Assembly (NCBI GenBank): GCA_965227515.1
Contig: CBDDFZ010000001.1
Coordinates: 3,584,001-3,648,000 of the forward strand
Direction of reading: 5' to 3'
DNA: 64,000 bases
Origin: Alphaproteobacteria bacterium
Lineage (GTDB): Bacteria; Pseudomonadota; Alphaproteobacteria; CALKHQ01
Shown here: positions 1 through 64,000 of the stretch, in pieces
Layout: each line of letters opens with the position of its first letter
Position numbering within the stretch: position 1 is the first letter of the stretch
Position numbers and translations under genes: made by a program
Notes under the pieces: model-generated
Told to the model about the DNA's origin: nothing
Databases searched by the model: none
What the model saw: only the letters and a program-made list of their open reading frames with translations

Positions 1-132
1 GCAGCCCGACGGGCCCAGGAAGCAGCAATAGCTGCCGTCCTCCACCGTCAGGCTGACCCCGTCGACCGCCGTCGTGGCGCCGAAGGTCTTGTAGATGCCG
101 ACAAGCTCGATGCTGCCGTTCTCGATTGCCAT
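1..132 (-). CDS. ABC transporter ATP-binding protein (PotA-like), N-terminal part only; runs off the window edge
   Basis: Manual translation from ATG at 132: MAIENGSIELVGIYKTFGATTAVDGVSLTVEDGSYCCFLGPSGC, ending in the start of Walker A; follows two permease genes. Confidence 0.85.
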   Translation of the reverse strand, partial: MAIENGSIELVGIYKTFGATTAVDGVSLTVEDGSYCCFLGPSGC

Positions 133-152
133 TGTCTGCCTGGCCCCCGGGT

Positions 153-1040
153 TCAGTGTGCCGGCCGGCGCGCGGCGCGGCGCTTCTGGATCATCGCGAT
201 GGCCCCGATGGACGCACCGATGATGACGAACGAGATGATGGTGGTGACGGTGCCGAGCGCGTAGAGGCTGGGCGACGTGACGTTCAGCGTCATCGTCCAG
301 ATCTCCAGCGGCAGCGTGTTGGAGCCGCCCGTCGTCAGCAGGGTGCGCGGGAACTCGTCATAGGACAGCGTGAAGCTGAACAGCGCGACCGCGATCAGGC
401 CTGGCGCCAGGATCGGGATCACGATCAGCCGCGTGGTCTGCCAGCGGCTGGCGCCAAGGTCGCGCCCCGCCTCTTCCCACGCACCGTTGAAGCGCGAGAG
501 GACGGCGAACACCACCAGCACGCCGAAGGGCAGCGTCCAGCTCAAGTGCGCGCCCAGGCCCGATGTGGCGTAACCGGTGTCGAGGCCGAGGAAGCGGAAC
601 AAGAGGCCGATGCCGATGCCGAGCACATAACCGGGTGCCACCAGGCTGCCGATCATCAGGTAAAACACCACCCGGTCGCCGAAGAAGCCGCGGCGGAATG
701 CCAGCCCCACCATCAGCGAGACCACGACCGTCAGCACGGTGACGATCAGCGCCAGGGTGATCGACCGCTGGAAACCGCCGGCGACGTCGCCGGTGCGCAC
801 CTGGGTGAACAGGTCCTCGAACCAGTGCAGGCTCAGCCCCTTCATCGGAAACACCAGCCCGCCGCGCACATCCTGGAACGACAGGATGTAGATGCAGATC
901 ATCGGGCCGTAGAGGAACAGCACGTAGCCGGTGAACAGCGCGAACAGGATGTAGAACGTCCACGCCCGCTTGCTGCGGCTGCCGGCGCGCCGCTTGGTCT
1001 TGGCGGCGCCGCCGATGCGGCTGACGGCGATGTCGGTCAT
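153..1040 (-). CDS. ABC transporter permease (PotC-like)
   Basis: Hydrophobic protein from MTDIAV with EAA loop (WEEAGRDLGAS); ATG overlaps the upstream stop. Confidence 0.9.
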   Translation of the reverse strand: MTDIAVSRIGGAAKTKRRAGSRSKRAWTFYILFALFTGYVLFLYGPMICIYILSFQDVRGGLVFPMKGLSLHWFEDLFTQVRTGDVAGGFQRSITLALIVTVLTVVVSLMVGLAFRRGFFGDRVVFYLMIGSLVAPGYVLGIGIGLLFRFLGLDTGYATSGLGAHLSWTLPFGVLVVFAVLSRFNGAWEEAGRDLGASRWQTTRLIVIPILAPGLIAVALFSFTLSYDEFPRTLLTTGGSNTLPLEIWTMTLNVTSPSLYALGTVTTIISFVIIGASIGAIAMIQKRRAARRPAH

Positions 1041-1900
1041 CCGCTGATCTCCTTGCGCACGTCGACCACGCGCAGGATCAGCGCGATCATTAGGATCACG
1101 ACGGCCATCAGCACCACCGCGCTGGCGGCAGCCGGCGGGTAGAGCAGCACGGCAATGTCCTCGAACATCGCGCCGACCACCGAGGCCGAGCCGCCGCCGC
1201 TCATCACCTTCACCACGAAGAAGTCGCCCATCACGATCGACACCACGAAGATGGAGCCGAGCGCGATACCGCTCTTCGACAGCGGCAGCACAATCAGGCG
1301 GATCACGTCCCACCGGCTGGCGCCGGCGTCGCGCGCGCTTTCCACCAGATTCTTGTCGATCCGCGCCATGGCGTTGAAGATCGGCACCACCATGAAGATG
1401 GTGCACTGGTGGACGTAGGCGACGACCACCGCGAAATCGGAAAACAGCAGGAATTCCAGCGGGTTCTCGATGACGCCGATGCCGATCAGCGCCTGGTTGA
1501 TCAGGCCCTCCTTACCCAGCACCGGGATCCACGCGATCATGCGGATGATGGCGGAAGTCCAGAACGGCACCGTGCAAACGAGGAAGAGGCCGATGGCGAG
1601 CAACTGGTTCCTGACGTGGAACACCAGGAAATAGGCCACCCAGAACCCGAGGATGGTCGAGAACAGCCAGGTCAGCAGCGTGAACTTGATCGTCGAGTAG
1701 TAGAGATCGAACGTGAGCTGCGACGAGAACAGGTATGAATAGTTGTCGAGGGTGAATGTCGGGAAGATGCCGCCGAAGCCATCGCTCTCGAACACACTGG
1801 CCACCAGCACGACGCCGATCGGCACCAGGAAGAACGGGATCAGCACGATCATGAGCGGGGTCGTGAACAGCCAGCCGCGAAGGTGGCGTCGAGCGATCAT
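1037..1900 (-). CDS. ABC transporter permease (PotB-like)
   Basis: Multiple TM helices, EAA loop (LVESARDAGAS), PFWTS motif. Confidence 0.9.
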   Translation of the reverse strand: MIARRHLRGWLFTTPLMIVLIPFFLVPIGVVLVASVFESDGFGGIFPTFTLDNYSYLFSSQLTFDLYYSTIKFTLLTWLFSTILGFWVAYFLVFHVRNQLLAIGLFLVCTVPFWTSAIIRMIAWIPVLGKEGLINQALIGIGVIENPLEFLLFSDFAVVVAYVHQCTIFMVVPIFNAMARIDKNLVESARDAGASRWDVIRLIVLPLSKSGIALGSIFVVSIVMGDFFVVKVMSGGGSASVVGAMFEDIAVLLYPPAAASAVVLMAVVILMIALILRVVDVRKEISG

Positions 1901-1919
1901 CGGCAGTTCGCCTCAGACA

Positions 1920-1988
1920 AGTTGGATGGCCAATTGGATGGCCGATTGGACGGAGAGTGCCCCTCCCCCGACGCGCGGGAGAGGGGCG
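1920..1988. repeat. 12-bp tandem repeat (TTGGATGGCCRA x~2.7) followed by a GC hairpin between SBP and permease genes
   Basis: ttggatggccaa ttggatggccga ttggacgg, then gcccctcccccg-acgcg-cgggagaggggc. Confidence 0.6.
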
Positions 1989-2002
1989 ATACGCACGGCC
2001 GG

Positions 2003-3352
2003 TCAGGCCGTCTTGAACTCGTTCCAGCGCCGGTTCATGTACTGGGCCTCGTCCATCAGCGTGTTCCAGCACGAGATGTTGGTCACACGCTCCAGGAACG
2101 AGCCGCCGTCGCGCATGGCGCCGGCCGGCTCCATCGGCACGCCGTACGGGTCGAGCACTTCCTCGATGGCGGGCGCGCCTTCGTACCAGTAGGCCCACTC
2201 GTTCTCGGACAGGTACTCCTTGGCGGTCGACGGCACCGGGCTGTAGTAGCCGTAGCGGGCCACGAACGCGCCCTGCCAGCCGGAGAGGTACCAGTTCAGG
2301 TACTCGTAGGCAGCCTCAAGCTTCAGGCCCTCAAGGTGGCCCATCAGCGCCATGCCGTTACACCAGCCGCGATAGCCTTCCTTGCCGTCCTTGATGTTGA
2401 CCGGCGCGTAGATGCACGGGATGTCGCGCACCCGCACCGCGGCCACCGCCGGCGACCACATCGACTGGATGATCACCTCGCCCGCCGCCATCAACTGCAC
2501 CGACTGGTCGAACGTGGTCCACGTCGCACGGAAATGGCCCGCCTTCTTCAGCTCGATCAGCTTCTCGATGGTGAAGTCGATCTCCTCGCGGGTCATGTTG
2601 CCCTTGTTGCCGTAGGTGATCAGGCCCGCGCTCTCGAAGCACAGGGCTGCGTCCATGATGCCGATGGCCGGCACGTCCAGGATCGCCGCCTTGCCAGCGA
2701 ATGCCGGGTCGATCAGCTCCTTCCACTCGGTCACCTCGTGGCCGACCAGGTCGGGCCGGTAGCCGATGGAGTCCGCGTTGTAGACCTGCGGCAGGAAGGT
2801 CGCCCACTCGGTCACGCCGTCATGCAGCTCGGTGGCGTCCGGGCTTTCGATATACATCGCCTCGTAGGGGGAGATGCCCTGGCGCGACACGACCTTCCCG
2901 TCGATCTCGCCCTGGGTGAAGATCGGCAGGATGTTGTCGAATTGCTCGATCTTGGCGACCTCGATGCCCTGCAGCACGCCCTGGCGGGTCGCCAGCTTGG
3001 CCTGCCAGCCCTCGACGTCGGCAATGTCGACCGTATCGGGCTGGGTGACGAAGCGGTTGATCGCCGCCGACGTGTCCAGGTTCTGCATGGTGACGGTAAA
3101 GCCGAGGTCGGCGGACGCCTGGTCGCCAATCGCCTTCACCACCGAATAGCTGACACCGACATGGTGCAGCTCGATGTCCTTGATGTTCTGCGCCCAGATG
3201 GTCGGCGCCCCGACAACACTTGTGGCGGCGGCTGCGCCGGCAGCGGTCGCGCCCGTCTTCAGAAAATCCCGGCGCGTCCTGCCAGTAGTCGCTTTCGACT
3301 TGCGATCAGCACGCGATTTCTGGTCGATGGAAGACGTTTTCAACAGACACAC
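2003..3352 (-). CDS. PotD/PotF-family ABC substrate-binding protein with Tat signal (exact start uncertain)
   Basis: TRRDFLK twin-arginine motif plus AxA-type cleavage; first gene of the ABC operon. Confidence 0.85.
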   Translation of the reverse strand: MCLLKTSSIDQKSRADRKSKATTGRTRRDFLKTGATAAGAAAATSVVGAPTIWAQNIKDIELHHVGVSYSVVKAIGDQASADLGFTVTMQNLDTSAAINRFVTQPDTVDIADVEGWQAKLATRQGVLQGIEVAKIEQFDNILPIFTQGEIDGKVVSRQGISPYEAMYIESPDATELHDGVTEWATFLPQVYNADSIGYRPDLVGHEVTEWKELIDPAFAGKAAILDVPAIGIMDAALCFESAGLITYGNKGNMTREEIDFTIEKLIELKKAGHFRATWTTFDQSVQLMAAGEVIIQSMWSPAVAAVRVRDIPCIYAPVNIKDGKEGYRGWCNGMALMGHLEGLKLEAAYEYLNWYLSGWQGAFVARYGYYSPVPSTAKEYLSENEWAYWYEGAPAIEEVLDPYGVPMEPAGAMRDGGSFLERVTNISCWNTLMDEAQYMNRRWNEFKTA

Positions 3353-3650
3353 TCCTCGCTTCGTGTTGTGGAAGACGTAGACTTGAGCTCATCTTCTAGA
3401 GAAGTTTCGAGAAGCGTGGCGACTTTTTCGCAATGCAGCAAATCTATTGTTTTTATCCCCACCATAAGAATTTTTTATTGATGGGAAATCTGCCCAACTG
3501 CGCGGCATATGCTTATTTTTTGCAATGCACAATTGGGGCGTCGGCGGGGATTGATTTCTGTCCCCGGCACAACAATCATCTACACGCACCCCCTGAGACG
3601 GGGCGCGGCGATCCGCTGCGCAACAGGACGGTGCCTGGACGCTAGAGATC

Positions 3651-5858
3651 GTGCCCTCGAAACAGGCAAGCCACATCGACCCTTCCGAAATCGACGCCAT
3701 CGTGGGTGGCAACCACGGCGATCCGTTTGCCGTGCTCGGCATGCATGGCGGCGACGGCGCGCCGTTGTCGGTGCGGACCTTCGCGCCGCAGGCGGCCGAA
3801 GTTGGCGTGCTCGATGCCAAGACCGGCCGCCGCCTGGCGGACCTCGAGCGCATCCACCCGGACGGTTTCTTCGCCGGGACCGTTCCGCGGCGGCGCAAGC
3901 GCTTCGCCTACCGTTTCGAGATGAAGGCTGGCGACGCGGTCTGGCAGCAGGACGACGCCTACCGGTTCCCGCGCGTCCTCGGCGACCTGGACATGCACCT
4001 GATCGGCGAGGGTCGCCACCGCCGGCTCTACGACCACATGGGCGCACACCCGATGACGATGGAGGGGGTCGGTGGCGTCGCCTTCGCGGTGTGGGCGCCG
4101 AACGCGCGCCGGGTCAGCGTGGTCGGCGACTTCAACGGCTGGGACGGTCGCCGCCACCCCATGCGGTGCCTGCACGGCATCGGTATCTGGGAGCTGTTCG
4201 TCCCCGGGCTCGCCGCCGGCACGATCTACAAGTTCGAGGTCATCGGCGCCCATGGGGAGCGCCTGCCACTGAAGGCCGACCCGTTCGCCTTCGCCGCCGA
4301 ACAGCCGCCGAAGACCGGCTCGCTGGTCCATGGCGCGCTCGATCATGAGTGGCGCGACGCCGACTGGATGTTCGCGCGCGCCGACGCCCAGGCACTGTCC
4401 GCGCCGGTGTCGATCTACGAGGTCCATCTCGGCTCGTGGCGGCGTGGCGACGGCAACCGCACCCTCGGCTACGACGACATGGCCGACCAGCTTGTCGGCT
4501 ATGCCAAGGACATGGGCTTCACCCATATCGAGCTGCTGCCGGTCAGCGAGCACCCGTTCAGCGGATCATGGGGCTATCAGCCGATCGGCCTGTTCGCGCC
4601 AACCAGCCGCTTCGGCCCGCCCGAAGCGTTCGCCCGCTTCGTCGATGCCTGCCACCGCGCCGGCCTGGGCCTGATCGTCGACTGGGTGCCGGCGCACTTC
4701 CCCTCCGACGAGCACGGACTTGCCCATTTCGACGGCACAGCCCTCTACGAACACGCCGACCCGCGCGAGGGCTTCCACAAGGACTGGAACACCCTGATCT
4801 ACAATTTCGGCCGCACCGAGGTGGCCAATTTCCTGGTCACCAACGCCCTGTTCTGGCTCGACCGCTACCACATCGACGGGCTGAGGGTGGATGCGGTCGC
4901 CTCCATGCTCTACCGCGACTACAGCCGCCAGGCCGGCGAGTGGCTGCCCAACGTCCATGGCGGGCGCGAGAATCTGGAGGCCATCGCGTTCCTGCGCGAG
5001 ATGAACACCCGGCTGTACGGCGACTACCCCGGCGCCACCAGCATCGCCGAGGAGTCCACGGCGTTCCCGCAGGTCAGCCGGCCGGTCGACGGCGGTGGGC
5101 TGGGCTTCGGCTATAAGTGGAACATGGGCTGGATGCACGACACGCTGGAATACATGAAGCTGGACCCGGTGCACCGCAGCCACCACCAGCACCAGCTCAG
5201 CTTCGGCATCGACTACGCGTTCTCGGAGAACTTCGTGCTGCCGCTCAGCCACGACGAGGTCGTCCACGGCAAGGGCTCGCTGCTGAGCCGCATGCCCGGC
5301 GACCGCTGGCAAAAGTTCGCCAACTTGCGCGCCTATTTCGGCTTCATGTGGACCCATCCGGGCAAGAAGCTGCTGTTCATGGGCGGCGAATTCGGCCAGG
5401 AGCGCGAGTGGAACCACGATCATTCGCTGGACTGGCACCTGACCGGCGACCCGATGCACCGGGGCGTCCAGGCGCTGGTCCGCGACCTGAACGCGCTCTA
5501 CCGCGCCACGCCCTCACTGCACCAACTGGACTGCGACGGGGCGGGCTTCGAGTGGATCGACGCCAGCGACACCGCCAACAGCATCATCGTCTTCCTGCGC
5601 AAGGGGCGAGACGGCACGCCGCCCGCCCTCGTCATTTGCAACTTCACGCCGGTGGTGCGAGAGGCGTACAAGGTCGGCGTGCCGATTGGCGGCGCGTGGA
5701 CGGAAGTGATGAACACCGACGCAAGCACCTATGGCGGATCGAATGTCGGCAATGGCGGTAATGTCGACGCCAGTTCCGACGGCTGGCATGGCCGCCCGGC
5801 GTCGCTGACGCTCACCTTGCCGCCGCTCGCCACCCTCGTCCTGCAGCCGGCAGGCTGA
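3651..5858 (+). CDS. glgB: 1,4-alpha-glucan branching enzyme
   Basis: GH13 motifs [43 protein letters not shown]. Confidence 0.97.
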
Positions 5859-5893
5859 GCTTTCCCTTGCCGACGGAGCGGACCTAGTTGGCC

Positions 5894-7978
5894 ATGAAAG
5901 TCGAAGCCGGGTCGCCCTTTCCGCTGGGCGCCACCTGGGACGGGCTCGGTGTCAACTTCGCCCTGTTCTCCGCCAATGCCGAGAAAGTTGAGCTCTGCCT
6001 GTTCGACAGCAACGGGCGACGCGAGATCGAGCGCATTGCGCTGCCCGAGTACACCCACGAGATCTGGCACGGCTACCTGCCCGAGGTTAGGCCGGGACAG
6101 CTCTACGGCTACCGCGTCCATGGGCCGTACGACCCCAAGAACGGCCATCGGTTCAACCCGCACAAGCTGCTGCTCGATCCCTATGCCGCCGAATTGCGCG
6201 GCGACCTGCGCTGGCACGATGCGCTTTTCGGCTATCGGGTCGGCCACAATCGCGAGGACCTGTCGTTCGACCGCCGCGATTCCGCGTTCGTGATGCCGAA
6301 GTGCGTGGTGGTCGACCGCGCGGTGACCTGGGGCGACGACCGCCGGCCGCAGGTGCCCTGGACCCGCACGGTGATCTACGAGGCGCACGTCAAGGGCATG
6401 ACCGCCCGCCACCCGGACGTGCAGCCGCACCTGCGCGGCACCTTCGCCGGTCTGGCGCACCCGAAGATCATTGAGAACCTGGTCAAGCTGGGCGTCACCG
6501 CCGTCGAGCTGATGCCGGCCCAGGCCTTCTTCGACGACCGCTATCTGGTCGAGAAGGACCTGACCAATTACTGGGGCTACAACACCATCGGGTTCTTCGC
6601 CCCGGCCGCGCGCTATATCTCGCCCGGCGGCAGCCTGCACGAATTCAAGCAGATGGTGCGCCACCTGCACGAGGCCGGCATCGAGGTGTTGATGGACGTG
6701 GTCTACAACCACACGGCCGAGGGCAACCAGCTGGGCCCGACGCTGTCGTTCCGCGGCATCGACAACGCCAGCTACTACATCCTGGGCGACGACCCCCGGT
6801 ACTATTTCGACATGACCGGTTGCGGCAACACCGTGAACCTGCGCCACCCGCGGGTGCTGCAGATGGTGATGGACTCGCTGCGCTTCTGGGTCGAGGAATG
6901 CCATGTCGACGGGTTCCGTTTCGATCTGGCCAGCTCGCTCGGCCGCGAGCGCGAGGCATTCGAGCCGCGGGCCGGCTTCCTGGATGCCGTGCGGCAGGAC
7001 CCGGTGCTGTCCAAAGTGAAGATGATCGCCGAACCCTGGGACGTGGGGCCGGACGGCTACCAGCTCGGCAACTTCCCGCCGATGTGGGCGGAGTGGAACG
7101 ACAAGTACCGCGACGGTATCCGCGCGTTCTGGCGCGGCGAGCCGGACTCGCTGCGCGGTCTCGCCACCGGCCTGCTGGGCACCGCGGCGGTGTTCGACCA
7201 CCACGGGCGCCGGCCATGGTCCAGCATCAATTTCATCACCGCCCACGACGGCTTCACGCTGGCCGATCTGGTCTCCTACGACCACAAGCACAATGAAGCG
7301 AACAAGGAGGACAATCGCGACGGCCACGACCACAATCTAAGCACCAACAATGGGGTCGAAGGCCCGACCGACGACCCGGACGTGCTCGACCGCCGCGACC
7401 GGATGAAGCGTAACCTGATCACGACGCTGCTGCTCTCCCAGGGTACGCCGATGATGCTGATGGGCGACGCGGTCGGCCGCAGCCAGATGGGCAACAACAA
7501 CGCCTATTGCCAGGATAACGAGACCACCTGGATGCCCTGGGAAGACCTGGACGAGCGCGCCGAGAGTTTCCGTCACTTCGTGCGCCGGGTGGGCCTGATC
7601 CGCCGGATGACCGCCGCGTTCCGCCAGGATCGGTTCCTCCACGGACGACCCGTCAACGACAGCAATGGCACCCGCGACGTGGTGTGGCTGAAACCCGATG
7701 GCGCGGAGATGACAATGGATGACTGGGCAAACCCGGGCATCAGGATCGTCGGCCTGCTGTTCGCCAACGGCAACGGGGAACGCGCCTTGATCCTGGTCAA
7801 CGGCAGCGACGCCGCCATTGCGTTCAGCGTTCCGACCGGGGCCACGGCGCGCGGCTGGCGTGTGCTGATCGACACCGCGCGCGGCGTGGTGCTGCCGTCC
7901 GATCCGCCACCGGCAGTCGACAAGGCGGTCGCCCTGCCGGAGCGGAGCATGATCGTCCTGGGCAGCAACCGAGGCTAG
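5894..7978 (+). CDS. glgX: Glycogen debranching enzyme
   Basis: PLGATWDG, NYWGYN, DVVYNHTAEG, GFRFDLA, AEPWD, TAHDGFTL, NNNAYCQDN. Confidence 0.96.
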   Translation: MKVEAGSPFPLGATWDGLGVNFALFSANAEKVELCLFDSNGRREIERIALPEYTHEIWHGYLPEVRPGQLYGYRVHGPYDPKNGHRFNPHKLLLDPYAAELRGDLRWHDALFGYRVGHNREDLSFDRRDSAFVMPKCVVVDRAVTWGDDRRPQVPWTRTVIYEAHVKGMTARHPDVQPHLRGTFAGLAHPKIIENLVKLGVTAVELMPAQAFFDDRYLVEKDLTNYWGYNTIGFFAPAARYISPGGSLHEFKQMVRHLHEAGIEVLMDVVYNHTAEGNQLGPTLSFRGIDNASYYILGDDPRYYFDMTGCGNTVNLRHPRVLQMVMDSLRFWVEECHVDGFRFDLASSLGREREAFEPRAGFLDAVRQDPVLSKVKMIAEPWDVGPDGYQLGNFPPMWAEWNDKYRDGIRAFWRGEPDSLRGLATGLLGTAAVFDHHGRRPWSSINFITAHDGFTLADLVSYDHKHNEANKEDNRDGHDHNLSTNNGVEGPTDDPDVLDRRDRMKRNLITTLLLSQGTPMMLMGDAVGRSQMGNNNAYCQDNETTWMPWEDLDERAESFRHFVRRVGLIRRMTAAFRQDRFLHGRPVNDSNGTRDVVWLKPDGAEMTMDDWANPGIRIVGLLFANGNGERALILVNGSDAAIAFSVPTGATARGWRVLIDTARGVVLPSDPPPAVDKAVALPERSMIVLGSNRG

Positions 7979-7985
7979 CCTAGCC

Positions 7986-9815
7986 ATGACCGGGCCGACT
8001 TGGGGTGCCGTGCCGCTGGGCGACGGCTATGCGCGCTTCAGGCTGTGGGCGCCGACCCAGCAGGCGGTGGCCCTGCACACGCCACGGGGCGACATCTCAA
8101 TACCGGCGGCTGGAGATGGCTGGTTTCAGGTCGAGACAGACGCCGTTGCCATCGGCGCGCCCTACGCCTTCCGTCTCGACGACGGCACCCTGGTGCCCGA
8201 TCCCGCATCCCGCGCCCAGCAAGGCGATGTGCACGGCCCGTCCCTGCTGGTCGACCCCGCTGCGTATCAATGGCAAGACAAAGGCTGGGCCGGCAGGCCG
8301 TGGGAAGAGGCCGTGATCTACGAGCTGCATGTCGGCACGTTCACGCCGGCGGGCACCTTCGCCGCCGCCATCGACCGGCTGGACCATCTGGCTGACCTGG
8401 GGATCACAGCCATCGAATTGATGCCGGTCGCCCAGTTCAGCGGAAATCGCGGCTGGGGCTATGACGGCGTGCTGCCGTACGCCCCGCACCGCGCCTATGG
8501 CACGCCGGACGACATGCGGGCTCTGGTTGACGCCGCCCACGCCCGCGGTCTGATGGTGCTGCTGGACGTGGTCTATAACCACTTCGGTCCGGACGGGAAC
8601 TACCTGCCCCTCTATGCGCCGGACTTCTTCGACCCAAAGCGGAGCACGCCCTGGGGACCTGCCATCGCCTACGACAAGCCGGCGGTGCGCGCGTTCTTCC
8701 TGGAGAACATCGTCACTTGGCTGGAGGGCTTTCACCTTGACGGACTACGCTTCGATGCCATCGACCAGATCCGCGACCCCTCCCCCCAGCCGATCATCGA
8801 GGAGATGGCGCGTGTGGCGCGGGCGCGTATCGCCGACCGGCCAGTGCACCTGACCACCGAGGACCACCGCAATATCATCGGCCTGCACAAGCGCGATGCC
8901 GCAGGGCGGCCGACGCTCTACACCGCCGAATGGAACGACGATTTCCACAACATCGCCCACGTCGTCGCCACTGGCGAGACCGAGGGCTATTACCAGGATT
9001 TCGCCGACGACCGTTTGGGCAGGCTCGCCCGCGCGTTGGCCGAGGGCTACGTCTACCAGGGCGAGCCATCGCCGAGCCACGATGGGGCGCCGCGCGGCGA
9101 GCCATGCAGTGAGCTGCCGCTGACCGCGTTCGTCGACTTCCTGCAGAATCACGACCAGGTCGGCAACCGCGCGCGCGGCGAACGTCTCGGCGCGCTGGCC
9201 GACCCGGCGCTGCTCGACGTGCTGGCGGCGATGCTGATCCTGTCGCCCTCGATCCCACTGTTGTTCATGGGAGAGGAATTCGGCGCCACCACGCCGTTCT
9301 GCTTCTTCACCGACTTCGACGGCGACCTGGCCGACGTGGTGCGCGAGGGGCGTCGCCGCGAGTTCGCCGCATGGCGCGCCTTCGCCGACGAGGCGGCGCG
9401 TGCGACGATCCCGGATCCCAACGCAGAGGCGACCTTTGCGGCCTCTCGCCTGGACTGGAACGAGGCCGAGAGCCCCGCCGGCCGGGCGCATCAGGACAAA
9501 TTGCAGCAGTTGCTGGCGTGCCGCCGCACCGAGATCGTGCCAAGGCTGGCCGGGATGCGCGGCGGGGCCGGCACCATCCGCTGTCAGCGCGACGCCCTGG
9601 TCGCGGTGACGTGGCGTCTGGGCGATGGCTCCGACTTGCACCTCGACGCCAACATTGCAGACCAGGACGCGCCGGCAGCGCCACCGCCCAGCGGCCGCCA
9701 GTTGCACGAGACCACCGCCGGCGCCTTCGCCGCGCTCGCCGCCGGCAATTTGCCGGCAATGGCCGCCGTGTGCTCGATCGCCGAGGCGGCGTCCGGCGCG
9801 GCCGCGCAACCATGA
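7986..9815 (+). CDS. treZ: Malto-oligosyltrehalose trehalohydrolase
   Basis: FRLWAP, YELHVGTF, WGYDGV, DVVYNHFGPDGNYL, QNHDQVGNR. Confidence 0.95.
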   Translation: MTGPTWGAVPLGDGYARFRLWAPTQQAVALHTPRGDISIPAAGDGWFQVETDAVAIGAPYAFRLDDGTLVPDPASRAQQGDVHGPSLLVDPAAYQWQDKGWAGRPWEEAVIYELHVGTFTPAGTFAAAIDRLDHLADLGITAIELMPVAQFSGNRGWGYDGVLPYAPHRAYGTPDDMRALVDAAHARGLMVLLDVVYNHFGPDGNYLPLYAPDFFDPKRSTPWGPAIAYDKPAVRAFFLENIVTWLEGFHLDGLRFDAIDQIRDPSPQPIIEEMARVARARIADRPVHLTTEDHRNIIGLHKRDAAGRPTLYTAEWNDDFHNIAHVVATGETEGYYQDFADDRLGRLARALAEGYVYQGEPSPSHDGAPRGEPCSELPLTAFVDFLQNHDQVGNRARGERLGALADPALLDVLAAMLILSPSIPLLFMGEEFGATTPFCFFTDFDGDLADVVREGRRREFAAWRAFADEAARATIPDPNAEATFAASRLDWNEAESPAGRAHQDKLQQLLACRRTEIVPRLAGMRGGAGTIRCQRDALVAVTWRLGDGSDLHLDANIADQDAPAAPPPSGRQLHETTAGAFAALAAGNLPAMAAVCSIAEAASGAAAQP

Positions 9816-12532
9816 GCACACCGCCGCCACGCGCCACCTATCGGCTGCAGTTCCGCGAAGGCATGGACTTCGTGCGGGCGGCGACGCTCGCGCCCTATTG
9901 GCAAAGGCTGGGCATCAGCCATCTCTATGCGTCGCCCGTGGTCGCCGCGGCAACCGGGTCGACCCACGGCTATGACGTCGCCGACTTCAACGCCCTGGAA
10001 CCGTCGCTGGGCGGCGAGGCCGGATTCCGCGAGATGTGTGGCGCCCTGCGCGCGGCCGGGCTGGGATTGATCCTCGACTTCGTGCCGAACCACATGAGCG
10101 ATGCAAACGCCAATCCGTGGTGGTTCGACGTGCTGGAATGGGGCCCGCAAAGCCCCTTCGCCGGACATTTCGATATCGACTGGGAGAGCGGTCCACTGAT
10201 GCGGCCGCTTCTCGGCGAGCCCTATGGCGACGCGCTCGAGGCAGGCGCGCTGACATTCGATCTGGACGCGGCGGCCGGGCGCATCCATCTGCGCTACGGC
10301 GAGCATGAATTGCCGCTGACACCGCCGAGTTGCACCGTGCTGCTCGAACGCTCCGGCATCCCATCGCTTGCCGCGCTGGCGCCGGCATTCTCTGCGGCGA
10401 CGCCGGACAAGGCGGCCAATGTGCGCGGAGATTTCGTTCGGGCTCTCGCCGGCGACCACACGGCAGCGCAGTTGGCTGACGGGTTGGAGACCTTGTCCCG
10501 GAGTACAGAACTCGTGCACGCGGTCCACGAGGCACAGCATTGGCGGCTCGCGCTGTGGCGGGCGGCGCGCGACAGCCTGAACTACCGCCGCTTCTTCGAG
10601 ATCACCGGGCTGGTCGGCGTGCGGGTCGAGGACGTGGCCGTCTTCGACGACGTGCACCGGCTGCTGCTGCGGCTGATCGGCGAAGGTCTGGTCGACGGTA
10701 TCCGCCTCGATCACATCGACGGCCTCGCCGACCCGGCGGGATACCTGGACCGGCTACGCGCCGCCCTGCCGGCCGACCGCGCCATCCCGATCTATGTCGA
10801 GAAGATCCTGGAGCCCGGCGAGGACCTGCCGGCGGCATGGCCCGTGGACGGCACCACCGGCTACGAATTCACCGCGGCCGTGGCGACAGGGCTGGTCGAC
10901 GGCGCGGGCCTGGCGGCGCTGGGGACGACGTATGACGACTTCGTCGGCGTGCCTTCCGACTTCGAAGCCGAGGTGCGGGCGGCGAAGCTGCAGATCGTGT
11001 CGGAAAACCTGGCGGCCGAACTCGGCATTCTGACCAAGCTCGCCCTCGACCTCGCCGGGCGCCAGCTCGCCGCGCGCGACTATGGCGAGGACAGCCTGCG
11101 CCGCGCTGTGCGCGCGATGATCGTCGCGTTCCCGGTCTATCGCACCTATGTCAGCGCCAGCGGCGCGTCGTCGGCCGACCGAGCCCTGCTGGATGGGGTG
11201 TGCGGCCACGCCAAGGACGAGCCGGAGATCGAGGACCCGGGGACGGTCGACTTCGTCGCCAGCCTGCTACGGCTGGACGTGCCGGCCGAGGACAGGGACG
11301 ACGCCCTGCGCTTCGCCATCCGGTTCCAGCAGACCACCGGACCGGTGATGGCGAAGGCGCTGGAGGACACCGCCTTTTATCGCTGGCACCGGCTGATCGC
11401 GCTGAACGAGGTCGGCGGCGATCCCGTGCCCTCGGCCTGCGGGCCCGAAGCCTTCCACCAAGCGATGCTCAAACGGTCGGCGACACAACCGCATGGGTTG
11501 TCGGCAACAGCCACCCACGACACCAAGCGCGGCGAGGACGCTCGTGCGCGGCTCTATGCGCTGAGCGAGAACCCGGCCGGCTGGGCCACCGCCGTCGCCC
11601 GCTGGTCGGATATGAATGCGCCGTTGCGCACAGAACTGAACGATGGTCCGGCGCCCGAACCGGAAACCGAATGGATGATCTATCAGGCACTGCTCGGCGC
11701 CTGGCCACCGACACTCTCGCCGGACGACGACGCTGGTGTCGCGGCCCTGTCGGCGCGCTTCGCGGCCTTTCTGGAGAAGGCGCTGCGCGAGGCCAAGCGG
11801 CGCACCCGCTGGTCGGCCACCAACGACGCCTACGAGCGCGCGGTGCTGGACTTCGCCGCCGGGTTGTTCGCGTCGCCAAAATTCCTGGCCGATTTCCACG
11901 CGCACGGTCATGACGTCTGCCGCGCCGGCGCCATCAACAGCCTTGCCCAGCTCTTGCTCAAACTGACCGCGCCCGGCGTGCCCGACATCTACCAGGGCAC
12001 CGAGTTCTGGGACCACAGCATGGTCGACCCGGACAACCGCCAAGCCGTGCCGTTCGATGACCTTGCGCTGGCCCTGAACGGCATGGCGGGCGCATCTGTT
12101 GCGAACATGCTCGCCAACTGGCGTGAGGGACTGCCCAAACTGCATCTGATGCAGGCGGTGCTGGCAGCACGGCGCGACCGACCCACACTTTTTGCAGAGG
12201 GCGACTATCGCCCGCTGGAACTGCGTGGGACGCACGCCGGCAACGCGATCGCGTTTGCCCGCACCCACGGGGCGCAGACTGCCCTGGTCATCGCGCCCCG
12301 GTGCGTGCTCGCCATGCTGCCGCTCGGCGACGGCATCGCGATTCCGGCTGAGGCCTGGGGCGATACCGCCATGGTCCTGCCCGGGGACATTGCCGCCGAT
12401 CAGACCACCGGCGAATGGCGCGATATCGTCACAGGCGCGAGCATGAGCACGGATGGCCCCGCCCTGCCCCTCGCCAGCCTGCCCCTCGCCAGTCTTTTTG
12501 CCAACTTCCCCGTTGCGTGCCTGGTGGCGTAG
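9812..12532 (+). CDS. treY: Malto-oligosyltrehalose synthase
   Basis: Starts MSTPPPRATYRLQF (ATGA overlap with treZ); STHGYDV, DFVPNHM, RLDHIDGLADP, THDTKRGED. Confidence 0.95.
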   Translation: MSTPPPRATYRLQFREGMDFVRAATLAPYWQRLGISHLYASPVVAAATGSTHGYDVADFNALEPSLGGEAGFREMCGALRAAGLGLILDFVPNHMSDANANPWWFDVLEWGPQSPFAGHFDIDWESGPLMRPLLGEPYGDALEAGALTFDLDAAAGRIHLRYGEHELPLTPPSCTVLLERSGIPSLAALAPAFSAATPDKAANVRGDFVRALAGDHTAAQLADGLETLSRSTELVHAVHEAQHWRLALWRAARDSLNYRRFFEITGLVGVRVEDVAVFDDVHRLLLRLIGEGLVDGIRLDHIDGLADPAGYLDRLRAALPADRAIPIYVEKILEPGEDLPAAWPVDGTTGYEFTAAVATGLVDGAGLAALGTTYDDFVGVPSDFEAEVRAAKLQIVSENLAAELGILTKLALDLAGRQLAARDYGEDSLRRAVRAMIVAFPVYRTYVSASGASSADRALLDGVCGHAKDEPEIEDPGTVDFVASLLRLDVPAEDRDDALRFAIRFQQTTGPVMAKALEDTAFYRWHRLIALNEVGGDPVPSACGPEAFHQAMLKRSATQPHGLSATATHDTKRGEDARARLYALSENPAGWATAVARWSDMNAPLRTELNDGPAPEPETEWMIYQALLGAWPPTLSPDDDAGVAALSARFAAFLEKALREAKRRTRWSATNDAYERAVLDFAAGLFASPKFLADFHAHGHDVCRAGAINSLAQLLLKLTAPGVPDIYQGTEFWDHSMVDPDNRQAVPFDDLALALNGMAGASVANMLANWREGLPKLHLMQAVLAARRDRPTLFAEGDYRPLELRGTHAGNAIAFARTHGAQTALVIAPRCVLAMLPLGDGIAIPAEAWGDTAMVLPGDIAADQTTGEWRDIVTGASMSTDGPALPLASLPLASLFANFPVACLVA

Positions 12533-12605
12533 GCAGCCATCTCCCGACCAGCACAGCGTTTCGCGCACTGCCGAACGGGCTGCGCAAATTTAGCGACGGA
12601 TGCCG

Positions 12606-12658
12606 TTGACACGACCGCGGCCCCAAATCTAACATCACAACTCAACTAAAATATTAGT
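12606..12658 (+). promoter_or_regulatory. Putative sigma70 promoter and GntR operator for the TRAP operon
   Basis: TTGACA (12606-11), 18 bp spacer, TAACAT (12630-35); palindrome ACTAA-aata-TTAGT at 12645-58. Confidence 0.55.
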
Positions 12659-12697
12659 CTGAACAGCGTCGCAAGGCGCTCTTGGGGAGGAGCTGGA

Positions 12698-13675
12698 ATG
12701 AACAAGCATCTGAAACTGCTGGGTATGTCGGTGGCCGTCGCCACCTTCGGCATCGCCGTGCCGGCGCTGGCGGAAACGACTCTGCGCATCGGCACCGTGC
12801 TGGCACCCGACGATCCGATGGGCCAGGGGCTGGACAAGTTCGCGGCCGAGGTCGAGGAAGCCACCAACGGCGAAGTCGTGGTCGAGGTCTTCCACAACTC
12901 GCAGCTCGGCGACACCACCGAGATGCTGGACCAGGCCCGTGCCGGCGCCAATGTCGGCACCGTCACCGACGTGGCCCGTCTCTCCAGCTTCGTGCCGTCG
13001 CTGGCGATCATGTCGGCGCCGTTCCTGTTCGACACCTACGATGACGCCGACAAGTTCGCGCTGTCGGAGGAATATCTGGGCTGGGGCGACCAGCTCGCCG
13101 AGGAAGCCGGCGTGGTGATGCTGGCCTCCAACTGGTACCAGGGCGCGCGCCACGCGCTGACCCAGATGCCGATCTCCGGCCCGGCCGACCTGGCCGGCGT
13201 GCGCATGCGCACCATCGGCGCGCCGGTCTGGATCGAGACCATCCGCGCGATGGGTGCGGAGCCGACCCCGATGGCCTGGGGAGAGGTCTACTCGGCCCTG
13301 CAGACCGGCACGCTGGATGCCGCCGAGGCACAGCCGACCGCGATCTGGGGCGCCAAGCTCTATGAGGTCATCAACAACGTCACCCTGACCGGGCACATCC
13401 AGCTCGTCACCGCGCTGGTGATCGGCAAAGAGACCTGGGACGAGATCTCGCCGGAGAACCAGGAGATCGTGCGCAACCTGGCGGTCGAGAACGGGCGCTA
13501 TGCCTCCGGGCTCACCATCGAGCTTGGCGAGGAAGCGCTAAAAAACGTCGAAGCCGCCGGCGTCGCGGTCAGCGACGTCGACCTTGCCCCGTTCAAGGAG
13601 GCGGTTGCCGGCGTCTACGAACTGCTCGACCTCACAGCCGAAGCCGAGATCGTCAAGTCGGTCCTGGCTGAATAA
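12698..13675 (+). CDS. dctP: TRAP transporter substrate-binding protein
   Basis: Signal peptide; FHNSQLG, GVRMR, PMAWGEVYSALQTGTLDAAE. Confidence 0.93.
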   Translation: MNKHLKLLGMSVAVATFGIAVPALAETTLRIGTVLAPDDPMGQGLDKFAAEVEEATNGEVVVEVFHNSQLGDTTEMLDQARAGANVGTVTDVARLSSFVPSLAIMSAPFLFDTYDDADKFALSEEYLGWGDQLAEEAGVVMLASNWYQGARHALTQMPISGPADLAGVRMRTIGAPVWIETIRAMGAEPTPMAWGEVYSALQTGTLDAAEAQPTAIWGAKLYEVINNVTLTGHIQLVTALVIGKETWDEISPENQEIVRNLAVENGRYASGLTIELGEEALKNVEAAGVAVSDVDLAPFKEAVAGVYELLDLTAEAEIVKSVLAE

Positions 13676-13717
13676 CCCCCCAGACGGCGCGGGCAATCGA
13701 CAGGCGCGATACCGCGC

Positions 13718-14173
13718 ATGTATCAGCGTGTTGAGATTGCCTGCGCCGTCACCTTTTTCGCGGCCATCGTCGTCCTGGTGGGCGTCGCCTCGGTCGCCCG
13801 CGCGGCCGGATCGCCGATCATCTGGTCGGTCGAGATCGCGCAACTCCTGTTCGCCTGGGTGTGCATGCTGGCGGCCGACGTGGCCATGCAGCACAACCGC
13901 CACTTCGGTCTGTCGATCCTGCGCGACAATTTGCGACCCCGCGCCGCGCAGGTCGTCGAACTGGTCAACCTGCTGGTGATGATCGGCCTGCTCGGCTTCC
14001 TGCTGGTCTACGCGGTCGAGAACACCATTCTGATGCACCCGCGCCTGATCGGCGCCACCCAGATGAACGCCTCGCTCGTCCATGCCTCGATGCCGGTCGG
14101 CCTGGCGCTTCTGCTGCGCACCCTCCTCGTGAAGCTCTGGCGCGCCGTTGCCGGATTGCGCGGCGCAGCCTGA
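13718..14173 (+). CDS. dctQ: TRAP transporter small permease
   Basis: About 4 TM helices, WSVEIA motif, position between dctP and dctM. Confidence 0.88.
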   Translation: MYQRVEIACAVTFFAAIVVLVGVASVARAAGSPIIWSVEIAQLLFAWVCMLAADVAMQHNRHFGLSILRDNLRPRAAQVVELVNLLVMIGLLGFLLVYAVENTILMHPRLIGATQMNASLVHASMPVGLALLLRTLLVKLWRAVAGLRGAA

Positions 14174-15453
14174 TGCTCGGCCTCATCGCCCTGCTGTTCG
14201 CGGTCTTCCTGTTCGCGGGCCTGCCCATCGCCTTCGCGTTGGCGCTGGCGGCGATCCCGGTGTTCACACTGACCGGGACCATGCCGCCCACCGTCGTGCT
14301 GCAGAAGATGGTCACCGCGACCCAGAACTTCCCGCTGCTGGCGGTGCCGTTCTTCATCCTGGCCGGCAATCTGATGAACGCGACCGGCATCACCGAGCGG
14401 CTGATCCGGTTCGCGCGCCTGTTGAGCGGCTGGATGGCCGGTGGACTGGCTCAGGTCTCCATCGTGCTCAGCCTGATGATGGGCGGCGTGTCCGGCTCCG
14501 CGGTCGCCGACGCCTCCATGGAATCGCGCCTGCTCGGCCCGGGCATGCTGGCGCAGAAATACTCCAAGGGCGTGACGGCGGCGGTCCTGGCCTTCGGGTC
14601 GATCATCACCGCCACCATCCCGCCGAGCATCGGCCTGATCCTGTTCGGCTACATCAACGAGGTGTCGATCGGCCGCCTGTTCCTGGCCGGCATCATTCCC
14701 GGCGCCTTGCTGACCGCCGTGCTGATGGTGACGTGCTGGATCGTCGCCAAGCGCCGCGGCTACCAGCCCGACCTGGAGCGCCTGCCGACAGCGCGCGAGC
14801 TCGGCGCCAGCTTCGTCGACAGCATCTGGGCGCTGATGTTCCCGATCATCCTGATCGTCGGTTTCCGGTTCGGCTTCTTCACCGCGACCGAGGCGGGCGT
14901 GTTCCTGGTGTTCTACGCCTTCATCATCGGCGTGGCGGTCTATCGGGAGCTTGACTTCAAGAAGATGTACGAGGCGTTCAAGCACTCCATCAACGATCTC
15001 GGCATGGTGATGCTGTTGATCATGATGGCGGCCGTTCTCGGCTATGCCGTCACCATCGAGCGCGCGCCGCAGGAGATCACGGAGTTCGTCACCACCCTGA
15101 CCGCCGACCCGCTGGTGACGCTGCTGCTGATCGTCGCCGTGCTGGTGATCAGCGGCATGTTCCTGGAAGGGGCCGCCAACATATTGCTGGTGACGCCCAT
15201 CGTGATGCCGGTGCTAGTTGCGGCCGATTACAACCCGGTCCACCTCGGCATCCTGATGGTGACGCTGGTCAACTTCGGCGGCCTGACACCGCCGGTCGGC
15301 GTCATTATGTTCACGGTCTGCGGCATCCTCGACACCAAGTCGGGCGAGTATACAAAGGCCGCCCTGCCGTTCTTTCTTGCCTTTGGTGTGTTCTTCGCGC
15401 TCCTGGTCGCCTTCCCCGACCTGAGCCTGTTCCTGCCCGACCTGTTGATGTAG
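14173..15453 (+). CDS. dctM: TRAP transporter large permease
   Basis: From MLGLIALL; LLAVPFFILAGNLM, GGVSGSAVAD, IPPSI, TPPVG. Confidence 0.93.
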   Translation: MLGLIALLFAVFLFAGLPIAFALALAAIPVFTLTGTMPPTVVLQKMVTATQNFPLLAVPFFILAGNLMNATGITERLIRFARLLSGWMAGGLAQVSIVLSLMMGGVSGSAVADASMESRLLGPGMLAQKYSKGVTAAVLAFGSIITATIPPSIGLILFGYINEVSIGRLFLAGIIPGALLTAVLMVTCWIVAKRRGYQPDLERLPTARELGASFVDSIWALMFPIILIVGFRFGFFTATEAGVFLVFYAFIIGVAVYRELDFKKMYEAFKHSINDLGMVMLLIMMAAVLGYAVTIERAPQEITEFVTTLTADPLVTLLLIVAVLVISGMFLEGAANILLVTPIVMPVLVAADYNPVHLGILMVTLVNFGGLTPPVGVIMFTVCGILDTKSGEYTKAALPFFLAFGVFFALLVAFPDLSLFLPDLLM

Positions 15454-15477
15454 CGATGCGCGATTTGGACACCTGCC

Positions 15478-16203
15478 ATGCCGGTTAGCACCCTGACGGC
15501 GAAGCTGTTGGAGGAGGCACGCGAAGCCTCCGGCCAGGCACTGACCGGCGCCGCCGCCAAGCGCGTCTATGCCGGCTTGCGCGCCAAGATTTTGAACCTT
15601 GAGCTCAGGCCCGACGCCATTGTGGCGCGCAGCGAGGTTGCGCTGGAGTTCGGCGTCAGCCAGTCGCCGGTGCGCGAGGCGATCCAGAAGCTGACCCAGG
15701 ACGGCCTTGTCATCTCCTATCCGCAGTCGCGAACCGTGGTGTCGCGCATCGACCTCGACCACGCCCGCGAGGCACAGTACCTGCGCCGCAGCGTCGAGAT
15801 CGAGGTGGTGCGCGAGCTGACCAAGGCCGCGGACGCCGCGTCGCTGGCGCCAGCGCACCGCCTGTTGCGCATGCAACGGCTGGCGGCCGAGGACAACGAC
15901 ATCGCCGAGTTCAAGGCGCTCGACAGCCTGTTCCACCTCTCGCTGTTCGAGGCGGCGGGCATCCCGGGGCTGTTCCACATCGTGGCCGGCACGGCGGGGC
16001 ACATCGATCGGCTGCGGCGCCTCAACCTGCCCGACCCGGGCAAGATGGCAAGCGTGCTCCACGACCACGAGCAGGTGCTGGCCGCGATCGGCTCCGGCGA
16101 CGAGGCGGCCGCGGAACGCGCCATGCGCACGCACTTGTCCGGCACGCTGAGCGCGGCGGAGGAAATCCGCCAGAAACACCCGGACTTCTTCCTGGATCGC
16201 TGA
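15478..16203 (+). CDS. GntR (FadR/FCD) family transcriptional regulator
   Basis: HTH FGVSQSPVREA; FCD domain with LDSLFH and HEQVLAAI. Confidence 0.9.
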   Translation: MPVSTLTAKLLEEAREASGQALTGAAAKRVYAGLRAKILNLELRPDAIVARSEVALEFGVSQSPVREAIQKLTQDGLVISYPQSRTVVSRIDLDHAREAQYLRRSVEIEVVRELTKAADAASLAPAHRLLRMQRLAAEDNDIAEFKALDSLFHLSLFEAAGIPGLFHIVAGTAGHIDRLRRLNLPDPGKMASVLHDHEQVLAAIGSGDEAAAERAMRTHLSGTLSAAEEIRQKHPDFFLDR

Positions 16204-16211
16204 GCACCCAA

Positions 16212-17126
16212 TCAGGTCAGGGCGGCGGCGTCCAGCCTTGCGGACAGCTCCTTCACGAACGCCTGGGTCGCCGCAATCGGCCGGCGCTCGCGCGAGATCA
16301 CGATCGACAGGCTGAGGTCGCGCATGTGCGGTTCCGACAGCGGGATCGCGACCAGCGTGCCGGCGGCAAGGTCGTCGAGAAATCCAAGCCGGGTGTAGAA
16401 CGCGATGCCGACGCCGGCCAGCAGAACGTTGCGGTTGAGCGTCGAGGTATTGGCGGTCACGACCGAGTGCGCCATGACCCGCGCCTCGGCGAGTTCCGAT
16501 TCCAGCACCGAGCGGATCGGCTCGTTATCGCCCTGTGCCACCAGCGGGTAGTGGGCGCACTCGGCGAATGTGGTCGACTGCCGGGTGGCGAGCGGATGGC
16601 CAGGCGCCACGATGGCGCACAGCGGCGCCGGCACCTGGTGCACGATTTCGACGCTGGCGACGTTGCCCTGGTAGAAGGTGATGCCGACGTCCGCCTTGGC
16701 GTCGCTGACCCGTTTGACGATATCGCCCGGCCCGCAGGCGGTGATAGCGAACTGCACCCGTGGGTTGGCGGCAATGAAATTGGTCAAGGCATCGGGCAGC
16801 AGGCGCAGCATCAGGCTGTCGACGCTGGCAATGCGCACCAGGCCGGTGCGCACCCCTTGCAGCGCGTCGATGTCCGCCCGCGTGCGGTCGTACTCGGCCA
16901 GCGTCGCGCGGGCGTGGCGCACCATCACCTCGCCAGCCGCGGTCAGGCGCAGACCGTCTGGCACACGCTCGAAGAGCTCGGTGCCGATGGACCGCTCCAG
17001 CTTGAGTATCTGCCGATTGACCGCGGAGGCGGCGATGTTGAGGCGGGCCGCCGCCTTGCGGATCGATCCGGACCGCGCAACCTCGTCGAGATAGCGCAGC
17101 ACGGCCGCATGGACGGCGTCGGTCAT
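16212..17126 (-). CDS. LysR family transcriptional regulator
   Basis: GSIRKAAARLNIAASAVNRQILKLE...LFER. Confidence 0.93.
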   Translation of the reverse strand: MTDAVHAAVLRYLDEVARSGSIRKAAARLNIAASAVNRQILKLERSIGTELFERVPDGLRLTAAGEVMVRHARATLAEYDRTRADIDALQGVRTGLVRIASVDSLMLRLLPDALTNFIAANPRVQFAITACGPGDIVKRVSDAKADVGITFYQGNVASVEIVHQVPAPLCAIVAPGHPLATRQSTTFAECAHYPLVAQGDNEPIRSVLESELAEARVMAHSVVTANTSTLNRNVLLAGVGIAFYTRLGFLDDLAAGTLVAIPLSEPHMRDLSLSIVISRERRPIAATQAFVKELSARLDAAALT

Positions 17127-17157
17127 CGCCCTGCCCCGTCCGCACGATGGCCAGCGT

Positions 17158-17484
17158 TCAGGCCTTCGGCTTCGCCGCCACCACCGGGTGGTCCTTGTCG
17201 GTGCGATAGGTATCGCTCAGGCCGCCGGGCTCGCCCCACCCTGTCACCTCCGGGCCGAAGAATTCGCGGTTCACTGCCGTGTAGAGCGTATCATCGCCCT
17301 CGAGTTCGTCCTCGTGGAAAATCGCCTCGACCGGGCAGACCGAGACGCACAGGCCGCAATTGATGCACTCGTCGGGCTGGATGTAGAACATGCGCCCGCC
17401 CTCGTAGATGCAGTCGACCGGGCAGACCCGCGCACAGGTGCCGTCCTTCACATCGATGCACGGCGCGATAATGACGTAGGTCAT
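17158..17484 (-). CDS. Dicluster (7Fe/8Fe, FdxA-like) ferredoxin
   Basis: MTYVIIAPCIDVKDGTCARVCPVDCIYEG...CINCGLCVSVCP. Confidence 0.9.
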   Translation of the reverse strand: MTYVIIAPCIDVKDGTCARVCPVDCIYEGGRMFYIQPDECINCGLCVSVCPVEAIFHEDELEGDDTLYTAVNREFFGPEVTGWGEPGGLSDTYRTDKDHPVVAAKPKA

Positions 17485-17499
17485 GGGTGGGAAAAGGCT

Positions 17500-17677
17500 C
17501 GTCGCCCTCGCCCTTGTGGCGAGGGCCCATCGGCCCGGCCGGCGTGATCTCTGCAAGACCGCTTCGAACGCGGACCCAACCCGGTTGGGTTGGATTGCAC
17601 CGAGTGCGAATGCCTTGTGACGGCACGACTGGAGCATGGCTCACGAATGGGTCCTCGCCACAAGGGCGAGGACGACG
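17500..17677. repeat. REP/MITE-like element, copy 1 (31-bp inverted arms)
   Basis: cgtcgccctcgcccttgtggcgagggcccat (17500-30) and atgggtcctcgccacaagggcgaggacgacg (17647-77); same arms as 32288-32443. Confidence 0.85.
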
Positions 17678-17695
17678 GATGAGGAGTGGGAGTGT

Positions 17696-18472
17696 TCACC
17701 GCCCCTGCCATTCGGGTTGGCGCTTTTCCTGGAAGGCGCGCACGCCTTCGGCGGAATCGCTGCTCTGCAGGGCGGCCATCAGGGCCGGCGTGCCGGCGGC
17801 CTGGGCCTCGGCCGGGGAAAGCTGCGCGGTGCGGCGCGTCACCTGCTTGATGGCGCGGTTGCTGAGCGGCGCGTTCTTTAGTACGTCGGCAACCCAACTG
17901 TCGACCGCGGCGTCCAGGTCGGCCAACGGCACCACCTCGTTGACCAGGCCCCAGCGCGCCGCCTCCTCGGCGGGCACGCGCCGGCCGGTCAGCATCAGGC
18001 CCATCGCCAGATTGTGCGGCACCTTGCGCTGCAGCAGGACCATGCCACCGTCGAGCGGCAGGTAGCCGACGCGCGGCTCCGGCAGGCCGAACTGCGCGTT
18101 GTCCGACGCCACCACAATATCGCAGCCCAGCACCATCTCCATGCCCCCGCCGAGCGCAAACCCATTGACGCGCGCGATCACCGGTACGTCCAGCGTCTCG
18201 CGCAGCGCGATGCCGCCGAACCCGCCGGGCCGGGCCCGCGCCCAGTACTCCAGGCCGGAGACGTGGTCGCCGGACTTCAGGTCCCAGCCGGCGCAGAATG
18301 ACTTCTCGCCGCTGCCGGTCAGCACCACGCAGCGCACGTCCGCGTCGGCCTCGATCTCATCCCAGATCTCCAGCAGCCGTGCCTCGGTCGCGGCGTCGAC
18401 CGCGTTCAGCCGTTCCGGCCGGTCGAGCGTGACCCGGGCGACATGGCCATCGCGTTCCAGGCGAACCGTCAT
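17696..18472 (-). CDS. Enoyl-CoA hydratase/isomerase family protein
   Basis: FCAGWDL, PVIARVNGFALGGGMEMVLGCD, FGLPE. Confidence 0.93.
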   Translation of the reverse strand: MTVRLERDGHVARVTLDRPERLNAVDAATEARLLEIWDEIEADADVRCVVLTGSGEKSFCAGWDLKSGDHVSGLEYWARARPGGFGGIALRETLDVPVIARVNGFALGGGMEMVLGCDIVVASDNAQFGLPEPRVGYLPLDGGMVLLQRKVPHNLAMGLMLTGRRVPAEEAARWGLVNEVVPLADLDAAVDSWVADVLKNAPLSNRAIKQVTRRTAQLSPAEAQAAGTPALMAALQSSDSAEGVRAFQEKRQPEWQGR

Positions 18473-19662
18473 GCCACCTTGTCCGCCGGCGCCGACAGGC
18501 CCAGCTCGGCGAGAATCTCGTCGTTATGGGCGCCCAGCGTCGGCGGCTTGTGCCGGACGGTCAGCGGCGCGTCGTCCATTGTAATCGGCGTGCCGAGCAG
18601 GCGCACCGGACCGGCGGCGGTCTTTCCGGCTTCCACGATCATCTTGTTGACGATGGTCTGCTCGTCTTCCAGCGCCTCGGCCAGCGAGCGCACCGGCGCG
18701 TTCAGGATATCGACCCCCTCCAGGCGCTCCAGCCAGTGTGCGGTAGACTTCGTGGCGAAGCACTTCTCGAAGATCTTGTGCAGCTCGGCGCGGTTTTCCA
18801 TTTGCGCGTCGAAGTCGGCATAGTCCGGCTTCTTCGACAGATCGTCGATCTCCAGCGCCTCGCAGATGTTGCGCAGCGGGTTCTCCTTGAACGCGCCGAC
18901 CATGACGATGGCGCCGTCAGTGGTCTCGAACACCCCGGAGAGCGGGAACGCCGCCCAGTTCAGGTCCTTCTTGCGCATCATCCAGGCCGCCGCTTCCTGC
19001 ATCTGCATCGCCAGGATCGAGCTGTAGAGGCTGACTGAGACTTGCTGGCCGACGCCGGTCTTTTCCCGCTGCAACAGGGCGAGCAGGATGCCCTGCACCA
19101 GGTGCATGCCGGCGGAGTAGTCGCACAGCGTGGTGGAGTAGATCGCGGTCGGGTGCGTGGGGTCGGACTTGCGGTGCATGACGCCCGACATCGCCTGGGC
19201 CAGCACGTCCTGCCCGCCCTTGTGGACGTAGGGACCCTCCAGGCCATAGCCGGTGCCCACCGCATATATCAGGCGCGGGTTGCGCTTCTTCAGGTCCTCG
19301 AACCCGAAGCCCATGCGCTCCATCACGCCCACGCGGAAGTTGTTCACCACTACGTCGGCGGTGTCGATCAACTGCAACACCGCCTCTTTCGTCGCCGGGT
19401 CCTTCAGGTCGACCGAGAACGAGCGCTTGTTGCGGTTCAGCGAGCAGAACACAGGGTTGTTCAGGCCGTCGGGGTCCTTGCCCACCGACCAGCGCGACAG
19501 GTCGCCGACCTTCTGCTTCTCGATCTTGATCACGTCGGCGCCGTAGTCCGCCAGCATCTGGGTGCAGCACGGCCCCAGCATCACCTGGGTGAAGTCGACC
19601 ACGCGCACGCCATCGAGCGGGAGCGGCGCCTGCCCCGGCGCGTGTTGGGAGTGTTCGGTCAT
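18469..19662 (-). CDS. Family III CoA-transferase (CaiB/BaiF)
   Basis: PLDGVRVVDFTQ, GADVIKIE, NRNKRS, NFRVGVMERMG. Confidence 0.93.
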   Translation of the reverse strand: MTEHSQHAPGQAPLPLDGVRVVDFTQVMLGPCCTQMLADYGADVIKIEKQKVGDLSRWSVGKDPDGLNNPVFCSLNRNKRSFSVDLKDPATKEAVLQLIDTADVVVNNFRVGVMERMGFGFEDLKKRNPRLIYAVGTGYGLEGPYVHKGGQDVLAQAMSGVMHRKSDPTHPTAIYSTTLCDYSAGMHLVQGILLALLQREKTGVGQQVSVSLYSSILAMQMQEAAAWMMRKKDLNWAAFPLSGVFETTDGAIVMVGAFKENPLRNICEALEIDDLSKKPDYADFDAQMENRAELHKIFEKCFATKSTAHWLERLEGVDILNAPVRSLAEALEDEQTIVNKMIVEAGKTAAGPVRLLGTPITMDDAPLTVRHKPPTLGAHNDEILAELGLSAPADKVA

Positions 19663-21032
19663 CAATTATCCTCTGCGTACACCAGGGCGTTGGGGGACGG
19701 GGTCTCGCCCGGATCGGCGCCCCGCGCCTTCTGGCGGTCCCGGATCGTTTGAACATCGGCATCGCGCACGTTCACGCCGGCATCCAGCGCGACGACGGCG
19801 GCGGTGCCGGCCGCCTCGCCCATCGCCATGCAGGGCGGGATCTCGCGGCTGAGCTTCTGCGCCTGCGGCGTCGCCGAATAGTGCCGCCCGGCCACCAGCA
19901 ACTGCTCCACGCCCACCGGCAGGATCGCGCGATAGGGCGTGTAGTAGTCGCGGCCCCGGCACACCGTATCCTCGAAGTGCCGGCGCTTCATGATGTCTTC
20001 CTTGGTCACCACGTACTCGCCTTGCAACAGGCGGGTCTGGCGCACGCCGGTCTGCGGCGCGAAGTCGACGATGTGGGCGTCCTCGAAGCCCGGATAGTTG
20101 GCGCGCGCGAAGTCGAGCAGGTTCTCGATCCGTGACCGGCCATCCAGCTCGGCCTTGGTCAGGTCGTTGACCTTCAGGCCGTCGAGGCCGGCCATGTGCG
20201 GGCAGTTCAGCCAGACAACGCCGGGCAGCGGCGTCTTCAGCCACCAGTGCGCCCAACAACCGCCGATGATGCGCTTGGCCTCGCGGTCGACGGCCTTGAA
20301 CCGATCGGGCTCCTCGTACTCGAAGCGCTCGGCGGCATCGGTGTCGATATTGCCCCAGCGCGACACGGTGGTGAGGATGAACGCGCCCTCGTCGAACGCC
20401 GCACCGGCGCTGGCGGCGACATCCAGATCGCCGGTGGTGTCGATGACGATGTCGCCCAGGACCGCCTGCGCGCCTTCCTTGGTGTGGCAGATCACGCCCT
20501 TGGCGGCACCGTCCTCGACGATGGCCGACGAGAACCAGCTATGGCAGCGCAGCTTGACGCCGGACTCCGCGATCATCTCGTAGGCGGCACGCTTGTAGCC
20601 GTCGGGATCGAAAGCTGCGGCGTAGACGATCGGGTGCGGCATCGTCTTGGTGCGGAAGTCGAACAGGCCCCAACGCGCCCACTTGCGATAGACGTCCATG
20701 TTGGCGCGCACATCGGGCTGGCGGTCGGCCTCGTCCGGCACGACGGCAAGGCCCCATTGCTGCATGCGCTCGATGATCTCAAGCCCGATGCCGCGCACCG
20801 AGATCTCGGTGTCGTTGTGCATGTCGTCCAGGATCAGCACCATGCCGCCGGTGGCCAGCCCGCCCAGGTAGGGGTAGCGCTCCAGCAGGGTCACGCTGGC
20901 GCCGAGCCGGGCGGCGGCAACGGCCGCCGAAATGCCGGCCGGCCCGCCACCAACCACGACCACGTCGCTGCGGTCGACCACCGTGGCCTCACGCGCGGCC
21001 TCGCGCACTGTCGGTGCATCAGTCATGTCCAT
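19662..21032 (-). CDS. FAD-dependent oxidoreductase
   Basis: DVVVVGGGPAGISAA...LLER, IDTTGDLD, CMAMGEAAG. Confidence 0.88.
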   Translation of the reverse strand: MDMTDAPTVREAAREATVVDRSDVVVVGGGPAGISAAVAAARLGASVTLLERYPYLGGLATGGMVLILDDMHNDTEISVRGIGLEIIERMQQWGLAVVPDEADRQPDVRANMDVYRKWARWGLFDFRTKTMPHPIVYAAAFDPDGYKRAAYEMIAESGVKLRCHSWFSSAIVEDGAAKGVICHTKEGAQAVLGDIVIDTTGDLDVAASAGAAFDEGAFILTTVSRWGNIDTDAAERFEYEEPDRFKAVDREAKRIIGGCWAHWWLKTPLPGVVWLNCPHMAGLDGLKVNDLTKAELDGRSRIENLLDFARANYPGFEDAHIVDFAPQTGVRQTRLLQGEYVVTKEDIMKRRHFEDTVCRGRDYYTPYRAILPVGVEQLLVAGRHYSATPQAQKLSREIPPCMAMGEAAGTAAVVALDAGVNVRDADVQTIRDRQKARGADPGETPSPNALVYAEDN

Positions 21033-21053
21033 GGTCCTCCAACGCCGTCCGGC

Positions 21054-21887
21054 CTAAAACACCGCCGGCGATTTCCAGCGTACGACCCGGCGCTCCGCCA
21101 TGCCGACCATGCTGAACAGCAGCACGGCCAGCCCGGCGCACACGAACACGGTCGCGTAGAGCAGCGGCGAGCGATAATTGTAGGTGGCCTCGATGATCAG
21201 GGCGCCGAGGCCGAAATTCGACCCGATCCATTCGCCGACCACAGCACCGATCACGCAGGTGGTGCTGGCGATCTTCAGGGCGGCGAACAGGAACGGCAAC
21301 GAGCTCTGCATCCTGAGCTTCCACAGCACTTCGCCCTTGGTGGCCGAGAGCACGCGCATCAGGTCCAGCATCGCCGGGCTCACCGCCTTCAGCCCGCGCA
21401 CCATGTTGACCAGGGTCGGGAAGAAGCAGATCAGCGCCGCAATCACGATCTTCGGCGCGTAGCCGTTGCCCAGCAGCAGCACCAGGATCGGCGCGATGGC
21501 GATGATCGGGATCGTATTGATGAACACCGCGATCGGGTAGACTGCCGCCTCGGCGGTGCGGTTGTGAACGAACCAGATCGCCAGCCCTATGGCGACCGCA
21601 TTGCCGACGATGAAGCCGATCAGCGCCTCCATCAGGGTCGGCCAGAAGTTGTTGAGCAACATCAGGCCGTCGGTCCAGAACGTCTGCAGGATCAGCCAAG
21701 GCGTCGGCGCGATGAAGGTCGGCACCTCGAACACGTCGCAGCCGACCTGCCACAGGATCAGCAGGCAGGCCACCGTCACCAGGGCTGGCCAGCGCGCCGG
21801 GCGCCCCTGCGGCGATGCCTTCTTGCGCGTGGCCGTGACGGCAGCGGTGGTGGCGCCGGCCACATCCCGCTCGATAGCGGCGCTCAT
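21054..21887 (-). CDS. ABC transporter permease (NitT/TauT type)
   Basis: From MSAAIE; TIPIIAIAP, GAVVGEWIGSNFGLG. Confidence 0.9.
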   Translation of the reverse strand: MSAAIERDVAGATTAAVTATRKKASPQGRPARWPALVTVACLLILWQVGCDVFEVPTFIAPTPWLILQTFWTDGLMLLNNFWPTLMEALIGFIVGNAVAIGLAIWFVHNRTAEAAVYPIAVFINTIPIIAIAPILVLLLGNGYAPKIVIAALICFFPTLVNMVRGLKAVSPAMLDLMRVLSATKGEVLWKLRMQSSLPFLFAALKIASTTCVIGAVVGEWIGSNFGLGALIIEATYNYRSPLLYATVFVCAGLAVLLFSMVGMAERRVVRWKSPAVF

Positions 21888-22696
21888 CAGCATTCCTCCA
21901 GCAGCGCGCGCAGCTTGGCCGTGACCTCGATGAACTCCATCGTGTCGCGCACCGCCAAGCGGCGTGGGGTGCCGAGATCGACCGGTACGAAGGCGTGGAC
22001 CCGGCCGGGGTGCGAGGCCAGCATCAACACGCTCTGGCCCAGGAACGCCGCCTCCGGGATGGAGTGGGTCACGAACACGATGGTGGTCCCGGTCTCCTGC
22101 CAGATCCGCAGCAGTTCCTCGTTCAGCTTGTCGCGGGTGATCTCGTCCAGCGCACCGAACGGCTCGTCCATCAGCAGGATGCGCGGGCGCACCACCAGCG
22201 CGCGGGCAATCGCCACCCGTTGACGCATGCCGCCGGACAGCTCGTCCGGGTAGGCCAGTTCGCGGCCGGAAAGCCCGACCATGGCCAGCAGCGCTTCCGG
22301 GTCTTCGTGGTCGGGACTGCCGCCGCCGACTTCCAGCGGCAGGCGCACATTGTCGATGACCGTGCGCCAGGGCAGCAGCGTCGCCTCTTGGAAGACGAAG
22401 GCGAAGTCGCGCTCGCGCCTGGCCTGCCAGGGCTCGCGGCCGTGGACGACGATGTTGCCGTCGGTGATCGGCACAAGGTCGGCGATGGCTCGCAGCAGGG
22501 TCGACTTCCCACAACCGGACGGACCCAGCATGGTGACCAGCCCGCCCTCCGGAATGTCGACGCTGACGTCCTGCAGCGCCGTCACGCCGTCGACGTCGTC
22601 GCCGAACCGGACGGTGACGTTCTCGACCGAGATGGCGGTGCGCCCCACTTCGGACGCACCGGCCATATCAGTGGTTGCGGTCATGGCGGCCGACAC
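21887..22696 (-). CDS. ABC transporter ATP-binding protein (NitT/TauT type)
   Basis: [24 protein letters not shown]. Confidence 0.95.
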
Positions 22697-22726
22697 GGCG
22701 ACGGACCCTGGCTGGCGCGCGGCGGG

Positions 22727-23764
22727 CTAGCCCTTGCGCGCCTCGGCGGTGGCGTCCAGGATCGCGGTGGTCATCACGTCATCCACCGTCGGCACGTCGC
22801 CGCTGAACTGCTCCAACGCGGCATAGGTGTCGATCTGGGCCCGCCAGTTGGCCGGGTCCATCACACCCCAGCCGCCGGCATCGGTGGCATCGCCGAAGCT
22901 GAAGCCGATCACCGGGCCGACCGCTTGCAACTCGGAATCGCGGTCCAGGTTCGGGAACATCGCGACCAGCAGGTCGACCGCCTCTTCCTGGTTGTCGCGG
23001 GCGTATTGCCAGCCGCGCGCCGAACCGCGGATGAAGCCGGCCAGCACGTCGCCGTGCTCTTCGAGCATGTCGTCGGTGCTGAAATAGACATTGGCGTAGA
23101 GCTGGATGCCGGCGTCCCACAGCATCATGTCGACCCGGTCCTCGCCGAGCACGCTGAGCGCGCCGACATTGGTCTGCCAGCCGGTGACGGCGGCGACCTG
23201 GCCGGTCACGAGCTGGTTCATGTCGCTGCCCATGGGAATGACCTCGACATCGTCCTCGCTGATACCGTTGGCGGCCAACAGCGCGCGCAACAGGATTTCG
23301 GCGGTCGGCTGGGTCGCGATGGTCTGGCCGACCATGTCGGCGGGCTCGCGAATCGGGTTGCCCTCAAGCGAGAAGTACGTGAACGGGTGCTTCTGGTAGC
23401 CGGCGGCAATCGCCTTGATCGGAATGCCGGCGGAGCGCGCCAGCATCAGCGCCGGGCTGGACGAGGTCTGGCCGCCTTCCTTGGCGCCGGAACCGACGGC
23501 GGCGACACCGTCCACGTTCGGCCCGCCGGGGGTGATGGAAAGCTCGACGCCCTCCTCCGCGTAGAAGCCCTTGGCAATGCCGACCACTTCGCCGATCACG
23601 CCGTTACTGGCCAGCCAGCCAAGCTGCAGGTCGACCTCGGCCATGTCCTGGGCACGGGCGCCCACGGTCACCAGGCTGGCGACCGATGCCGGCATTGCGC
23701 CGGCCAAACCTGCGCTGCCAAGACCCTTCAGGACATTGCGGCGATGCGTACGCGTCTTCAACAT
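22727..23764 (-). CDS. NMT1/THI5-like ABC substrate-binding protein with Tat signal
   Basis: HRRNVLK; LQLGW, KGFYAEEGVEL, PGGP. Confidence 0.88.
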   Translation of the reverse strand: MLKTRTHRRNVLKGLGSAGLAGAMPASVASLVTVGARAQDMAEVDLQLGWLASNGVIGEVVGIAKGFYAEEGVELSITPGGPNVDGVAAVGSGAKEGGQTSSSPALMLARSAGIPIKAIAAGYQKHPFTYFSLEGNPIREPADMVGQTIATQPTAEILLRALLAANGISEDDVEVIPMGSDMNQLVTGQVAAVTGWQTNVGALSVLGEDRVDMMLWDAGIQLYANVYFSTDDMLEEHGDVLAGFIRGSARGWQYARDNQEEAVDLLVAMFPNLDRDSELQAVGPVIGFSFGDATDAGGWGVMDPANWRAQIDTYAALEQFSGDVPTVDDVMTTAILDATAEARKG

Positions 23765-24079
23765 CTCAACCCCCTGCGATGTGCGTTGGTCCGACGCACC
23801 GGGCGTGCGCCGAACGCGTGCTCACGATGTGCGCGCAAGGTTAGGCGCGTTTTGCGTTGCGGAGATAGCAGCAAGTTTCGGCATCCCCGTTGCTCTTTTG
23901 GCAACGCAAATTCAAGAACGGGCGCGAACGCCCAAATTGCGTCACCGATCCTCCGCATCGCCGGCCAACTGCGCGTCCATGGTCCCGTCAACGAGGACGC
24001 GGCACGACGCGCGACGGCGGGCAATATGCTATTGCTGAGCGAATGAACCGGAGAAACTGAGAGCGATTCAGGAGGTTCC

Positions 24080-24967
24080 ATGGACAGACGCGATTTCATG
24101 GCAGGGACTGCCGCAGCCATTGCGGCGGGCAGCGTTGCCCTGCCCGTGGGCGCGACTCAGGAGACGACGGTTCCGCAGCCGTACGACTGGAACGCCTATC
24201 CGCCGATGGCGCCCGGCCAGCGCGCCGAATACATCGAATGGATGGTCGAGAATCGTGGCGAGGACCCGTACTACCTGGGCCTGCACTGGGACCGTTATCA
24301 GGTGCTGGTCAACAACCGCGACCTGCTGGACGACCGCAACAAACGCGCCTTCCTGATGCTGCCGCGCGAGGAGTTCTGCCTGGAGCGCAATTTGAGCCGC
24401 GCCTATGAGCACGCCTTCCTCGACATCGGCTATGGGGTCACCATCTCCGGCCCGCACCTGGTCGGCCGTATGACCACCTCCATCGACGTCCAGTTCGGCG
24501 AGAAGGTGCTGGAGGTCGGCACCGGCTCCGGCTACCAGTCCGCCTACCTGGCCAATTTGACCGACAAGGTGTGGACCATCGAGATCATCGCCCCGCTGGC
24601 CGAGCGCACGCGCGGCGTCCACGACAACCTGATCGCCCGGGGCTACACCGAATACCAGGCGATCTCATCGAAGAACGCCGACGGCTATTATGGGTGGGAG
24701 GACGCAGGCCCTTTCGACAAGATCATCGTGACCTGCGGCATCGACCATGTGCCGCCGCCGCTGCTGCAACAGCTCAAGGTCGGCGGCATCATGGTGATCC
24801 CGGTCGGGCCGCCCGGCGCCCACCACGTGCTCAAGATCATCAAGGAACAGGCCGAGGACGGCACCGTCCGGGTCAATCGCACCGACATCTATGGCGGGCG
24901 CGTCGTGCCGTTCGTGCCCTTCACCAAGCTGGAGGGCGACGAGATCGTCGGCGTCCACCACCAGTAG
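24080..24967 (+). CDS. pcm: Protein-L-isoaspartate O-methyltransferase homolog with Tat signal, copy 1
   Basis: DRRDFM Tat signal; TISGP, VLEVGTGSGYQSA, GPFDKIIVT, LLQQLKVGGIMVIPVG, PFVPF. Confidence 0.85.
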   Translation: MDRRDFMAGTAAAIAAGSVALPVGATQETTVPQPYDWNAYPPMAPGQRAEYIEWMVENRGEDPYYLGLHWDRYQVLVNNRDLLDDRNKRAFLMLPREEFCLERNLSRAYEHAFLDIGYGVTISGPHLVGRMTTSIDVQFGEKVLEVGTGSGYQSAYLANLTDKVWTIEIIAPLAERTRGVHDNLIARGYTEYQAISSKNADGYYGWEDAGPFDKIIVTCGIDHVPPPLLQQLKVGGIMVIPVGPPGAHHVLKIIKEQAEDGTVRVNRTDIYGGRVVPFVPFTKLEGDEIVGVHHQ

Positions 24968-25057
24968 ACAACTTACCGCCCGCAACAGAGGAATGCTTTC
25001 CTTTGCGCCCGGCGCGATGCGATGTTACGCGCAGCGGACTCAGAGTCGGAGGATACC

Positions 25058-25942
25058 GTGAAAAGACGAGACTTCATGGCGGGTACTGCCGCCGTCGCCG
25101 CGGGCAGTATGGCCCTGCCCGGACTTGCCAGCGCGGAGACGTCCGTTCCGCTCCCGTACAATTGGGAAGCCTATCCGCCGATGGAGCTGGGCCAGCGCGC
25201 CGAATACATCGAGTGGATGGCGCAGTATCGCGGTGAGGACCCGCACTTCCTGGGCCTGCATTGGGACCGCTACGAGCACCTGATCGGTCACCGCGACTTG
25301 CTGGACGACCGCACCAGGCGGGCCTTTCTGATGACGCCGCGCGAGGAATTCTGCCTGGAGCGCAACCTTGGCCGCGTCTATGACCGCGCTTTCCTCGACA
25401 TCGGCTGGGGCGTGACCATTTCCGGCCCGAATCTGGTCGGCCGGATGACCAGCTCGATCAAGGTCGACTTCGGCGAGAAGGTGCTGGAGGTCGGCACCGG
25501 CTCCGGCTACCAGTCGGCCATGCTGTCCAACCTGACCGACAAGGTGTGGACCATCGAGATCATCGCGCCGCTGGCCGAGCGCACGCGCGGCATCTACGAC
25601 GCGCTGATCGAGCGCGGCTATACCGAGTACGGCGCCATCACCAGCAAGAACGCCGACGGCTACTATGGCTGGGAAGAGGCCGCCCCGTTCGACAAGATCG
25701 TCGTCACCTGCGGCATCGACCACGTGCCGCCGCCGCTGCTGCAGCAGCTCCGGGTCGGCGGCATCATGGTGATTCCGGTCGGTCCGCCCGGTGGCCACCA
25801 CGTGCTGAAGATCGTCAAGGAACAGGCCGATGACGGTACGGTCCGCGTCGCCCGGTCCGACATCTACGGCGGCAGCATCGTGCCGTTCGTGCCCTTCACC
25901 AAGCTGGAAGGGGACGAAATCGTCGGTGTCCACCACCAGTAG
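25058..25942 (+). CDS. pcm: Protein-L-isoaspartate O-methyltransferase homolog with Tat signal, copy 2
   Basis: GTG start after GGAGG RBS; KRRDFM; near-identical motifs to copy 1. Confidence 0.85.
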   Translation: MKRRDFMAGTAAVAAGSMALPGLASAETSVPLPYNWEAYPPMELGQRAEYIEWMAQYRGEDPHFLGLHWDRYEHLIGHRDLLDDRTRRAFLMTPREEFCLERNLGRVYDRAFLDIGWGVTISGPNLVGRMTSSIKVDFGEKVLEVGTGSGYQSAMLSNLTDKVWTIEIIAPLAERTRGIYDALIERGYTEYGAITSKNADGYYGWEEAAPFDKIVVTCGIDHVPPPLLQQLRVGGIMVIPVGPPGGHHVLKIVKEQADDGTVRVARSDIYGGSIVPFVPFTKLEGDEIVGVHHQ

Positions 25943-25999
25943 GCACCTCGACCTGTCGATGCCGGTGCGCCCGCCGCGACGCGCCGGACGGGGCACCGC

Positions 26000-28675
26000 A
26001 TGACCACTCTTGCGGCCGCGAGCGAGCGGTACATCAGCACGCCGCGGCCGTCGCTCCTGCTCTATCTCGCCATGGGCCTCGTCGCCGGGGCCGTCATTGC
26101 GTACCAGATTTTCATCATGCGGGTCTTCGCGGTGGGGAGCTGGACCCACTTCGGCTCGTTCGTCGTCGCCCTCGCCATGCTCGGCTTCGGCCTGGCCAGC
26201 GCGGTGATGGCGCTGTCGAAGGAGTTCTTCCAGCGCCGATGGCGCGGCGTGACGACCGTGTCGGTGGTCCTGTTCGGCCCGCTGATGGCCGGTTGCCAAA
26301 TCGTGGCGCAGCAGTACCCGTTCAACCCGATCTTCCTGGTCTCAGATCCGGCGCAGAGCTGGAACCTGGCAACCAACTTCGTTCTCTATTTCCTACCGTT
26401 CTTCGCCGCCGCCGTCTTCATCGGCACCGTGTTCCTGAAGACCTCCCAGGTCTTCGGACGGGTCTATTTCGCCGACCTGCTGGGTGCCGGGCTTGCCGGC
26501 CTGCTCATCCTCGGCGGCATGTTCCTGTTCCCGCCGGAACACCTGATCGTCGTGCCGCTGACGGTCTGGTTCATCGGCGCACTGTGCTGGCTGAAGTGGA
26601 TCGAAGGCCGCGCGAGCTTTGCATGCCTTATCGTTGCCGCCATTCTTTCGGCCGGGCTGCATGCCGTGCCGCCGCGTGCCGGCGACCTCGTCGATGCGCT
26701 CGGCCTGCGCGACGTGTTCCCGACCGCCGAGAATCTGCCGCACATCGCGGTGTCCGACTACAAGGGCGTTTCCTACGCGCGCAACTTCCCGGACTCCGAG
26801 CGCGTCTATTCGGACATCTCGCCGTTCGGCGACCTGCAAATCTACCAAAGCTCGTACCTGCATTTCGCGCCCGGCCTGTCCGACAACGCGGCTTTCAACA
26901 TCCCGGAGATGCCGTCGAACGCCTTCCTCGGCATGTACATCGACAGCGACGGGCCGAGCGGCATCATGCGCGAGCTGCCGGACGAACAGACGCTCTATTT
27001 CCGTTTCCTGCCGATGTACTACCCGTTCCTGGTCAAGGAGGATCCGTCGGTCTTCGTGGTCCAGTTCGGCGGCGGTATCTCCACGACCGTGGCGCTGCGC
27101 AGCGGTGCGTCGGACGTGACGGTGGCGGAGGCCAACCCTGCCGTGCTGAGCGTGATGGACGCGCCGCTTGTCCGCGACTTCACCGGCGACCTGCTGGGCG
27201 ACCCGCGCCTGACGGTGATCCCCTACGAGGGGCGCCTGTTCCTGGCCTCGACCGACCAGCGCTACGACATCATCGACTTGAGCCTCGCCGACTCCGTCGG
27301 GCTTTCCAGCCCTGGCGGCTTCGCCATCGCGGAGCGCTACGCCTACACCCGCGAGGCGATGAGCACGTATATGCGCGCGCTCGACGACGGGGGCATCCTG
27401 TCGGTCACGGTGTGGAACAAGGAGGAGCCGCCGAAGTCGGTGCTGCGCCTCTATGCCACCATGGCCGAGGCGGCGCGGGAGATCGATCCGGACAGCGTGG
27501 CGCAGTCGTTCTATGTCGCCGCCAACTACCTCTCCACCGCGACCGTGCTCTACAAGCGCGGCGGCTTCACGGACGAGGAGATCGCCATCCTCTCCGACAA
27601 CACCTACGCACTGTCGTTCGACGAGATATTCGCGCCGGGCATCGAGGTCGAGGGCGACGAGGCGCAGCTCCTGTCCGACTACCGGGCGCAGATCTTCGGC
27701 ATCGAAGATGGGGGCGATGGGTCGGGCGCCGATCCGATGGCGTGGATGGAAGACGACAGCGACCCGATGCTGGATCCCGTCTTCGAGGAGGGACCGGTGG
27801 TGATGCCGGCGACCTCGCTCGGCCGTTTCGCCTGGCAGGCGCTGGCCAACGACGACTGGGAGACCTTCTCGAGCACGTACGTTTTCGATGTGGACGGCCT
27901 GGACAACGACCGCCCCTATTTCGCGGCTTACGTGCGCCCGTCCGACCTGCCCGACACCCTCGACCGGCTGGAGCTGTTCCAGGACGACTGGGGCTATCTC
28001 GCGGTCTGGGGCACGCTGATCGTTGCCGGCATCGCGGCCCTGTTCCTGCTGTTGTTCCCGATCGTCTTCGGCTGGCGCGCCATCTTCAGCGCCTATCCCG
28101 GCAAGCTCGGCACCCTGCTCTACTTCGCCTGCCTCGGCTTCGGCTACATGCTGGTCGAGGTCGGGATGATCTCCAAGTTCATCCTGGCGCTGTCGACACC
28201 CACCGTCTCCGCCTCGGTGCTGATCACCGGCATGCTGGTCTTCTCCGGCCTCGGCAGCCTGCTGTCGGAGCGGTTCCTCGACCGCGCCAAGCAGGTGATG
28301 CCCTACGTCTTCGCGACCATCGGCGTGCTGCTGATCGGCTACAGCTTCGTCCTCGACTACGTGCTCGACTGGATCGGCACCTTCCCCTACGTCGTCCGCC
28401 TGGTGCTGTGCCTGGCCCTGATCGCGCCGCCGGCATTGCTGATGGGCTTCCCGCTTGCAACCGCCATGACCTGGCTCGGCCGGCTGGGCAAGGACCATCT
28501 GTTCATCTGGGCCTGGGGCATCAACGGCAGCTTCTCGGTCATCGGCTCGGCGGCGATCCCGGTGCTGGCGGTCAGCTTCGGCCTGACCTCGGTGATCCAG
28601 ATCGCCGGCATCGCCTACCTCATCGCCCTGCCCGCCTTCGTAGCGGTGTTGCTGCCGCTGCGCCGCCCGGCATGA
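26000..28675 (+). CDS. Large polytopic membrane protein with central spermidine-synthase/SAM-methyltransferase-like domain
   Basis: About 7 N-terminal TMs (YFADLLGAG), soluble domain VFVVQFGGG...VAEANP...YDIIDLS...YTREAM, C-terminal TMs (WAWGINGSFSV). Confidence 0.8.
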   Translation: MTTLAAASERYISTPRPSLLLYLAMGLVAGAVIAYQIFIMRVFAVGSWTHFGSFVVALAMLGFGLASAVMALSKEFFQRRWRGVTTVSVVLFGPLMAGCQIVAQQYPFNPIFLVSDPAQSWNLATNFVLYFLPFFAAAVFIGTVFLKTSQVFGRVYFADLLGAGLAGLLILGGMFLFPPEHLIVVPLTVWFIGALCWLKWIEGRASFACLIVAAILSAGLHAVPPRAGDLVDALGLRDVFPTAENLPHIAVSDYKGVSYARNFPDSERVYSDISPFGDLQIYQSSYLHFAPGLSDNAAFNIPEMPSNAFLGMYIDSDGPSGIMRELPDEQTLYFRFLPMYYPFLVKEDPSVFVVQFGGGISTTVALRSGASDVTVAEANPAVLSVMDAPLVRDFTGDLLGDPRLTVIPYEGRLFLASTDQRYDIIDLSLADSVGLSSPGGFAIAERYAYTREAMSTYMRALDDGGILSVTVWNKEEPPKSVLRLYATMAEAAREIDPDSVAQSFYVAANYLSTATVLYKRGGFTDEEIAILSDNTYALSFDEIFAPGIEVEGDEAQLLSDYRAQIFGIEDGGDGSGADPMAWMEDDSDPMLDPVFEEGPVVMPATSLGRFAWQALANDDWETFSSTYVFDVDGLDNDRPYFAAYVRPSDLPDTLDRLELFQDDWGYLAVWGTLIVAGIAALFLLLFPIVFGWRAIFSAYPGKLGTLLYFACLGFGYMLVEVGMISKFILALSTPTVSASVLITGMLVFSGLGSLLSERFLDRAKQVMPYVFATIGVLLIGYSFVLDYVLDWIGTFPYVVRLVLCLALIAPPALLMGFPLATAMTWLGRLGKDHLFIWAWGINGSFSVIGSAAIPVLAVSFGLTSVIQIAGIAYLIALPAFVAVLLPLRRPA

Positions 28676-29625
28676 GGGTGCGCGCAGCGCTGGCCTGCGC
28701 TGCCATGCTGTCCATCACCGCCGCCGATGGGGAGGCCCGGCCCGTGGCCCAAAGCCTGACCGAAATCGTCCCGTTCGACACCTACGCCTTCCCGTACGAC
28801 GGCATCAGCCCGATCACCGACCAGCCGTTCCTGGATGTGATCGAGGATGGGCGGCGCGGCCACACGTCGCCGCGCGCCGGCCTGTTGTGGGAGGACGAGC
28901 ACTATTTCGACCGCAGCACGCTGCTGCACATCCCCGCCGGCTTCGATCCCGACGCGCCGGCGGCCCTGGTCGTGTTCTTCCATGGCAACCAGACCATCCT
29001 GGAGCGCGATGTCGTTGGCCGCCAGCGGGTGCCGGCCCAGCTCGAGGCATCGGGCCTGAACGCGGTGCTGGCGGCACCGCAGCTTGCCTATGACGCGCCC
29101 GATTCCAGCGCCGGCGGCTTCTGGCGGCCGCGCGCGTTCCAGCAATGGCTGAGCGAGGCGTCGGCCCGGCTGGCCGGCATGCTTGGCGACCACGACCTGT
29201 CGTCGCGCATCGACGATCTGCCGATCGTGCTGGTCGCCTACAGCGGCGGCTACAACCCGGCGGCCTATGCGTTGTCGGTCGGCGGCGCGCGCGGGCGCGT
29301 CTGCGGCACGATCCTGCTCGACGGCCCCTATGACGACGAGGAAGCCTTCGTCGACTGGATCGCGCGCCGTGGCGACGGCTTCTTCATCAGCGCCCACTCG
29401 AAGTCCGCCTCGGAAAGCAACGAGGAACTGCGCACCCTGTTGACGGCGCGCGGCATTCCCTTCCAACAGGTCGCGCGCGACCCCCATCCGGCGCCGGGCG
29501 CGGTGACTTTCCTGGACGTCGGCGAGGATGTGCCGCACGAGGATTTCGTGACCCAGGCCTGGCGCCCCAATCCTCTGCAATGGTTCCTGAGCCAGCTTGC
29601 GGATCGGGAGCTCTGCGCCGGATAG
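28672..29625 (+). CDS. Exported alpha/beta-hydrolase-fold protein
   Basis: From MRVRAALA (ATGA overlap); signal-like N-terminus; VVFFHG, AYSGG nucleophile elbow, LLDGPY, late His. Confidence 0.72.
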   Translation: MRVRAALACAAMLSITAADGEARPVAQSLTEIVPFDTYAFPYDGISPITDQPFLDVIEDGRRGHTSPRAGLLWEDEHYFDRSTLLHIPAGFDPDAPAALVVFFHGNQTILERDVVGRQRVPAQLEASGLNAVLAAPQLAYDAPDSSAGGFWRPRAFQQWLSEASARLAGMLGDHDLSSRIDDLPIVLVAYSGGYNPAAYALSVGGARGRVCGTILLDGPYDDEEAFVDWIARRGDGFFISAHSKSASESNEELRTLLTARGIPFQQVARDPHPAPGAVTFLDVGEDVPHEDFVTQAWRPNPLQWFLSQLADRELCAG

Positions 29626-29789
29626 CCGGCACAGCGTCTCGCTTGCCACCCCGGCGCCCGAAGGCCTAGGTTTGACCCACCAATCCCGCGCGCCCGGCAC
29701 GCCGATCCGACCGGTCACCGTCGATCTCGTGCCCAGGCATTCGCCGCACGCTGCGCGCCACCAGCACCCCTTTGAGGAGTGGAAGGTAA

Positions 29790-31232
29790 ATGGCCGATTC
29801 CAAGCCCGCCGCCCAATCGCCCGATTACGTCGAGCGCTTCGAGGATGCCATCGAGCGCAACCGGCCGCGCATCGCCGACGCCAAGGCGGCGCTGGAGAAG
29901 GCGGGCGTGAAGTACGTGATGGCGTGCTGGATCGACCTGCACGGCCTGCCCAAGACCAAGCCGGTGCCGATGGCGGAGTTCGAGACGGTCTGCCTGGGCA
30001 AGGGGCCGCAGTTCGCCGTTCATTCGGTCTCGTTCGTGCCGGAGCTGTCGCCCGCGGATTCCGACCAGATCGTCGTGCCGGACCTGGACGCGGTCTATGT
30101 CTGCCCGTGGGACACCAGCATGGCGATGGTGTTCTCCGACCTCTACTGGGAGGGCGCGCCCTACAATGTGTGCCCGCGCCAGGCCTTGCGCCGCGCCATG
30201 CGCGATGCCCGTCAGGCCGGGTATGTCGGCTATGCCGGGGTCGAGCCCGAGTTCATCGTGATGCGCCACGACGAGGCCGGCCAGCCGGTGAAGGCGTTCG
30301 ACGACGATCCGCCGGAGGGCGTGCGCCCGCGCCGCCAGGCCTTTGGCTACGACGTGGAATACTCCATCGATTCCATGCCGTTCCTGAAGGACATGATCGA
30401 CATCCTGGGCGGGCTGGGCTGGGACCTGCGCGACGTGGTTGCCGAGGGCGCCTATTCCCAGTTCGAGCTCGATTTCGGTTACACGAACTTGTTGCAGATG
30501 GCCGACCGGCTGGCTTTCCTGCGCATCGTGCTGAAGGAGGTGGCCAAGAAGCACGGCATGTTCGTCACCTTCATGCCGAAGCCGACTACCGGCGACTGGC
30601 GCTCCGGCGCGCACATCAATTTCTCGCTGCGCAGCACCGCCACCCCCGAGGACAATCTGTTCCAGCAGGGCGACGGCTGGTCGCCGCAGGCCGGCCACGC
30701 GGTCGGCGGGTTGATGGCCCATGCCGAGGCGCTGACCGCCATCACCTGCCCGACGGTCAACTCCTATAACGGGCTGGTGCCGCGCGTCGGCGGGTTCGAG
30801 GGCGGCACCGTCACCTGGGCGCCGACCAACATCACCTACGGTCACAATAACCGCTCCGCGCAGTTCCGCCTGCCGCAGAACCGGTTCTGCATCGAGAACC
30901 GGGCGGCGGACATGACCATGAACCCCTACCTGGCCTTCGCCATGACCCTGACATCGGCGATCGAGGGCATCGAGAAGGGCATCGATCCCGGTCCGCCGAC
31001 CGACCGCGACCTCTACGCGATGACACGGGAGGAGTTCGACGAACTCGGTATTCGGCGGCTGCCGCGCAACCTGTTGCAGGCGACGGAGGCACTGGCCACC
31101 GACCCTCTGGCCACGCGGGTGCTGGGGCCGACGATGCTGAAGTCCTACCTCGCCTACAAGAACGACGAGTGGGAGCGTTACCACCAGGCGGTGACCGACT
31201 GGGAGGTGCAGGAGTATCTGAGGCTCTACTGA
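29790..31232 (+). CDS. Glutamine synthetase family protein (gamma-glutamyl-amine ligase; GmaS/GlnT-like)
   Basis: IDLHGLPKTKPVP, GVEPEF, QFELDF, TFMPKP, SGAHINFS, NNRS, IENR, NPYL. Confidence 0.87.
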   Translation: MADSKPAAQSPDYVERFEDAIERNRPRIADAKAALEKAGVKYVMACWIDLHGLPKTKPVPMAEFETVCLGKGPQFAVHSVSFVPELSPADSDQIVVPDLDAVYVCPWDTSMAMVFSDLYWEGAPYNVCPRQALRRAMRDARQAGYVGYAGVEPEFIVMRHDEAGQPVKAFDDDPPEGVRPRRQAFGYDVEYSIDSMPFLKDMIDILGGLGWDLRDVVAEGAYSQFELDFGYTNLLQMADRLAFLRIVLKEVAKKHGMFVTFMPKPTTGDWRSGAHINFSLRSTATPEDNLFQQGDGWSPQAGHAVGGLMAHAEALTAITCPTVNSYNGLVPRVGGFEGGTVTWAPTNITYGHNNRSAQFRLPQNRFCIENRAADMTMNPYLAFAMTLTSAIEGIEKGIDPGPPTDRDLYAMTREEFDELGIRRLPRNLLQATEALATDPLATRVLGPTMLKSYLAYKNDEWERYHQAVTDWEVQEYLRLY

Positions 31233-32251
31233 TGGCCACCGCACCGGACTGCGAGGTCTTCGACCTCGGCGACGTGACGCTGCTGTCGGGCGAGGTGCTG
31301 CGCGGCGCGCGGCTGGCCTACAAGACCTATGGCGCGCTGGCGCCGGACGGCGGCAATGTGGTGGTGCTGCCGACCTTCTACACCGGCAGCCACATGCGCA
31401 ACGAAGGCTTCTTCGGCACCGGGCGCGCCATCGATCCGGCCCGCCACTTCATCGTCTCGATCAATATGTTCGGCAACGGCATCTCGTCGTCGCCGAGCAA
31501 CACGCCGGCCCCGCAGGACAGTCCGCGCTTCCCGCTGGTGACGTTGTGGGACAACATCGCCTGCCAGCACCGGCTGCTGACCGAGCGCCTGGGTGTGGAA
31601 CGCATCGCGCTCGTCGCCGGCTGGTCGATGGCCGGCTGCCAGGCCTATCAGTGGGGCGCGCAATACCCGGATATGGTCGACGCCATCCTGCCGTTCTGCG
31701 CTTCGGCCCGCACCTCGCCGCACAATTGGGTGTTCCTGGAGGGCGTGAAGGCGGCACTGTGCGCGGACCAGGGCTGGAAGGGCGGCGACTACGCTTCGCC
31801 ACCGGTCGCCGGGCTGAAGGCATTCGCGCGCGTCTATGCCGGCTGGGCCTATTCGCAGACCTTCTATCGCGAGGGGCTCTTCCGCCAGCTCGGCTTCGCG
31901 ACGCCGGAAGACCTGCTGGTCGACTGGGAGGACGACCACGCCACGAACTGGGATGCCAACGACCTGCTGGCCAAGCTCGCGACCTGGCAGGCCGGCGATA
32001 TCAGTGCCAATCCGCTTTATGGCGGCGATTTCGAAAAGGCCCTGGGGGCGATCACCGCGCGTGCGATCCTGATGCCGTCGACCACCGACCTCTACTTCCC
32101 GCCTGATGACAATGCCATCGAGGCGCGGCACATGCCCAACGCCGAGTTCCGTCCGTACGCGTCCGACTGGGGCCATTGCGCCGCCAGCCCGGGCAACGAC
32201 CCCGGCTTCACCGCCGCCCTTGAGGCCAATTTGCGCGAGTTGTTGGGATAG
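31232..32251 (+). CDS. MetX-like alpha/beta hydrolase (homoserine O-acetyltransferase family)
   Basis: LAYKTYG, FGNGISSSPSN, GWSMAG nucleophile, DLYFPP, WGH; TGATG coupling to the GS gene. Confidence 0.85.
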   Translation: MATAPDCEVFDLGDVTLLSGEVLRGARLAYKTYGALAPDGGNVVVLPTFYTGSHMRNEGFFGTGRAIDPARHFIVSINMFGNGISSSPSNTPAPQDSPRFPLVTLWDNIACQHRLLTERLGVERIALVAGWSMAGCQAYQWGAQYPDMVDAILPFCASARTSPHNWVFLEGVKAALCADQGWKGGDYASPPVAGLKAFARVYAGWAYSQTFYREGLFRQLGFATPEDLLVDWEDDHATNWDANDLLAKLATWQAGDISANPLYGGDFEKALGAITARAILMPSTTDLYFPPDDNAIEARHMPNAEFRPYASDWGHCAASPGNDPGFTAALEANLRELLG

Positions 32252-32287
32252 GTCCCAAAATCGTCGCCCTCGTCGCCCCACCCCACT

Positions 32288-32443
32288 CGTCGTCCTCGCC
32301 CTTGTGGCGAGGACCCATGGCGGTGCCGGTCCCGATGCGCGAGTTGAAGGTCTCTACCGGCGTTGCCGGACGCGTGCAGCCCTCTGGAACCGATCCCGCA
32401 TGTCGCCCAGGAATGGGTCCTCGCCACAAGGGCGAGGACGACG
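32288..32443. repeat. REP/MITE-like element, copy 2 (perfect 31-bp inverted arms)
   Basis: cgtcgtcctcgcccttgtggcgaggacccat (32288-318) and atgggtcctcgccacaagggcgaggacgacg (32413-43), between convergent genes. Confidence 0.85.
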
Positions 32444-32449
32444 AAGGAG

Positions 32450-32489
32450 TGGATTGCCGCGTCGCGCTAACGCGCTCCTCGCAATGACG
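32450..32489. repeat. Second REP-type half element
   Basis: tggattgccgcgtcgcgctaacgcgctcctcgcaatgacg resembles common alphaproteobacterial intergenic repeats (from recall). Confidence 0.55.
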
Positions 32490-32504
32490 GCGGGAGAGGC
32501 CGCC

Positions 32505-33539
32505 CTACCCCGCGGGGCGCTTGATCGACTGGTCCACCAAGTCGCCGCGATGCTGCGCGATGGCCGCCATCAGCCGCAGCACCACGCACACCGCCAGCCG
32601 GCTGGTAACACCGCTGACATCGAATATCGGCGCCAGTTCCGACACCTCGATCACGCTCGGCCGGCCCCGCTTTCCGAGTGCTGAGGCGATGCGCATCATC
32701 TCGCGCGATTCCAGCCCGCCCGGCTCGGCCGACGTCACCCCCGGCGCCATTGACGCGTCCATGACGTTGAAGTTGAAACTGAGGTACTGCGCGTCCGTGC
32801 CATTCCAGGCCCGGTCCGCCGCCTCCGCCGCGCCGGCGTCGATGCCGTTGTCGATCAGCTCGAACATCGGATGGAAGCGGATGCCGCGCGCCTTGGCCAG
32901 GTCGACCCAGTCCTTCGGGTTCATCGAGTTGCGCGCGCCGATATGGCCGATATTCGCCGCCGCCAGGTTCGGCAGCTCGGAGATGCGGGCGAGCGCGCAT
33001 GTGCTGACGTCGGCCTGACCGGCCCAGTTGTCGGCCAGGTCCAGATTGGCGCCGAAATGGAGGTAGCCCATTTTCTTGTCGGCACCCAGATGATCCGACA
33101 GCGCCTTGGTCGCCGGGATCGAGATCGAGCGGTCGCCGCCGCAAACGATGGGCGTGATGCCGGCTTCCAGCACCTTCCGGACCGCGTCGTAAATGCGCTG
33201 CCGCGACAGGGTCGGGTTCACCTTCGGCATCGACACGTCGCCGCAGTCGACCGCCGCACCCTGCAGGTCGACCTGATATTCGAACCAGTAGGGGAAGTAT
33301 TCCTGGGAGGCGATGCGGAACTCTCGCGGCCCCTCCTCCGAGCCCGGCTTGCCGACATTGCCCTCGTCGAACGGCACGCCGACGAACGCGTACTCGACGC
33401 CGGCCTCCTTCAGCTTCTCGGTGTCCAGCGGCACGTGGTCGGCGCGCAGGAAGGTGAGTTGCGTCGGCGAGCGGTAGTTTTCGGCATCGTCGCCACCCAG
33501 CGGCGAGAAGATGTGGGCATAGGCCTTGGCGGGGTTCAT
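32505..33539 (-). CDS. Ureohydrolase-family non-catalytic subunit (MfmB/DmgB-like)
   Basis: Arginase fold (GVPFD, VDCGD, PGG..SRE) with degenerate metal ligands GGDRS, HFGANLD, SFNFNVMD; N-terminus MNPAKAYAHIFSPLGGD recalls MfmB. Confidence 0.85.
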   Translation of the reverse strand: MNPAKAYAHIFSPLGGDDAENYRSPTQLTFLRADHVPLDTEKLKEAGVEYAFVGVPFDEGNVGKPGSEEGPREFRIASQEYFPYWFEYQVDLQGAAVDCGDVSMPKVNPTLSRQRIYDAVRKVLEAGITPIVCGGDRSISIPATKALSDHLGADKKMGYLHFGANLDLADNWAGQADVSTCALARISELPNLAAANIGHIGARNSMNPKDWVDLAKARGIRFHPMFELIDNGIDAGAAEAADRAWNGTDAQYLSFNFNVMDASMAPGVTSAEPGGLESREMMRIASALGKRGRPSVIEVSELAPIFDVSGVTSRLAVCVVLRLMAAIAQHRGDLVDQSIKRPAG

Positions 33540-33556
33540 GACGTTTCCTTAGATAT

Positions 33557-34615
33557 TCAGGCCGTCTGGCCGGCGGCGCGCAGGGTGGCGGCCCGGCTGC
33601 CGAGATAGTGGTAGACCATGCAGGCGACGAGCTTGATGCTCATCTGGCTGACGTCGAACATCGGGCACAGCTCGGAGATTTCGAGCACATCGGCGCCATA
33701 GGTGCCGGCGATGCGGGCAAGCTGGATCGCCTCGCGCGGCTTGATGCCGAAGCACTCCGGCGCCGTCGTGCCGGGCATGCAGCTCGCGTCCAGAGAATCC
33801 GTGTCCCACGAGCAATAGACCGCGTCGGTACCGTTCCAGGCGATGTCGAAGATCTCGCGGGTGCAGACGTCGACCCCGCGCTCCGCCGCCTCCATCATCG
33901 GGATGATGCGGACCTGATTGTCGACGAAGAAGTCGTGCCAGTCCTTCGGGTTCAGCCCGTTGCGCGAGCCCATGTGGGCCATGTTGGCGCCGTCGCAGTT
34001 CGGCAGGTCGAACGCGCGCGCCGGGCCGGAGCAGTTGGTGTTGCGGATGCCGCCCCAGTCGGGCGCGGAGTCCAGGTGGCAGTCGATGTGCAGGTAGCCG
34101 ATCTTGCCGTCGCGGTGGAAATCGGACAGCGCGTGGGCGGCTGGGATCGGCGCCGAGTGGTCGCCACCGCAGAATATCACCTTGGCACCGCCCTCCAGGC
34201 ACTCGGTGATGTACTGGTGAATGTACTCGTGGCTGCGGTCGTTGTTGCCGGGCACGATCGGCACGTCGCCGCAGTCGACCGGCCGGAAGAACGAGACCAG
34301 GTCGACATCGTACTCGAACATATAGGGGAAGTACTGGGTGGTCGCCTCACGCAGGCCGGCCGGCCCCTGCGAGGTGCCTGCGCGCACCATCTGGCCCTGA
34401 TCCCACGGCACGCCCAGGAAGCAGATCTTCGCCCCCATCTCGCGGATCGCATGGCGGTCGGGCGGGCAATAGGGCGCGTTCATGAAGGTGGCGATGCCGG
34501 CCGACTTGAAGGTGCCGTTGTGCAGCTTGGGCGAGTTGATGTGATCGTCGGCGCCGCGCTGCTGCTGCGGCCCCTGGTGCTGGTGCGGCACGAACTCCCA
34601 GGTGCCAGTGCTCAT
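33557..34615 (-). CDS. Ni-dependent ureohydrolase catalytic subunit (metformin/dimethylguanidine hydrolase MfmA/DmgA-like)
   Basis: Intact ligands GGDHS, DCHLD, WDTDSLD; SPKLHNG..K..GIATFM.APYCPPDRH recalls MfmA; adjacent hypAB. Confidence 0.88.
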   Translation of the reverse strand: MSTGTWEFVPHQHQGPQQQRGADDHINSPKLHNGTFKSAGIATFMNAPYCPPDRHAIREMGAKICFLGVPWDQGQMVRAGTSQGPAGLREATTQYFPYMFEYDVDLVSFFRPVDCGDVPIVPGNNDRSHEYIHQYITECLEGGAKVIFCGGDHSAPIPAAHALSDFHRDGKIGYLHIDCHLDSAPDWGGIRNTNCSGPARAFDLPNCDGANMAHMGSRNGLNPKDWHDFFVDNQVRIIPMMEAAERGVDVCTREIFDIAWNGTDAVYCSWDTDSLDASCMPGTTAPECFGIKPREAIQLARIAGTYGADVLEISELCPMFDVSQMSIKLVACMVYHYLGSRAATLRAAGQTA

Positions 34616-34622
34616 GACGTGC

Positions 34623-35018
34623 TCATGGGCGGTGTTCCTCGAACGCGGGTTGGATGGGTCGGGCCGGCGATGCCGGCGCGCCGAACTCGATGCCGGTGAC
34701 CTGCATCTCGCGGCCGGTCACCACCTCGTTCGCCGGCATGCCGCAGGTGCCGCAGCGGAAGGTGTAGCGCGCGGTCGGCCGGCGGGCGGCGTTGCATGTG
34801 CGGCACTGCACGGTCAGTGGCACTTCCTCGATCTCCAGGGCGGCGCCGTCGCACACCGTGCCGCGTGCCGCACGATCGAAGCAGAACAGGAGCGCGCGCC
34901 GGAAGCCCGACAGCTCGCCGAGCCGGATACGGATGGCGGCGACGTGCGTCTCGCCCTGGCTGGCGGCGTGTGCGGCCACCATCTCGATCAAATTGCGGGC
35001 AATGGTCAGCTCATGCAT
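34623..35018 (-). CDS. hypA: Nickel metallochaperone HypA
   Basis: N-terminal MHE, GELSG, CRTC and CGTC, GREM. Confidence 0.93.
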
Positions 35019-35826
35019 GGGCGTGATGCGGTGTTGGCGACGCTTGGACCGCATCGCGGGTGCGGGCGAGCCAGTCGACCCAGCCCGCCATGCCCTCGCC
35101 GGTCCGCGCCGAGAGCTCAAGCACCTCGATGTCGGGGTTCAATGCGCGGGCATGCGCGATGCAGCGCGCCACATCGAAATCGACATGGGGCAGCAGGTCG
35201 ATCTTGTTCAGCACCATCAGGTCGGCGGCCATGAACATATCGGGGTACTTGGCCGGCTTGTCGTCGCCCTCGGTCACCGACAGCACGGCGACCTTGGCGT
35301 GCTCGCCGAGGTCGAAGGTGGCGGGGCAGACCAGGTTGCCGACATTCTCGATGAACAGCACGTCGCCGGCGCCCAAGGTCAGCCCGTCCATGGCATGGCC
35401 GATCATGTGCGCGTCCAGATGGCAGACCCGGCCAGTGTTGATCTGCACCGCCGGCACGCCGGCCGCCCGGATGCGTGCGGCGTCGTTCTCGGTCGCCTGG
35501 TCGCCCTCGATGACGGCCATCGACATGCGCCCGTCAAGCGCCGCGGCCGTGGCGGTGAGCAGGCTGGTCTTGCCGGCGCCGGGCGACGACACGAGGTTGA
35601 GGGCGAGCACGCCCAACCCGGCAAACCGTACGCGGTTGGCTTCGGCGTAACCGTCGTTCTTGGCCAGGATGTCGAGCTCGACCGCATGCCAGTCGCGCTG
35701 GCCGTGATTGTGCTGGTGGCCGTGCGCGTGGTCGTGGTCTTGCGCGTGGCTGTGATGATGGTGGCGATGGCCATCCTTGCCACCGATGGTGACCTCGCCC
35801 TCGCCGCAACCGCATACGCCACACAT
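35011..35826 (-). CDS. hypB: Nickel-incorporation GTPase HypB
   Basis: MCGVCGC, His-rich stretch, [25 protein letters not shown]. Confidence 0.95.
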
Positions 35827-35837
35827 GATCGGGAATC

Positions 35838-36752
35838 CTATTCGGCCGCCTTCGCCTGCCACGACGACAGTTCCGGGATCGTGCCCTCGTAGTATGGCAG
35901 TTCGTCCACCCGCGGCGTCCACGATCCGTCGTCGATGCAGGCCTGCACGTGGGTCGCGATCTCTTCCATGGTCGCGAACCACACGCCGCCCTTGTTCTGC
36001 ATCTCCTCGATCATCTTGGCGACCCGCTCGCAGCGCGCCAGCCGGCCGGAGACGAACGGATGCCACACCGTGACCCACAGGCCGTTGTGGCGGTACATCG
36101 CGTCGAACTCGGACATGAAGACGTTCATCGCCTCGTCGGGCGACTTGATCGGCATCATGTAGTGCATGTCGGGCGCGTGGGTGTAGTGCGGCCAGTCGTC
36201 CATCGCCCACTGGCTGGGCAGCTCGATCACCTGGCCCTTCTTGGTCTTCAGGATGTAAGGCACGTCGTCGCCCATCAGGCTGGCGTCATAGATCATGCCC
36301 TGGTCGATCATGTAGTCGAGCGAGTATTTGGAGAAGTTGTAGAGCGGCGCGCGCCAGCCGCGCGGCTTCTTGCCGGTCATCTTGCGGATCGTTTCGATCT
36401 GGCGCTCGAACCAGTAGAGCTCCTCCTCGGCGCTGAGCTGGTTCGGGTTCTCGTGCAGATAGCCGTGGGCGGCGATCTCGTGCCCGCCCTCCAGGATGAT
36501 GTCGACCAGGTGCGGATAGCGCTCCATGCACCACGCCGGATAGAAGAACGTCTGCTTGATGTCGTAGCGCTTGTACATCTCCACGATGCGCGGGATCGCG
36601 ACCTCGTCGTACTTCAGCCACGACATGGTCGACAGCATGGTCGGCGCGCGGTCGCCGTGCTCCAGGTGCAGGATGCTGTCGGTGTCGATGTCGAAGGTGA
36701 TGGCGCAGGCCACGCGGGCGCCGTTCGGCCAGGGCACGGGATTGCTGATCAT
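35838..36752 (-). CDS. Polysaccharide deacetylase (CE4; PuuE/HpPgdA-like) hydrolase
   Basis: [54 protein letters not shown]. Confidence 0.88.
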
Positions 36753-36785
36753 GGTCGTGGTCCCCTCATCCGCTATGAGAACGGT

Positions 36786-38060
36786 TCACTTTATGGCAAT
36801 GCCGTCGGCCTGCACCAGCAGGCCTTCGCGCGGCAGGCCGTAGACACGCACCGGCGTCATCGCCGGCCGGGCATTCGGCGCCACCTGGCGCCACACATCG
36901 CACACGGCGTAGAAGGCGTCGGCCACGTCGGGCGCGCCCTCCTCACCGACCAGGAACAGGTTGAGCTTGACCAGGTCGTCCAGCGACGCGCCGCCCTCGG
37001 CCAGCACCCGCGCCACCCGGTCGAACACGATGCGCGCCTGTCCGGCAACGTCGCCCGGCGCCAGCACATCGCCGCCGCCGCTGAGCGCAACCTGCCCGCC
37101 GACATAGATCTCCTCGCCCGCCGCAAGCCCGTCCGACGCGAAGGCCGGCTGGTAGCGCCCGCCCAGGTCCGCGGCGGACAGCACGTGGCGCGCCGGGTCG
37201 ATCACCGCCATGGCGTCGATCTCCAGCACCAGGCCGGGATAGAGCAGGTCGACCCCGAAGGCGGAGAACACCGGCCCCGGTGCTTTGAAAACCTCGCCCG
37301 ACACGTCCAGGATCGATGGCAGATAGCCGGTCGCCGGATCGCCGCCCTGCGATTGCTTGAAGCAGATCTTCACCCGCACGACGTCGTCCAGCGTGCCGCC
37401 GGCATCGACGACCACCTGCTCGATGAAGCGATAGATATTGCGGGTCTGGGTCACCACGTCGTCGACCGCCACCGACCGGCCCTTCTCGTCGGCCGAGATC
37501 TGGCCGCCGACGAAGATCTGGTTGCCGGTGCGCCACCCCTGGGAAAGCGGCACCGCGATGCTCCAGTCCCAGCTTCCGTCGGGCATGATGCGCTGGCGGG
37601 TGCGCCGTGCCCCGCCGCGCAGCGCTACCCCTTCGATCTGGATCAACTGGCCGGCATAGGGCATGCCCTTGATCCGCACCGCGGTCGCCGCCGGGCCGGG
37701 ATCGGGGAAGTACTCCAGACGGACGGCGGTCATGTCCTCCCAGTACTTGGTGGCGTCGGCATCGTCGCCCTCGAAGACGTAGTAGGTGTTCAGGCGCGCC
37801 AGATCGGCCATCTCCAGGCCCGACTGCGCCAGGGTCGCCTTCATGTTCTCGAACACATTGCGGGTCTGGGCGGCGATGTCGCCGGCATCTTTCACCGAAC
37901 CGTCGGCATTCAGGGTCTGCTGCCCGCTGACGAAGACCTGGTCGCCGATCTCCACCGACTGCGCGAACGGCACGGGCCGCGCCCAAGCCCAAACGCCGCC
38001 ATTGTCGGCGTTGGCGGTTCGCGGCGTCGCATCGCCGGGGTGCGGGACAGGCTGGCTCAT
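36786..38060 (-). CDS. Triple-domain Rid (YjgF/YER057c/UK114) family protein
   Basis: Three repeats: VFVSGQ/IFVGGQ/IYVGGQ ... IQIEGVA/LEIDAMA/VQADGIA. Confidence 0.85.
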   Translation of the reverse strand: MSQPVPHPGDATPRTANADNGGVWAWARPVPFAQSVEIGDQVFVSGQQTLNADGSVKDAGDIAAQTRNVFENMKATLAQSGLEMADLARLNTYYVFEGDDADATKYWEDMTAVRLEYFPDPGPAATAVRIKGMPYAGQLIQIEGVALRGGARRTRQRIMPDGSWDWSIAVPLSQGWRTGNQIFVGGQISADEKGRSVAVDDVVTQTRNIYRFIEQVVVDAGGTLDDVVRVKICFKQSQGGDPATGYLPSILDVSGEVFKAPGPVFSAFGVDLLYPGLVLEIDAMAVIDPARHVLSAADLGGRYQPAFASDGLAAGEEIYVGGQVALSGGGDVLAPGDVAGQARIVFDRVARVLAEGGASLDDLVKLNLFLVGEEGAPDVADAFYAVCDVWRQVAPNARPAMTPVRVYGLPREGLLVQADGIAIK

Positions 38061-38109
38061 TGTGTCGGGTCCGATTCAGGCACGTCAGATCAAGCGGATA
38101 TGGGCAGGG

Positions 38110-39096
38110 TCAGCCGGCAACGGCCAGGCCGCGGTGATACTGCTCCAGGGCAGCGATCGCCTCCTCGGCCGCGCCGTCGCTTTCCGGCAGAGCACCGCAG
38201 TAGGTCTGGATGGCCTTCGCGGCCAGCGGCTTCCATTTCTCGATCCAGTCGCGCATCGCGGCACGGCTCGCCTCGTTGCCGGCGGCGAACTCCACCAGTG
38301 CCGCGCTCCACCGGCGCGACCGCTCGGCATCGCGCAACTGGTTGTCGGCCAGCATCGCCAGCAGCGGGTCGCGGAAGCGCCGCGCCGTCTTGCCGAGCTG
38401 GCGCAGGCATTCGTCGGCGGCCGGCTTGGCGACCACGTTCAGCGCAATGAAGTTTTCGCCCCAGTCGTAGGTGGCCAGCGTGCGCTCGATCAGTTCGCGC
38501 AGGCCCTGCCACGCCGGGTGCTCTTCCCAGTGCCGGCGCTCGTCCTTGCCGAAGCCGCGGTCGGGATGCGCGATCCGAAGCTCGCGGGTGCGATAGGCCA
38601 TGCGCGACAGCCAGCGGAACTCGTCGCCCTCCTGGAACCCGGCGGCCGCCGTGATGGTGCTGGCGGGCGCAATCTGCAGGATGTAGGCGGCGCCCATCTG
38701 CAACGCCATCTGCAGGTAGCGGCGCGGCGTGTAGAGGGATTCCAGCACGCCCAGCCAGTCGTCGGCCAACTCGCTGTCGTAGCCCTGCTCGTTGTGCTCG
38801 TCGAGCAGGCCGTCGATGTATTCCTCCTGGCCGTCCTGGGTGCGGGTATAGACACGGTAGACTAGCTCGTCCGGGTCGCGGAACCCCTCCCAGTCGTCAT
38901 GCTGCAGCGGGCTCTCGGCGACGTTCTTCTGGTACCAGGTATTCATATCCAGCAACGGCGCCGGCGACAGCTCATAGGCCTGGTCGGGGTAGCGGTTGCG
39001 GGTCTGCAGGTTGGTGGTGACGATCTCGTACTCGCTGGGACGGCGGCGGTTCTTCGCCAGCCCGCTCCAGGTCTTCATGCCGGTCAGTTCAACCAT
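38110..39096 (-). CDS. Soluble di-iron monooxygenase hydroxylase beta subunit (TmoE/IsoE-like)
   Basis: KTWS.LA..RRRPSEYEIVT, WEGFRDPDELVYR.Y...QDGQE, YDWGE.F..LN. Confidence 0.92.
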   Translation of the reverse strand: MVELTGMKTWSGLAKNRRRPSEYEIVTTNLQTRNRYPDQAYELSPAPLLDMNTWYQKNVAESPLQHDDWEGFRDPDELVYRVYTRTQDGQEEYIDGLLDEHNEQGYDSELADDWLGVLESLYTPRRYLQMALQMGAAYILQIAPASTITAAAGFQEGDEFRWLSRMAYRTRELRIAHPDRGFGKDERRHWEEHPAWQGLRELIERTLATYDWGENFIALNVVAKPAADECLRQLGKTARRFRDPLLAMLADNQLRDAERSRRWSAALVEFAAGNEASRAAMRDWIEKWKPLAAKAIQTYCGALPESDGAAEEAIAALEQYHRGLAVAG

Positions 39097-39126
39097 TTCC
39101 CCACCCTTCCCGCTTGCGTCCGAAAC

Positions 39127-39426
39127 CTACTTCGCCAAGAAGCGCATCGCTTCGTTGTCGACGCGGATGAACCCCTCGAACGAGGGCATGAACACTTCGA
39201 TGTCGCCACGCGTCACCGCACGGCCCAGCATGTCGCCGACCGTGTCGAAGCGCACCACGCACTCGCCGCGCACCTTGATACGCAGGTAGGAGGCGTGCTC
39301 CTCCACCTGGATCTCGCGGCCCTGGTTGTCTTCCTCGATCGCCTCGACCACGGCGTCGGCCATGTCGCCGGTGCGCATCACCGGGCCGACGAAGCGGTCC
39401 TCCTCAGCTCCAGTTCCGTCTGGCAT
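39127..39426 (-). CDS. Monooxygenase effector/coupling protein (MmoB/DmpM/TmoD family)
   Basis: VGPVMR.GD.ADAVVEAIEEDN, YLRI, MPSFEGFI. Confidence 0.9.
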   Translation of the reverse strand: MPDGTGAEEDRFVGPVMRTGDMADAVVEAIEEDNQGREIQVEEHASYLRIKVRGECVVRFDTVGDMLGRAVTRGDIEVFMPSFEGFIRVDNEAMRFLAK

Positions 39427-39465
39427 CGCCCCCTCCTCTCGCGGCCCGGCCGCCAACCGCCGCGT

Positions 39466-39804
39466 TCAGCCCACGCCGGCCGGTGTCAGCACCACCTTGA
39501 CCTCGCCGTCCTCGACCTTGACCGGATAGCTGGTCAGCGCCACGCCGGTCGGGTTCACGCCCTTGCCGGTCAGCACGTCGAACTCCCACATATGCGCCAG
39601 GCACGTCAGCACGCAGCCGTCCAAATCGCCCTCGGCCAGCGACTGGTCCTGGTGCGGGCAGCGCGGATGGAACGCGCGCACCTCACCGCCCGGCGCGTGC
39701 ACGATCAGCACGTCGGTGCCGGCGACCGTGAACAGCTCCATCTCGCCTTCCCAGATATCGTCCAGGCTGCAAACGGTCTGGTATTCCATGCCGGTCCCGC
39801 TCAA
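39466..39804 (-). CDS. Rieske [2Fe-2S] ferredoxin (TmoC-like)
   Basis: VCSLDDIWEGEM, CPHQ...CLAHMWEFD, GVNP. Confidence 0.92.
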   Translation of the reverse strand: MSGTGMEYQTVCSLDDIWEGEMELFTVAGTDVLIVHAPGGEVRAFHPRCPHQDQSLAEGDLDGCVLTCLAHMWEFDVLTGKGVNPTGVALTSYPVKVEDGEVKVVLTPAGVG

Positions 39805-40061
39805 GCTTCCGGATAGATTTCGATGGCTTCCATCTCGGCCAGCCCGGCGCCGGACACGGTAGCATCGTCGGCCAGCGGCGCGTCGGCGCCCTGCACCTTC
39901 ACTTTCAGCCTGGTGCCATCCGGGAACGGCGCCACCAGCACGCTGGCCACCTGATCCAGCGCCTTCTCAACCACGGTCGTCATGGGGTCGCCATCGTCGA
40001 CCACCAGCACCTTGTAGCCGTAGTCGCCGTGCAGGTAGCAGGCGAGCGGGAAGTCTGCCAT
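39801..40061 (-). CDS. Monooxygenase gamma subunit (TmoB-like)
   Basis: MADFPL...GDY..KVLVVD..D.M; 86 aa; position between alpha and Rieske genes. Confidence 0.8.
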   Translation of the reverse strand: MADFPLACYLHGDYGYKVLVVDDGDPMTTVVEKALDQVASVLVAPFPDGTRLKVKVQGADAPLADDATVSGAGLAEMEAIEIYPEA

Positions 40062-40072
40062 GACGCCGTCCG

Positions 40073-41572
40073 TCACTCTGCGGCCTGGGCCGGCGGCTGG
40101 TGATAGCCGTCGATCCAGGCATAGTCGTAGCCGTCGACACCGCGCTCGGCCGGGCTCTGGCCCATGTATTCGTAGAAGGCGTCCTCGCCGGGCGGGATGG
40201 TGCCGTCGAACGCCCGGTCGATGATGCTGCGGTGGCCCTTGTAGCGGTTGGGCTCGACCTCGAAGATCCACTTGCAGACCGGCGAGCAGAAGTGATAGCG
40301 GCGCCCGTCCAGGTGAATGTGGTGGTCGGTCGCGTGCGCACCGGTCCCCGCGACGCCCGAGACCTCCAGCCCGCACATGTTGCAGATCAGCGGCGGCGCC
40401 ACCGGCACCGTCTTCTCATAGGCACCCTGGCGGATGTTCTCGATGATGACGTCCCAGCACTTGCCGTAGGTGTCGTTCCAGCCGGGATACTTCTCCTCCA
40501 GCCAGTCGCGCTCCTCCGGCGACACGCCGGCGATCGGCCGCCACCATTCGGTCGCGCGGTAGATGTAGACGCCGATCTGCTGGGCGTGGTGGAAGGTCTC
40601 GATATCCCACTGGAAGTAGTCCCAGTACCACGGCATATCGAGGCCCAGCGCATCCAGGCTGCGGCCGAACTGGCCGATGACCCACTCGTGCATGAACTCC
40701 TTCAGCGAGTTCTCCCGGTGCTCCAGCGGGGTGTAGTAGTCCATGCCGATGCCGCTCAGCGCGGAGAACTGCTTCCACATCCGCCAGAAGGCGATGTCGA
40801 CCAGTTGCTGCGCCTCTTTCTTGCGGCCGTTCTCCAGCATGATGCGCACCATCGGCTCGCCGATCTGGGCGTGGCGCGCCTCGTCGGACTGGATCGACTG
40901 CAGCATGGTCGCGAATGTGTGGTCGCCGAACTTGGCCGCGTCCGCCGACAGGGCGACGAACTGCAGGTTCGTGAACGCCTGCTCCAGGCCCATGTTCAAC
41001 ATGATGCCGGCACTCACCGCGTCGCGGGTGTGGGCGATGTCGTCCAGCGCGTGGCGCAGGCTGATGATGATCCAGTTCTCGGTCTTCGACGACTTGTGGC
41101 ACCAGTCGAACACGCGGTCGTGGCGCAGGAACTCATAGGCGAAGTAGATCTGGATCTGACCGTGGCGGATTTCGTCCAGCGTGCCGAAGGTCGCCATGTT
41201 GCGCAGGCCGGGCGCGCGGCCGAAGCGGGTCATCCGCCCGAACGCGGATGCGGAGTGGAACTCCGCCCAGCACACCGCGCTGAAGTGCAGCGCCAGCAAC
41301 GCCTTCCAGTGCGGAGACGCATTCTTGAAGAAGTTGGAGCGTGACAGCGCCGCCTTCACCGAATAGGCGCCGACGTCCTTCTCGCGCTGGGTCTTCACAT
41401 AGTCGCGGTACGAGACCTTGTAGGGCTCGTCGAACTTCTCCCACTCCTCGACCGGGATGCCGAAAGAGTTCGCCATCGGCGCCGGATACAGCTCGTCCTC
41501 GGTGACGTATTTCGGTGTCCAGTTGGTCTCGCGCGCCAGATCGTACCATTCGCTCATCGGCAGCATGGCCAT
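40073..41572 (-). CDS. Soluble di-iron monooxygenase hydroxylase alpha subunit (TmoA/IsoA-like)
   Basis: WYDLARETNWTPKYV, RNMATFG..DEIRH, EQAFTN, QSDEARH, WLEEKYPGW, C-terminal FCS..C.WIF; GGAGG RBS. Confidence 0.95.
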   Translation of the reverse strand: MAMLPMSEWYDLARETNWTPKYVTEDELYPAPMANSFGIPVEEWEKFDEPYKVSYRDYVKTQREKDVGAYSVKAALSRSNFFKNASPHWKALLALHFSAVCWAEFHSASAFGRMTRFGRAPGLRNMATFGTLDEIRHGQIQIYFAYEFLRHDRVFDWCHKSSKTENWIIISLRHALDDIAHTRDAVSAGIMLNMGLEQAFTNLQFVALSADAAKFGDHTFATMLQSIQSDEARHAQIGEPMVRIMLENGRKKEAQQLVDIAFWRMWKQFSALSGIGMDYYTPLEHRENSLKEFMHEWVIGQFGRSLDALGLDMPWYWDYFQWDIETFHHAQQIGVYIYRATEWWRPIAGVSPEERDWLEEKYPGWNDTYGKCWDVIIENIRQGAYEKTVPVAPPLICNMCGLEVSGVAGTGAHATDHHIHLDGRRYHFCSPVCKWIFEVEPNRYKGHRSIIDRAFDGTIPPGEDAFYEYMGQSPAERGVDGYDYAWIDGYHQPPAQAAE

Positions 41573-41601
41573 GGCCCCATCTCCTCCACTGGCAGTGCGG
41601 T

Positions 41602-41868
41602 CCACGAATTTCGTGGCGAACCTGGCCAGTGAAGCACGAATTCCTCCGCACTGCCAAGCGCGCTTGTGAGAAATTCGCGATATTGCCCAAAAATGCCGCA
41701 CAATTCGTGGCTGGCGTGCAGGCCATGCCGCATTCGCAGGCAGTCAGGCGATCCGGCTTGTGCCAGTTCGAGGGTTGACAAGGACTTCATTGACGAAATT
41801 CGTGCGGATGAATACCGTGGGTACCGCAAACGCTCAGCAGTTCAGCTAGTTTGCATCGAAATTCGTGA
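41602..41868. promoter_or_regulatory. Phased array of putative Lrp/AsnC operator sites (CACGAA-W-TTCGTG) in the divergent promoter region
   Basis: Sites centred at 41609 (perfect palindrome), 41641, 41673, 41703, 41798, 41861; half-site at 41766; spacing ~31-32 bp or multiples. Confidence 0.72.
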
Positions 41869-41923
41869 CCGCGCCGGCCTTCGCGCTGGACATGGTCCGC
41901 GGCCGCGGACGTTGGGGAACGCG

Positions 41924-42685
41924 ATGGCAGCCACAAACGGCAGGTCGGGGGGCACGAAGGCGAACGGCGCCAAGGCCGGGGGTGCGAAGACGGGCGGCGC
42001 GAAAACGCGCGGCCGCTCCAAGCCTTCCGGAAAGTCGGCCGGAAAATCCGCTGCCAAGTCTTCCGCGAAATCCAGGCGAGCCGAGAGCGGCGCCGTCGAT
42101 GCCCGCCTCGTCATGGGCGCGCGCAGCCTGCTCTCCAGCAACGGTGACGAAAACGTCGAAGATGCGTTCGGCCACCGCCCGCCGCCCATCGAGGGCCTGA
42201 ACCGCAGCATCGTCGAAATCCTGCAGGAGGACGGCCGCGCCTCGCTGTCGTCGATCGCGGAAGTGCTGGGCGTTTCCGAGGCCACCGTGCGTAGCCGCGT
42301 GTCGCGCATGCGCAAGGCCAACCTGATCAACTTCATCGCCGTCATCAACCCGCTGGCCCTGGGCTTCACCGCATGGGCGATGCTGGGCATCCGGGTCGCC
42401 CAAGGGGCCAGCGCCGACGATGTGGCGCGCTACTTCAGCGACTGCCCGGAGGTGGTCTACGTCATGCGGGTTGCCGCCCGCTTCGACCTGTTGGCCGAGA
42501 TCGTCTGCGAGACGCCCGACGACCTGCGCGACTTCCTGGATCGCCATTGTTATGGCGCACCCGACGTGGCGTCGGTCGAGCCGATGATCGGGCTCGGTCT
42601 CTACAAGAGCCTGTTCAAGTGGGACCGGCCGATCGTTGCCGGCAATGGTTCCAATCACGGCGGCAACAGCAACGGCAGCAAATAG
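41924..42685 (+). CDS. Lrp/AsnC family transcriptional regulator with basic low-complexity N-terminal extension
   Basis: IVEILQEDGRASLSSIAEVLGVSEATVRSRV HTH; NPLALG, PEV, FDLLAEI. Confidence 0.88.
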   Translation: MAATNGRSGGTKANGAKAGGAKTGGAKTRGRSKPSGKSAGKSAAKSSAKSRRAESGAVDARLVMGARSLLSSNGDENVEDAFGHRPPPIEGLNRSIVEILQEDGRASLSSIAEVLGVSEATVRSRVSRMRKANLINFIAVINPLALGFTAWAMLGIRVAQGASADDVARYFSDCPEVVYVMRVAARFDLLAEIVCETPDDLRDFLDRHCYGAPDVASVEPMIGLGLYKSLFKWDRPIVAGNGSNHGGNSNGSK

Positions 42686-42756
42686 GGAGCCGGCCGATGG
42701 GGGGCGGGACATCGAAGCATGCAGGAACAGCGGCGCCGGCGGTCGCCGCACCACAT

Positions 42757-42773
42757 GCGGCAAAGCTCTTGCA
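42757..42773 (+). promoter_or_regulatory. Possible sigma54 (-24/-12) promoter for the ABC transporter
   Basis: GCGGCAAAGCTCTTGCA: GG-N10-GC with TTGC, about 43 bp upstream of ATG 42816. Confidence 0.4.
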
Positions 42774-42815
42774 TGGGACCGCCCCATGGCTGGGCCGCGA
42801 GACGAGTGGTGACCG

Positions 42816-43715
42816 ATGAGCGTGCGCGACGACATCAGCGACACCGATACGCGCGACGTGGAAACGATGCACGAGCACGACGGCGGTGCAGCGTCCCCGG
42901 CGCCGGTGTTCAAGCCGCCGCGCGAGCGCTTCCTGGAGGTGCGCGGCACCGTCAGCCAGCACCAGACGTTGTGGCTCGGCCTGATCGGTGTTGTCGTGTT
43001 CTTCGCGATCTGGGAAATCGCGCACCAGTTGACGCCGGAGGGTGAGCAGAAGTTCCTGCCCGGCGCGATCCAGGTGGTGTCCAAGATCGGCGAGCTGATC
43101 GATGAGGAGGGCTTCCTCTACGACATCGCCAAGTCGGTCTACCGCATCTATGTCAGCTTCCTGGCCGCCTGCCTGCTGGCGGTGCCGCTGGGCCTGCTGA
43201 TGGGCAGCTTCGTGAAGATGCGGGCACTGATCAACCCGACCGTGGGCGGCCTGCGCTACCTGCCGGCCGCCTCGTTCGTGCCGCTGCTGCTGGTCTACCT
43301 CGGCCCCACCGACCTCTCCAAGATGGCACTGCTGTTCCTGGGCTGCGTGTTCTTCCTGATCGCGCTGATCCTGGACAACGTGCTGGCGGTGCCGAAGGAG
43401 TTTGCGGAATCCGCGCAGACCATGGGCGCCAGCCGCAGCCATATCGTCTGGCACGTCATCTTCAAGGCGTCGGCACCGCAGATCCTGGACTCCATGCGCA
43501 ACATGATCGCGGTGTCGTGGACCTATCTGGTCATCGCGGAGATCGTGGCGGCGACCGACGGGATTGGCGCGGTGATGATGCGCGCGTCACGCTTCCTGCA
43601 TGTCGACATCATCATGGCGGGGATTCTGACCATCGGCGTGCTCGGGGTGCTGACCGACATCTCGTTCCGGCTGATCAGCCGCGCCCTGTTCCCCTATGTC
43701 TACGCACGGCGCTGA
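42816..43715 (+). CDS. ABC transporter permease (NitT/TauT type)
   Basis: RYLPAASFVP, ESAQTMGAS, WTYLVIAE. Confidence 0.9.
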   Translation: MSVRDDISDTDTRDVETMHEHDGGAASPAPVFKPPRERFLEVRGTVSQHQTLWLGLIGVVVFFAIWEIAHQLTPEGEQKFLPGAIQVVSKIGELIDEEGFLYDIAKSVYRIYVSFLAACLLAVPLGLLMGSFVKMRALINPTVGGLRYLPAASFVPLLLVYLGPTDLSKMALLFLGCVFFLIALILDNVLAVPKEFAESAQTMGASRSHIVWHVIFKASAPQILDSMRNMIAVSWTYLVIAEIVAATDGIGAVMMRASRFLHVDIIMAGILTIGVLGVLTDISFRLISRALFPYVYARR

Positions 43716-43730
43716 GGCTGGAGGCGGGGG

Positions 43731-44564
43731 ATGAACATGCCAGTCGATCCAGCCAGCCGCGAGGCGGCGACCCAGACCGCGGCATCGCCGCCCATCCGTT
43801 GCCGCCGCGTCACCAAGGAGTACCTGGGCGGCAGCCGCGTCGCGCTGAACGACATCACCCTCGACATCCATGAGAACCAGGTGACCGCCCTGATCGGCCC
43901 GTCCGGCTGCGGCAAGACCACCCTGCTCCGCCTGATCGCCGGCCTGGAATTCCCGACCCGCGGCGAGGTCCTGATGCACGACAAGCCGGTGCTGGGCCCC
44001 GGCCCGGAACGCGGCATGGTGTTCCAGGCCTACACCTCGTTCCCGTGGCTGACCGCGCGCAAGAACGTCGAGCACGGCATGAAGATCCAGAACCTGCCGC
44101 GGCCCGAGCGGATGAGCCGGGCGCAGCATTTCCTGGAGCTGGTTCACCTGGACGAGTTCGCCGAGGCCTATCCGGTGGAGATGTCGGGCGGCATGAAGCA
44201 GCGCGTCGCCATCGCGCGCACACTGGCGCAGAACCCGGACCTGCTGCTGCTGGACGAGCCGTTCGGCGCGCTGGACGCCCAGGTGACCTGGGAAATGGAA
44301 GAGATGGTCATCGAGATCATCGAGAACGAGAGCAAGACCGTCATCCTGGTCACCCACGACATCCAGGAAGCGATCTACCTGGCCGACCGCATCATCTTCT
44401 TCACGCGGCAGCCGGGCCGGATCAAGGCCGACCTGTCGATGGAGTTCAAGGAGGGACGGCGTTTCGCCAAGAAGGAGGAGCTGCTGGTCCATCCCGGATA
44501 CCCGGAGATGGAGAAGCTGCTCTACACGATGATGCGCGAAGAGATTCAGGGGCGCATCTCGTGA
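43731..44564 (+). CDS. ABC transporter ATP-binding protein
   Basis: GPSGCGKTT, MSGGMKQR, LLLDEPF. Confidence 0.95.
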   Translation: MNMPVDPASREAATQTAASPPIRCRRVTKEYLGGSRVALNDITLDIHENQVTALIGPSGCGKTTLLRLIAGLEFPTRGEVLMHDKPVLGPGPERGMVFQAYTSFPWLTARKNVEHGMKIQNLPRPERMSRAQHFLELVHLDEFAEAYPVEMSGGMKQRVAIARTLAQNPDLLLLDEPFGALDAQVTWEMEEMVIEIIENESKTVILVTHDIQEAIYLADRIIFFTRQPGRIKADLSMEFKEGRRFAKKEELLVHPGYPEMEKLLYTMMREEIQGRIS

Positions 44565-44641
44565 GCCGGCGGCCAGGCAGGCGGCCGGGCCGGACAACCA
44601 GTGGGCCGATGGGGGTCCACGCAACCTCGGGGAGATCGGGT

Positions 44642-45691
44642 ATGAGGGACCACATCATGCGCGTTTGCAGGCCAGCCGCGCTGGCACTGGGCATTGTCGC
44701 GTTGGGGGGCGCGGCGGCCTCGACGGCAAGTGCACAGGAAACGGTGCGTATCGGCCACTTCAGCTGGCCCGGCTACGGCTTCTTCTACGTGGCTCAGGAA
44801 CAGGGCTTGGCGCCCGACCTGGAGTTCGAGTTCACGGTGATCGAAGACCCGGTGCAGCTGTTCAGCCTGCTGGCGACCGATCAGCTCGACGTCGTGCTCA
44901 GCACCATCGAGTTCGGGCCGATCGCCGCCGCCGAGGACATGGCGCTGAAGCTGGTCTCGCTGACCAATCTCGGCTACGGCTCCGACCACATCATCGTCCA
45001 CCCCGACATCGAGAGCCCGGAAGACCTGCGCGGCCAGCAGGTGGCGGTACTGGAGGGCGGCCTGTCGCAGATCTACATGGCGATCTGGCTCGAGCAGCAG
45101 GGCATCGCCTGGGACGAGGTCGAGATGGTCAACCTGATCGCCGGTGACGCCGCCGCCGCGATGATCAGCGGCCAGGTGGCCGCCGCCGAGCTGTGGGACC
45201 CGTTCGGCGCCCAGGTGCTGGCGGAACTGGAAGGCTCCCGCGAGCTCAGCCACTCGCGCGAACCGCAGTGGCTTGAGTCGGCGCTGATCGCCGATGCGCT
45301 GTTCATGTCGGACACGTTCCTGACCGAGAACCGCGACACCGCCACCAAGACCGTGCAGGCGCTGTTCGCCGGCGTCGAGTGGTGGCGCGCCAACGCGACC
45401 GAGGCGAACGATATCATCGCCGAGGCGGTCGGCTTCAGCGTCGACGACGTGCAGGCCATCCTGGGCGGCGAGAACAACCCCGAGGACGGGACCCTCTATA
45501 TGTACTCGCTGGAAGAGGCGGCCCAGTTCTGCGGCGTGGCCGATGGCGAGCCGCCGTTCGGCCAGACCAACGGCCAGATGGCCGATCACTGGGCGCTGAC
45601 CAACACCTGGTGGATCAACTTCGGGCTGATGGACGAGACGGTCGCGCCCGAAGCCGGGCTCGATTGCGCCCTCCTGGGCGAGGCGATGTAG
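44642..45691 (+). CDS. ABC substrate-binding protein (NitT/TauT/SsuA-like)
   Basis: Signal peptide ending ASAQ; SWPGY, GSDHII, WDPF. Confidence 0.87.
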   Translation: MRDHIMRVCRPAALALGIVALGGAAASTASAQETVRIGHFSWPGYGFFYVAQEQGLAPDLEFEFTVIEDPVQLFSLLATDQLDVVLSTIEFGPIAAAEDMALKLVSLTNLGYGSDHIIVHPDIESPEDLRGQQVAVLEGGLSQIYMAIWLEQQGIAWDEVEMVNLIAGDAAAAMISGQVAAAELWDPFGAQVLAELEGSRELSHSREPQWLESALIADALFMSDTFLTENRDTATKTVQALFAGVEWWRANATEANDIIAEAVGFSVDDVQAILGGENNPEDGTLYMYSLEEAAQFCGVADGEPPFGQTNGQMADHWALTNTWWINFGLMDETVAPEAGLDCALLGEAM

Positions 45692-45718
45692 CCCCGGTCA
45701 GATACAATCAACGCACGG

Positions 45719-45746
45719 CGATGGCGGCCCCAGTGGCCGCCATTGT
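45719..45746. terminator. Hairpin between convergent genes
   Basis: cgatggcggcc-ccagt-ggccgccattg. Confidence 0.5.
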
Positions 45747-45790
45747 CGTTTGTGGCGCTCCGACGAAGTGCAGTTACCGCTGCCCCAACT

Positions 45791-47536
45791 CTAGCCCCCG
45801 GTGCCGACGCTGACTCCGTAGACCTCAAGCGCGCGCTCGGCGCTGATCCAGCCCTCGGCCACGTCATGGCGCACCTTCTCAGGGTCGCGTGCCTTCGGGT
45901 CCTCGTAGCCGCCGCCGCCGCAGGAGATCGAGACCATCATCTCGCCCGGCTCAAGCTTGACCTCGGCGCAACCCGGCTGCGGGTCCAGCGACCCGTCGCG
46001 GCGGCGCACGTACTGGGCCGACGGGCCACCGGTGAGGCCGCCGCGCGCGCCCTGCGCCGGGTTGACGTTGCCGTCGCTGACGTAAGCGACGGTCATGGTG
46101 CCCTCGGTCGGGCCGAACACCGAGTAGGCGCTCAACGCGCCGCGTGTCCGCCCGGCGCCCTCGGTATCGGGCAGCAGCTTGCGGGCCTCGACGTGGATCG
46201 GGTGGCGCATCTCGTCGAGCTCGATGCTGTCCTGGTAGCACATGCCGGCATTGCCGACATGGACGATGGAGAGCCAGCCGTCGGTGGTGGGCGCAGCGGC
46301 CCCACCGGTAATGCCGACGTAGATCTCGTTGACGTAGTCGTGGCCGGTGCGCGGATCGCGGCCGGAGATCACACCGCACGAGGGAGGAATGCAGCTTCCG
46401 GTCTCCGCCATGCCGATGCCGTCTCTGAGGTCGGCAATGGCGCGCTGCACCGGGTTGGCGACATGGTCGGCGACGTTGGTGGTGGCAACCGAGCAGCTCG
46501 TCGGGTGACGGGGCACGCCGACGATGCAGTTCTCGCGCAGCTTCACCTTCACCCGGCGGAAGCTGCCGGCGTTCTTCGGCACCGTGTGGTCGATGGAGTT
46601 GAAGATGCCGACCAGCGGCGCTGAGAGCGCACACCCCTCCGACAGATTGAGGCCGTTCGGCATGCAATCCGGATTATCGGTCATGTCGACCTCGATCCGC
46701 GCCGCCTCGGCGTCGACCGTCACGTCGACCTTGATGGTGATGCCGTCCTCCGGCGAGCCGGGGAACGGGTCATGGGTACTGGTCGTGACCACCCGTCCGC
46801 TGGGGATGGCGCGGATCGCCTGGACCATGCGCTCCTCTGAATAGTCGAACCAGTCCTCGGCAAAGGCGGCCAGCGTGTCCCAGCCAACCTCGCGGCCCAG
46901 CGCCAGCATCTCCCGCTCGCCGATCCGTGCCGCGCCCAGTGTCGCCAGATAGTCGCCCCACCACTGGTGCGGCACCCGAATACGCTGCTGGCACATGCGG
47001 ACGAGGTCCATGTTGTGCTGGTAGTCGGACTGGATCTTTACCGCCGGGAAGATCAGCGCGCCCTCGGCATAGACGTCCTGCGCAGCCCCCATATAGGTGG
47101 TCGGCAGCGCGTTGCCGCAGTCGGCCTGGTGCGCCTTGGCCAGCACGGTGAAGCGATGCACGCCGTCGTCGTCGATCACCGGGATCAGGATCGAATGGTC
47201 AGCCGGGTGGGTACAGCCGTGATAGGGCGAGTTGTGCAGATAGGCGTCGCCGCGCGCCAACACCGGATGGTTGTCGGTCATGGTGCGGGCCATGATGTCC
47301 GGCCCGTAGAGCACATGGATCGGCAGGCTCTCGGCAACCGTCAACAGGCGGTGGTCGGCGGTCAGGATGACGCACGAGAAGTCGCGCGCGATGGTCAGGA
47401 TGCCGGAGCGCCCGGTGCGCAGCAGCGTGTTCGACATCTTGCGCGCGATGCCTTCCAGCCGCGCGTTCAGCACGGCCAACCGCACGCCATCGGCGCCCGC
47501 GCCCGCGTTCGTTTTGGCCTTTGCCATCTCGTTCAT
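45791..47536 (-). CDS. Hydantoinase B/oxoprolinase family protein (N-methylhydantoinase B-like)
   Basis: ARDFSC, HNSPYHGCTHPAD, KAHQADCG, YAEGA, GGGGY. Confidence 0.9.
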   Translation of the reverse strand: MNEMAKAKTNAGAGADGVRLAVLNARLEGIARKMSNTLLRTGRSGILTIARDFSCVILTADHRLLTVAESLPIHVLYGPDIMARTMTDNHPVLARGDAYLHNSPYHGCTHPADHSILIPVIDDDGVHRFTVLAKAHQADCGNALPTTYMGAAQDVYAEGALIFPAVKIQSDYQHNMDLVRMCQQRIRVPHQWWGDYLATLGAARIGEREMLALGREVGWDTLAAFAEDWFDYSEERMVQAIRAIPSGRVVTTSTHDPFPGSPEDGITIKVDVTVDAEAARIEVDMTDNPDCMPNGLNLSEGCALSAPLVGIFNSIDHTVPKNAGSFRRVKVKLRENCIVGVPRHPTSCSVATTNVADHVANPVQRAIADLRDGIGMAETGSCIPPSCGVISGRDPRTGHDYVNEIYVGITGGAAAPTTDGWLSIVHVGNAGMCYQDSIELDEMRHPIHVEARKLLPDTEGAGRTRGALSAYSVFGPTEGTMTVAYVSDGNVNPAQGARGGLTGGPSAQYVRRRDGSLDPQPGCAEVKLEPGEMMVSISCGGGGYEDPKARDPEKVRHDVAEGWISAERALEVYGVSVGTGG

Positions 47537-49629
47537 GCGTCGTCTCCGAATGGCCACAGCACCAGGCTGCCCGAGGGTTGGCGTGCGCAGGCGGCACCGG
47601 GGTCGACCACGATGGTGGTGACCGGGGATTCCACGATGGCCGGACCCGCGATGCGCTCGCCCGGCGGCATCGCATCGAAGGCCAGCACGGCGGCATCCAC
47701 CTTGCCATGGCCGGGGAAATAGGCGGGCCGGCTGGCGTGTCCGGTGGCGGCACCGGGCGCGGCCGTCAGCGTGCCGAGGTCGCTGTCGCGCAGCCGGCAG
47801 CGCACCACCACCGACCAGCTTACGATCTCGATGTTGGAGCCTTCGTCGGCGACCGCGAACTGCTCCTCATGTGCGGCATTGAAGTCAGCCTCCAGCGCCG
47901 TGACATCGTCGTCGCTGTCGAAGCGGTCCTTGCGCAACGGCACTTCGATCTCCCACACCTGGTCGGGGTAGCGCGCCTCCATGAAGAACTGCAGCGCGGT
48001 CGACCGCGCGCCCTGCCCGGCATCGGCGGCGAAGGCACGCGCCTGGTCCGCCAGGTCGACGAGCACGGCGTTGACGCCCGCACGGTCAAAGCGCCCGGTA
48101 TGGGCGTAGAAGGTGCGGCGATACTCGGCGCTGAGGTCGGAGGCGAGCGCACCGGCGGCGCTGAGCGCGGCGCCCACATCCGGCAGCACCACCTCCGCGC
48201 AGCCCAGCCGCTGAGCCATGGCGCAGGCGTTCAGTCCGGCAGCACCACCGCCGCCGATCAGCACCGCCTGGCTGGCGTCGATGCCCTGGTTGACGGCGAT
48301 GTCCATGATCGCCTGGACCATGTTCTCGGTCGCGAGCGCGACGATGGCGGCCGCTGCTTCTTGAAGATCTAGCCCCAATGGCGCCGCCACGTCCGTTGTC
48401 ACCGCCTGTTCCGCCGCCGCGCGGTCAAGCTGGATGCCGCCGCCGAGGAAGTAGTCCGCGTCGATGTAGCCCAGCACCAGGGCGGCATCGCTCAGCGTCG
48501 GGCGGGTGCCGCCGCGTCCGTAGCAGGCCGGCCCCGGCACCGCGCCGGCACTGTCCGGCCCCACGTGCAGCAAGCCGGCCGGGTCGACCCAGGCGATGCT
48601 GCCGCCACCGGCGCCGATGCTCTTCACGTCGACCGACGGCAGGCCGGTCATGTGGCCGCGAAAGGGCTGGCCGATCCAGGTCTCGCGGGTGCGCGGAATG
48701 TGGCCGCGCCGCACAACGCTGACATCGAAGGTGGTGCCGCCGGTGTCGGCGACGATGACGGTCTCCGCCTTGCTGTCGAGGGCGGCGTAGTGGCGGCCGG
48801 CGACCGGCGCCATCGACGGGCCGGAGTTGATCAGGTGGACCGGCGCCTCAGCCACCACGGCCGCATCCATCACCCCGCCCTGCGAGGTGATGATCAGCAC
48901 CCGGCCGCCGAAGCCGGCATCGCGCAACCGCCCCTCCAGGTCGCGCATGTAGGCGCCCATCAGCGGTTTCAGCGAGGCATCGAGGCAGGTGGCGCTGGCC
49001 CGCCGGTATTCGCGCAGCGACGGGTTGGCCGCATGCGAAAGCGTGACCGGCACACCCGGCAGGTGCTCGGCCAGCAGCGCGCCGACGCGCTGTTCGTGCG
49101 CGGGATTGACGATCGACCACAGCAGACAGACGCCAACCGCCTCGACCTTCAGCTCTCGAAGGCGGCCGATGGTCTCGATCAGGGCCGCCTCGTCCAGGTC
49201 GCGGCGGATCGAGCCGTCGGCCATGATCCGCTCCGCAACCTCGAAGGTCAGCGCCTTCGGCACATAGGGTTCGGGGTACGGCACGGTGAAGTTGAACGGT
49301 TCGCTGCGCCCGCCCTCGCGGAACACCAGAATGTCGGGGTGGCCCTCGGTGGTCAGGAACGCGGTGCGGGCAGTGCGCCCGGTGACGATGGCGTTGATGG
49401 CGTGGGTGGTGCCGTGGATGAACAGTTCGCCCCGCCCCAGCAATTCGCCAAGACCTATGCCAAGCCCGTCGGCCGCCGCGGCCAGGCTGTCGAGCACACC
49501 GCGCACCGGGTCGTCGGGCGTGGTCGGCGCCTTGGTCATGCGAAGCGCGCCGGTATCGTCCTCGATCACCAGGTCGGTGAAGGTGCCGCCGGTATCGACG
49601 GCGAAGCGCAGCGCGCCGGTCAGGCTCAT
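47533..49629 (-). CDS. Hydantoinase A/oxoprolinase family protein (N-methylhydantoinase A-like)
   Basis: VDTGGTFTD, HGTT, SGP, DTGGTTFDV, IGAGGGS, SAGAVPGPACYGRGG. Confidence 0.92.
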   Translation of the reverse strand: MSLTGALRFAVDTGGTFTDLVIEDDTGALRMTKAPTTPDDPVRGVLDSLAAAADGLGIGLGELLGRGELFIHGTTHAINAIVTGRTARTAFLTTEGHPDILVFREGGRSEPFNFTVPYPEPYVPKALTFEVAERIMADGSIRRDLDEAALIETIGRLRELKVEAVGVCLLWSIVNPAHEQRVGALLAEHLPGVPVTLSHAANPSLREYRRASATCLDASLKPLMGAYMRDLEGRLRDAGFGGRVLIITSQGGVMDAAVVAEAPVHLINSGPSMAPVAGRHYAALDSKAETVIVADTGGTTFDVSVVRRGHIPRTRETWIGQPFRGHMTGLPSVDVKSIGAGGGSIAWVDPAGLLHVGPDSAGAVPGPACYGRGGTRPTLSDAALVLGYIDADYFLGGGIQLDRAAAEQAVTTDVAAPLGLDLQEAAAAIVALATENMVQAIMDIAVNQGIDASQAVLIGGGGAAGLNACAMAQRLGCAEVVLPDVGAALSAAGALASDLSAEYRRTFYAHTGRFDRAGVNAVLVDLADQARAFAADAGQGARSTALQFFMEARYPDQVWEIEVPLRKDRFDSDDDVTALEADFNAAHEEQFAVADEGSNIEIVSWSVVVRCRLRDSDLGTLTAAPGAATGHASRPAYFPGHGKVDAAVLAFDAMPPGERIAGPAIVESPVTTIVVDPGAACARQPSGSLVLWPFGDDA

Positions 49630-50729
49630 GTAGCTATCCCAGGAGAGTCGATCCGCGCACCGGCGTGGTCGAACACGTGGACGGCGGCCGGCGCCACGGC
49701 GAGCGCCGCCGGCTGGCCGGCTTCAAGCGGTGCGTCCGGGCGGGTGCGGACCCGCAGCGAGACATCATCGCCAACCTGGACATCGCAATAGAGGTCCGAC
49801 CCGGCGTACTCGACCCGGGTCACTGTGCCGTCCATCCGGTTGGCGGCATCGGGGCCTGGCGCCACCACGAGGTCGCTCGGGCGGATACCGATGGTGACGC
49901 TGCGGTCCTGCTGGCCGCTGAAATGCGCGCGGGTCGCCAGCGTCAGCCCCCGCGCGCTGACCGCGCCGTCGTCGGCGATATCCGCAGCCACGAAGTTCAT
50001 CTGCGGGCTGCCGACGAACCCGGCGACGAAGATGTTGGCCGGCCGCTGGTAGACCTCGTGCGGGGTGCCCACCTGCTGCAACTGCCCGTCGCGCAGCACC
50101 ACGATGCGGTCCGCCATCGTCATCGCCTCGAGCTGGTCGTGGGTGACGTAGACATTGGCGCGGCCCACCGCCTCGTGCACATCCAGCAGGTTGCGCCGCA
50201 TCTCCGTTCGCAGCAGGGCGTCGAGGTTGGAGAGCGGCTCGTCCATCAGGAAGGCGACCGGCTGGCGGATGATCGCGCGGGCCAGGGCCACCCGCTGGCG
50301 CTGTCCGCCGGAAAGCTGGCCCGGCAGCTTGTTGAGCTGGGATTCCAGGTCGACCAGGCGCGCCGCCTCAGCCACCCGCTCCATCACCTGCGCGCGCGGC
50401 GGGCGCTGTGCCCAGCGGGCGCGCAGCGGGAAGCTGATGTTCTGCGCCACCGTCATGTGCGGGTAGAGCGCATAGTTCTGGAACACCATCGCCACGTCGC
50501 GGTCACGCGGCGGCACGTAGTTGACCAGCTTGCCGCCGACATAGATCTCGCCGTCGGTCAGATCCTCGATGCCGGCGATCAGCTTCAGCAGCGTGCTCTT
50601 GCCGCAGCCGGACGGGCCGAGCAGCACGACGAACTCGTTCTCCGCGATCTGCAGCGAGAAGTCCTGCACCGCCACGTGCTCGCCGTAGTCCTTGGTCACC
50701 GCGACGAATTCGATCGCAGGCTCGGTCAT
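49626..50729 (-). CDS. CUT1 (MalK-type) ABC ATP-binding protein
   Basis: [37 protein letters not shown]. Confidence 0.95.
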   Translation of the reverse strand: MTEPAIEFVAVTKDYGEHVAVQDFSLQIAENEFVVLLGPSGCGKSTLLKLIAGIEDLTDGEIYVGGKLVNYVPPRDRDVAMVFQNYALYPHMTVAQNISFPLRARWAQRPPRAQVMERVAEAARLVDLESQLNKLPGQLSGGQRQRVALARAIIRQPVAFLMDEPLSNLDALLRTEMRRNLLDVHEAVGRANVYVTHDQLEAMTMADRIVVLRDGQLQQVGTPHEVYQRPANIFVAGFVGSPQMNFVAADIADDGAVSARGLTLATRAHFSGQQDRSVTIGIRPSDLVVAPGPDAANRMDGTVTRVEYAGSDLYCDVQVGDDVSLRVRTRPDAPLEAGQPAALAVAPAAVHVFDHAGARIDSPGIAT

Positions 50730-50736
50730 TTGGTGG

Positions 50737-51612
50737 TCATTCCTTCAAGGCTCCGGCCAGGTTCTGCGCGATGAAAAAGCGCTGCAAGAACACGAACATC
50801 AAGGTGATCGGCACCGCGGCCAGCAGCGAGGCCGCGCTGATCAGGCCCCAGTCGACGGTGAAGATCGCCTTCAGGCTGGCGATGCCGACGGTCAGCACCT
50901 GCATCTCCTCGTCCTGCACCGCGACCAGCGGCCACAGGAAGCTGGTGTACTGGATCATGAAGGTGAAGACGGCATGGACCACCAGCCCCGGCTTCACCAG
51001 CGGCAGGATGATCTGGACGAAGATGCCGATCTCCCCGGAGCCGTCCAGGCGGGCGGAATGGTCCAGGTCCTGCGGCAGCGAGACGATGAAGCTCCTGATC
51101 ATGAAGATGCCGATGGGGTTGGCCAGCGGCGGCAGGATCAGCGCCCAGTATGTGTTCAGGAGGTCGAGCCAGCGGACCAGGAAGTAGAGCGGAATCACCA
51201 GTGCCGCGATGGGGATGGCGACCGAGAACAGCAGCGTCGCGGTGATCGCCAGCCGGCCGGTGAAGCGCATCTTGGCCAGCGCATAGGCCGCCATGGCGTC
51301 GATCAGCACCTTGACCACCGTGATGGTGCCGGCGACGAACAGCGTGTTCAGAGTCCACTCCAGGAACAGATGGTCGGTGAACAGGCTGGTGTAGTTGCCC
51401 CAGAAGAAGACGTCGGGGATCCATTCCGGCGGATAGGTGAACAGCGAGCGCGTGTCCTTCACCGACGTGGAGAGGACGTACAGGAACGGCACGATCGAGA
51501 CGATGCAGCCGACGATCAGGATGGCGTAGGAGCCGGTGATGGCACCGCTGCCGGGCCGAAGCGCGCGGGAGCCGCGCCATTTTGGCTGGGACCGGGAGAC
51601 CGAGAGCGACAT
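50737..51612 (-). CDS. CUT1 ABC permease (MalG-type)
   Basis: From MSLSVS; SARLDGS, ILPLVKP, FLWPLV. Confidence 0.9.
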   Translation of the reverse strand: MSLSVSRSQPKWRGSRALRPGSGAITGSYAILIVGCIVSIVPFLYVLSTSVKDTRSLFTYPPEWIPDVFFWGNYTSLFTDHLFLEWTLNTLFVAGTITVVKVLIDAMAAYALAKMRFTGRLAITATLLFSVAIPIAALVIPLYFLVRWLDLLNTYWALILPPLANPIGIFMIRSFIVSLPQDLDHSARLDGSGEIGIFVQIILPLVKPGLVVHAVFTFMIQYTSFLWPLVAVQDEEMQVLTVGIASLKAIFTVDWGLISAASLLAAVPITLMFVFLQRFFIAQNLAGALKE

Positions 51613-51614
51613 CG

Positions 51615-52550
51615 TCAGCGACGCTCCCGCAACAGGAAGGTCTGCGCCACCGTCAGCAGCAGGACGACAACCACCAGCGTCAGCGACAGGGCGGACCCGA
51701 AGCCAGTCTCGTTGAACGAGAACAGGCTGCGATAGATGTACCAGGCGACGGTGGCGGTGGAGTTCACCGGGCCGCCGTCGGTCAGCACGAACACGCTGTC
51801 GAAGAGCTGCAGGTTGACGATGGTGGCGAAGATCACCGCGAAATAGAACGTCGGCTTCAACAGCGGCAGGGTGAGCTGCACGAAGCGGCGCACCGGGCCA
51901 GCGCCGTCGAGTTCGGCGGCGTAGTAGAGCTCGCGCGGCAAGGCGACGATGCCGGCCAGGAACAACAGGGTCCAGAAGCCGACCCCGCGCCAGACCTCGA
52001 TCATCGCAATGGTCGGCAGGGCCAGACTGCGGTCGCCCAGGAAGTTGATCGCCTCGCCGGAGACCCAGCGCGAGATCACGTTCAGCACGCCGAAGTCCGG
52101 GTGTAGCACGAATGTCCACATCAGGGCCGCGATCAGCACCGGCTGCAACGTGGGCAGATAGAGGATGGAGCGGATGGTCACCGCGCCCTTCGGGATCGCG
52201 TTCAGGCACAGCGCCATGATCATCGCGATGACGAACACCGCCGGGATCGCCATCGCGCAATAGAGCAGCGTGTTGAAGATGGTCTTCACCACCATGCGGT
52301 CGCCGAACACGTCCTCCCAGTTGTCCAGCCAGACGAACTCCGGCGCGCCCAGCACGCCGCCCTCCTGGAACGTCAGCCAGACCAGCCAGCCCATCGGAAA
52401 GATCAGGAATACGCCGAACGCCAGCAGGTTCGGCGCCAGGAAGCCATAGGCGACCAGCGTGCGGCGCAGATTGTAGCGCCGGCGCAGGCGCCGGTGCTCC
52501 GCCGCGCTCAGGCGCGGGCGCGGGGTGGAATGCTCGACCGTCTCTGTCAT
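51615..52550 (-). CDS. CUT1 ABC permease (MalF-type)
   Basis: FLAPN, LYYAAELDGA, TLPLLKP, TDGGP. Confidence 0.9.
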   Translation of the reverse strand: MTETVEHSTPRPRLSAAEHRRLRRRYNLRRTLVAYGFLAPNLLAFGVFLIFPMGWLVWLTFQEGGVLGAPEFVWLDNWEDVFGDRMVVKTIFNTLLYCAMAIPAVFVIAMIMALCLNAIPKGAVTIRSILYLPTLQPVLIAALMWTFVLHPDFGVLNVISRWVSGEAINFLGDRSLALPTIAMIEVWRGVGFWTLLFLAGIVALPRELYYAAELDGAGPVRRFVQLTLPLLKPTFYFAVIFATIVNLQLFDSVFVLTDGGPVNSTATVAWYIYRSLFSFNETGFGSALSLTLVVVVLLLTVAQTFLLRERR

Positions 52551-52591
52551 CTACAGTTTCCGGCCCGGTGTCACAAAACCCGCCATACCGT

Positions 52592-52755
52592 CGTCATGCG
52601 CGGACTTGAGGAGCCTGTGCTCGGGCCGGGCCAGGGCCGGTCCCGAGTGCGCATCCACGTCTTCTTGGCCGACGCCGAACCAAAGGCGCGTATGGCCCCT
52701 CGGGACCGGCCCTCAGGCCGGCCCAAGGGCAGGCTCATCAAGCCCGGCCATGACG
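52592..52755. repeat. Composite palindromic REP element with nested inverted inserts
   Basis: Outer cgtcatgcgcggactt ... aagcccggccatgacg; inner 52611-47 and its inverse 52699-736. Confidence 0.72.
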
Positions 52756-52794
52756 CAATCGAGAGTGGCTGAATTGAGTGCGAGGGCACCAAGC

Positions 52795-54132
52795 CTAGAG
52801 AACGTCGTCGATCGCCTCGCACATCTCCTCGATGGCCTCCGCGCCGGTCAGGTTGCCGAGATAGGCGTCCTCCGCCGTCGGCCACATGGTCTGCATGGCC
52901 TGCAGGATCTTCGGGTGCGGCTGCACGCCCTTCACCGTGGGCACGAACTCGGTCTGCACCTTCTGCATCGACGGGTTGCCGTCGAACAGGCCGTCGACGA
53001 TGTCGGAGCGCACCACCTGCAGGTTCACCTGCTCGGCGAAGCGGCCGACCATCGGGCCCGACGCCCAGTGCTTGATGAACTCCCAGGCCTCCTCCTTGTT
53101 CTCGCTCGCCTCGGCAATGCACAGGATGCCGAAATTGCCCATCGCGGTGCGGCCGTGCGGGCCGGCCGGGGCGCGCGCGACATCCCAGCGGAAGCCTGGG
53201 TCGTTGGCCATCAGCTCGGCGATCATCGGCGTCTCGCCATGGTGGATGGCGATGCGGCCGGCCTTGAACATATCGGACATGCCCTGCCAGTCGACGCTGC
53301 CCACCTGCGGGGTCACACCGGCGGCGTGGATGTCGACCAGGAACTGCATCGCCGCCTTGGCATCGTCATTGTCCAGCCCGCACGCCGACCAGTCGTCGTT
53401 GAAGATGTTGGCATTGGCGTTGTGCATGTAGGGGAACCAGTCCCAGAACGCGAAGTCGGCGACGCGGCTGCGCATGGAAAAGCCGAACACGTCGTCGGTC
53501 GTCATCTTCTGCGCCGCTTCCATCATCGCGGCGTAGGAGCCGTCCCAGCTCTCGGTCACGCCGGCGCCGTCGAGCAGGTCGAGATTGAGGAAGATGTTGT
53601 AGACCGCGCCCAGCACCGGCACGCCCCAGGTGCCGCCCTGCTGGATTGCCAGGTCCCACGCGAAGGGCTCGATTGCCTCCTTCTCCGCCGCCCAGGCCGG
53701 GTCGCTGACCATCTCGGTCATGTCGTGCAGCACGCCCTGCTGCGCATATGCCGGATAGATCAGGTCGACCAGGTAGAGCACGTCCGGCGGCGAGCCGCTG
53801 GCGAACCCGGTGGTCAGCTCCGTGTTCATGTTGGCCCAGTCGTACGTGGTGAAGTTCACGTTGACGTTGGGCGCCACGTCACGATTGAAGTCCTCGATGA
53901 TCATCGCCTCGAACTCGTGCTCGTTGGCCGAGTGTGGGCCCTTGATCATGGTGATGTCGCCGGTGAGGTCCGTGTTCGGCTCAGCCCAGCTCCGGCCGCT
54001 GGTCGCCATCAGCAAACCGCTGGCGACCGGCAGGGTTAGACCAGCGTGGGCGGCGTGCCGCATGAAGCGACGACGCGACAGGGTTCCGTCATGCACACGC
54101 AGCGCTAGTCTTTCGATAGACTTATCGATCAT
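52795..54132 (-). CDS. CUT1 ABC substrate-binding protein with Tat signal
   Basis: From MIDKSI; SRRRFMR, PPDVLY, WGVP, FKAGRIAI. Confidence 0.87.
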   Translation of the reverse strand: MIDKSIERLALRVHDGTLSRRRFMRHAAHAGLTLPVASGLLMATSGRSWAEPNTDLTGDITMIKGPHSANEHEFEAMIIEDFNRDVAPNVNVNFTTYDWANMNTELTTGFASGSPPDVLYLVDLIYPAYAQQGVLHDMTEMVSDPAWAAEKEAIEPFAWDLAIQQGGTWGVPVLGAVYNIFLNLDLLDGAGVTESWDGSYAAMMEAAQKMTTDDVFGFSMRSRVADFAFWDWFPYMHNANANIFNDDWSACGLDNDDAKAAMQFLVDIHAAGVTPQVGSVDWQGMSDMFKAGRIAIHHGETPMIAELMANDPGFRWDVARAPAGPHGRTAMGNFGILCIAEASENKEEAWEFIKHWASGPMVGRFAEQVNLQVVRSDIVDGLFDGNPSMQKVQTEFVPTVKGVQPHPKILQAMQTMWPTAEDAYLGNLTGAEAIEEMCEAIDDVL

Positions 54133-54278
54133 GGCCTCAATTCCCCTGTAGTCTGGATGGACGAACAGCGTTCGACAAATCGAAGCGTGAGCGCCGCTGG
54201 AAGCATTGTCAATCGCGATGCAAAATTGTTTCGTGCGACGAAACAGGGGCAAGCCCCGGCTCGGGTCAGAGGAAACGC

Positions 54279-56465
54279 ATGAAAATCACCGGGTACAGCG
54301 ACCGCTGGAGCGGCGCGGCGGGCGAGACGATCCGCTTCAATGTGCATTGCGACGCGACCGAATGGCGCGCCGATCTGGTGCGATTGATCCATGGCGACGA
54401 GAACCCCAAGGGCCCGGGCTTCAAGGAGATCGAACTGGATAGCCCGGTCAACGGCACCTATCCGGGCCGCCGACAGCCGATCCATCCCGGCAGTTGCGCC
54501 GTCATCGAGATGTCCGATCGGTTGCCGCTGCCGGCGGGTTTCACGCTGCTGGCTTGGGTGTGGCCGACGGCGCTGCAACGCGGCCCCTCCACGCTTGCAT
54601 CGTGGGACGGCGTGCGGCTGGGCCTGGACGAAGCGGGCCATTTGGAGTCTTCGGCCGGTGGCGTGCAGATCTCGCTCGGCCGGTCGCTGGTCGAGCGCGA
54701 CTGGTATCTGGTCGGCGTGTCGGTCGACGTGGCGGCGGGAAATGTGCGGCTGTTCCGTTGCTCCAGGCGGGCGAACGCCGGCGAGCCGGAATTGGACGAG
54801 GCGGTGGCCGACTGGCCGGGTGACAGCGACGTCGGGCAACCGACACGGCTGACGTTCGGCGCGTCCTGGGCAACCGGCGATCCCGCGCCAAGCCGTTGTT
54901 TCAATGGCAAGATCGGCGGGCCGGCGCTGTTCGGCGCGGTCCTGACGCCCGTGCAGGCGAAGGTCTGGGCGGATGCCGGTGGTCCGGCCGATGACGCCGG
55001 CATCGTCGCGCGCTGGGATTTCAGCGCCGGCATCGCGGGCACCGGCATCCACGATGACGGTCCCAATGGATTGCATGGCACGACCCACAACCGGCCGACT
55101 CGCGGCGTGACCGGGCCGAACTGGACCGGCGCCCAGCCGGGTTTCGCGCAGTCCCCGCGCGAGCACGACGCCATCCACTTCCATGACGACGACCTCGGCG
55201 AGGCCGGCTGGGACGAGAGCCTCTCCCTTGAGATGCCGGCGGACCTGCCGAGCGCGGTCTATGCCATCCGCCTGCGCTGCGACGGCGGCGAGGATTACCT
55301 GCCCTTCGTCGTGCGGCCGGCGAAGGGCGCGCCGAAGAAGAAGATCGCGTTCCTGATGCCCACACTCTCCTACCTCGCCTATTCGAACGAGGCGCTCGAC
55401 GTCAGCGATGCCGTGGTGGTGGCGCCGATGCGCGACATGGGCCTGCAGCCGGAGCGCTATGGCTACATGAACGCCAATGCGCTGAAGAGCACCTACGACA
55501 GCCACACCGACGGCAGCGGCGTGTGCATGGCCAATCTGCGCCGGCCGATCCTGGACTACCGCCCCAAGGCGCGGTGCCGCACGTTCGATGCCCCGCATGG
55601 GTTCCCCGCCGATCTGTGCCTGGTCGACTGGCTGGAGACCAAGGGCTTCGCATACGACGTGATCACCGACCACGACCTGCACGCCGAAGGCACCGACCTG
55701 CTGGACGACTATCGCGTGGTGCTGACCGGCTCCCACCCGGAGTACTGGACCGCCGGCATGCTCGACTCGCTCAACGCCTATCTCGATGGCGGCGGGCGGC
55801 TGATGTATCTCGGCGGCAACGGGTTCTATTGGGTGACTGCGGTCGATCCAGAGGATCCGGGTCAGATCGAGATCAGGCGGTTTACCGGCACACGCACCTG
55901 GCAGGCACCGCCCGGCGAGTTCCAGATCAGCCTGACCGGCGAGATCGGCGGGCTGTGGCGCGACCGGGGCCGGGCGCCGCAGAAGACCGTGGGCGTCGGG
56001 TTCACCGGCCAGGGTTTCGATCGCGGCGTACCCTTCCGCCGCACCCCCGAGAGCCACGACGCGCGGGCCGCGTTCGTGTTCGATGGCGTGGATCGCGAGG
56101 TGTTCGGCGCCGGCCCGTCGCTGGTGTTGCATCACGGCGCCGGCGGCTTTGAGGTCGACAAGGCCAACCGCCTGCTGGGGACGCCGGCCCACGCCATGGT
56201 GCTGGCGTCGACCTTCGGCCTCAGCGACGCCTACCAGATGTGTATCGAGGAGCGGAGGGCGTCGATGCCCGACACCGGTGGCACCGTGTGCCCCGATATC
56301 GGGGCCGACATGGTGTTGCTGCCCTATCCCAACGGCGGCGCCGTGTTCAGCGTTGGCTCAATCTCGTGGATCTATACGTTGTCGGGCAACGGCTATGCCG
56401 GCGACACCTCGCGCATCACCGAAAACGTCCTGCGCCGTTTCGCGGAGGACCCCGCTCCGGTCTGA
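54279..56465 (+). CDS. N,N-dimethylformamidase beta-subunit family protein with LamG-like insert
   Basis: GYSDRWS, LIHGD.NP.GPG, AIHFHDDDL, YLAYSN, STYDSHTDGSG, GSHPEYW, YLGGNGFYW, GGAVFSVGSI. Confidence 0.87.
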   Translation: MKITGYSDRWSGAAGETIRFNVHCDATEWRADLVRLIHGDENPKGPGFKEIELDSPVNGTYPGRRQPIHPGSCAVIEMSDRLPLPAGFTLLAWVWPTALQRGPSTLASWDGVRLGLDEAGHLESSAGGVQISLGRSLVERDWYLVGVSVDVAAGNVRLFRCSRRANAGEPELDEAVADWPGDSDVGQPTRLTFGASWATGDPAPSRCFNGKIGGPALFGAVLTPVQAKVWADAGGPADDAGIVARWDFSAGIAGTGIHDDGPNGLHGTTHNRPTRGVTGPNWTGAQPGFAQSPREHDAIHFHDDDLGEAGWDESLSLEMPADLPSAVYAIRLRCDGGEDYLPFVVRPAKGAPKKKIAFLMPTLSYLAYSNEALDVSDAVVVAPMRDMGLQPERYGYMNANALKSTYDSHTDGSGVCMANLRRPILDYRPKARCRTFDAPHGFPADLCLVDWLETKGFAYDVITDHDLHAEGTDLLDDYRVVLTGSHPEYWTAGMLDSLNAYLDGGGRLMYLGGNGFYWVTAVDPEDPGQIEIRRFTGTRTWQAPPGEFQISLTGEIGGLWRDRGRAPQKTVGVGFTGQGFDRGVPFRRTPESHDARAAFVFDGVDREVFGAGPSLVLHHGAGGFEVDKANRLLGTPAHAMVLASTFGLSDAYQMCIEERRASMPDTGGTVCPDIGADMVLLPYPNGGAVFSVGSISWIYTLSGNGYAGDTSRITENVLRRFAEDPAPV

Positions 56466-56473
56466 GGGGAACT

Positions 56474-57955
56474 CTACTGTCTGGTAGCCTGGAGGAAGGT
56501 GTTCAACGCCGCCTCGGTACCGGCCGCATTGATCCGTCCCAGCCACGTCTCGAACGCATCGGCAAAACGCGGCACGTCCGCCAGGTCGCCATAGATGCTG
56601 CGCGCCTCCAGCCAGACCCGCGGCGACGCCACGGCCTCGGCAGCCCGTGCCGTAAGCTCGGGCCACAACGGGTCGTTGGGCTCGACCGCGCTGCCGTCGT
56701 CGCGGTTGCCCTGGCAGTAGCGCGCCCAGGCGGCCTCGACGAAGGCCAGCCCCTCGACCGGGGTGCCGGCGGCCAGACCGTCGCGGATCGAGGGCAGGAT
56801 GAAACCGGGGTGGCGGCTGGCCCCGTCGAACGCGACGCGCCGGGTCGTGTCGGCAATCGCGGTGTTGGAGAAACGCTGCAGGATCAGGTCGACATAGGCG
56901 GCGGGCGTGGTTCCCGGCACCGGCCGCACGTGCGGCATGATCTCGTTGGTCTGCACGTAGCGGAAGAAATCCCGGACCCTCGGATGGGCGATGGCCTCGG
57001 CAATGGTGGCGAGGTTGAGCAGTTCACCCAGGTTCGCGACGACCTGGTGTCCGCCGTTCAGGATGCGAAGCTTCATCGCCTCGAAATCGTGCACCCGGTC
57101 GGTGAAGGTGGCGCCCGCCTTCTCCCACTGCGGGCGGCCGGCGCAAAACGCATCCTCAATCACCCATTGGCGGAAGTTCTCATGGCTGACCGGGGCCGCA
57201 TCGTCGATGCCGAACGCTTTCGGCAACTCCCGCTCCTTTGGCCCGGTGGCGGGCACGATGCAGTCGACCATGGAATTCGGGAAGGTGCAGTGCCGGTCGA
57301 TCCAGTCGGCCAGGTCGCCATCGGTCAGGCGCGCGAGACCAACCACCACCTGGCGCACGATATTGCCGTTGCCCTGAAGGTTGTCGCAGCTCTGCACCGT
57401 GAACGGGCCATGGCCGGCGGCGCGGCGCCGTTTCAGCGCGGCGACGATGGCGCCGAACGCGGTGCGCGGTCGTTCCGGGTGCGCGGCATCGTGCTGGATG
57501 TCGTCAAGCGTGGGGTCGAACGACTTGGAGACGGGCTCGGTGTAATAGCCGCCTTCGGTGACGGTCATCGCCACGATGCGAATGGCAGGGTCCGCCATCG
57601 CCGCGATCAGGGCGCCGTTGCCCTCCTCCACCGGCACGAAGTCGATCATCGAGCCGACCACCTCGGCCGACTTGCCGGACGGGTCCAGCTCGATCAGCGT
57701 GGTCAGATGATCCTGCCCCCGCAGTGCTGCGCGCATGCTGGCATCGGCGGCGCGCACCCCGGCACCGACGATCGCCCAGTCATGGTCCAACCCCATCTGG
57801 AACAGCCGGTGCAGGTACCAGGCCTGGTGCGCGCGATGGAAGTTCCCGACGCCGATATGGACAATGCCCGGCGTCAGCGCGGTGCGGTCGTAGGTCGGCC
57901 TCGCCACCTCGTCGGGCAGCGCATCGAGCGTTGCGTTGGACAGTTTGGCGGTCAT
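56474..57955 (-). CDS. mtlK: Mannitol 2-dehydrogenase
   Basis: IVHIGVGNFHRAHQA, TVTEGGY, SCDN, FPNSMVDCIVP, KLRILNGGH. Confidence 0.9.
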   Translation of the reverse strand: MTAKLSNATLDALPDEVARPTYDRTALTPGIVHIGVGNFHRAHQAWYLHRLFQMGLDHDWAIVGAGVRAADASMRAALRGQDHLTTLIELDPSGKSAEVVGSMIDFVPVEEGNGALIAAMADPAIRIVAMTVTEGGYYTEPVSKSFDPTLDDIQHDAAHPERPRTAFGAIVAALKRRRAAGHGPFTVQSCDNLQGNGNIVRQVVVGLARLTDGDLADWIDRHCTFPNSMVDCIVPATGPKERELPKAFGIDDAAPVSHENFRQWVIEDAFCAGRPQWEKAGATFTDRVHDFEAMKLRILNGGHQVVANLGELLNLATIAEAIAHPRVRDFFRYVQTNEIMPHVRPVPGTTPAAYVDLILQRFSNTAIADTTRRVAFDGASRHPGFILPSIRDGLAAGTPVEGLAFVEAAWARYCQGNRDDGSAVEPNDPLWPELTARAAEAVASPRVWLEARSIYGDLADVPRFADAFETWLGRINAAGTEAALNTFLQATRQ

Positions 57956-58013
57956 CGTGGCCCCGTCGGCGCATTCCTGCCGGCAAACGTGGTGACGTCG
58001 GCGGTCGGCACCG

Positions 58014-59018
<1,005 letters not shown>

Positions 59019-59029
59019 GATTCTTGTCC

Positions 59030-59860
59030 TTACTTCACCGCGCCGAAGGTCAGACCGCGGACCAATTGTTTCTGGCTGAACCAGCCCAGGATCAGGATCG
59101 GCGCAATGGCCATGATGCTGGCGGCGCTGAGCTTGGCGTAGAACAGGCCTTCCGGACTGGAGTATTCGGCAATGAACTGCGTCAACGGCGCCGCATCGGA
59201 GGTCGTCAGGATCAGCGACCAGAATGCCTCGTTCCAGGCCAGGATGACGTTCAGCAGCAAGGTGGACGCGACACCCGGAACGGCCATCGGCAGCAAGACG
59301 TAGATCAGCTCCTGCCGCAGCATTGCGCCGTCCATCCGCGCGGCTTCGAGAATGGCCACCGGTATTTCGCGGAAGTAGGTGTAGAGCATCCAGATGATGA
59401 TCGGCAGGTTGATCAGCGTCAGCACGATCACCAGCCCGATCCGCGTGTCGAGCAGGCCCAGGTCCCGGAACAGCAGATAGATCGGGATCAGGACGCCGAC
59501 CGGCGGCAGCATCTTGGTGGACAGCATCCACATCAACACGTCCTTGGTCCGCCGGCCCGGCACGAACGCCATCGACCAGGCGGCCGGAATGGCGATGAGC
59601 AGCCCCAGCAGCGTGGAACCGAAGGCAATGATGACCGAGTTCACGAAGCGGCTGAAATAGTCAGAGCGCTCCTGCACCGTTGAGAAGTTTTCCAGCGTCA
59701 GCGGCGCGGTGATGACCTCGATGGGATCCTTGACTGCGTCGATCTCCGATTTGAACGACAGCAGGATGATCCAGATGATCGGGAAGAACATCAGCAGGCT
59801 GATCGTCCAGCCAATGATGGTGTTGATCAGCTTGCGACTGTTGGAGACTCTGCGGGCCAT
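59030..59860 (-). CDS. smoG: Polyol ABC permease
   Basis: [34 protein letters not shown]. Confidence 0.88.
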
Positions 59861-59875
59861 GGCGACAGGCTCCCC

Positions 59876-60748
59876 TCACGTATCCAGGTTCTTGCCGATC
59901 ATCCGCATCAGGAAGATGGCAACGATGTTTGCGAGGATGATGGCGAGCACGCCGCCGGCCGATGCCAGACCGACATCGTTCTGCAGCTGCGATGTCCGGT
60001 AGATCAAGTACGTCAGCGTGGTAGAGGCGTCGCCGGGGCCGCCATTGGTCGTGATCTTGATCTCGGCGAAGGTCGACAGGAAGAAGATCGTCTGGATCAG
60101 GATGACCACGGTGATCGCGCGCGCCAGATGCGGCAGCATGATGAACCAGAAGCGGCTGGGCCACTTGGCGCCGTCCATCTCGGCCGCCTCGAGCTGCTCG
60201 GAGTCAAGCGACTGAAGCGCGGTCAGGATGATGAGGGTCGAGAATGGTAACCATTGCCACGCCACGATCCATATGATCGACGTGAGTGGCGATTGGCCGA
60301 AGAAGTCGTAGGGCTCCATCCCAAGCCCCGCCGCCAGATGTCCGAAGATCCCGCTCTGGGGATGGAAGAACATGTTCTTCCAGACCAATGCCGAAACCGT
60401 CGGCATCACGAAGAACGGCGAGATCATCAGGATGCGGACCCAACCGCGGCCCCACATCGGCAGGTCGAGCAATATGGCGAACAGGATACCGAATACGACG
60501 GTGATCAGCAGGACACCGCCGACAAGCTTCAAAGTATTGAACAGGGCGTCGTTGAAGCTGGGATCGGTCAAAAACCAATAGTAGTTGTCCCAGCCCGTCC
60601 AGCTCATCGGGGACGGCGACGTCAGTACATAGCGCTGGAACGAAAAGTAGAGCGTGAAACCAAGCGGTACGAGCATCCACCCCAGTAGCAGGAGCACTGA
60701 AGGCGAGATCATCAAACGCGCAGCGGCACGGGAGTGCTGGGTAGCCAC
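59876..60748 (-). CDS. smoF: Polyol ABC permease
   Basis: ATQHSR..ARLM, PFFVMPTVSALVWKN, WQWLPF, EAAEMDGA. Confidence 0.87.
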   Translation of the reverse strand: MATQHSRAAARLMISPSVLLLLGWMLVPLGFTLYFSFQRYVLTSPSPMSWTGWDNYYWFLTDPSFNDALFNTLKLVGGVLLITVVFGILFAILLDLPMWGRGWVRILMISPFFVMPTVSALVWKNMFFHPQSGIFGHLAAGLGMEPYDFFGQSPLTSIIWIVAWQWLPFSTLIILTALQSLDSEQLEAAEMDGAKWPSRFWFIMLPHLARAITVVILIQTIFFLSTFAEIKITTNGGPGDASTTLTYLIYRTSQLQNDVGLASAGGVLAIILANIVAIFLMRMIGKNLDT

Positions 60749-60771
60749 GGCTGGCCTCACACGTGTCTGGG

Positions 60772-60797
60772 GCGGGGTGCGCGGACGCGCACCCCGC
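60772..60797. terminator. Intercistronic hairpin after the SBP gene (mRNA stabiliser or attenuator)
   Basis: gcggggtgcgc-ggac-gcgcaccccgc. Confidence 0.6.
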
Positions 60798-60814
60798 TTT
60801 GGAACAGGAGGGTA

Positions 60815-62128
60815 TTAGTCGATGTAGCCCGCGCGGCTCATCTCGCGCTCAGCAAAGGTCTGCGAGTTGGCGAGCGCCTCCTCGACAGTCTGCTGACCGG
60901 CCAAGGCCGCGGCAATCTGCTGACCGACATAGTTGCCGATGCCCTGGAACTCGGGGATCGCTACGAACTGGACGCCCGTGTAGGGCACCGGCTCGGCGGT
61001 CGGGTTCGAGGGGTCAGCGGCCAGGATCGAGTTCAGCACGGTCAGCGCGAACGGCGCGGCCTCGAGATAGTTCTCGTTCTCGTAGGTCGACTCGCGCGTG
61101 CCCGGAGGTGCTGAAATCCAGCTCACCTCTTCACCGACGGTCTCCACATAGGCCTGGCTGGTCGACCACGCCAGGAACTCCTTGGCCGCATCGACGTTCT
61201 GCGAGCTGGTCGGGATCGCCAGCGCCCAGGCCCAGAACCAGCCGGTGCCACGATCGGTGACCTGCTTCGGCGCCTGGAAGAAGCCGGTCACGTCGGCAAC
61301 CGTGCTCTCCTCGGGATTGTAGATGTAGCCGGCGGCCGACGTCGCATCGACCCAGGTGGCGCACTTGCCATCGGCGAACAGCGCACGGTTTTCGTTGTGG
61401 CCGTTGCTGGATGCCCCGGGCGGGCCATACGCATGCATCAGCTCAACGTAGTAGTTGACGGCATTGTGCCACTCTTCGGAATCCAACTGCGGCTGCCAGT
61501 CCATGTCGAACCAACGGCCACCGAAGGCATTCACCAGCGGGCCGACGAACGCCATGTTCTCGCCCCAGCCCGCCTTGCCGCGCTGGCAGGTGCCGAACAC
61601 GCCGTTGTCCGGGTCGTGGACCTGGGCCACAATCTCCGCGAACTCGTCGTAGGTGATCTGCTCGGTCGGCGCTTCGATGCCAGCCGCCTCGAAGATGTCG
61701 GTGCGGTAGAACGTGAACGAGCTCTCGGCATAGAACGGCACGGCATAGAGGGTGCCATTGGCCGACAGGCCATTGCGCACCGGCTCGAAGATGTCGTCGT
61801 AGTTGTAGTCATCGCCCAGATCGTCCAGACCGACGAGCCACCCCAGGTCGCCCCAGATCGGTGTCTCGTAAGCACCGATGGTGATGATGTCGAACGATCC
61901 GGATCCAGTCGCGATGTCCGTCGTCACGCGTTCGCGCAAGACGTTTTCTTCCAAGATCACCCAGTTGATGGAGTGGCCGGTGGCCTCCTCCCAGATCGGC
62001 GACAACTGCTGCATGATGATCATGTCGGAGTTGTTCACCGTCGCGATGGTGATTTCGTCAGCCTGAGCGGCGACGGCCGAGGCGGCAACCAACGCGGAAG
62101 CGGCGATCAGTGCGGATTTCAGTCTCAC
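60815..62128 (-). CDS. smoE: Sorbitol/mannitol ABC substrate-binding protein
   Basis: GTG start after GAGG; TIATVNN.DM, LEENVLR..VTTDIAT, RGKAGWGENMA, PYTGVQFVAIPEFQ. Confidence 0.9.
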   Translation of the reverse strand: MRLKSALIAASALVAASAVAAQADEITIATVNNSDMIIMQQLSPIWEEATGHSINWVILEENVLRERVTTDIATGSGSFDIITIGAYETPIWGDLGWLVGLDDLGDDYNYDDIFEPVRNGLSANGTLYAVPFYAESSFTFYRTDIFEAAGIEAPTEQITYDEFAEIVAQVHDPDNGVFGTCQRGKAGWGENMAFVGPLVNAFGGRWFDMDWQPQLDSEEWHNAVNYYVELMHAYGPPGASSNGHNENRALFADGKCATWVDATSAAGYIYNPEESTVADVTGFFQAPKQVTDRGTGWFWAWALAIPTSSQNVDAAKEFLAWSTSQAYVETVGEEVSWISAPPGTRESTYENENYLEAAPFALTVLNSILAADPSNPTAEPVPYTGVQFVAIPEFQGIGNYVGQQIAAALAGQQTVEEALANSQTFAEREMSRAGYID

Positions 62129-62204
62129 TACTCGATCCTCCCATGGAAACTTTTTGTTAACTAATCCGCACGGTACGAGATGTCGCACCCATCGTCAAGA
62201 ATTT

Positions 62205-62218
62205 TTGACGCGCGTCAA
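62205..62218. promoter_or_regulatory. Putative LacI operator upstream of smoE
   Basis: Perfect palindrome TTGACGCGCGTCAA in AT-rich context; near-copy at 63338-51. Confidence 0.7.
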
Positions 62219-62243
62219 TTTTTTGAAGCGACCACAGCGGTGT

Positions 62244-63275
62244 TCAGGCGGATTGTCGCTTGACCAGTTTGCCGTCGAACAGGGTGGTGATCTTCCCGTC
62301 CCCTGACACACCGCTGTCGATGATGGCCAAGATTTCGCGCACGGCGGTCTTCGAGATCGCGGCGAAGTTCTGCGCCACTGTCGTCAGCGACGGGCACGTG
62401 AACCTTGAATACGGATGGTCGTCGTGCCCGGCGATGCGGATGGCGCACCCCTGCCCCTTGCCGACCCGCAACCCCTTCTCATAAGCCGCGGCGAGGAAAC
62501 CGATCGCCAAGCGATCGTTGCTGCACAACACGGTGTCGGTGGGCAGCGCACGAGATTCGATGAAGCGCATACCCTCGCGGTAGCCGATCTCCTCGAAACC
62601 CCAACCTGCCCCTTCGGCACTGAGCACCATCGGCTCGTGGCCCAGGACGCGCATCTGCGCATCATAGGCCGCACGCAGCTTGTTGGCGTTGGGGTTCGGT
62701 GCGTCCACCATCTCGAAGAACGCCGGTGGTTCGCCGGTCCGGCACAGATAGTCCACGATCAGGTCCGTGCACTGGCGCTTGTGCGAGCCGACGAACACGT
62801 CGCCGACACCGTCGATGTCGCAATCAAACAGCACCGTCGGCACATCTTTGCAGAACGCTTCGACCTCGCGGTGGTCGGACCGCCTGCCCAGTGGCCCGAG
62901 CAGCACCCCGGCGGGCTTGATGGATCGAAGACTGTCCAGGTTCTCGATCTCATGCGCGGTTTCGCCATGGGAACTGAACAGGATCGGCCTGAAACCGGCG
63001 GCCGAGCACAGAGGCTCGAGATTACGCGCGATCTCGGCAAAGAACGGGTCGGCCAAATACGGCACGACGATTCCGATGTTCCTGGTCGACTGCCGGTTTT
63101 GATTAATCGCGTAGATATTCGGCGTGTATTCATACTGCTCGAGCGCGGCCTCGATACGGTCACGAGTCCGGGGCCGTACGCTGGACGGGTCGTTGAAGTA
63201 CTTCGACAGTGTCGGCCGCGATATGCCGCTGACCGAGGCGAAGTCCTCCATCGTCCGGATCTTCTCGAGCTTCAT
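62244..63275 (-). CDS. LacI family transcriptional regulator
   Basis: TMEDFASVSGISRPTLSKYFN, Y.PN.YA, NDRLAIG, GHDD, PSLTTV. Confidence 0.93.
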   Translation of the reverse strand: MKLEKIRTMEDFASVSGISRPTLSKYFNDPSSVRPRTRDRIEAALEQYEYTPNIYAINQNRQSTRNIGIVVPYLADPFFAEIARNLEPLCSAAGFRPILFSSHGETAHEIENLDSLRSIKPAGVLLGPLGRRSDHREVEAFCKDVPTVLFDCDIDGVGDVFVGSHKRQCTDLIVDYLCRTGEPPAFFEMVDAPNPNANKLRAAYDAQMRVLGHEPMVLSAEGAGWGFEEIGYREGMRFIESRALPTDTVLCSNDRLAIGFLAAAYEKGLRVGKGQGCAIRIAGHDDHPYSRFTCPSLTTVAQNFAAISKTAVREILAIIDSGVSGDGKITTLFDGKLVKRQSA

Positions 63276-63337
63276 TTTCCCAATGCTCTCACAACCGCCA
63301 ATTCGTCATCCGTAGGACTGCCATGCTGCGGTGGAAT

Positions 63338-63351
63338 TTTACGCGCGTCAA
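63338..63351. promoter_or_regulatory. Putative LacI autoregulatory operator
   Basis: TTTACGCGCGTCAA, one mismatch to the 62205 palindrome, upstream of the lacI-type gene. Confidence 0.65.
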
Positions 63352-63574
63352 AACATGACGGTAGATTCTCGGCGCCAGTTCCGTCAAGCCCACGACGCCA
63401 ATCGGCATTGTCGCGCGCGTGGCCGCAACGATCCAGAACCTGCCAATTCCGTGCCACCACTGCTGGCTCCCTTCTTGCGTGACAGCATCGACCCCGCCGG
63501 TGTCTTGCCGCTACAATCGTCCTGCCCATACGGCCCGCGCGCCCATGGAACACATTCGGAGATGGAGCCGAACA

Positions 63575-64000
63575 ATGAGTGGTCTGGATACCGAAACCCT
63601 GGATCGCCTGCTGCAGCAGGCGTTCGACGAGGCCTCGAAGCTCTATGCCGAGCGCGGGTTCCAGCGGCGGGTCGGTTTCGGCACGCGCCCGGCGCTGGTC
63701 AGCGTCGACCTCGCCAATGCCTGGACGCGGCCCGGCAACCCGTTCACCTGCGACCAGGACAAGATGGACAACGAGATCATTCCCGGCATGCAGCGCCTGC
63801 TGGCGGCGTGCCGCGCCAATGGTCATCCGGTCGTCCACGTGACCACGGCCTACGAGATCACCGACCGCAACGCACCGTTCACCGACATGGGCCTGTGGCA
63901 CTGCAAGATCCCGGTGGAGGCGGTGAACGTCACCGACACCGAGCTTTGGGCCATCGACAGCCGGATTGCGCCGGTCGACGGCGAGTACACGCTGATGAAG
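63575..64000 (+). CDS. N-carbamoylsarcosine amidase (isochorismatase family); truncated by the window end
   Basis: Manual translation MSGLDTETLDRLLQQAFDEASKLYAERGFQRRVGFGTRPALVSVDLANAWTRPGNPFTC...DMGLWHCKIP...IDSRIAP, closely recalling Arthrobacter CSHase; absent from the ORF track. Confidence 0.8.
   Translation, partial: MSGLDTETLDRLLQQAFDEASKLYAERGFQRRVGFGTRPALVSVDLANAWTRPGNPFTCDQDKMDNEIIPGMQRLLAACRANGHPVVHVTTAYEITDRNAPFTDMGLWHCKIPVEAVNVTDTELWAIDSRIAPVDGEYTLMK

Follow-up and report, generated by a model that had tools for sequence, protein, structure and literature searches.

Four genes in one orientation lie on the + strand at positions 24080-29625 of the window, by which we mean the whole stretch of 64,000 nucleotides analysed here, and they are referred to as PIMT1, PIMT2, MEMB and HYD. 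All four genes proposed for this region by the initial annotation are present on that strand, with the following features:

24071..24076, + strand: Shine-Dalgarno-like AGGAGG before PIMT1, read directly from the sequence and ending 3 nt before the ATG at 24080
24080..24967, + strand: PIMT1, of the protein-L-isoaspartate O-methyltransferase family, 295 aa (Pfam PCMT; ATG start)
24080..24154, + strand: predicted Tat leader of PIMT1, MDRRDFMAGTAAAIAAGSVALPVGA (TIGR01409; cleavage after V-G-A inferred by eye)
25058..25942, + strand: PIMT2, a paralog of PIMT1, 294 aa (GTG start; GGAGGA at 25048-25053)
25058..25135, + strand: predicted Tat leader of PIMT2, MKRRDFMAGTAAVAAGSMALPGLASA (alignment to PIMT1; putative cleavage after A-S-A)
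26000..28675, + strand: MEMB, a polytopic membrane protein of an unnamed family, 891 aa (AF2 model and hydropathy)
26672..27985, + strand: central soluble domain of MEMB, approximately residues 225-662 (spermidine-synthase fold; predicted periplasmic)
28672..29625, + strand: HYD, a predicted exported serine alpha/beta-hydrolase, esterase-like, 317 aa (fold search)

The longest open reading frame of PIMT2 opens at 25022; the GGAGGA sits 4 nt before the GTG at 25058, and translation from this GTG begins MKRRDFM, co-linear with PIMT1. The ATG of HYD overlaps the stop codon of MEMB (ATGA). No riboswitch or other RNA leader was found upstream of PIMT1, either in the window at the gathering score or in 23600-24200 at E<=1, and a scan for promoters and terminators gave counts not above those in shuffled sequence.

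PIMT1 and PIMT2 and their leaders

The Pfam PCMT scores of PIMT1 and PIMT2 were 139.3 and 133.8 bits (E 2e-40 and 9e-39) against a cut-off of 20.3. Solved PIMT structures in the PDB matched PIMT1 at E 1.7e-31, and the catalytic domain is that of the canonical cytoplasmic Pcm/PIMT (PF01135; 4o29, 4l7v and 3lbf, E 1.7e-31 to 3e-30), with which SAM motif I, Asp-Gly and Thr-Ile-Ser are shared. The two proteins had been described as a near-identical Pcm-like pair; they are Pcm-like, but with 81% identity (240/295) they are better called similar. PIMT2 is the sister of PIMT1 in the family tree (SH-aLRT 93), which indicates a recent duplication.

The residues T121-I122-S123, G147/G149/G151 and D201-G202 are invariant in the PIMT family (n = 50 sequences), in agreement with the earlier statement that the SAM motifs are intact; the SAM motif reads GTGSG, and T121-I122-S123 of PIMT1 aligns with the TIS of solved PIMTs. 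According to PMC11522691, the Thr and Ser of PIMT form hydrogen bonds with the isoaspartyl residue and the Asp-Gly with SAM. Judged from these conserved residues, PIMT1 and PIMT2 look catalytically intact.

Several traits set the window proteins apart from canonical Pcm: the twin-arginine leader and a C-terminal extension, a conserved extension of about 50 residues after the cleavage site (VPxPYxWD..PP...W..NRGEDP), the variants GVTISGP and VTCGIDH, and the encoded membrane partner. The variants and the N- and C-terminal extensions are specific to the family, and both proteins scored below the cut-offs of the NCBIfam equivalogs NF001453 (157.2 and 151.0 against 188) and TIGR00080 (137.2 and 127.6 against 159.05), so their substrate may differ from that of Pcm. 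Canonical pcm is found in the context surE-pcm-nlpD, which is not the setting of the window genes. Divergent PIMTs of Rhodopseudomonas palustris, reportedly the subject of work by Yin and Harwood in 2019, may bear on the family described here.

Two further PIMT relatives were compared. CI-PIMT (8qby chain t) is, according to PMC11522691, a supernumerary subunit in the cytoplasmic arm of complex I of Paracoccus denitrificans that has lost the isoAsp- and SAM-binding residues; it resembles the present case in being a PIMT paralog from an alphaproteobacterium that has become part of a membrane complex, whereas the window PIMTs keep these residues and carry export leaders. The PIMT-like methyltransferases of two kinds of peptide natural-product cluster, the TIGR04188 ATP-grasp maturase and TIGR04364 FxLD systems, gave weak matches at the level of the domain (95-100 and 82-94 bits), far below their cut-offs of 380 and 320. 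The surroundings of the PIMTs contain no gene for a precursor peptide, an ATP-grasp enzyme or lanthipeptide synthesis, and a peptide natural-product context was rejected on this ground.

The leader reads D-R-R-D-F-M-A in PIMT1 and K-R-R-D-F-M-A in PIMT2, followed by an Ala/Gly-rich stretch and then VGA or ASA, respectively. Thus a twin-arginine motif, a weakly hydrophobic region and an A-x-A-like site are all present in both, the Tat consensus being S/T-R-R-x-F-L-K according to PMC3712460. PIMT1 matched NCBIfam TIGR01409 (20.2 bits against a cut-off of 16.7), PIMT2 was not among the listed matches, and both fell below the Pfam TAT_signal cut-off of 22.7 (19.5 and 16.6). The RRDFM noted in both proteins at the outset is part of a conserved element: R3, R4 and F6 (RR-x-F) are invariant in 50 sequences, whose hydrophobic region varies as in signal peptides, and RRx[FLIVMA] occurs in 76 of 82 PIMT copies (80 loci). 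The leader is conserved and translated; neither a start downstream of it nor a lack of co-occurrence, both named at the outset among the grounds for refutation, was borne out. Three gammaproteobacterial copies have lysine-type Sec leaders instead of Tat leaders, one copy has a lipobox, and the distant MEMB-linked PIMTs of Microvirga, Phyllobacterium and Paraburkholderia have Sec signal peptides. The type of signal therefore changes across the family while export is kept, and the Sec leaders of the distant pairs, which imply unfolded export, argue against Tat export of a SAM-preloaded enzyme as a general mechanism. From these leaders we infer a periplasmic location of the PIMTs. PMC3305326, on the Tat pathway in alphaproteobacteria, contains no mention of isoaspart-, methyltransferase or pcm.

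Fold of MEMB and HYD

The earlier description of MEMB as an 891-aa polytopic protein with a spermidine-synthase-like domain held up, with about 14 hydrophobic helices and a central SpeE-like domain. In the AF2 model (pLDDT 90.8, pTM 0.92), 7 + ~7 helices surround a complete spermidine-synthase fold, comprising an N-terminal beta domain and a Rossmann domain. A MEMB profile matched SpeE structures in the PDB at E 1e-14, and the top Foldseek matches of the model were all SpeE (TM-score 0.54-0.60 normalised to target, ~270-300 columns). MEMB shares with SpeE and the membrane-bound spermidine synthases the fold, the glycine-rich loop and the DPR, YD and LYT-E motifs; it also retains the GxG motif, an acidic residue following strand 2 and the D423, T450 and E452 motifs. 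In contrast to SpeE, the domain is flanked on each side by a bundle of about seven helices, and its predicted orientation is outward. In the D-x-x-D-P signature, whose Asp residues we take to be catalytic in SpeE, the first Asp is replaced by Ser428 and the second is kept as D431. MEMB also scored far below the cut-offs of NCBIfam PRK00811 (19.2 against 260) and PRK03612 (15.1 against 472).

The topology was assigned from charge bias: family-wide, the K+R sums were 15.5 in loops assigned inside and 3.6 in short loops assigned outside, and this positive-inside bias places the SpeE-like domain on the periplasmic side. Helix 734-792 is continuous in the model, whereas hydropathy predicts two spans there, so that the helix count of the C-terminal half is approximate. 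One natural MEMB-HYD fusion (P0245) carries an extra hydrophobic segment between both parts, which fits a cytoplasmic C-terminus of MEMB. The SAM-fold domain of MEMB is itself thus predicted to be periplasmic, which makes a cytoplasmic SAM handler less likely; MEMB is more likely a second extracytoplasmic protein that uses or holds SAM or decarboxylated SAM.

The family is large, with 8327 representative relatives at E<=1e-3 and 2057 representative clusters at E<=1e-30. Neither MEMB itself nor 30 homologs had a Pfam family, and the atlas search with MEMB returned only proteins of its own kind. No solved fold was found for the membrane domain, the best 50 Foldseek matches listed being all SpeE or methyltransferases; Pfam and Foldseek gave no match of this domain to a known transporter family, and no internal repeat was detected between the helix bundles (BLAST; hhalign probability 0.45%).

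By sequence, HYD had no match in Pfam, NCBIfam or the PDB, and it was identified by fold search only. Its AF2 model (pLDDT 89.5) gave 480 PDB matches at E<=1e-3, and all among those listed were alpha/beta-hydrolases; Foldseek returned feruloyl esterases and carboxylesterases (best E 2.4e-6, TM-score 0.47 normalised to query). H104-G105-N106, Y190-S191-G192-G193-Y194, D217 and H289 are invariant (n = 30 sequences), and S191 (in A-Y-S-G-G), D217 and H289 are candidates for the triad. A hydrophobic N-terminal segment is present in 34 of 36 orthologs, and HYD is predicted to be exported family-wide. The view of HYD as a translationally coupled, exported hydrolase is thus borne out by the ATGA overlap, the hydrophobic N-terminus and the fold. 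A word-limited search for longer HYD proteins found only two anchored or lipoprotein-like forms and no further MEMB-HYD fusion.

Linkage of the genes across genomes

Co-occurrence across genomes had been suggested as a check, and PIMT with MEMB is indeed a recurrent arrangement, often with HYD as well. MEMB is found at 55 of 80 PIMT loci, and at 54 of these it immediately follows the PIMT in the same orientation. When only informative loci were counted (those with >=4.5 kb of downstream DNA, n = 66), MEMB was present, in this gene order, in 49, and 37 of these carry HYD as well. Where HYD is missing, a convergent gene comes next. Cultured species with the module include Prosthecomicrobium hirschii, Dongia sedimenti, Terripilifer ovatus, Enterovirga rhinocerotis and Rhizobium jaguaris. 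Distant MEMB homologs (~29% identity) adjoin PIMTs on alpha- and betaproteobacterial plasmids; of 11 plasmid records in which the MEMB homolog is full-length, at least 9 show a PIMT next to it. The linkage of PIMT, MEMB and HYD exceeds chance. PIMT and MEMB distances were correlated (r 0.72; 0 of 999 permutations as high), a value confounded by shared ancestry.

A Tat-PIMT without MEMB within 10 kb was found at 17 of the 66 informative loci, most of them in two well-supported orphan clades, so that the PIMT evidently also occurs with no partner beside it. In Legionella and Alkalihalophilus, relatives of MEMB have no PIMT neighbour, which indicates a function of MEMB that does not depend on PIMT. 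No neighbour is common to all 19 loci that lack MEMB; small subgroups share an L,D-transpeptidase (4 loci), MoaA, a TRAP permease or a Cu/Zn SOD, and a GT87 glycosyltransferase lies beside the Mesorhizobium orphan PIMT. An apparent conserved downstream "gene" at loci without MEMB proved to be a wrong-frame ORF and was rejected.

Possible functions of the operon

The conserved operon points to SAM-dependent chemistry in a compartment without a known case. To our knowledge, SAM methylation and protein repair are regarded as cytoplasmic, and we know of no SAM pool, SAM exporter or other methyl-donor supply in the periplasm. A literature search found no description of exported PIMTs, periplasmic methyltransferases or the MEMB family.

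The best explanation, which we put forward tentatively and hold to be somewhat short of probable, is a module for carboxyl methylation or isoaspartyl repair in the periplasm, with MEMB rendering SAM or decarboxylated SAM usable there. The chemistry, PIMT substrate, cofactor supply through MEMB and esterase role that we infer would be as follows. PIMT1 and PIMT2 would be exported folded to the periplasm by their twin-arginine leaders and would act there as competent protein-L-isoaspartyl-type O-methyltransferases on aged envelope proteins, or alternatively on a free alpha-carboxyl next to an iso-peptide bond. MEMB would be the co-transcribed membrane partner, a ~14-helix bundle presenting a SpeE-type nucleoside-cofactor domain at the outer face, where SAM or decarboxylated SAM would thereby become usable; the cofactor may travel through the membrane domain of MEMB, which may in addition be a second transferase drawing on the same supply. 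HYD, as an exported serine esterase, would cleave the esters formed or act on the same substrate in some other way. Classical repair by PIMT works without an esterase and so does not account for HYD. A more specific version, in which the MEMB family carries SAM or decarboxylated SAM across the membrane to the outward SpeE-type domain while the PIMTs repair or regulate envelope proteins and HYD erases the esters, we consider rather doubtful.

Two known systems offer parallels. MsrPQ repairs methionine sulfoxide in the periplasm with a Tat-exported soluble enzyme and an integral membrane partner, MsrQ, which passes electrons. The likeness would lie in the logic only, a Tat-exported repair enzyme with a membrane partner supplying what the reaction needs from the cell; there is no sequence relationship, and the commodity here would be a methyl donor, not electrons, so the parallel serves as a lead and carries no weight as evidence. 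CheR/CheB, which carry out reversible carboxyl methylation, are similar in that a carboxyl methyltransferase is encoded with a hydrolase able to remove methyl esters, but their folds and compartment are different, no receptor genes are present here, and HYD is an alpha/beta-hydrolase, not CheB.

Other explanations were weighed against this module. The PIMTs could methylate a non-protein envelope carboxylate of isoaspartyl-like geometry, such as the free alpha-carboxyl of gamma-linked D-glutamate or a carboxyl of diaminopimelate in peptidoglycan, with MEMB acting as a methyl or aminopropyl transferase on an envelope amine or lipid held by its membrane domain and HYD reversing or trimming the modification as the eraser of a writer/eraser pair; the operon would then serve polymer or small-molecule modification, not repair. 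The substrate-side changes and sub-equivalog scores of the PIMT family fit such a function, as does the esterase in 37 of the 49 MEMB-linked informative loci, which suits a stable ester needing enzymatic removal. Some orphan PIMTs also adjoin envelope enzymes (L,D-transpeptidase, Cu/Zn superoxide dismutase, GT87), and MEMB, keeping only the second Asp of D-x-x-D-P, is not a standard aminopropyltransferase. We nevertheless regard envelope modification as unlikely: no analysis indicated a specific substrate, the orphan neighbourhoods differ between subgroups, the Thr and Ser that contact isoAsp are invariant, as they are in true PIMTs, and a periplasmic SAM supply is required just as in the repair module. 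That last demand would disappear if the PIMTs were non-catalytic binders passing SAM, SAH, methylthioadenosine or a polyamine to MEMB, which would serve as a permease and itself bear a binding domain in the periplasm. The two soluble folds each bind nucleoside cofactors and are predicted to lie outside the membrane, and conversion of a PIMT fold into a non-catalytic structural subunit is documented in PMC11522691. However, the isoAsp- and SAM-binding residues named there, which that subunit has lost, are invariant here, and this disfavours the earlier proposal that the PIMT fold might have been turned into a binding protein. Among the 120 clusters listed, identity in the PIMT domain is 67-89%, tighter than expected of a mere binding protein; the esterase would have no role, and the MEMB membrane domain resembles no known transporter family. 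Uptake therefore seems improbable.

An ordinary methylation or polyamine operon, with leaders that are not export signals and with the PIMTs and the MEMB domain cytoplasmic or tethered inside, appears very improbable. The sub-threshold TAT_signal scores of both PIMTs would fit it, as would some remaining doubt about whether MEMB has an even or odd number of helices. Against it, the invariant RR-x-F with a variable hydrophobic region behaves like a signal peptide, the leader is swapped for a Sec-type leader or lipobox in other lineages, and ribosome-binding sites precede the leader-encoding starts. The K+R bias of MEMB (15.5 against 3.6) speaks for the outward orientation, and HYD is predicted to be exported family-wide and in one protein follows MEMB as a fusion, joined to it by an additional hydrophobic segment.

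Taken up as a periplasmic methylation or repair module, the operon makes testable the claim that bacteria run SAM-dependent chemistry outside the cytoplasm. Should the more specific version given above be true, with MEMB carrying the cofactor across the membrane, the operon would represent the first system for SAM-dependent protein methylation in the periplasm, a counterpart of MsrPQ without redox chemistry, and MEMB would be the first member of a large family providing a local extracytoplasmic supply of the methyl donor. SAM-dependent chemistry outside the cytoplasm would bear on why the Tat pathway carries a non-redox enzyme, on the function of the very large uncharacterised MEMB family, and on the upkeep of long-lived envelope proteins in slow-growing soil bacteria.

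Gene order and surroundings of the operon

Four genes in the same orientation, all showing the coding signature of the 66% G+C genome (third-position G+C 0.87-0.91), encode two paralogous protein-L-isoaspartate O-methyltransferase (PIMT)-family proteins, a polytopic membrane protein (MEMB) and an alpha/beta-hydrolase (HYD):

24080-24967, + strand, PIMT1, ATG start with AGGAGG before it
25058-25942, + strand, PIMT2, GTG start chosen, GGAGGA 4 nt before it
26000-28675, + strand, MEMB, 891 aa
28672-29625, + strand, HYD, 317 aa, start ATG at 28672 shares ATGA with the MEMB stop

The longest open reading frame of PIMT2 begins at 25022, and the start was taken as 25058 because of the upstream GGAGGA and because the resulting protein is co-linear with PIMT1. 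No Rfam family matched the 315-nt spacer upstream of PIMT1, and a promoter and terminator scan gave counts not above those of shuffles. The operon is flanked by unrelated metabolism genes, including a NitT/TauT-type ABC transporter upstream on the opposite strand, and these flanking genes are not conserved together with the module in other genomes.

Several other features of the window were recorded. The NMT1/THI5-type substrate-binding protein of the adjoining transporter (22727-23764, - strand) carries a twin-arginine-like leader (MLKTRTHRRNVLKGLG). The stretch 29790-34615, the downstream flank of the operon, holds a glutamine-synthetase-like gene and an alpha/beta-hydrolase on the + strand and two adjacent arginase-family paralogs on the - strand, a set that looks like guanidino-compound or polyamine catabolism and does not accompany the PIMT module in other genomes. 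At 38110-41701 (- strand) lies a cluster for a soluble di-iron monooxygenase. Its two Phenol_Hydrox subunits, of which the larger also has a YHS domain, are accompanied by an MmoB/DmpM coupling protein and a Rieske ferredoxin, pointing to oxidation of alkenes, aromatics or alkanes. A 424-aa protein (36786-38060, - strand) contains three tandem Ribonuc_L-PSP (RidA) stretches, an unusual triple-domain arrangement, and a 1053-aa ORF of coding-like composition lies at 9371-12532 (+ strand).

Identity and export of the PIMT pair

PIMT1 and PIMT2 (METHYLTRANSFERASES) matched the Pfam family PCMT (E 2e-40 and 9e-39) and solved PIMTs (E down to 1.7e-31). The two proteins are 81% identical and were sisters within the Bauldia (Kaistiaceae) clade in a quick family tree, therefore the duplication is recent. 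Tandem PIMT pairs also occur at two other loci of the 80-locus set described below (L041 and L050), and these arose independently of the window pair. At L041 and L050 (9058-10870), the upstream PIMT copies cluster together in the tree, apart from the downstream copies.

As described in PMC11522691, PIMT hydrogen-bonds the isoaspartyl residue by a Thr and a Ser and SAM by an Asp-Gly pair, and all four residues are lost in a non-catalytic complex-I PIMT. In contrast to the complex-I protein, the window PIMTs keep all of them: T121-I122-S123, the GTGSG loop and D201-G202 were invariant in 50 family members, in agreement with the intact SAM motifs first noted, and their conservation was 95% or higher in 84 sequences taken from genomes. 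Because these isoaspartyl- and SAM-binding residues are kept, the PIMT fold is very probably still an enzyme. On sequence grounds, the family is a distinct PIMT subfamily. PIMT1 and PIMT2 score below the NCBIfam equivalog cut-offs. In the family, the leader is followed by a conserved ~50-residue extension, the C-terminus is also extended, and the variants GVTISGP and VTCGIDH occur. The best 120 database clusters were all 67-89% identical, mostly ~290 aa long (range 265-382), and named only "protein-L-isoaspartate O-methyltransferase" in their sources.

The leader reads M-D/K-R-R-D-F-M-A-G, followed by an Ala/Gly-rich stretch and then V-G-A or A-S-A. R3, R4 and F6 were invariant and the hydrophobic stretch variable in 50 sequences, which bears out the twin-arginine leader that the initial annotation had assigned to both proteins. 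The profiles were borderline, with TIGR01409 passed by PIMT1 alone and Pfam TAT_signal below cut-off for both. At the 80 genome loci, RRx[FLIVMA] lay no more than 60 residues from the mature start in 76 of 82 copies; in L061 it was found farther upstream, ahead of an Ala/Pro linker. Three gammaproteobacterial copies carry lysine-type Sec leaders in place of Tat, one sphingomonad copy carries a lipobox, and the leader type of two acidobacterial copies (L072 and L078) was not classifiable. Such a swap of export-signal kinds is expected if selection acts on where the protein goes rather than on the peptide, and we take the leader to be real and to mean export.

Structure and topology of MEMB and HYD

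No Pfam family was found for MEMB. Its relatives comprise 8327 representative clusters at E<=1e-3 (2057 at E<=1e-30), and those with names are listed as "hypothetical", "spermidine synthase" or "SAM-dependent methyltransferase". The spermidine-synthase-like domain proposed from the sequence was recovered: the family profile matched spermidine synthases (SpeE) at E 1e-14, Pfam Spermine_synth was detected at E<=0.05 in 21 of 30 distant homologs, and the best Foldseek matches were all SpeE (TM-score 0.54-0.60, normalised to target), with no membrane fold among the 50 matches listed. The AlphaFold model is confident (pLDDT 90.8, pTM 0.92) and places seven helices in residues 19-233, then a beta domain and a Rossmann domain at ~256-545, a helical/disordered insert and helices at 661-887. 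The helix bundles were also considered as repeats of one another, which was rejected as no repeat was seen.

Across the MEMB family, G465 is invariant and conservation reaches at least 90% at G357 and G359 of the glycine loop and at E377, R412, D423, T450 and E452; these residues align with the cofactor-site motifs of SpeE. The first Asp of the SpeE D-x-x-D-P motif, however, is Ser in MEMB. Since the cofactor motifs are kept and this Asp is lost, we expect MEMB to bind a nucleoside cofactor but not to perform standard aminopropyl transfer.

Hydropathy gave 7 + 7 spans; residues 734-792 form one helix in the model, but hydropathy and the charged stretch 757-765 indicate two spans, which is a caveat on the topology. 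In 88 family members, Lys+Arg totalled 15.5 in loops assigned inside versus 3.6 in short loops assigned outside, a bias that places the central domain outside, and this outward orientation is likely. P0245, a 1162-aa natural MEMB-HYD fusion from the representative library (35% identity, E 1e-44), has a linker of R-R-P and then an extra hydrophobic segment, as required for an exported domain to emerge from a cytoplasmic C-terminus. It was the only such fusion found.

For HYD, no sequence-level family was found. Its confident model (pLDDT 89.5) has the alpha/beta-hydrolase fold, with feruloyl esterases and carboxylesterases as the nearest Foldseek matches, and the moderate TM-scores (0.35-0.47) make it a divergent one. 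Invariant positions are H-G-N, A-Y-S-G-G-Y, D217 and H289. Of 36 orthologs, 34 have a hydrophobic segment N-terminal to the domain, and the leaders include twin-arginine types and types with a lipobox.

Linkage, age and proposed role of the module

A scan with PIMT1 of one genome per species gave 189 relatives; the 80 best loci were retained, and linkage was counted by tblastn of the four window proteins. MEMB was present in 55 of the 80 loci, directly downstream on the same strand in 54 and divergent in one, with a PIMT-MEMB gap of mostly 26-292 nt between hit ends. Where the downstream DNA extended for 4.5 kb or more, MEMB occurred in 49 of 66 loci, confirming the anticipated co-occurrence of Tat-PIMT with the membrane protein, and HYD occurred too in 37; HYD without MEMB was never seen. 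Six of the 25 loci without MEMB end <1 kb downstream. Most of the remaining orphan PIMTs belong to two clades with good support, largely of Xanthobacteraceae and Hyphomicrobiaceae, and no neighbour common to the orphan loci was found. Linked and orphan copies coexist in some MAGs (e.g. L013 and L048; L028 and L049).

On a Mesorhizobium sp. INR15 plasmid (L087, 5917-8904), among insertion sequences, genes for a small class I SAM methyltransferase and a GT87 membrane glycosyltransferase come after an orphan PIMT of the Tat type. The PIMTs of contigs labelled Nakamurella (L077) and Vulcanimicrobiota (L044) lie within the Beijerinckiaceae clade and that of a Binatia contig (L022) within the Dongiaceae clade, which suggests mis-binned contigs or recent transfer.

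Of 11 plasmid records with a full-length MEMB homolog, ten were checked for a neighbouring PIMT gene; at least nine of the 11 have one, and a Legionella record has none. MEMB identity is only ~29-30% in eight of the nine PIMT-linked records and 54% in R. jaguaris, and we regard these records as independent evidence for linkage. In all three distant pairs read (Microvirga, Phyllobacterium and Paraburkholderia), the PIMT is ~215 aa long and otherwise canonical with a Sec signal peptide, visible in Paraburkholderia only with the annotated start shifted upstream. Sec-led PIMTs beside such distant MEMBs imply that the pair of exported PIMT and MEMB is old, and the Tat leader and extensions are a later trait of the window clade. 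Since Sec exports unfolded chains, pre-loading in the cytoplasm should not be the general source of SAM for exported PIMTs.

All three soluble domain kinds are predicted on the periplasmic side, and the cofactor sites are intact in two of these kinds, both of which are SAM-family folds. The most economical reading would be an extracytoplasmic carboxyl-methylation module, in which MEMB may furnish what the exported enzyme needs, by analogy with MsrPQ, whose membrane component provides what its exported enzyme needs. Because MEMB relatives without PIMT exist, including in a Gram-positive, MEMB would primarily be an outward-facing protein that depends on or binds SAM or decarboxylated SAM; it would have to obtain the cofactor via its own membrane domain, with PIMT as a client of this supply. 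These chemical steps are proposals. An esterase is superfluous for classical isoaspartyl repair and hints at a stable ester, as a mark that can be reversed or on a substrate other than protein, and this leaves some probability for the rival explanation that the module modifies an envelope polymer or small molecule.

No description of an exported PIMT, a periplasmic methyltransferase or the MEMB family was found in the literature searched, including PMC3305326 (word search) and the available text of PMC5705917 and PMC11522691. Here a known enzyme family, PIMT, is placed in a compartment new to it, together with a partner that is itself new and uncharacterised; if MEMB does convey SAM across the membrane, this would be categorically new.

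Follow-up and report, generated by a model that had tools for sequence, protein, structure and literature searches.

A diiron monooxygenase module and a nickel-dependent ureohydrolase module adjoining in one alphaproteobacterial operon

Eleven genes on the minus strand of the analysed window (the whole 64,000-nucleotide stretch of DNA) lie at 32505-41572 as a fusion of two modules, each of which is conserved separately. Module 1 consists of a diiron monooxygenase (SDIMO) set, a triple-Rid protein and a CE4-family amidohydrolase; module 2 contains HypB, HypA and an alpha/beta ureohydrolase pair. The link between them is recurrent but optional. In our best reading, two modules that are also found apart have been combined here into one composite operon for nitrogen scavenging. 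Module 1 would oxidatively open a small neutral guanidine ring, for example creatinine, and module 2 would convert the released guanidine to urea and an amine; we give this pathway about an even chance. The sequence-only reading knew of no described operon that combines these parts, and our literature search likewise found no published description of an SDIMO together with a ureohydrolase.

Operon layout and surroundings

Genes in the operon were identified with Pfam and NCBIfam. The starts of the gamma, Rieske and effector genes were read off the sequence, and the remaining starts are ORF coordinates.

40073-41572, minus: SDIMO hydroxylase alpha, TmoA/TouA-like, with C-terminal YHS domain (Pfam Phenol_Hydrox, 1.9e-70)
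39801-40061, minus: SDIMO gamma, TmoB-like (Pfam TmoB, 5.3e-14), ATG 11 bp past the alpha stop
39466-39789, minus: Rieske [2Fe-2S] ferredoxin, TmoC-like (Pfam Rieske, 3.8e-17), ATG 11 bp past the gamma stop
39127-39426, minus: effector/coupling protein, TmoD/MmoB-like (Pfam MmoB_DmpM, 3.6e-23)
38110-39096, minus: SDIMO hydroxylase beta, TmoE-like (Pfam Phenol_Hydrox, 1.1e-60)
36786-38060, minus: triple-Rid, one chain with three YjgF/Rid domains (three Pfam Ribonuc_L-PSP stretches)
35838-36752, minus: CE4-family amidohydrolase (Pfam Polysacc_deac_1, 1.2e-17)
35011-35826, minus: HypB nickel GTPase (NCBIfam TIGR00073, 289 bits against a cut-off of 121)
34623-35018, minus: HypA nickel metallochaperone (Pfam HypA, 2.6e-27)
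33557-34615, minus: ureohydrolase alpha (arginase-family A), predicted catalytic subunit of a DmgH/MefH-type heteromer (Pfam Arginase, 5e-49)
32505-33539, minus: ureohydrolase beta (arginase-family B), predicted metal-free subunit (Pfam Arginase, 1.5e-53)
32420..32490, minus: GC-rich hairpin or repeat-like element just past the final stop codon of the operon

Eleven co-directional genes with gaps of at most about 50 bp or overlaps had been proposed, and the measured spacing of 7-49 bp with one overlap agrees with this. Successive gaps from alpha to HypB are 11, 11, 39, 30, 49, 33 and 11 bp, hypB and hypA overlap by 8 bp, and gaps of 7 and 17 bp follow between HypA, A and B. The effector ATG, 39 bp past the Rieske stop, is preceded by a GAGGAGG stretch. 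A consensus scan of 31000-43000 gave no sigma-70-like promoter and two terminator-like sites, neither of them inside the operon on the minus strand. We presume that all eleven genes are co-transcribed. The element at 32420..32490 folds into a 9-bp stem with a z of only -1.1 and is not called a terminator because it has no T-run. Metagenome contigs stack there at very high depth and with many loose ends.

The operon is flanked by the following genes:

42188..42685, plus: AsnC/Lrp-family regulator, divergent from the operon, start approximate (Pfam HTH_AsnC-type and AsnC_trans_reg)
42816..45691, plus: NitT/TauT-type ABC importer (Pfam, NCBIfam), with permease 42816-43715, ATPase 43731-44564 and binding protein ~44690-45691
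45791..49629, minus: hydantoinase B/A pair, caprolactamase-like (Pfam, NCBIfam)
31169-32251, plus: MetX-like alpha/beta hydrolase, start uncertain (NCBIfam PRK07581, 446 bits)
29790-31232, plus: glutamine-synthetase-like (GS-like) enzyme (NCBIfam type III glutamate-ammonia ligase, 363 bits, below cut-off)

The importer binding protein is 63-76% identical to the copies beside other SDIMOs of the same clade (34 loci with an alpha subunit at least 75% identical) and 46-59% identical to that of stand-alone hydrolase modules, and it has no second match elsewhere in the genome. Judged by these identities, the SDIMO-type and hydrolase-type importers are close paralogs. Only the SDIMO-type copy is present in the window, which is without the AsnC and ABC genes of the hydrolase module itself. 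Type III glutamate-ammonia ligase is used in methylamine capture. The GS-like and MetX-like genes (29790..32251) are convergent on the operon, and their homologues lie beside the hydrolase module at 24/80 and 11/80 metagenome loci, respectively. It is uncertain whether the hydantoinase pair is a member of the system; near 9 of the 34 clade loci there are distant homologues of HyuA, at 30% identity or more. The host carries its urease on a second contig and has four creatininase-family genes. No guanidine riboswitch was found here. According to PMC12704784, a transporter of the NitT/TauT-type family imports guanidine with a KD of 97 nM.

Proteins of the two modules

TMO-type SDIMOs were group 2 in the older classification scheme; ToMO (TouA-F) and T4MO (TmoA-F) are among them. 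PMC11825192 names them 'group 1'. The window shares with ToMO and T4MO the TmoABCDE gene order, the Rieske ferredoxin, the effector and the diiron centre: residues 1-492 of alpha match TouA (1t0q, E 3.3e-186) and retain all six iron ligands, T201 and N202. Unlike them, the window SDIMO belongs to a separate monophyletic clade (SH-aLRT 99-100); its alpha shares 53-56% identity with canonical TMOs, and no fewer than 15 positions of the pocket or channel are changed and clade-fixed. Positions 100-103, 106, 107, 111, 175, 176, 180, 181, 193-196 and 214 are clade-invariant and set the clade apart from canonical TMOs, with E214K and newly gained His, Ser and Asn residues among the substitutions. From these patterns the hydroxylase looks active and differently tuned as compared to canonical TMOs. 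The obligate neighbours of the clade are also its own (triple-Rid, CE4, AsnC and the NitT/TauT importer), and catechol, epoxide or other lower-pathway genes are absent near all 34 loci. Clade members are mostly marine or sponge-associated. A reductase gene is missing at 27 of the 34 loci. The window operon has no TmoF-type reductase gene either, and no FNR-type or TmoF-type reductase was detectable anywhere in the genome, which is 99.67% complete; SDIMO activity in this host is therefore only putative, and its electron donor is presumed.

The AlphaFold model of the triple-Rid (pLDDT 80.5, pTM 0.85) has the chorismatases FkbO/Hyg5 (4bps, 5a3k, 5ag3) as best full-length fold matches (E 3e-14, TM 0.66 by target). 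The modelled likeness covers the three YjgF-like domains and the whole fold, but sequence identity is just 13-15%. Taken singly, its domains match RidA imine deaminases in fold, whereas the 'PAR' arginine motif, which we take to be typical of RidA, reads PAA, PVF or PAM across the three. The triple-Rid is therefore not a typical RidA, and at such low identity it cannot be shown to be a chorismatase either. RutC is its second-best NCBIfam match (98.8 bits, under the cut-off of 169).

All eleven gene identities of the sequence-only reading held in Pfam and NCBIfam, except that the CE4 enzyme is not PuuE-like: at 77.7 bits it falls far short of the 424.6 cut-off, and its His-His motif is that of the metal-dependent type. 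Among solved proteins its nearest relative is 3rxz (E 7e-53), of unknown function, the PuuE match being just 1e-16. At 82-87% identity across the SDIMO clade, CE4 is the most conserved partner. The Rut pyrimidine pathway employs a flavin oxygenase (RutA), an isochorismatase-family amidohydrolase (RutB), a Rid protein (RutC) and an alpha/beta hydrolase (RutD). The window offers counterparts in kind to the first three of these, with which an N-heterocycle could be opened oxidatively, but the oxygenase is diiron instead of flavin and the amidohydrolase is CE4 instead of isochorismatase.

HypB has a CxxCGC motif and a His-rich N-terminus; HypA has an MHE N-terminus and two CxxC pairs. Ureohydrolase alpha matches subunit A of metformin hydrolase (8x3g, 8snf; E 5.5e-178, 595 bits) with intact metal-binding motifs GGDHS, DCHLD and DTDSLD, and beta matches subunit B (8ryi_C, E 1.5e-158) with degenerate GGDRS, GANLD and NFNVMD. 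Loss of the ligand motifs in beta only and the position of the pair right after hypB-hypA are as in DmgH and MefH/MfmAB/MetCaCb (Ni-dependent alpha2beta4). The suggestion of an MfmAB-type heteromer with HypAB is supported, and by sequence module 2 encodes a DmgH/MefH ortholog. Unlike in those systems, the window pair is co-oriented with a monooxygenase module, 11 bp behind it. The four specificity positions read C/T-T-A in the window enzyme and in 71/89 environmental homologues, which differs from both DmgH (S/S-T-S) and MefH (C/N-S-A). In PMC11399263 the hypB-hypA layout directly upstream of the pair is described, characterised DmgH hydrolyse only N,N-dimethylguanidine, giving dimethylamine and urea, and a ~70% identical homologue is still active on dimethylguanidine. 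The inactivity of these DmgH on methylguanidine (same source), beside a window pattern of neither the DmgH nor the MefH type, counts against our best reading.

Recurrence of the modules

Module 1 is a coherent unit. Beside the clade SDIMO we find the triple-Rid at 29/34 loci (23/23 where flanks are full, i.e. at least 8 kb on either side of the SDIMO), CE4 at 27/34 (22/23), AsnC at 25/34 (21/23) and the importer binding protein at 24/34 (18/23). None of these four neighbours, and no hydrolase, is found at the 45 canonical TMO loci. Both modules are adjacent at 9/34 clade loci and at 9/80 metagenome hydrolase loci. The SDIMO-adjacent hydrolases fall into three separately supported clades, and forcing them into one is rejected (delta lnL 166, p-AU 2.9e-9, for groups named after tree inspection). 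The expected linkage in other genomes thus recurs across three hydrolase lineages but is optional. The hydrolase module is missing from 25/34 clade loci, and no ortholog of it was found genome-wide in 5/5 module 1 genomes tested (best match 32% identity), meaning that module 1 does not need module 2. The modules are convergent in most lineages and co-directional only in the window and a near-identical relative. The region is mobile, since no SDIMO is present in the host's three nearest relatives.

Some loci vary the arrangement. A guanidine-hydrolase-type enzyme (7esr/7oi1, E 1.6e-133) replaces module 2 at L003, 1.7 kb past CE4. L008 is a fused nitrogen-salvage locus elsewhere, where the SDIMO operon is immediately preceded by the hydrolase pair, the GS-like gene and a full urease cluster. 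Two stand-alone hydrolase loci carry a CE4 homologue with other oxidants, L094 (32% CE4, GMC oxidoreductase, luciferase-like monooxygenase) and L151 (51% CE4, DAO-type oxidase); by analogy, they follow the same oxidant-plus-CE4 logic.

Proposed pathway and its alternatives

We infer the order of reactions, the role of each module 1 protein and the substrate as follows. Module 1, served by the importer and the AsnC regulator, would bring into the cell a ring compound that bears a guanidine and is small, polar and probably uncharged. The SDIMO would hydroxylate the carbon adjoining a guanidino nitrogen, the triple-Rid could help the hemiaminal, enamine or imine so formed to break down faster, and CE4 may hydrolyse an acyl-guanidine or amide bond. 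The ureohydrolase, nickel-loaded by HypB and HypA, would then split the released substituted guanidine into urea, destined for the urease on the second contig, and an amine for the neighbouring GS-like enzyme. Creatinine, or a compound close to it, is the most concrete candidate for the substrate: hydroxylation at C5 would give creatol, ring opening would lead to hydroxy-creatine or glyoxylyl-methylguanidine, and the last step would yield glyoxylate and a methylated guanidine. Against this reading stand the absence of module 2 from most clade loci, the missing reductase and the four creatininase-family genes of the host. A similar logic is known from MgdH/MgdL (PMC12508155), where an oxygenase adds a hydroxyl to a carbon attached to a guanidino nitrogen and a second protein speeds breakdown of the unexpectedly stable hemiaminal to guanidine. 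However, MgdH belongs to the 2-oxoglutarate/Fe(II) dioxygenases and MgdL is a small beta-barrel protein, as opposed to our candidates, a diiron monooxygenase and a triple-Rid; the proteins have no sequence relationship, and the window lacks a guanidine riboswitch.

The exact scheme of the sequence-only reading, with the SDIMO turning creatinine into creatol, ring opening by a PuuE-like CE4, and cleavage of methylguanidine to urea and methylamine by the nickel enzyme, seems to us unlikely as it stands. It assigns a role to every part, small planar creatinine would fit an SDIMO pocket with gained polar residues and is uncharged near neutral pH, the GS-like enzyme with its type III glutamate-ammonia ligase match accompanies the hydrolase, and hydantoinase A/B genes recur nearby. 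But the CE4 is not PuuE-like, characterised DmgH leave methylguanidine intact (PMC11399263), and the four creatininase-family genes make a second creatinine route less needed in this host; the evidence fits other cyclic guanidines, e.g. 2-aminoimidazoles or N2-methylated guanines, equally well. We regard as similarly doubtful that the hydrolase acts first or in parallel, cleaving an imported 1,1-disubstituted guanidine while module 1 degrades the amine or a related co-imported compound, with transport and regulation shared and no linear pathway. That stand-alone hydrolase modules are complete systems (importer, GS-like gene, urease), that module 1 occurs without hydrolase in many genomes and that only the SDIMO-type AsnC/ABC, a 46-59% paralog of the hydrolase-type importer, is present here agree with such an arrangement. 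Yet Rid, CE4 and a diiron monooxygenase have no obvious role on dimethylamine or urea, the products given in PMC11399263, and the recurrence of CE4 with an oxidant next to the hydrolase (L094, L151) better fits upstream release of a guanidine.

Still less probable is a metabolically meaningless juxtaposition of two independent nitrogen-limitation modules joined by rearrangement or horizontal transfer. The facultative link, the mobility of the region and the varying orientation between lineages would be expected from it, but three hydrolase lineages and one guanidine-hydrolase-type enzyme adjoin the same SDIMO clade as against 0/45 canonical TMO loci, and CE4 and hypB are 11 bp apart here with no terminator-like site between them. 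That the SDIMO is an ordinary monooxygenase serving hydrocarbon catabolism, with toluene, benzene or alkenes as substrates and unrelated neighbours, is very improbable. Identity to canonical TMOs and the TouA match are in keeping with it, and a 2025 review (PMC11825192) takes the uncharacterised TMO subgroups to act on aromatic hydrocarbons; against it are the missing lower-pathway genes, the conserved triple-Rid, CE4, AsnC and ABC genes in their place, and the systematically different pocket residues. The earlier view that this is not a canonical toluene enzyme is upheld by the alpha phylogeny, the pocket and the neighbours alike.

The pairing of the two modules is recurrent in marine bacteria, and it may reveal the origin of natural methylated guanidines.

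The operon and its putative nickel hydrolase pair

All eleven genes that the sequence-only reading placed in one operon at 32505-41572 are present on the minus strand according to Pfam and NCBIfam. The operon starts with the alpha subunit gene of a diiron monooxygenase (SDIMO):

40073-41572, minus strand, SDIMO alpha, first gene of the operon (Pfam/NCBIfam)

It is followed by a TmoB-like gamma subunit, a Rieske ferredoxin, an MmoB-type effector and SDIMO beta (Pfam), and then by a three-Rid-domain protein (triple-Rid, Rid3), a CE4 hydrolase, HypB, HypA and two arginase-family proteins (Pfam, NCBIfam). With the starts of gamma, Rieske and effector taken from the sequence and the remaining starts from ORF coordinates, the successive gaps are 11, 11, 39, 30, 49, 33 and 11 bp; hypB then overlaps hypA by 8 bp, hypA ends 7 bp before the ureohydrolase alpha gene, and 17 bp separate alpha from beta. 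A promoter or terminator splitting the SDIMO from the hydrolase genes would have spoken against a single operon; a consensus scan of the operon region gave no promoter-like site and no minus-strand terminator-like site inside it. Contigs of run X2, about 96% identical, span the hypB-CE4 and Rid3-beta junctions, but their source is a near relative and the support is therefore not independent. Directly 3' of the ureohydrolase B stop lies a GC-rich element (32420-32490) that contains a hairpin. In four unrelated runs contigs pile up on it to very high depth, with many small indels and loose ends, and it looks like a dispersed, REP-like repeat rather than a plain terminator. No riboswitch, including the guanidine riboswitch, was found in window 26000-50000 (Rfam, E up to 0.1).

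The first ureohydrolase protein matches subunit A of metformin hydrolase (8x3g, 8snf) with E 5.5e-178 and 595 bits over 348 residues, and the second matches subunit B with E 1.5e-158 and 530 bits. The alpha motifs are intact (GGDHS, DCHLD, DTDSLD) and those of beta are degenerate (GGDRS, GANLD, NFNVMD). In this enzyme type the beta subunit has lost four of six ligands (PMC11399263). Judged by these motifs, the pair appears to reproduce the MefH/DmgH design described there, with an active alpha, a metal-free beta, and hypA and hypB directly upstream. An active DmgH homologue is known at about 70% identity, and specificity is determined by residue 184 and residues 288-290, which are S/S-T-S in DmgH and C/N-S-A in MefH (same source). 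The window alpha has C/T-T-A, which fits neither enzyme and is shared by 71 of 89 aligned homologues (alpha, L004-L169); S/S-T-S occurs in 5 of the 89. The uncharacterised C/T-T-A type is thus the environmental majority, and the main natural substrate of the family may be still undiscovered.

A metagenome scan for the hydrolase module (hypB, hypA, alpha, beta) found 80 loci at 65-89% identity. Their usual layout starts with AsnC, a NitT/TauT ABC importer and a glutamine-synthetase-like (GS-like) gene, the last sometimes accompanied by a MetX-like hydrolase gene, and continues with hypB, hypA, alpha and beta up to urease.

Genes at the 80 hydrolase loci (minimum figures, as many contigs are short)
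hypA: at least 69 of 80
beta subunit: at least 66 of 80
hypB: at least 55 of 80
AsnC: at least 28 of 80
GS-like gene: at least 24 of 80
binding protein: at least 20 of 80
ureC: at least 17 of 80

A distinct clade of toluene-monooxygenase-like enzymes

SDIMO alpha matches TouA of ToMO over its full length (E 3.3e-186), and the window enzyme is therefore a TMO-type four-component SDIMO; Pfam and gene order show that the five subunit genes keep the TmoABCDE order. The diiron ligands E104, E134, H137, E197, E231 and H234 (ToMO numbering) do not vary, either in the window protein or among the 85 aligned alphas, and T201 and N202 are likewise invariant. When one genome per species was scanned, 80 alpha loci were found: 34 at 75-85% identity, one at 62% and 45 at 53-56%. 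Most of the first group belongs to MAGs of marine or sponge-associated bacteria (Arenicellales, Ca. Poriferihabitaceae, Ca. Spongiihabitans, Rhodospirillales and unclassified Alphaproteobacteria); the last group is from Zoogloea, Thauera, Burkholderia and similar genera and is taken here as canonical. On the alpha tree the 34 loci and the 62% locus form a single clade (SH-aLRT 99-100). At some fifteen positions of the pocket or channel the clade has a fixed residue that differs from the canonical enzymes.

Alpha positions at which the clade differs from the canonical majority
100-103: clade V, C, W, A; canonical I, A, R, G
106, 107: clade H, S; canonical A, A
111: clade F; canonical E
175, 176: clade A, L; canonical F, F
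180, 181: clade A, H; canonical M, M
193-196: clade N, M, G, L; canonical T, F, S, F
214: clade K; canonical E

The window SDIMO differs from canonical TMO-type systems also in lacking a dedicated reductase gene and a nearby hydrocarbon lower pathway. A TmoF/TouF-type NADH:ferredoxin oxidoreductase (Fer2, FAD_binding_6, NAD_binding_1) is not in the operon, and reductase queries from two clade loci (L001, L015) and PF00175 gave no FNR-type match in the 5.5-Mb, 99.67% complete genome; PF00175 was positive in 11 of 14 control genomes. Across the clade a reductase gene adjoins the SDIMO at only 7 of 34 loci. Genes of aromatic or epoxide lower pathways are absent from the window, the nine annotated clade loci and the intermediate locus L034. 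One sub-clade (L017-L031 and L035, alpha 75-77% identity) has no Rieske gene between gamma and effector, and a DmgH-type pair lies near none of its members; the neighbours of L017 are hydantoinase A/B, a formamidase-like gene, a molybdenum hydroxylase large subunit and an acyl-CoA ligase.

Four gene families recur next to the clade SDIMO.

Neighbours of SDIMO at the clade loci (all; those flanked by 8 kb or more on either side)
triple-Rid: 29 of 34; 23 of 23
CE4: 27 of 34; 22 of 23
AsnC regulator: 25 of 34; 21 of 23
NitT/TauT-type binding protein: 24 of 34; 18 of 23

None of the four was found at any of the 45 canonical loci. With its separate clade and changed pocket, this argues against the SDIMO being a canonical toluene or isoprene enzyme, the alternative that the sequence-only reading had left standing. 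Blind ORF clustering for further recurrent neighbours was swamped by conserved antisense ORFs and gave no new family.

CE4 is the most conserved partner of the clade SDIMO (82-87% identity). It had been called PuuE-like, a label that has to be dropped: its TIGR03212 score of 77.7 bits falls short of the equivalog cut-off of 424.6, and PuuE (3cl6) matches with E 1e-16 as compared to 7e-53 for 3rxz, the nearest solved relative, whose function is undescribed. Matches in the ESM Atlas are to generic 'polysaccharide deacetylase' clusters only. Metal-dependent CE4 deacetylases carry TFDD-like, HxxxH, RxPY-like and LxH-like motifs, and the TFDID, HGYLH, RAPLY and VWH of the window protein correspond to this set. 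A route with CE4 as allantoinase and an M20 allantoate amidohydrolase was considered and rejected: M20 genes accompany the SDIMO at only 4 of 34 clade loci, those seen there belong to the ArgE/DapE deacylases, and the host genome has none.

The triple-Rid protein, with three Pfam stretches, is a single-chain pseudo-trimer of the YjgF fold according to its predicted model (pLDDT 80.5, pTM 0.85). The best full-length fold matches of the model are chorismatases (E 3e-14), and its single domains match RidA structures (TM 0.8-0.9 by target). In the RidA imine/enamine deaminase the carboxylate is bound by an arginine of the 'PAR' motif, R105 in E. coli. A trimeric YjgF assembly is, according to the model, common to both proteins. 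The arginine motif is missing in all three triple-Rid domains, which read PAA, PVF and PAM at the presumed position.

The binding protein of the SDIMO-side ABC importer has sequence matches in the PDB that are too weak to suggest a ligand (best SsuA, E 6e-5) and is 46-59% identical to the binding proteins of the hydrolase module; the host genome holds no further match to it. A Synechocystis transporter of the same family takes up guanidine at nanomolar affinity (PMC12704784).

Recurrent but optional linkage of the two modules

The SDIMO, triple-Rid and CE4 genes (module 1) and the hydrolase genes (module 2) are linked recurrently but optionally. Of the 34 clade loci, 9 have a hydrolase pair at most 10 kb from the SDIMO (7 of the 23 that have full flanks). 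Seen from the other side, module 1 genes stand beside the hydrolase at 9 of the 80 metagenome loci, or at 5 of the 32 whose contig extends 5 kb or more downstream. Where adjacent, the modules are usually convergent. SDIMO-adjacent hydrolases fall into three separately supported clades of the hydrolase tree: a large marine clade, the L008/L161 clade, and the window's clade, in which the other full-flank members (L094, L095, L096) have no SDIMO. Constraining the 19 SDIMO-adjacent sequences to one clade, against 10 full-flank SDIMO-free sequences, is 166 log-likelihood units worse (p-AU 2.9e-9, for groups chosen after the tree was seen). The expectation of a conserved linkage stands as far as recurrence is concerned, and fails as a general rule: five of five genomes examined that have module 1 without an adjacent hydrolase lack a hydrolase ortholog genome-wide (best 32% identity). 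The SDIMO itself is missing from the host's three same-family relatives.

At L008 the hydrolase pair, a GS-like gene and a whole urease cluster are directly upstream of the SDIMO. In a gammaproteobacterial MAG (L003:15273-16466) an arginase-family protein is encoded 1.7 kb downstream of CE4 and matches 7esr/7oi1, the Synechocystis guanidine hydrolase GdmH, with E 1.6e-133; a LysR regulator and an EamA transporter are neighbours of its gene. The oxygenase-hydrolase module has been combined with DmgH-type enzymes several times, and in one case with an enzyme of the guanidine hydrolase type.

Several other genes are recorded here as side observations. In a sponge-symbiont MAG a protein-arginine-methyltransferase-like gene (PRMT_C, L009:4286-5257) precedes the SDIMO by some 5 kb, which may be coincidence; methylated arginines bear dimethylguanidino groups. 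On the second contig of the host (G000:C2:1375141-1379262) one of four creatininase-family genes is directly beside a urease cluster, whose ureC is 83% identical to that next to the SDIMO in L008. About nine hydantoinase B/A pairs were found genome-wide (tblastn). Within the window we noticed the following:

3651-12532, a row of four genes of the alpha-amylase family (GlgB-like, isoamylase-like and two others) that probably form a cluster for glycogen or trehalose, unrelated to the operon
24080-29625, two PCMT-like methyltransferases, the first with a weak, below-threshold TAT-signal match, then ORFs of 891 aa (strong coding signal) and 317 aa without Pfam or NCBIfam match
45791-49629, hydantoinase B/A pair, caprolactamase-like, below NCBIfam cut-offs, adjoining the ABC importer
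54279-56465, 728-aa protein with an N,N-dimethylformamidase beta-subunit-like C-terminal domain (DMFA2_C, 1.2e-84), adjoining a sugar-type ABC importer

Proposed pathway and its meaning for DmgH-type enzymes

Both the proteins themselves and the genes around them point to the salvage of nitrogen from a compound with a guanidine group and not to hydrocarbon oxidation. In the pathway that we propose, the substrate would be a small ring, probably an uncharged one, in which the SDIMO would hydroxylate a carbon adjoining a guanidino nitrogen; the triple-Rid protein would accelerate breakdown of the resulting hemiaminal or imine, a step that would resemble MgdH/MgdL in its logic (PMC12508155). CE4 would then cut an acyl-guanidine or amide bond, and the nickel enzyme would split the released guanidine into urea and an amine. 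At two stand-alone hydrolase loci (L094, L151) a CE4 homologue lies beside other oxidoreductases, which is in keeping with this scheme.

Creatinine is the most concrete candidate substrate, as it would give every protein a role. Three points weigh against it: the characterised DmgH does not hydrolyse methylguanidine (PMC11399263), four creatininase-family genes are already present in the host, and CE4 is not PuuE-like. A broader proposal is that the SDIMO, triple-Rid and CE4 form an unrecognised, widespread marine pathway for the oxidative opening of cyclic guanidines similar to creatinine, or of N2-methylated guanine derivatives, with release of methylated guanidines; we put it forward tentatively, as possible though rather unlikely.

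We found no description of the combination of the two modules in the literature, where supplementary gene-context tables may list such neighbours. The words 'monooxygenase' and 'marine' are absent from the main text of three metformin-hydrolase papers. A 2025 SDIMO review (PMC11825192) treats uncharacterised TMO subgroups as probable aromatic-hydrocarbon oxidisers; sponge, arginase, deacetylase and RidA do not come up in it. According to the discussions of both Hartig-group papers (PMC11399263, PMC12508155), it is unknown where N,N-dimethylguanidine comes from in nature, and with it why DmgH exists. The locus and its relatives are a concrete, testable lead on this source, and they indicate a probable non-hydrocarbon role for an entire clade of marine and sponge-associated bacterial enzymes that resemble toluene monooxygenases. 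If the broader proposal is true, module 1 would supply in nature the substrate, so far without a source, on which DmgH evolved as the direct ancestor of metformin hydrolase. Its SDIMO would also be the first diiron monooxygenase of the TMO type to serve a nitrogen-rich substrate that is not a hydrocarbon.

Follow-up and report, generated by a model that had tools for sequence, protein, structure and literature searches.

A probable nickel-dependent ureohydrolase pair of the dimethylguanidine-hydrolase type encoded at the end of an operon with a diiron monooxygenase

A stretch of 64,000 nt of alphaproteobacterial DNA (hereafter the window) encodes on its minus strand, between positions 32505 and 35826, hypB and hypA together with a catalytic ureohydrolase (A) and a paralogue with a degenerate metal site (B), as read from the translated ORFs. 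We consider it likely that A and B constitute a nickel-dependent ureohydrolase of the DmgH/MefH type acting on a small N,N-disubstituted guanidine and inactive on metformin, with import and capture of the amine product provided by neighbouring genes. Since a wider family of non-metformin enzymes is already in print, the pair is not novel in itself; judged by its sequence it is a further member of the DmgH family. The novelty lies in the operon, which joins the pair to a diiron monooxygenase, a protein of three fused RidA domains and a hydrolase of the polysaccharide-deacetylase (CE4) family. We found no paper in the literature describing a link between the monooxygenase module and a DmgH-type pair.

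Such α/β pairs are described by Sinn et al. (2024) as Ni-dependent α2β4 dimethylguanidine hydrolases (DmgH), in which the α subunit is inactive without β, and activity requires β, nickel and co-expressed HypAB (PMC11399263).

The ureohydrolase pair and its nickel chaperones

Subunit A (352 aa; 33557-34615, minus strand) and subunit B (344 aa; 32505-33539, minus strand) belong to the Pfam Arginase family (E = 5.4e-49 and 1.5e-53 respectively), and their genes are separated by 17 nt. In a PDB search A matched the A chains of metformin hydrolase (8x3g_A, 8snf_D and 8ryi) with E = 5.5e-178 to 1.1e-177 (8e-178 for 8snf_D), and B matched the subunit B chain 8ryi_C with E = 1.5e-158. At the level of sequence this is a likeness far beyond chance. 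On alignment with MfmA, A retains all six metal ligands (H153, D178, H180, D182, D271 and D273), and its translation contains the motifs GGDHS, IDCHLD, WDTDSLD and PGTTAPEC. The translation of B shows GGDRS, FGANLD and NFNVMD, with R, G, N, D, N and N at the ligand positions; five of the six are replaced and a single D is kept. The initial annotation had proposed an intact catalytic subunit paired with one that has lost its metal ligands, and every motif that it quoted is present in the translations.

The sequence identity of A is 69.1% with MfmA, 69.3% with the DmgH α subunit of A. niigataensis DSM 7050 (L067) and 76.3% with that of the characterised Hyphomicrobium DmgH (L049). The corresponding values for B are 64.0% (MfmB), 66% and 71%. 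Tassoulas et al. list Q81, N200, C201 and W232 as conserved only in close MfmA homologues, together with E321 (PMC10927577), and the equivalent residues of A (Q75, N194, C195, W226 and E315) are all kept in the alignment. The pair shares its fold and the active-site Q, N, C, W and E with MfmAB, MefH and MetCaCb (8SNF, 8RYI and 8X3G), and by homology their heteromeric architecture and dependence on HypAB would be expected of it as well. The order hypB-hypA-A-B is common to the window, MfmAB and DmgH, in keeping with the earlier suggestion of an MfmAB-type architecture related to dimethylguanidine hydrolases. Unlike MfmAB and MefH, to which the identities are 69% and 64%, the active-site loop has Thr-Thr in place of Asn-Ser.

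The next-best PDB relative of A is GdmH (Synechocystis Sll1077, 7ESR/7OI1; E = 1.5e-42), which is likewise Ni-dependent with HypA/HypB-type activation, but is the product of one gene and lacks a degenerate partner. Five related loci (L019, L045, L048, L064 and L078) carry a GdmH-like gene of 397-409 aa as a separate paralogue, and the window does not.

The hypA gene (34623-35018, minus strand) ends 7 nt before A, and hypB (35011-35826, minus strand) overlaps hypA by 8 nt. The ORF of hypA extends to 35120, but HypA homology begins only at the ATG at 35018. This nickel metallochaperone scores 95.5 bits with Pfam HypA and 85.5 bits with NCBIfam TIGR00100, slightly below the cut-off of 88.1. The His-rich nickel GTPase HypB matches Pfam CobW/HypB, and scores 290.6 bits with TIGR00073 against a cut-off of 121.2. 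The adjacent hypA and hypB genes noted earlier are confirmed.

Beside the homology and residue states established here, we infer a quaternary structure and a dependence on nickel. The 64-69% identity to the crystallised complex suggests an α2β4 assembly, in which A would carry the dinickel site and B would serve as a catalytically dead scaffold, with nickel probably loaded by HypB and HypA.

Neighbouring genes in the window and in the family

The pair closes an operon of 11 tightly packed minus-strand genes running from 41566 to 32505, in which genes either overlap or are spaced by 7-49 nt. Divergent from it on the plus strand are an AsnC/Lrp-type regulator (41666-42685; Pfam HTH_AsnC-type and AsnC_trans_reg) and a NitT/TauT-type ABC importer (42816-45691; Pfam and NCBIfam) comprising permease (42816-43715), ATPase (43731-44564) and NMT1/SsuA-like binding protein (about 44600-45691). 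Two plus-strand genes converge on the end of the operon, encoding a glutamine-synthetase-like amine ligase (29790-31232) and a MetX-like α/β hydrolase (31229-32251). The ligase scores 363 bits with the NCBIfam type III glutamine synthetase model, below the cut-off of 469.6. Its best PDB match and closest solved relative is glutamate--methylamine ligase (gamma-glutamylmethylamide synthetase, 9QUR; E = 2e-75), and it would putatively capture a methylated amine product.

We compared the window with 80 related genome loci. The order is α then β in 77 of the 80. All 82 α copies, from 81 sources, keep the His, DxHxD and first Asp of DxD; 78 have all six ligands and the remaining four read D-N at DxD. 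The two Asp ligands are lost from all 76 β rows. The usual partners of the pair are hypAB (hypA adjoining in 66 and hypB in 62 of the 81 sources), the NitT/TauT-type importer (ATPase in 53, permease in 43, binding protein in 38), the AsnC regulator (38), parts of urease (20-29) and the glutamate-methylamine-ligase-like enzyme (29). The MetX-like hydrolase is found in 10 of 81. Across 13 loci the permease and the ATPase of the importer show 64-79% identity, and the Hyphomicrobium DmgH locus also has a transporter of this type.

A Pfam scan of 68 ORFs of the window, i.e. every called gene plus long ORFs in the gaps (sets of 15, 31, 1 and 12, and 9 re-checks), revealed no member of the urease, hydrogenase or transposase families, as the initial annotation had stated. 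The setting is chromosomal, free of transposases and informative, while the pMET-2 MfmAB locus of P. mendocina has IS3 and Tn3 transposases on its flanks. Like the Hyphomicrobium and Aminobacter DmgH (PMC11399263), the window has a tandem α/β pair after hypB-hypA, with the α dinickel site intact and β degenerate. Unlike the DmgH loci it has neither urease nor HupE nearby, and its pair ends an 11-gene operon with monooxygenase, triple-RidA and CE4 genes; the Aminobacter DmgH lies in TetR/CodB/HupE surroundings.

Some observations count against a DmgH-type assignment. The 64 kb window lacks urease, though urease subunit genes adjoin the pair in 29 of 81 sources, and A is just 69% identical to the crystallised enzyme.

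The diiron monooxygenase module and its link to the pair

The first gene of the operon (40073-41566, minus strand, as are all that follow) encodes a diiron monooxygenase α subunit with a C-terminal YHS domain. Next come a TmoB-like small subunit (39801-40061; Pfam TmoB, E = 5.3e-14), a Rieske-type ferredoxin (39466-39804; Pfam Rieske, E = 3.8e-17), an effector protein of the MmoB/DmpM family (39127-39456; Pfam MmoB_DmpM, E = 3.6e-23) and the β subunit (38110-39096; Pfam Phenol_Hydrox, E = 1.1e-60), in the tmoABCDE order of ToMO (TouA-F) and T4MO (TmoA-F). The triple-RidA protein (424 aa; 36786-38060) matches Pfam Ribonuc_L-PSP in three stretches and an NCBIfam Rid family, and the CE4 hydrolase (304 aa; 35838-36752; Pfam Polysacc_deac_1; best PDB match 3rxz, E = 6.9e-53) is encoded 11 nt upstream of hypB. 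The residues E104, E134, H137, E197, E231 and H234, which we take to be the diiron ligands of the TMO family, are present in the α subunits of the window and seven other loci (numbering by alignment with 1t0q).

The complete module lies beside the pair in nine of the 80 loci in addition to the window, with the CE4 hydrolase 82-87% identical in these nine; the triple-RidA protein is found in 9 of 81 sources. In the other 71 loci the complete module is missing, and the pair can evidently do without it. We put forward, tentatively and as less likely than not, that the 11-gene operon specifies an oxidative pathway, so far undescribed, for guanidines that are methylated or cyclic, in which the monooxygenase with its remodelled pocket, the triple-RidA protein and the CE4 hydrolase would act in series with the DmgH-type hydrolase, either making its substrate out of a natural precursor or consuming its amine.

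It is possible instead, if on the unlikely side, that the module is a functionally unrelated aromatic or alkene hydroxylase, placed beside the pair only by shared horizontal transfer. The α subunit matches ToMO TouA (1t0q) with E = 1e-185 and T4MO TmoA with E = 4e-176, and most loci of the family lack the module. Moreover, alpha- and gammaproteobacterial MAGs share 80-87% identity in the module proteins, suggesting that the block is mobile. Against this, module and pair are juxtaposed in separate clades of the α-subunit tree, and the juxtaposition takes at least three forms. The two run in the same direction in the window and converge in 9 of the 12 rows belonging to one clade, while in L064 they are found after urease. 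The close spacing of the genes in the window also argues against it. The module has RidA, CE4 and nickel-ureohydrolase genes as its partners in place of the genes of aromatic ring cleavage that would be expected from ToMO and T4MO; the Pfam scan of neighbouring window ORFs gave no catechol or ring-cleavage genes near the operon.

An oxidative route could run in either direction. In the first, which we think rather unlikely in this specific form, the pair would act first, giving urea and a methylated amine that the monooxygenase oxidises, for example by N-demethylation of dimethylamine. RidA would hydrolyse the resulting imine or carbinolamine, CE4 would remove a formyl or acyl amide, and methylamine would pass to the glutamine-synthetase-like ligase. 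RidA proteins hydrolyse imines, and the relationship of the ligase to glutamate--methylamine ligase and its frequent position by the pair are consistent with such a flow, as are the packing of the 11 genes (spaced by 49 nt or less, or overlapping) and the recurrence of the module beside the pair in differing orientations. However, we know of no diiron monooxygenase that demethylates dimethylamine, and the pocket of the α subunit is largely hydrophobic. The Arenicellales loci with the module have no ligase within 10 kb. In addition, tblastn with the L034 reductase as query gave no match to a TmoF-type NADH:ferredoxin oxidoreductase in the window at E = 1e-3; this reductase is present in only L034 and L016.

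In the second, which we judge unlikely, monooxygenase, CE4 and RidA would start from a larger or cyclic guanidine, such as a methylated 2-aminoimidazole or creatinine-like ring or a trialkylguanidine, and produce from it the N,N-disubstituted guanidine used by the pair, thereby supplying the natural source that the DmgH substrate lacks. The monooxygenase genes head the operon and the pair ends it. The CE4 hydrolase is a distant relative of the ring-opening allantoinase PuuE (E = 1.1e-16), and the gene combination parallels the Rut pathway of pyrimidine ring opening, in which a monooxygenase, an amidohydrolase, a RidA-family protein and an α/β hydrolase are combined; the triple-RidA protein has a RutC-like match of E = 2.4e-28, below the cut-off. 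The α pocket differs from that of ToMO at ten positions (I100V, A101C, E103A, A106H, A107S, F175A, F176L, M180A, M181H and F196L), with two new histidines, and is identical in all eight sequences, the window and seven related loci. Beside the pair, L002 and L005 carry another set of oxidases (GMC oxidoreductase and luciferase-like monooxygenase) together with a CE4 paralogue. Yet NitT/TauT importers mostly transport small solutes, the complete module is missing from most loci, and this ordering of the steps rests on gene context.

Substrate specificity of the pair

Beside the gene order and conserved neighbours established here, we infer what the substrate is and how the pathway flows. A small N,N-disubstituted guanidine would probably enter via the divergently encoded ABC transporter, controlled by the AsnC regulator, and be hydrolysed to urea and an amine, which the neighbouring ligase-like enzyme probably takes up. 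Among relatives whose specificity residues are the same, hydrolysis has been shown only for 1,1-dimethylguanidine, which enzymes of the DmgH type split into urea and dimethylamine.

In the numbering of Sinn et al. the metformin signature is Asn288-Ser289-Ala290 plus Cys184. The window has C179 and T283-T284-A285 at these positions, matching MefH at two of the four (the C184 and A290 equivalents), while N288 and S289 are replaced by Thr and Thr. The MfmA motif given in the initial annotation, PGNSAPEC, is indeed printed in the 8snf alignment and present in the MfmA gene of pMET-2 (L081), where A reads PGTTAPEC. Its suggestion of a non-metformin specificity is upheld by the α subunit of L049, which has the same Cys and Thr-Thr-Ala as A. 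L049 is the Hyphomicrobium SMAG_U6089 operon expressed by Sinn et al., who report hydrolysis of dimethylguanidine and not of metformin (PMC11399263). By this comparison the window pair is probably no metformin hydrolase. That it should nevertheless be a genuine one is very improbable: A is 69% identical to MfmA and shares half of the signature, but L049 is identical to it at all four positions, and in the α-subunit tree MfmA is nested within the Aminobacter clade, distant from window A.

Cys184 and Ala290 of MfmA are the majority state of the family. The Aminobacter DmgH, unlike the window, has Ser and Ser-Thr-Ser at these positions, which is the derived state. Thr-Thr-Ala is likewise the majority state across the family and not peculiar to the window.

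We can give almost no credence to the view that A is a common Mn-dependent agmatinase accompanied by a duplicate in decay, with HypAB serving another nickel enzyme, since although agmatinase TIGR01230 is the best named NCBIfam model, A and B reach just 111.0 and 118.9 bits, far under the cut-off of 174.3, the window has no hydrogenase or urease, HypAB adjoin the pair in most sources, and a β subunit 58-82% identical over 77 of 80 loci contradicts a decaying pseudogene.

For the SMAG_U6089 enzyme the figure legend reports metformin and dimethylguanidine alone, each at 2 mM (PMC11399263), so other substrates may be preferred. The kinetics given for DmgH are poor, with KM = 2.6 mM in HEPES or 57 mM in Tris and kcat = 0.9 per s, and both papers from the Hartig laboratory (one being PMC11399263) state that the natural source of dimethylguanidine is not known. 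A poor catalyst acting on a compound lacking a known natural source suggests that the true substrate may differ.

Metformin hydrolase is a clear case of a new enzyme activity that has arisen in response to a synthetic drug. DmgH is its proposed precursor, and the window presents an enzyme of the precursor type on a chromosome, in surroundings that are undisturbed. A recurrent and unexplained partner of the pair, the diiron monooxygenase together with RidA and CE4, may point to the natural substrate. If an oxidative route exists, working it out would reveal which natural substrate metformin hydrolase arose from. The operon link provides a testable lead to the elusive natural substrate of DmgH-type enzymes.

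Identity and active sites of the ureohydrolase pair

The four genes hypB (35011-35826), hypA (34623-35018), A (33557-34615, 352 aa) and B (32505-33539, 344 aa) all lie on the minus strand. HypB is His-rich and matches the Pfam CobW/HypB family, with an NCBIfam HypB score of 290.6 bits (cut-off 121.2) confirming the assignment. The hypA product matches Pfam HypA, and both A and B belong to the Pfam Arginase family. The closest PDB relatives of A are the metformin hydrolase A chains 8x3g, 8snf and 8ryi (E = 5.5e-178 to 1.1e-177), followed by the guanidine hydrolase GdmH (E = 1.5e-42), and B matches the metformin hydrolase B chain (E = 1.5e-158). We took the MfmAB metformin hydrolase genes of the P. 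mendocina plasmid pMET-2 (locus L081) for comparison. BLAST gives 69.1% identity between A and MfmA (68.5% by global alignment), and B is 64.0% identical to MfmB. The kinship with MfmAB proposed in the initial annotation is thus borne out, and all the motifs quoted there are present in the translated ORFs.

A had been described as keeping an intact metal site and B as having lost it. All six ligands are indeed found in A (H153, D178, H180, D182, D271 and D273), while the corresponding positions of B are R, G, N, D, N and N, so that five of six have been replaced. Sinn et al. (2024, PMC11399263) report that such gene pairs encode Ni-dependent α2β4 enzymes, that the alpha subunit is inactive by itself and that co-expression of HypAB is required. 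We infer the same stoichiometry and metal for the window enzyme. A also has the residue set (Q75, N194, C195, W226 and E315) that Tassoulas et al. (PMC10927577) describe as conserved in close MfmA homologues only.

Sinn et al. also describe dimethylguanidine hydrolase (DmgH), a "more widely distributed" relative of metformin hydrolase (MefH), which converts 1,1-dimethylguanidine into urea and dimethylamine and does not hydrolyse metformin. The enzyme is slow, with KM = 2.6 mM in HEPES and kcat = 0.9 per s. It was tested from two sources, A. niigataensis DSM 7050 and a synthetic operon from "Hyphomicrobium sp. isolate SMAG_U6089" (PMC11399263); our genome scan recovered both, as L067 and L049 respectively. 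The change of substrate from dimethylguanidine to metformin was tied to four positions, 184 and 288-290 in their numbering. These are Ser and Ser-Thr-Ser in DmgH of Aminobacter, and Cys and Asn-Ser-Ala in MefH (PMC11399263). In window A they are Cys and Thr-Thr-Ala (positions 179 and 283-285 in its own numbering), exactly as in the alpha subunit of L049. The L049 subunits are 76.3% (alpha) and 71% (beta) identical to A and B. Since this assayed relative has identical specificity residues, the best-supported prediction is that the window enzyme would hydrolyse dimethylguanidine and be inactive on metformin. This agrees with the non-metformin specificity suggested earlier from the sequence. A route from creatinine to methylguanidine was not preferred, since in the substrate screen of Sinn et al. 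(PMC11399263) methylguanidine was not turned over by MefH.

Divergence within the family

The genome scan with the alpha subunit as query gave 80 loci (L001-L080), mostly from metagenome-assembled genomes (MAGs) whose titles read Alpha- or Gammaproteobacteria. Each of the 82 alpha copies has DxHxD intact, together with the first His and the leading Asp of DxD, and 78 have all six ligands. The other four (L030, L037, L038 and L042) have D-N at the DxD metal motif, and their metal sites may be altered or inactive. The equivalents of D124 and D234 are missing in all 76 beta rows. The beta metal site has decayed to different degrees in different loci. Fifteen betas retain the first His (L017, L020, L021, L023, L024, L026, L032, L034, L051, L052, L054, L057, L064, L076 and L078), and L051, L052, L054, L057, L064, L076 and L078 have three of six ligands, comprising the first and second His and one DxD Asp. 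These seven loci are the deepest-branching rows of the alpha tree. The window beta retains just one of six.

The alpha tree was a quick IQ-TREE calculation on 89 rows with SH-aLRT support only, rooted on six GdmH-like or other paralogues whose long branches make the root uncertain. The window groups with L001 (89% identical) and further MAGs in a clade of 14 rows (support 98). MfmA is placed within the Aminobacter Ser/Ser-Thr-Ser clade (19 rows, support 99), an origin already proposed by Sinn et al. (PMC11399263). That clade is nested among Cys/Thr-Thr-Ala lineages, so MfmA, with Cys184 and Ala290, has the residues that the majority of the family has at these positions. On this tree, with its uncertain root, Aminobacter DmgH and its soil relatives show a derived state (Ser/Ala184 and Ser-Thr-Ser), and of the four 'tipping point' changes two seem to be reversions to an older one.

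Alpha-type copies lacking an adjacent beta, hypA or hypB occur in L040 (4745-5797) and L041 (9323-10363), and each of these MAGs has a complete locus on a separate contig (L025 and L035). A separate arginase-family gene of 397-409 aa with a DRHxD motif is present in L019 (1484-2677), L045 (6519-7727), L048 (12155-13384), L064 (136-1359) and L078 (8808-10019), adjoining an NMT1-like binding protein in L019 and L064. Its product may be a guanidine hydrolase of the GdmH type, encoded in the same locus as the alpha/beta pair.

Neighbouring genes and a probable pathway

Neighbours were counted by clustering ORFs of at least 90 aa from the 80 loci plus window positions 22001-46000, giving 81 sources, with representatives named by Pfam. 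The counts, which are lower bounds because several loci are short contig ends, are highest for hypA (66/81) and hypB (62). They are followed by an ABC ATPase (53) and permease (43), the AsnC regulator and an NMT1/SsuA-like binding protein (38 each), the urease gamma-beta subunit, UreE and a GS-like ligase (29 each), UreF (28), UreG and UreD (20 each), TetR (19), the CE4 hydrolase (15), HupE (14), a CodB-like permease, a MetX-like hydrolase and the monooxygenase effector, Rieske and beta genes (10 each), the triple-RidA protein (9) and monooxygenase alpha (8).

In the window the AsnC regulator and a NitT/TauT-type ABC importer are divergent from the operon. The permease and ATPase have 64-79% identity in 13 loci. 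The binding protein has only weak PDB matches to SsuA (E = 6e-5) and TauA (E = 1e-4), which give no clue to its ligand. Convergent with the operon end are the GS-like ligase, which among solved structures is closest to glutamate--methylamine ligase (9qur, E = 2e-75), and a MetX-like alpha/beta hydrolase (31229-32251, plus strand). The latter overlaps the ligase stop by 4 nt and passes the NCBIfam subfamily NF005757 'hypothetical protein' (446.6 bits, cut-off 332). This ligase-hydrolase pair recurs in L012, L051, L052, L054 and L078. Searches of the 64-kb window turned up no family of urease, hydrogenase or transposase; the initial annotation had likewise seen no hydrogenase or urease there and no transposase nearby. 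An Rfam scan of the entire window at gathering thresholds gave 0 matches, and hence no guanidine riboswitch.

It is probable that an imported guanidine is cleaved by a nickel A/B heteromer and the amine captured by the GS-like ligase. The ABC system would import a small N,N-disubstituted guanidine, HypB and HypA would load nickel into A, the heteromer would release urea and an amine, and the ligase would take up the amine.

Other genes lie further away. Hydantoinase/oxoprolinase A and B subunits (45791-49629, minus strand), convergent with the ABC binding-protein gene, are nearest to caprolactamase, with scores of 541.8 and 244 bits that do not reach the cut-off of 1000, and are found in 0 of the 80 loci. 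A protein like the N,N-dimethylformamidase beta subunit (54279-56465, plus strand; DMFA2_C, E = 1.2e-84) has relatives of 40-42% identity in L007 and L075, where they lie no more than 10 kb from the pair. After two tandem genes resembling PCMT-type protein-L-isoaspartate O-methyltransferases (24080-25942, plus strand) come a multi-pass membrane protein of 891 aa (26000-28675) and an ORF of 317 aa (28672-29625), neither of which matches a Pfam or NCBIfam family.

The monooxygenase-RidA-CE4 module

The hypB-hypA-A-B genes form the tail of an 11-gene same-strand block with gaps of −8 to 49 nt. The first gene encodes a diiron monooxygenase alpha subunit (40073-41566, minus strand), and is followed in order by a TmoB-like subunit, a Rieske ferredoxin, an effector and the beta subunit, then the triple-RidA protein (36786-38060) and, before hypB, the CE4 polysaccharide-deacetylase-family hydrolase (35838-36752), all on the same strand. 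ESM Atlas returned family names alone for the last two. A promoter and terminator scan of 31800-43000 gave 0 promoter-like sites and one terminator-like site against 4.6 expected from shuffles, and so does not inform the operon limits. The alpha subunit matches TouA of toluene/o-xylene monooxygenase (ToMO) with E = 1e-185 and has all six diiron ligands. It departs from ToMO at ten positions in or near the pocket (V100, C101, A103, H106, S107, A175, L176, A180, H181 and L196), and these residues are invariant in the window and the seven loci where the alpha ORF was recovered.

By tblastn all seven module genes lie beside the pair in 9 of the 80 loci (L016, L019, L020, L021, L023, L024, L026, L034 and L045), with 80-87% identity to the window for monooxygenase alpha and the CE4 hydrolase. 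In these nine the module is downstream of B on the opposite strand. In L064 monooxygenase alpha lies at the locus edge, preceded by hypA-A-B, the GS-like ligase and a complete urease cluster, and L041 has monooxygenase beta and effector genes further off. The window, a 12-row gammaproteobacterial clade (module in nine rows) and L064 are separate clades on the ureohydrolase alpha tree, so module and pair lie side by side in three or more arrangements. Only L034 and L016 have a TmoF-type reductase; the window has none. That the module is functionally unlinked to the pair is possible, and likelier than either of the linked roles considered below, though less likely than not.

Two loci carry a different oxidative set, non-homologous to the module, directly after the pair (L002 12166-17556, and L005), comprising a CE4 paralogue of 279 aa (32% identity with the window hydrolase), a GMC oxidoreductase and a luciferase-like monooxygenase. 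In the Arenicellales loci L020 (12136-13248), L023 and L026 an M20-family peptidase/amidohydrolase gene, 83-84% identical between them, lies between beta and the CE4 hydrolase; the window lacks it.

A linked module might process the released amine downstream, which we consider unlikely, or make the guanidine upstream out of a precursor that is larger or cyclic, which is about as unlikely. The natural source of dimethylguanidine is given as unknown by Sinn et al. 2024 (PMC11399263) and by a 2025 paper from the same laboratory (PMC12508155). As for the pair itself, that it is a true metformin hydrolase is very improbable given specificity residues equal to those of L049, and so is the reading of A as an ordinary agmatinase.

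In the literature from 2024 on, the names DmgH, dimethylguanidine hydrolase and MefH are used only in two Hartig-laboratory papers. Searches found no paper on a gene cluster of diiron monooxygenase, RidA and polysaccharide deacetylase, none among the matches listed on a soluble diiron monooxygenase with guanidine or urease, and nothing relevant on toluene monooxygenase in sponge symbionts or Arenicellales. At the operon level, no link of the pair to a diiron monooxygenase was found in the searchable literature. The pair belongs to a published family, and a 76%-identical relative has already been assayed. Rather than a new kind of system, the monooxygenase link provides a moderate lead on a question acknowledged to be open.
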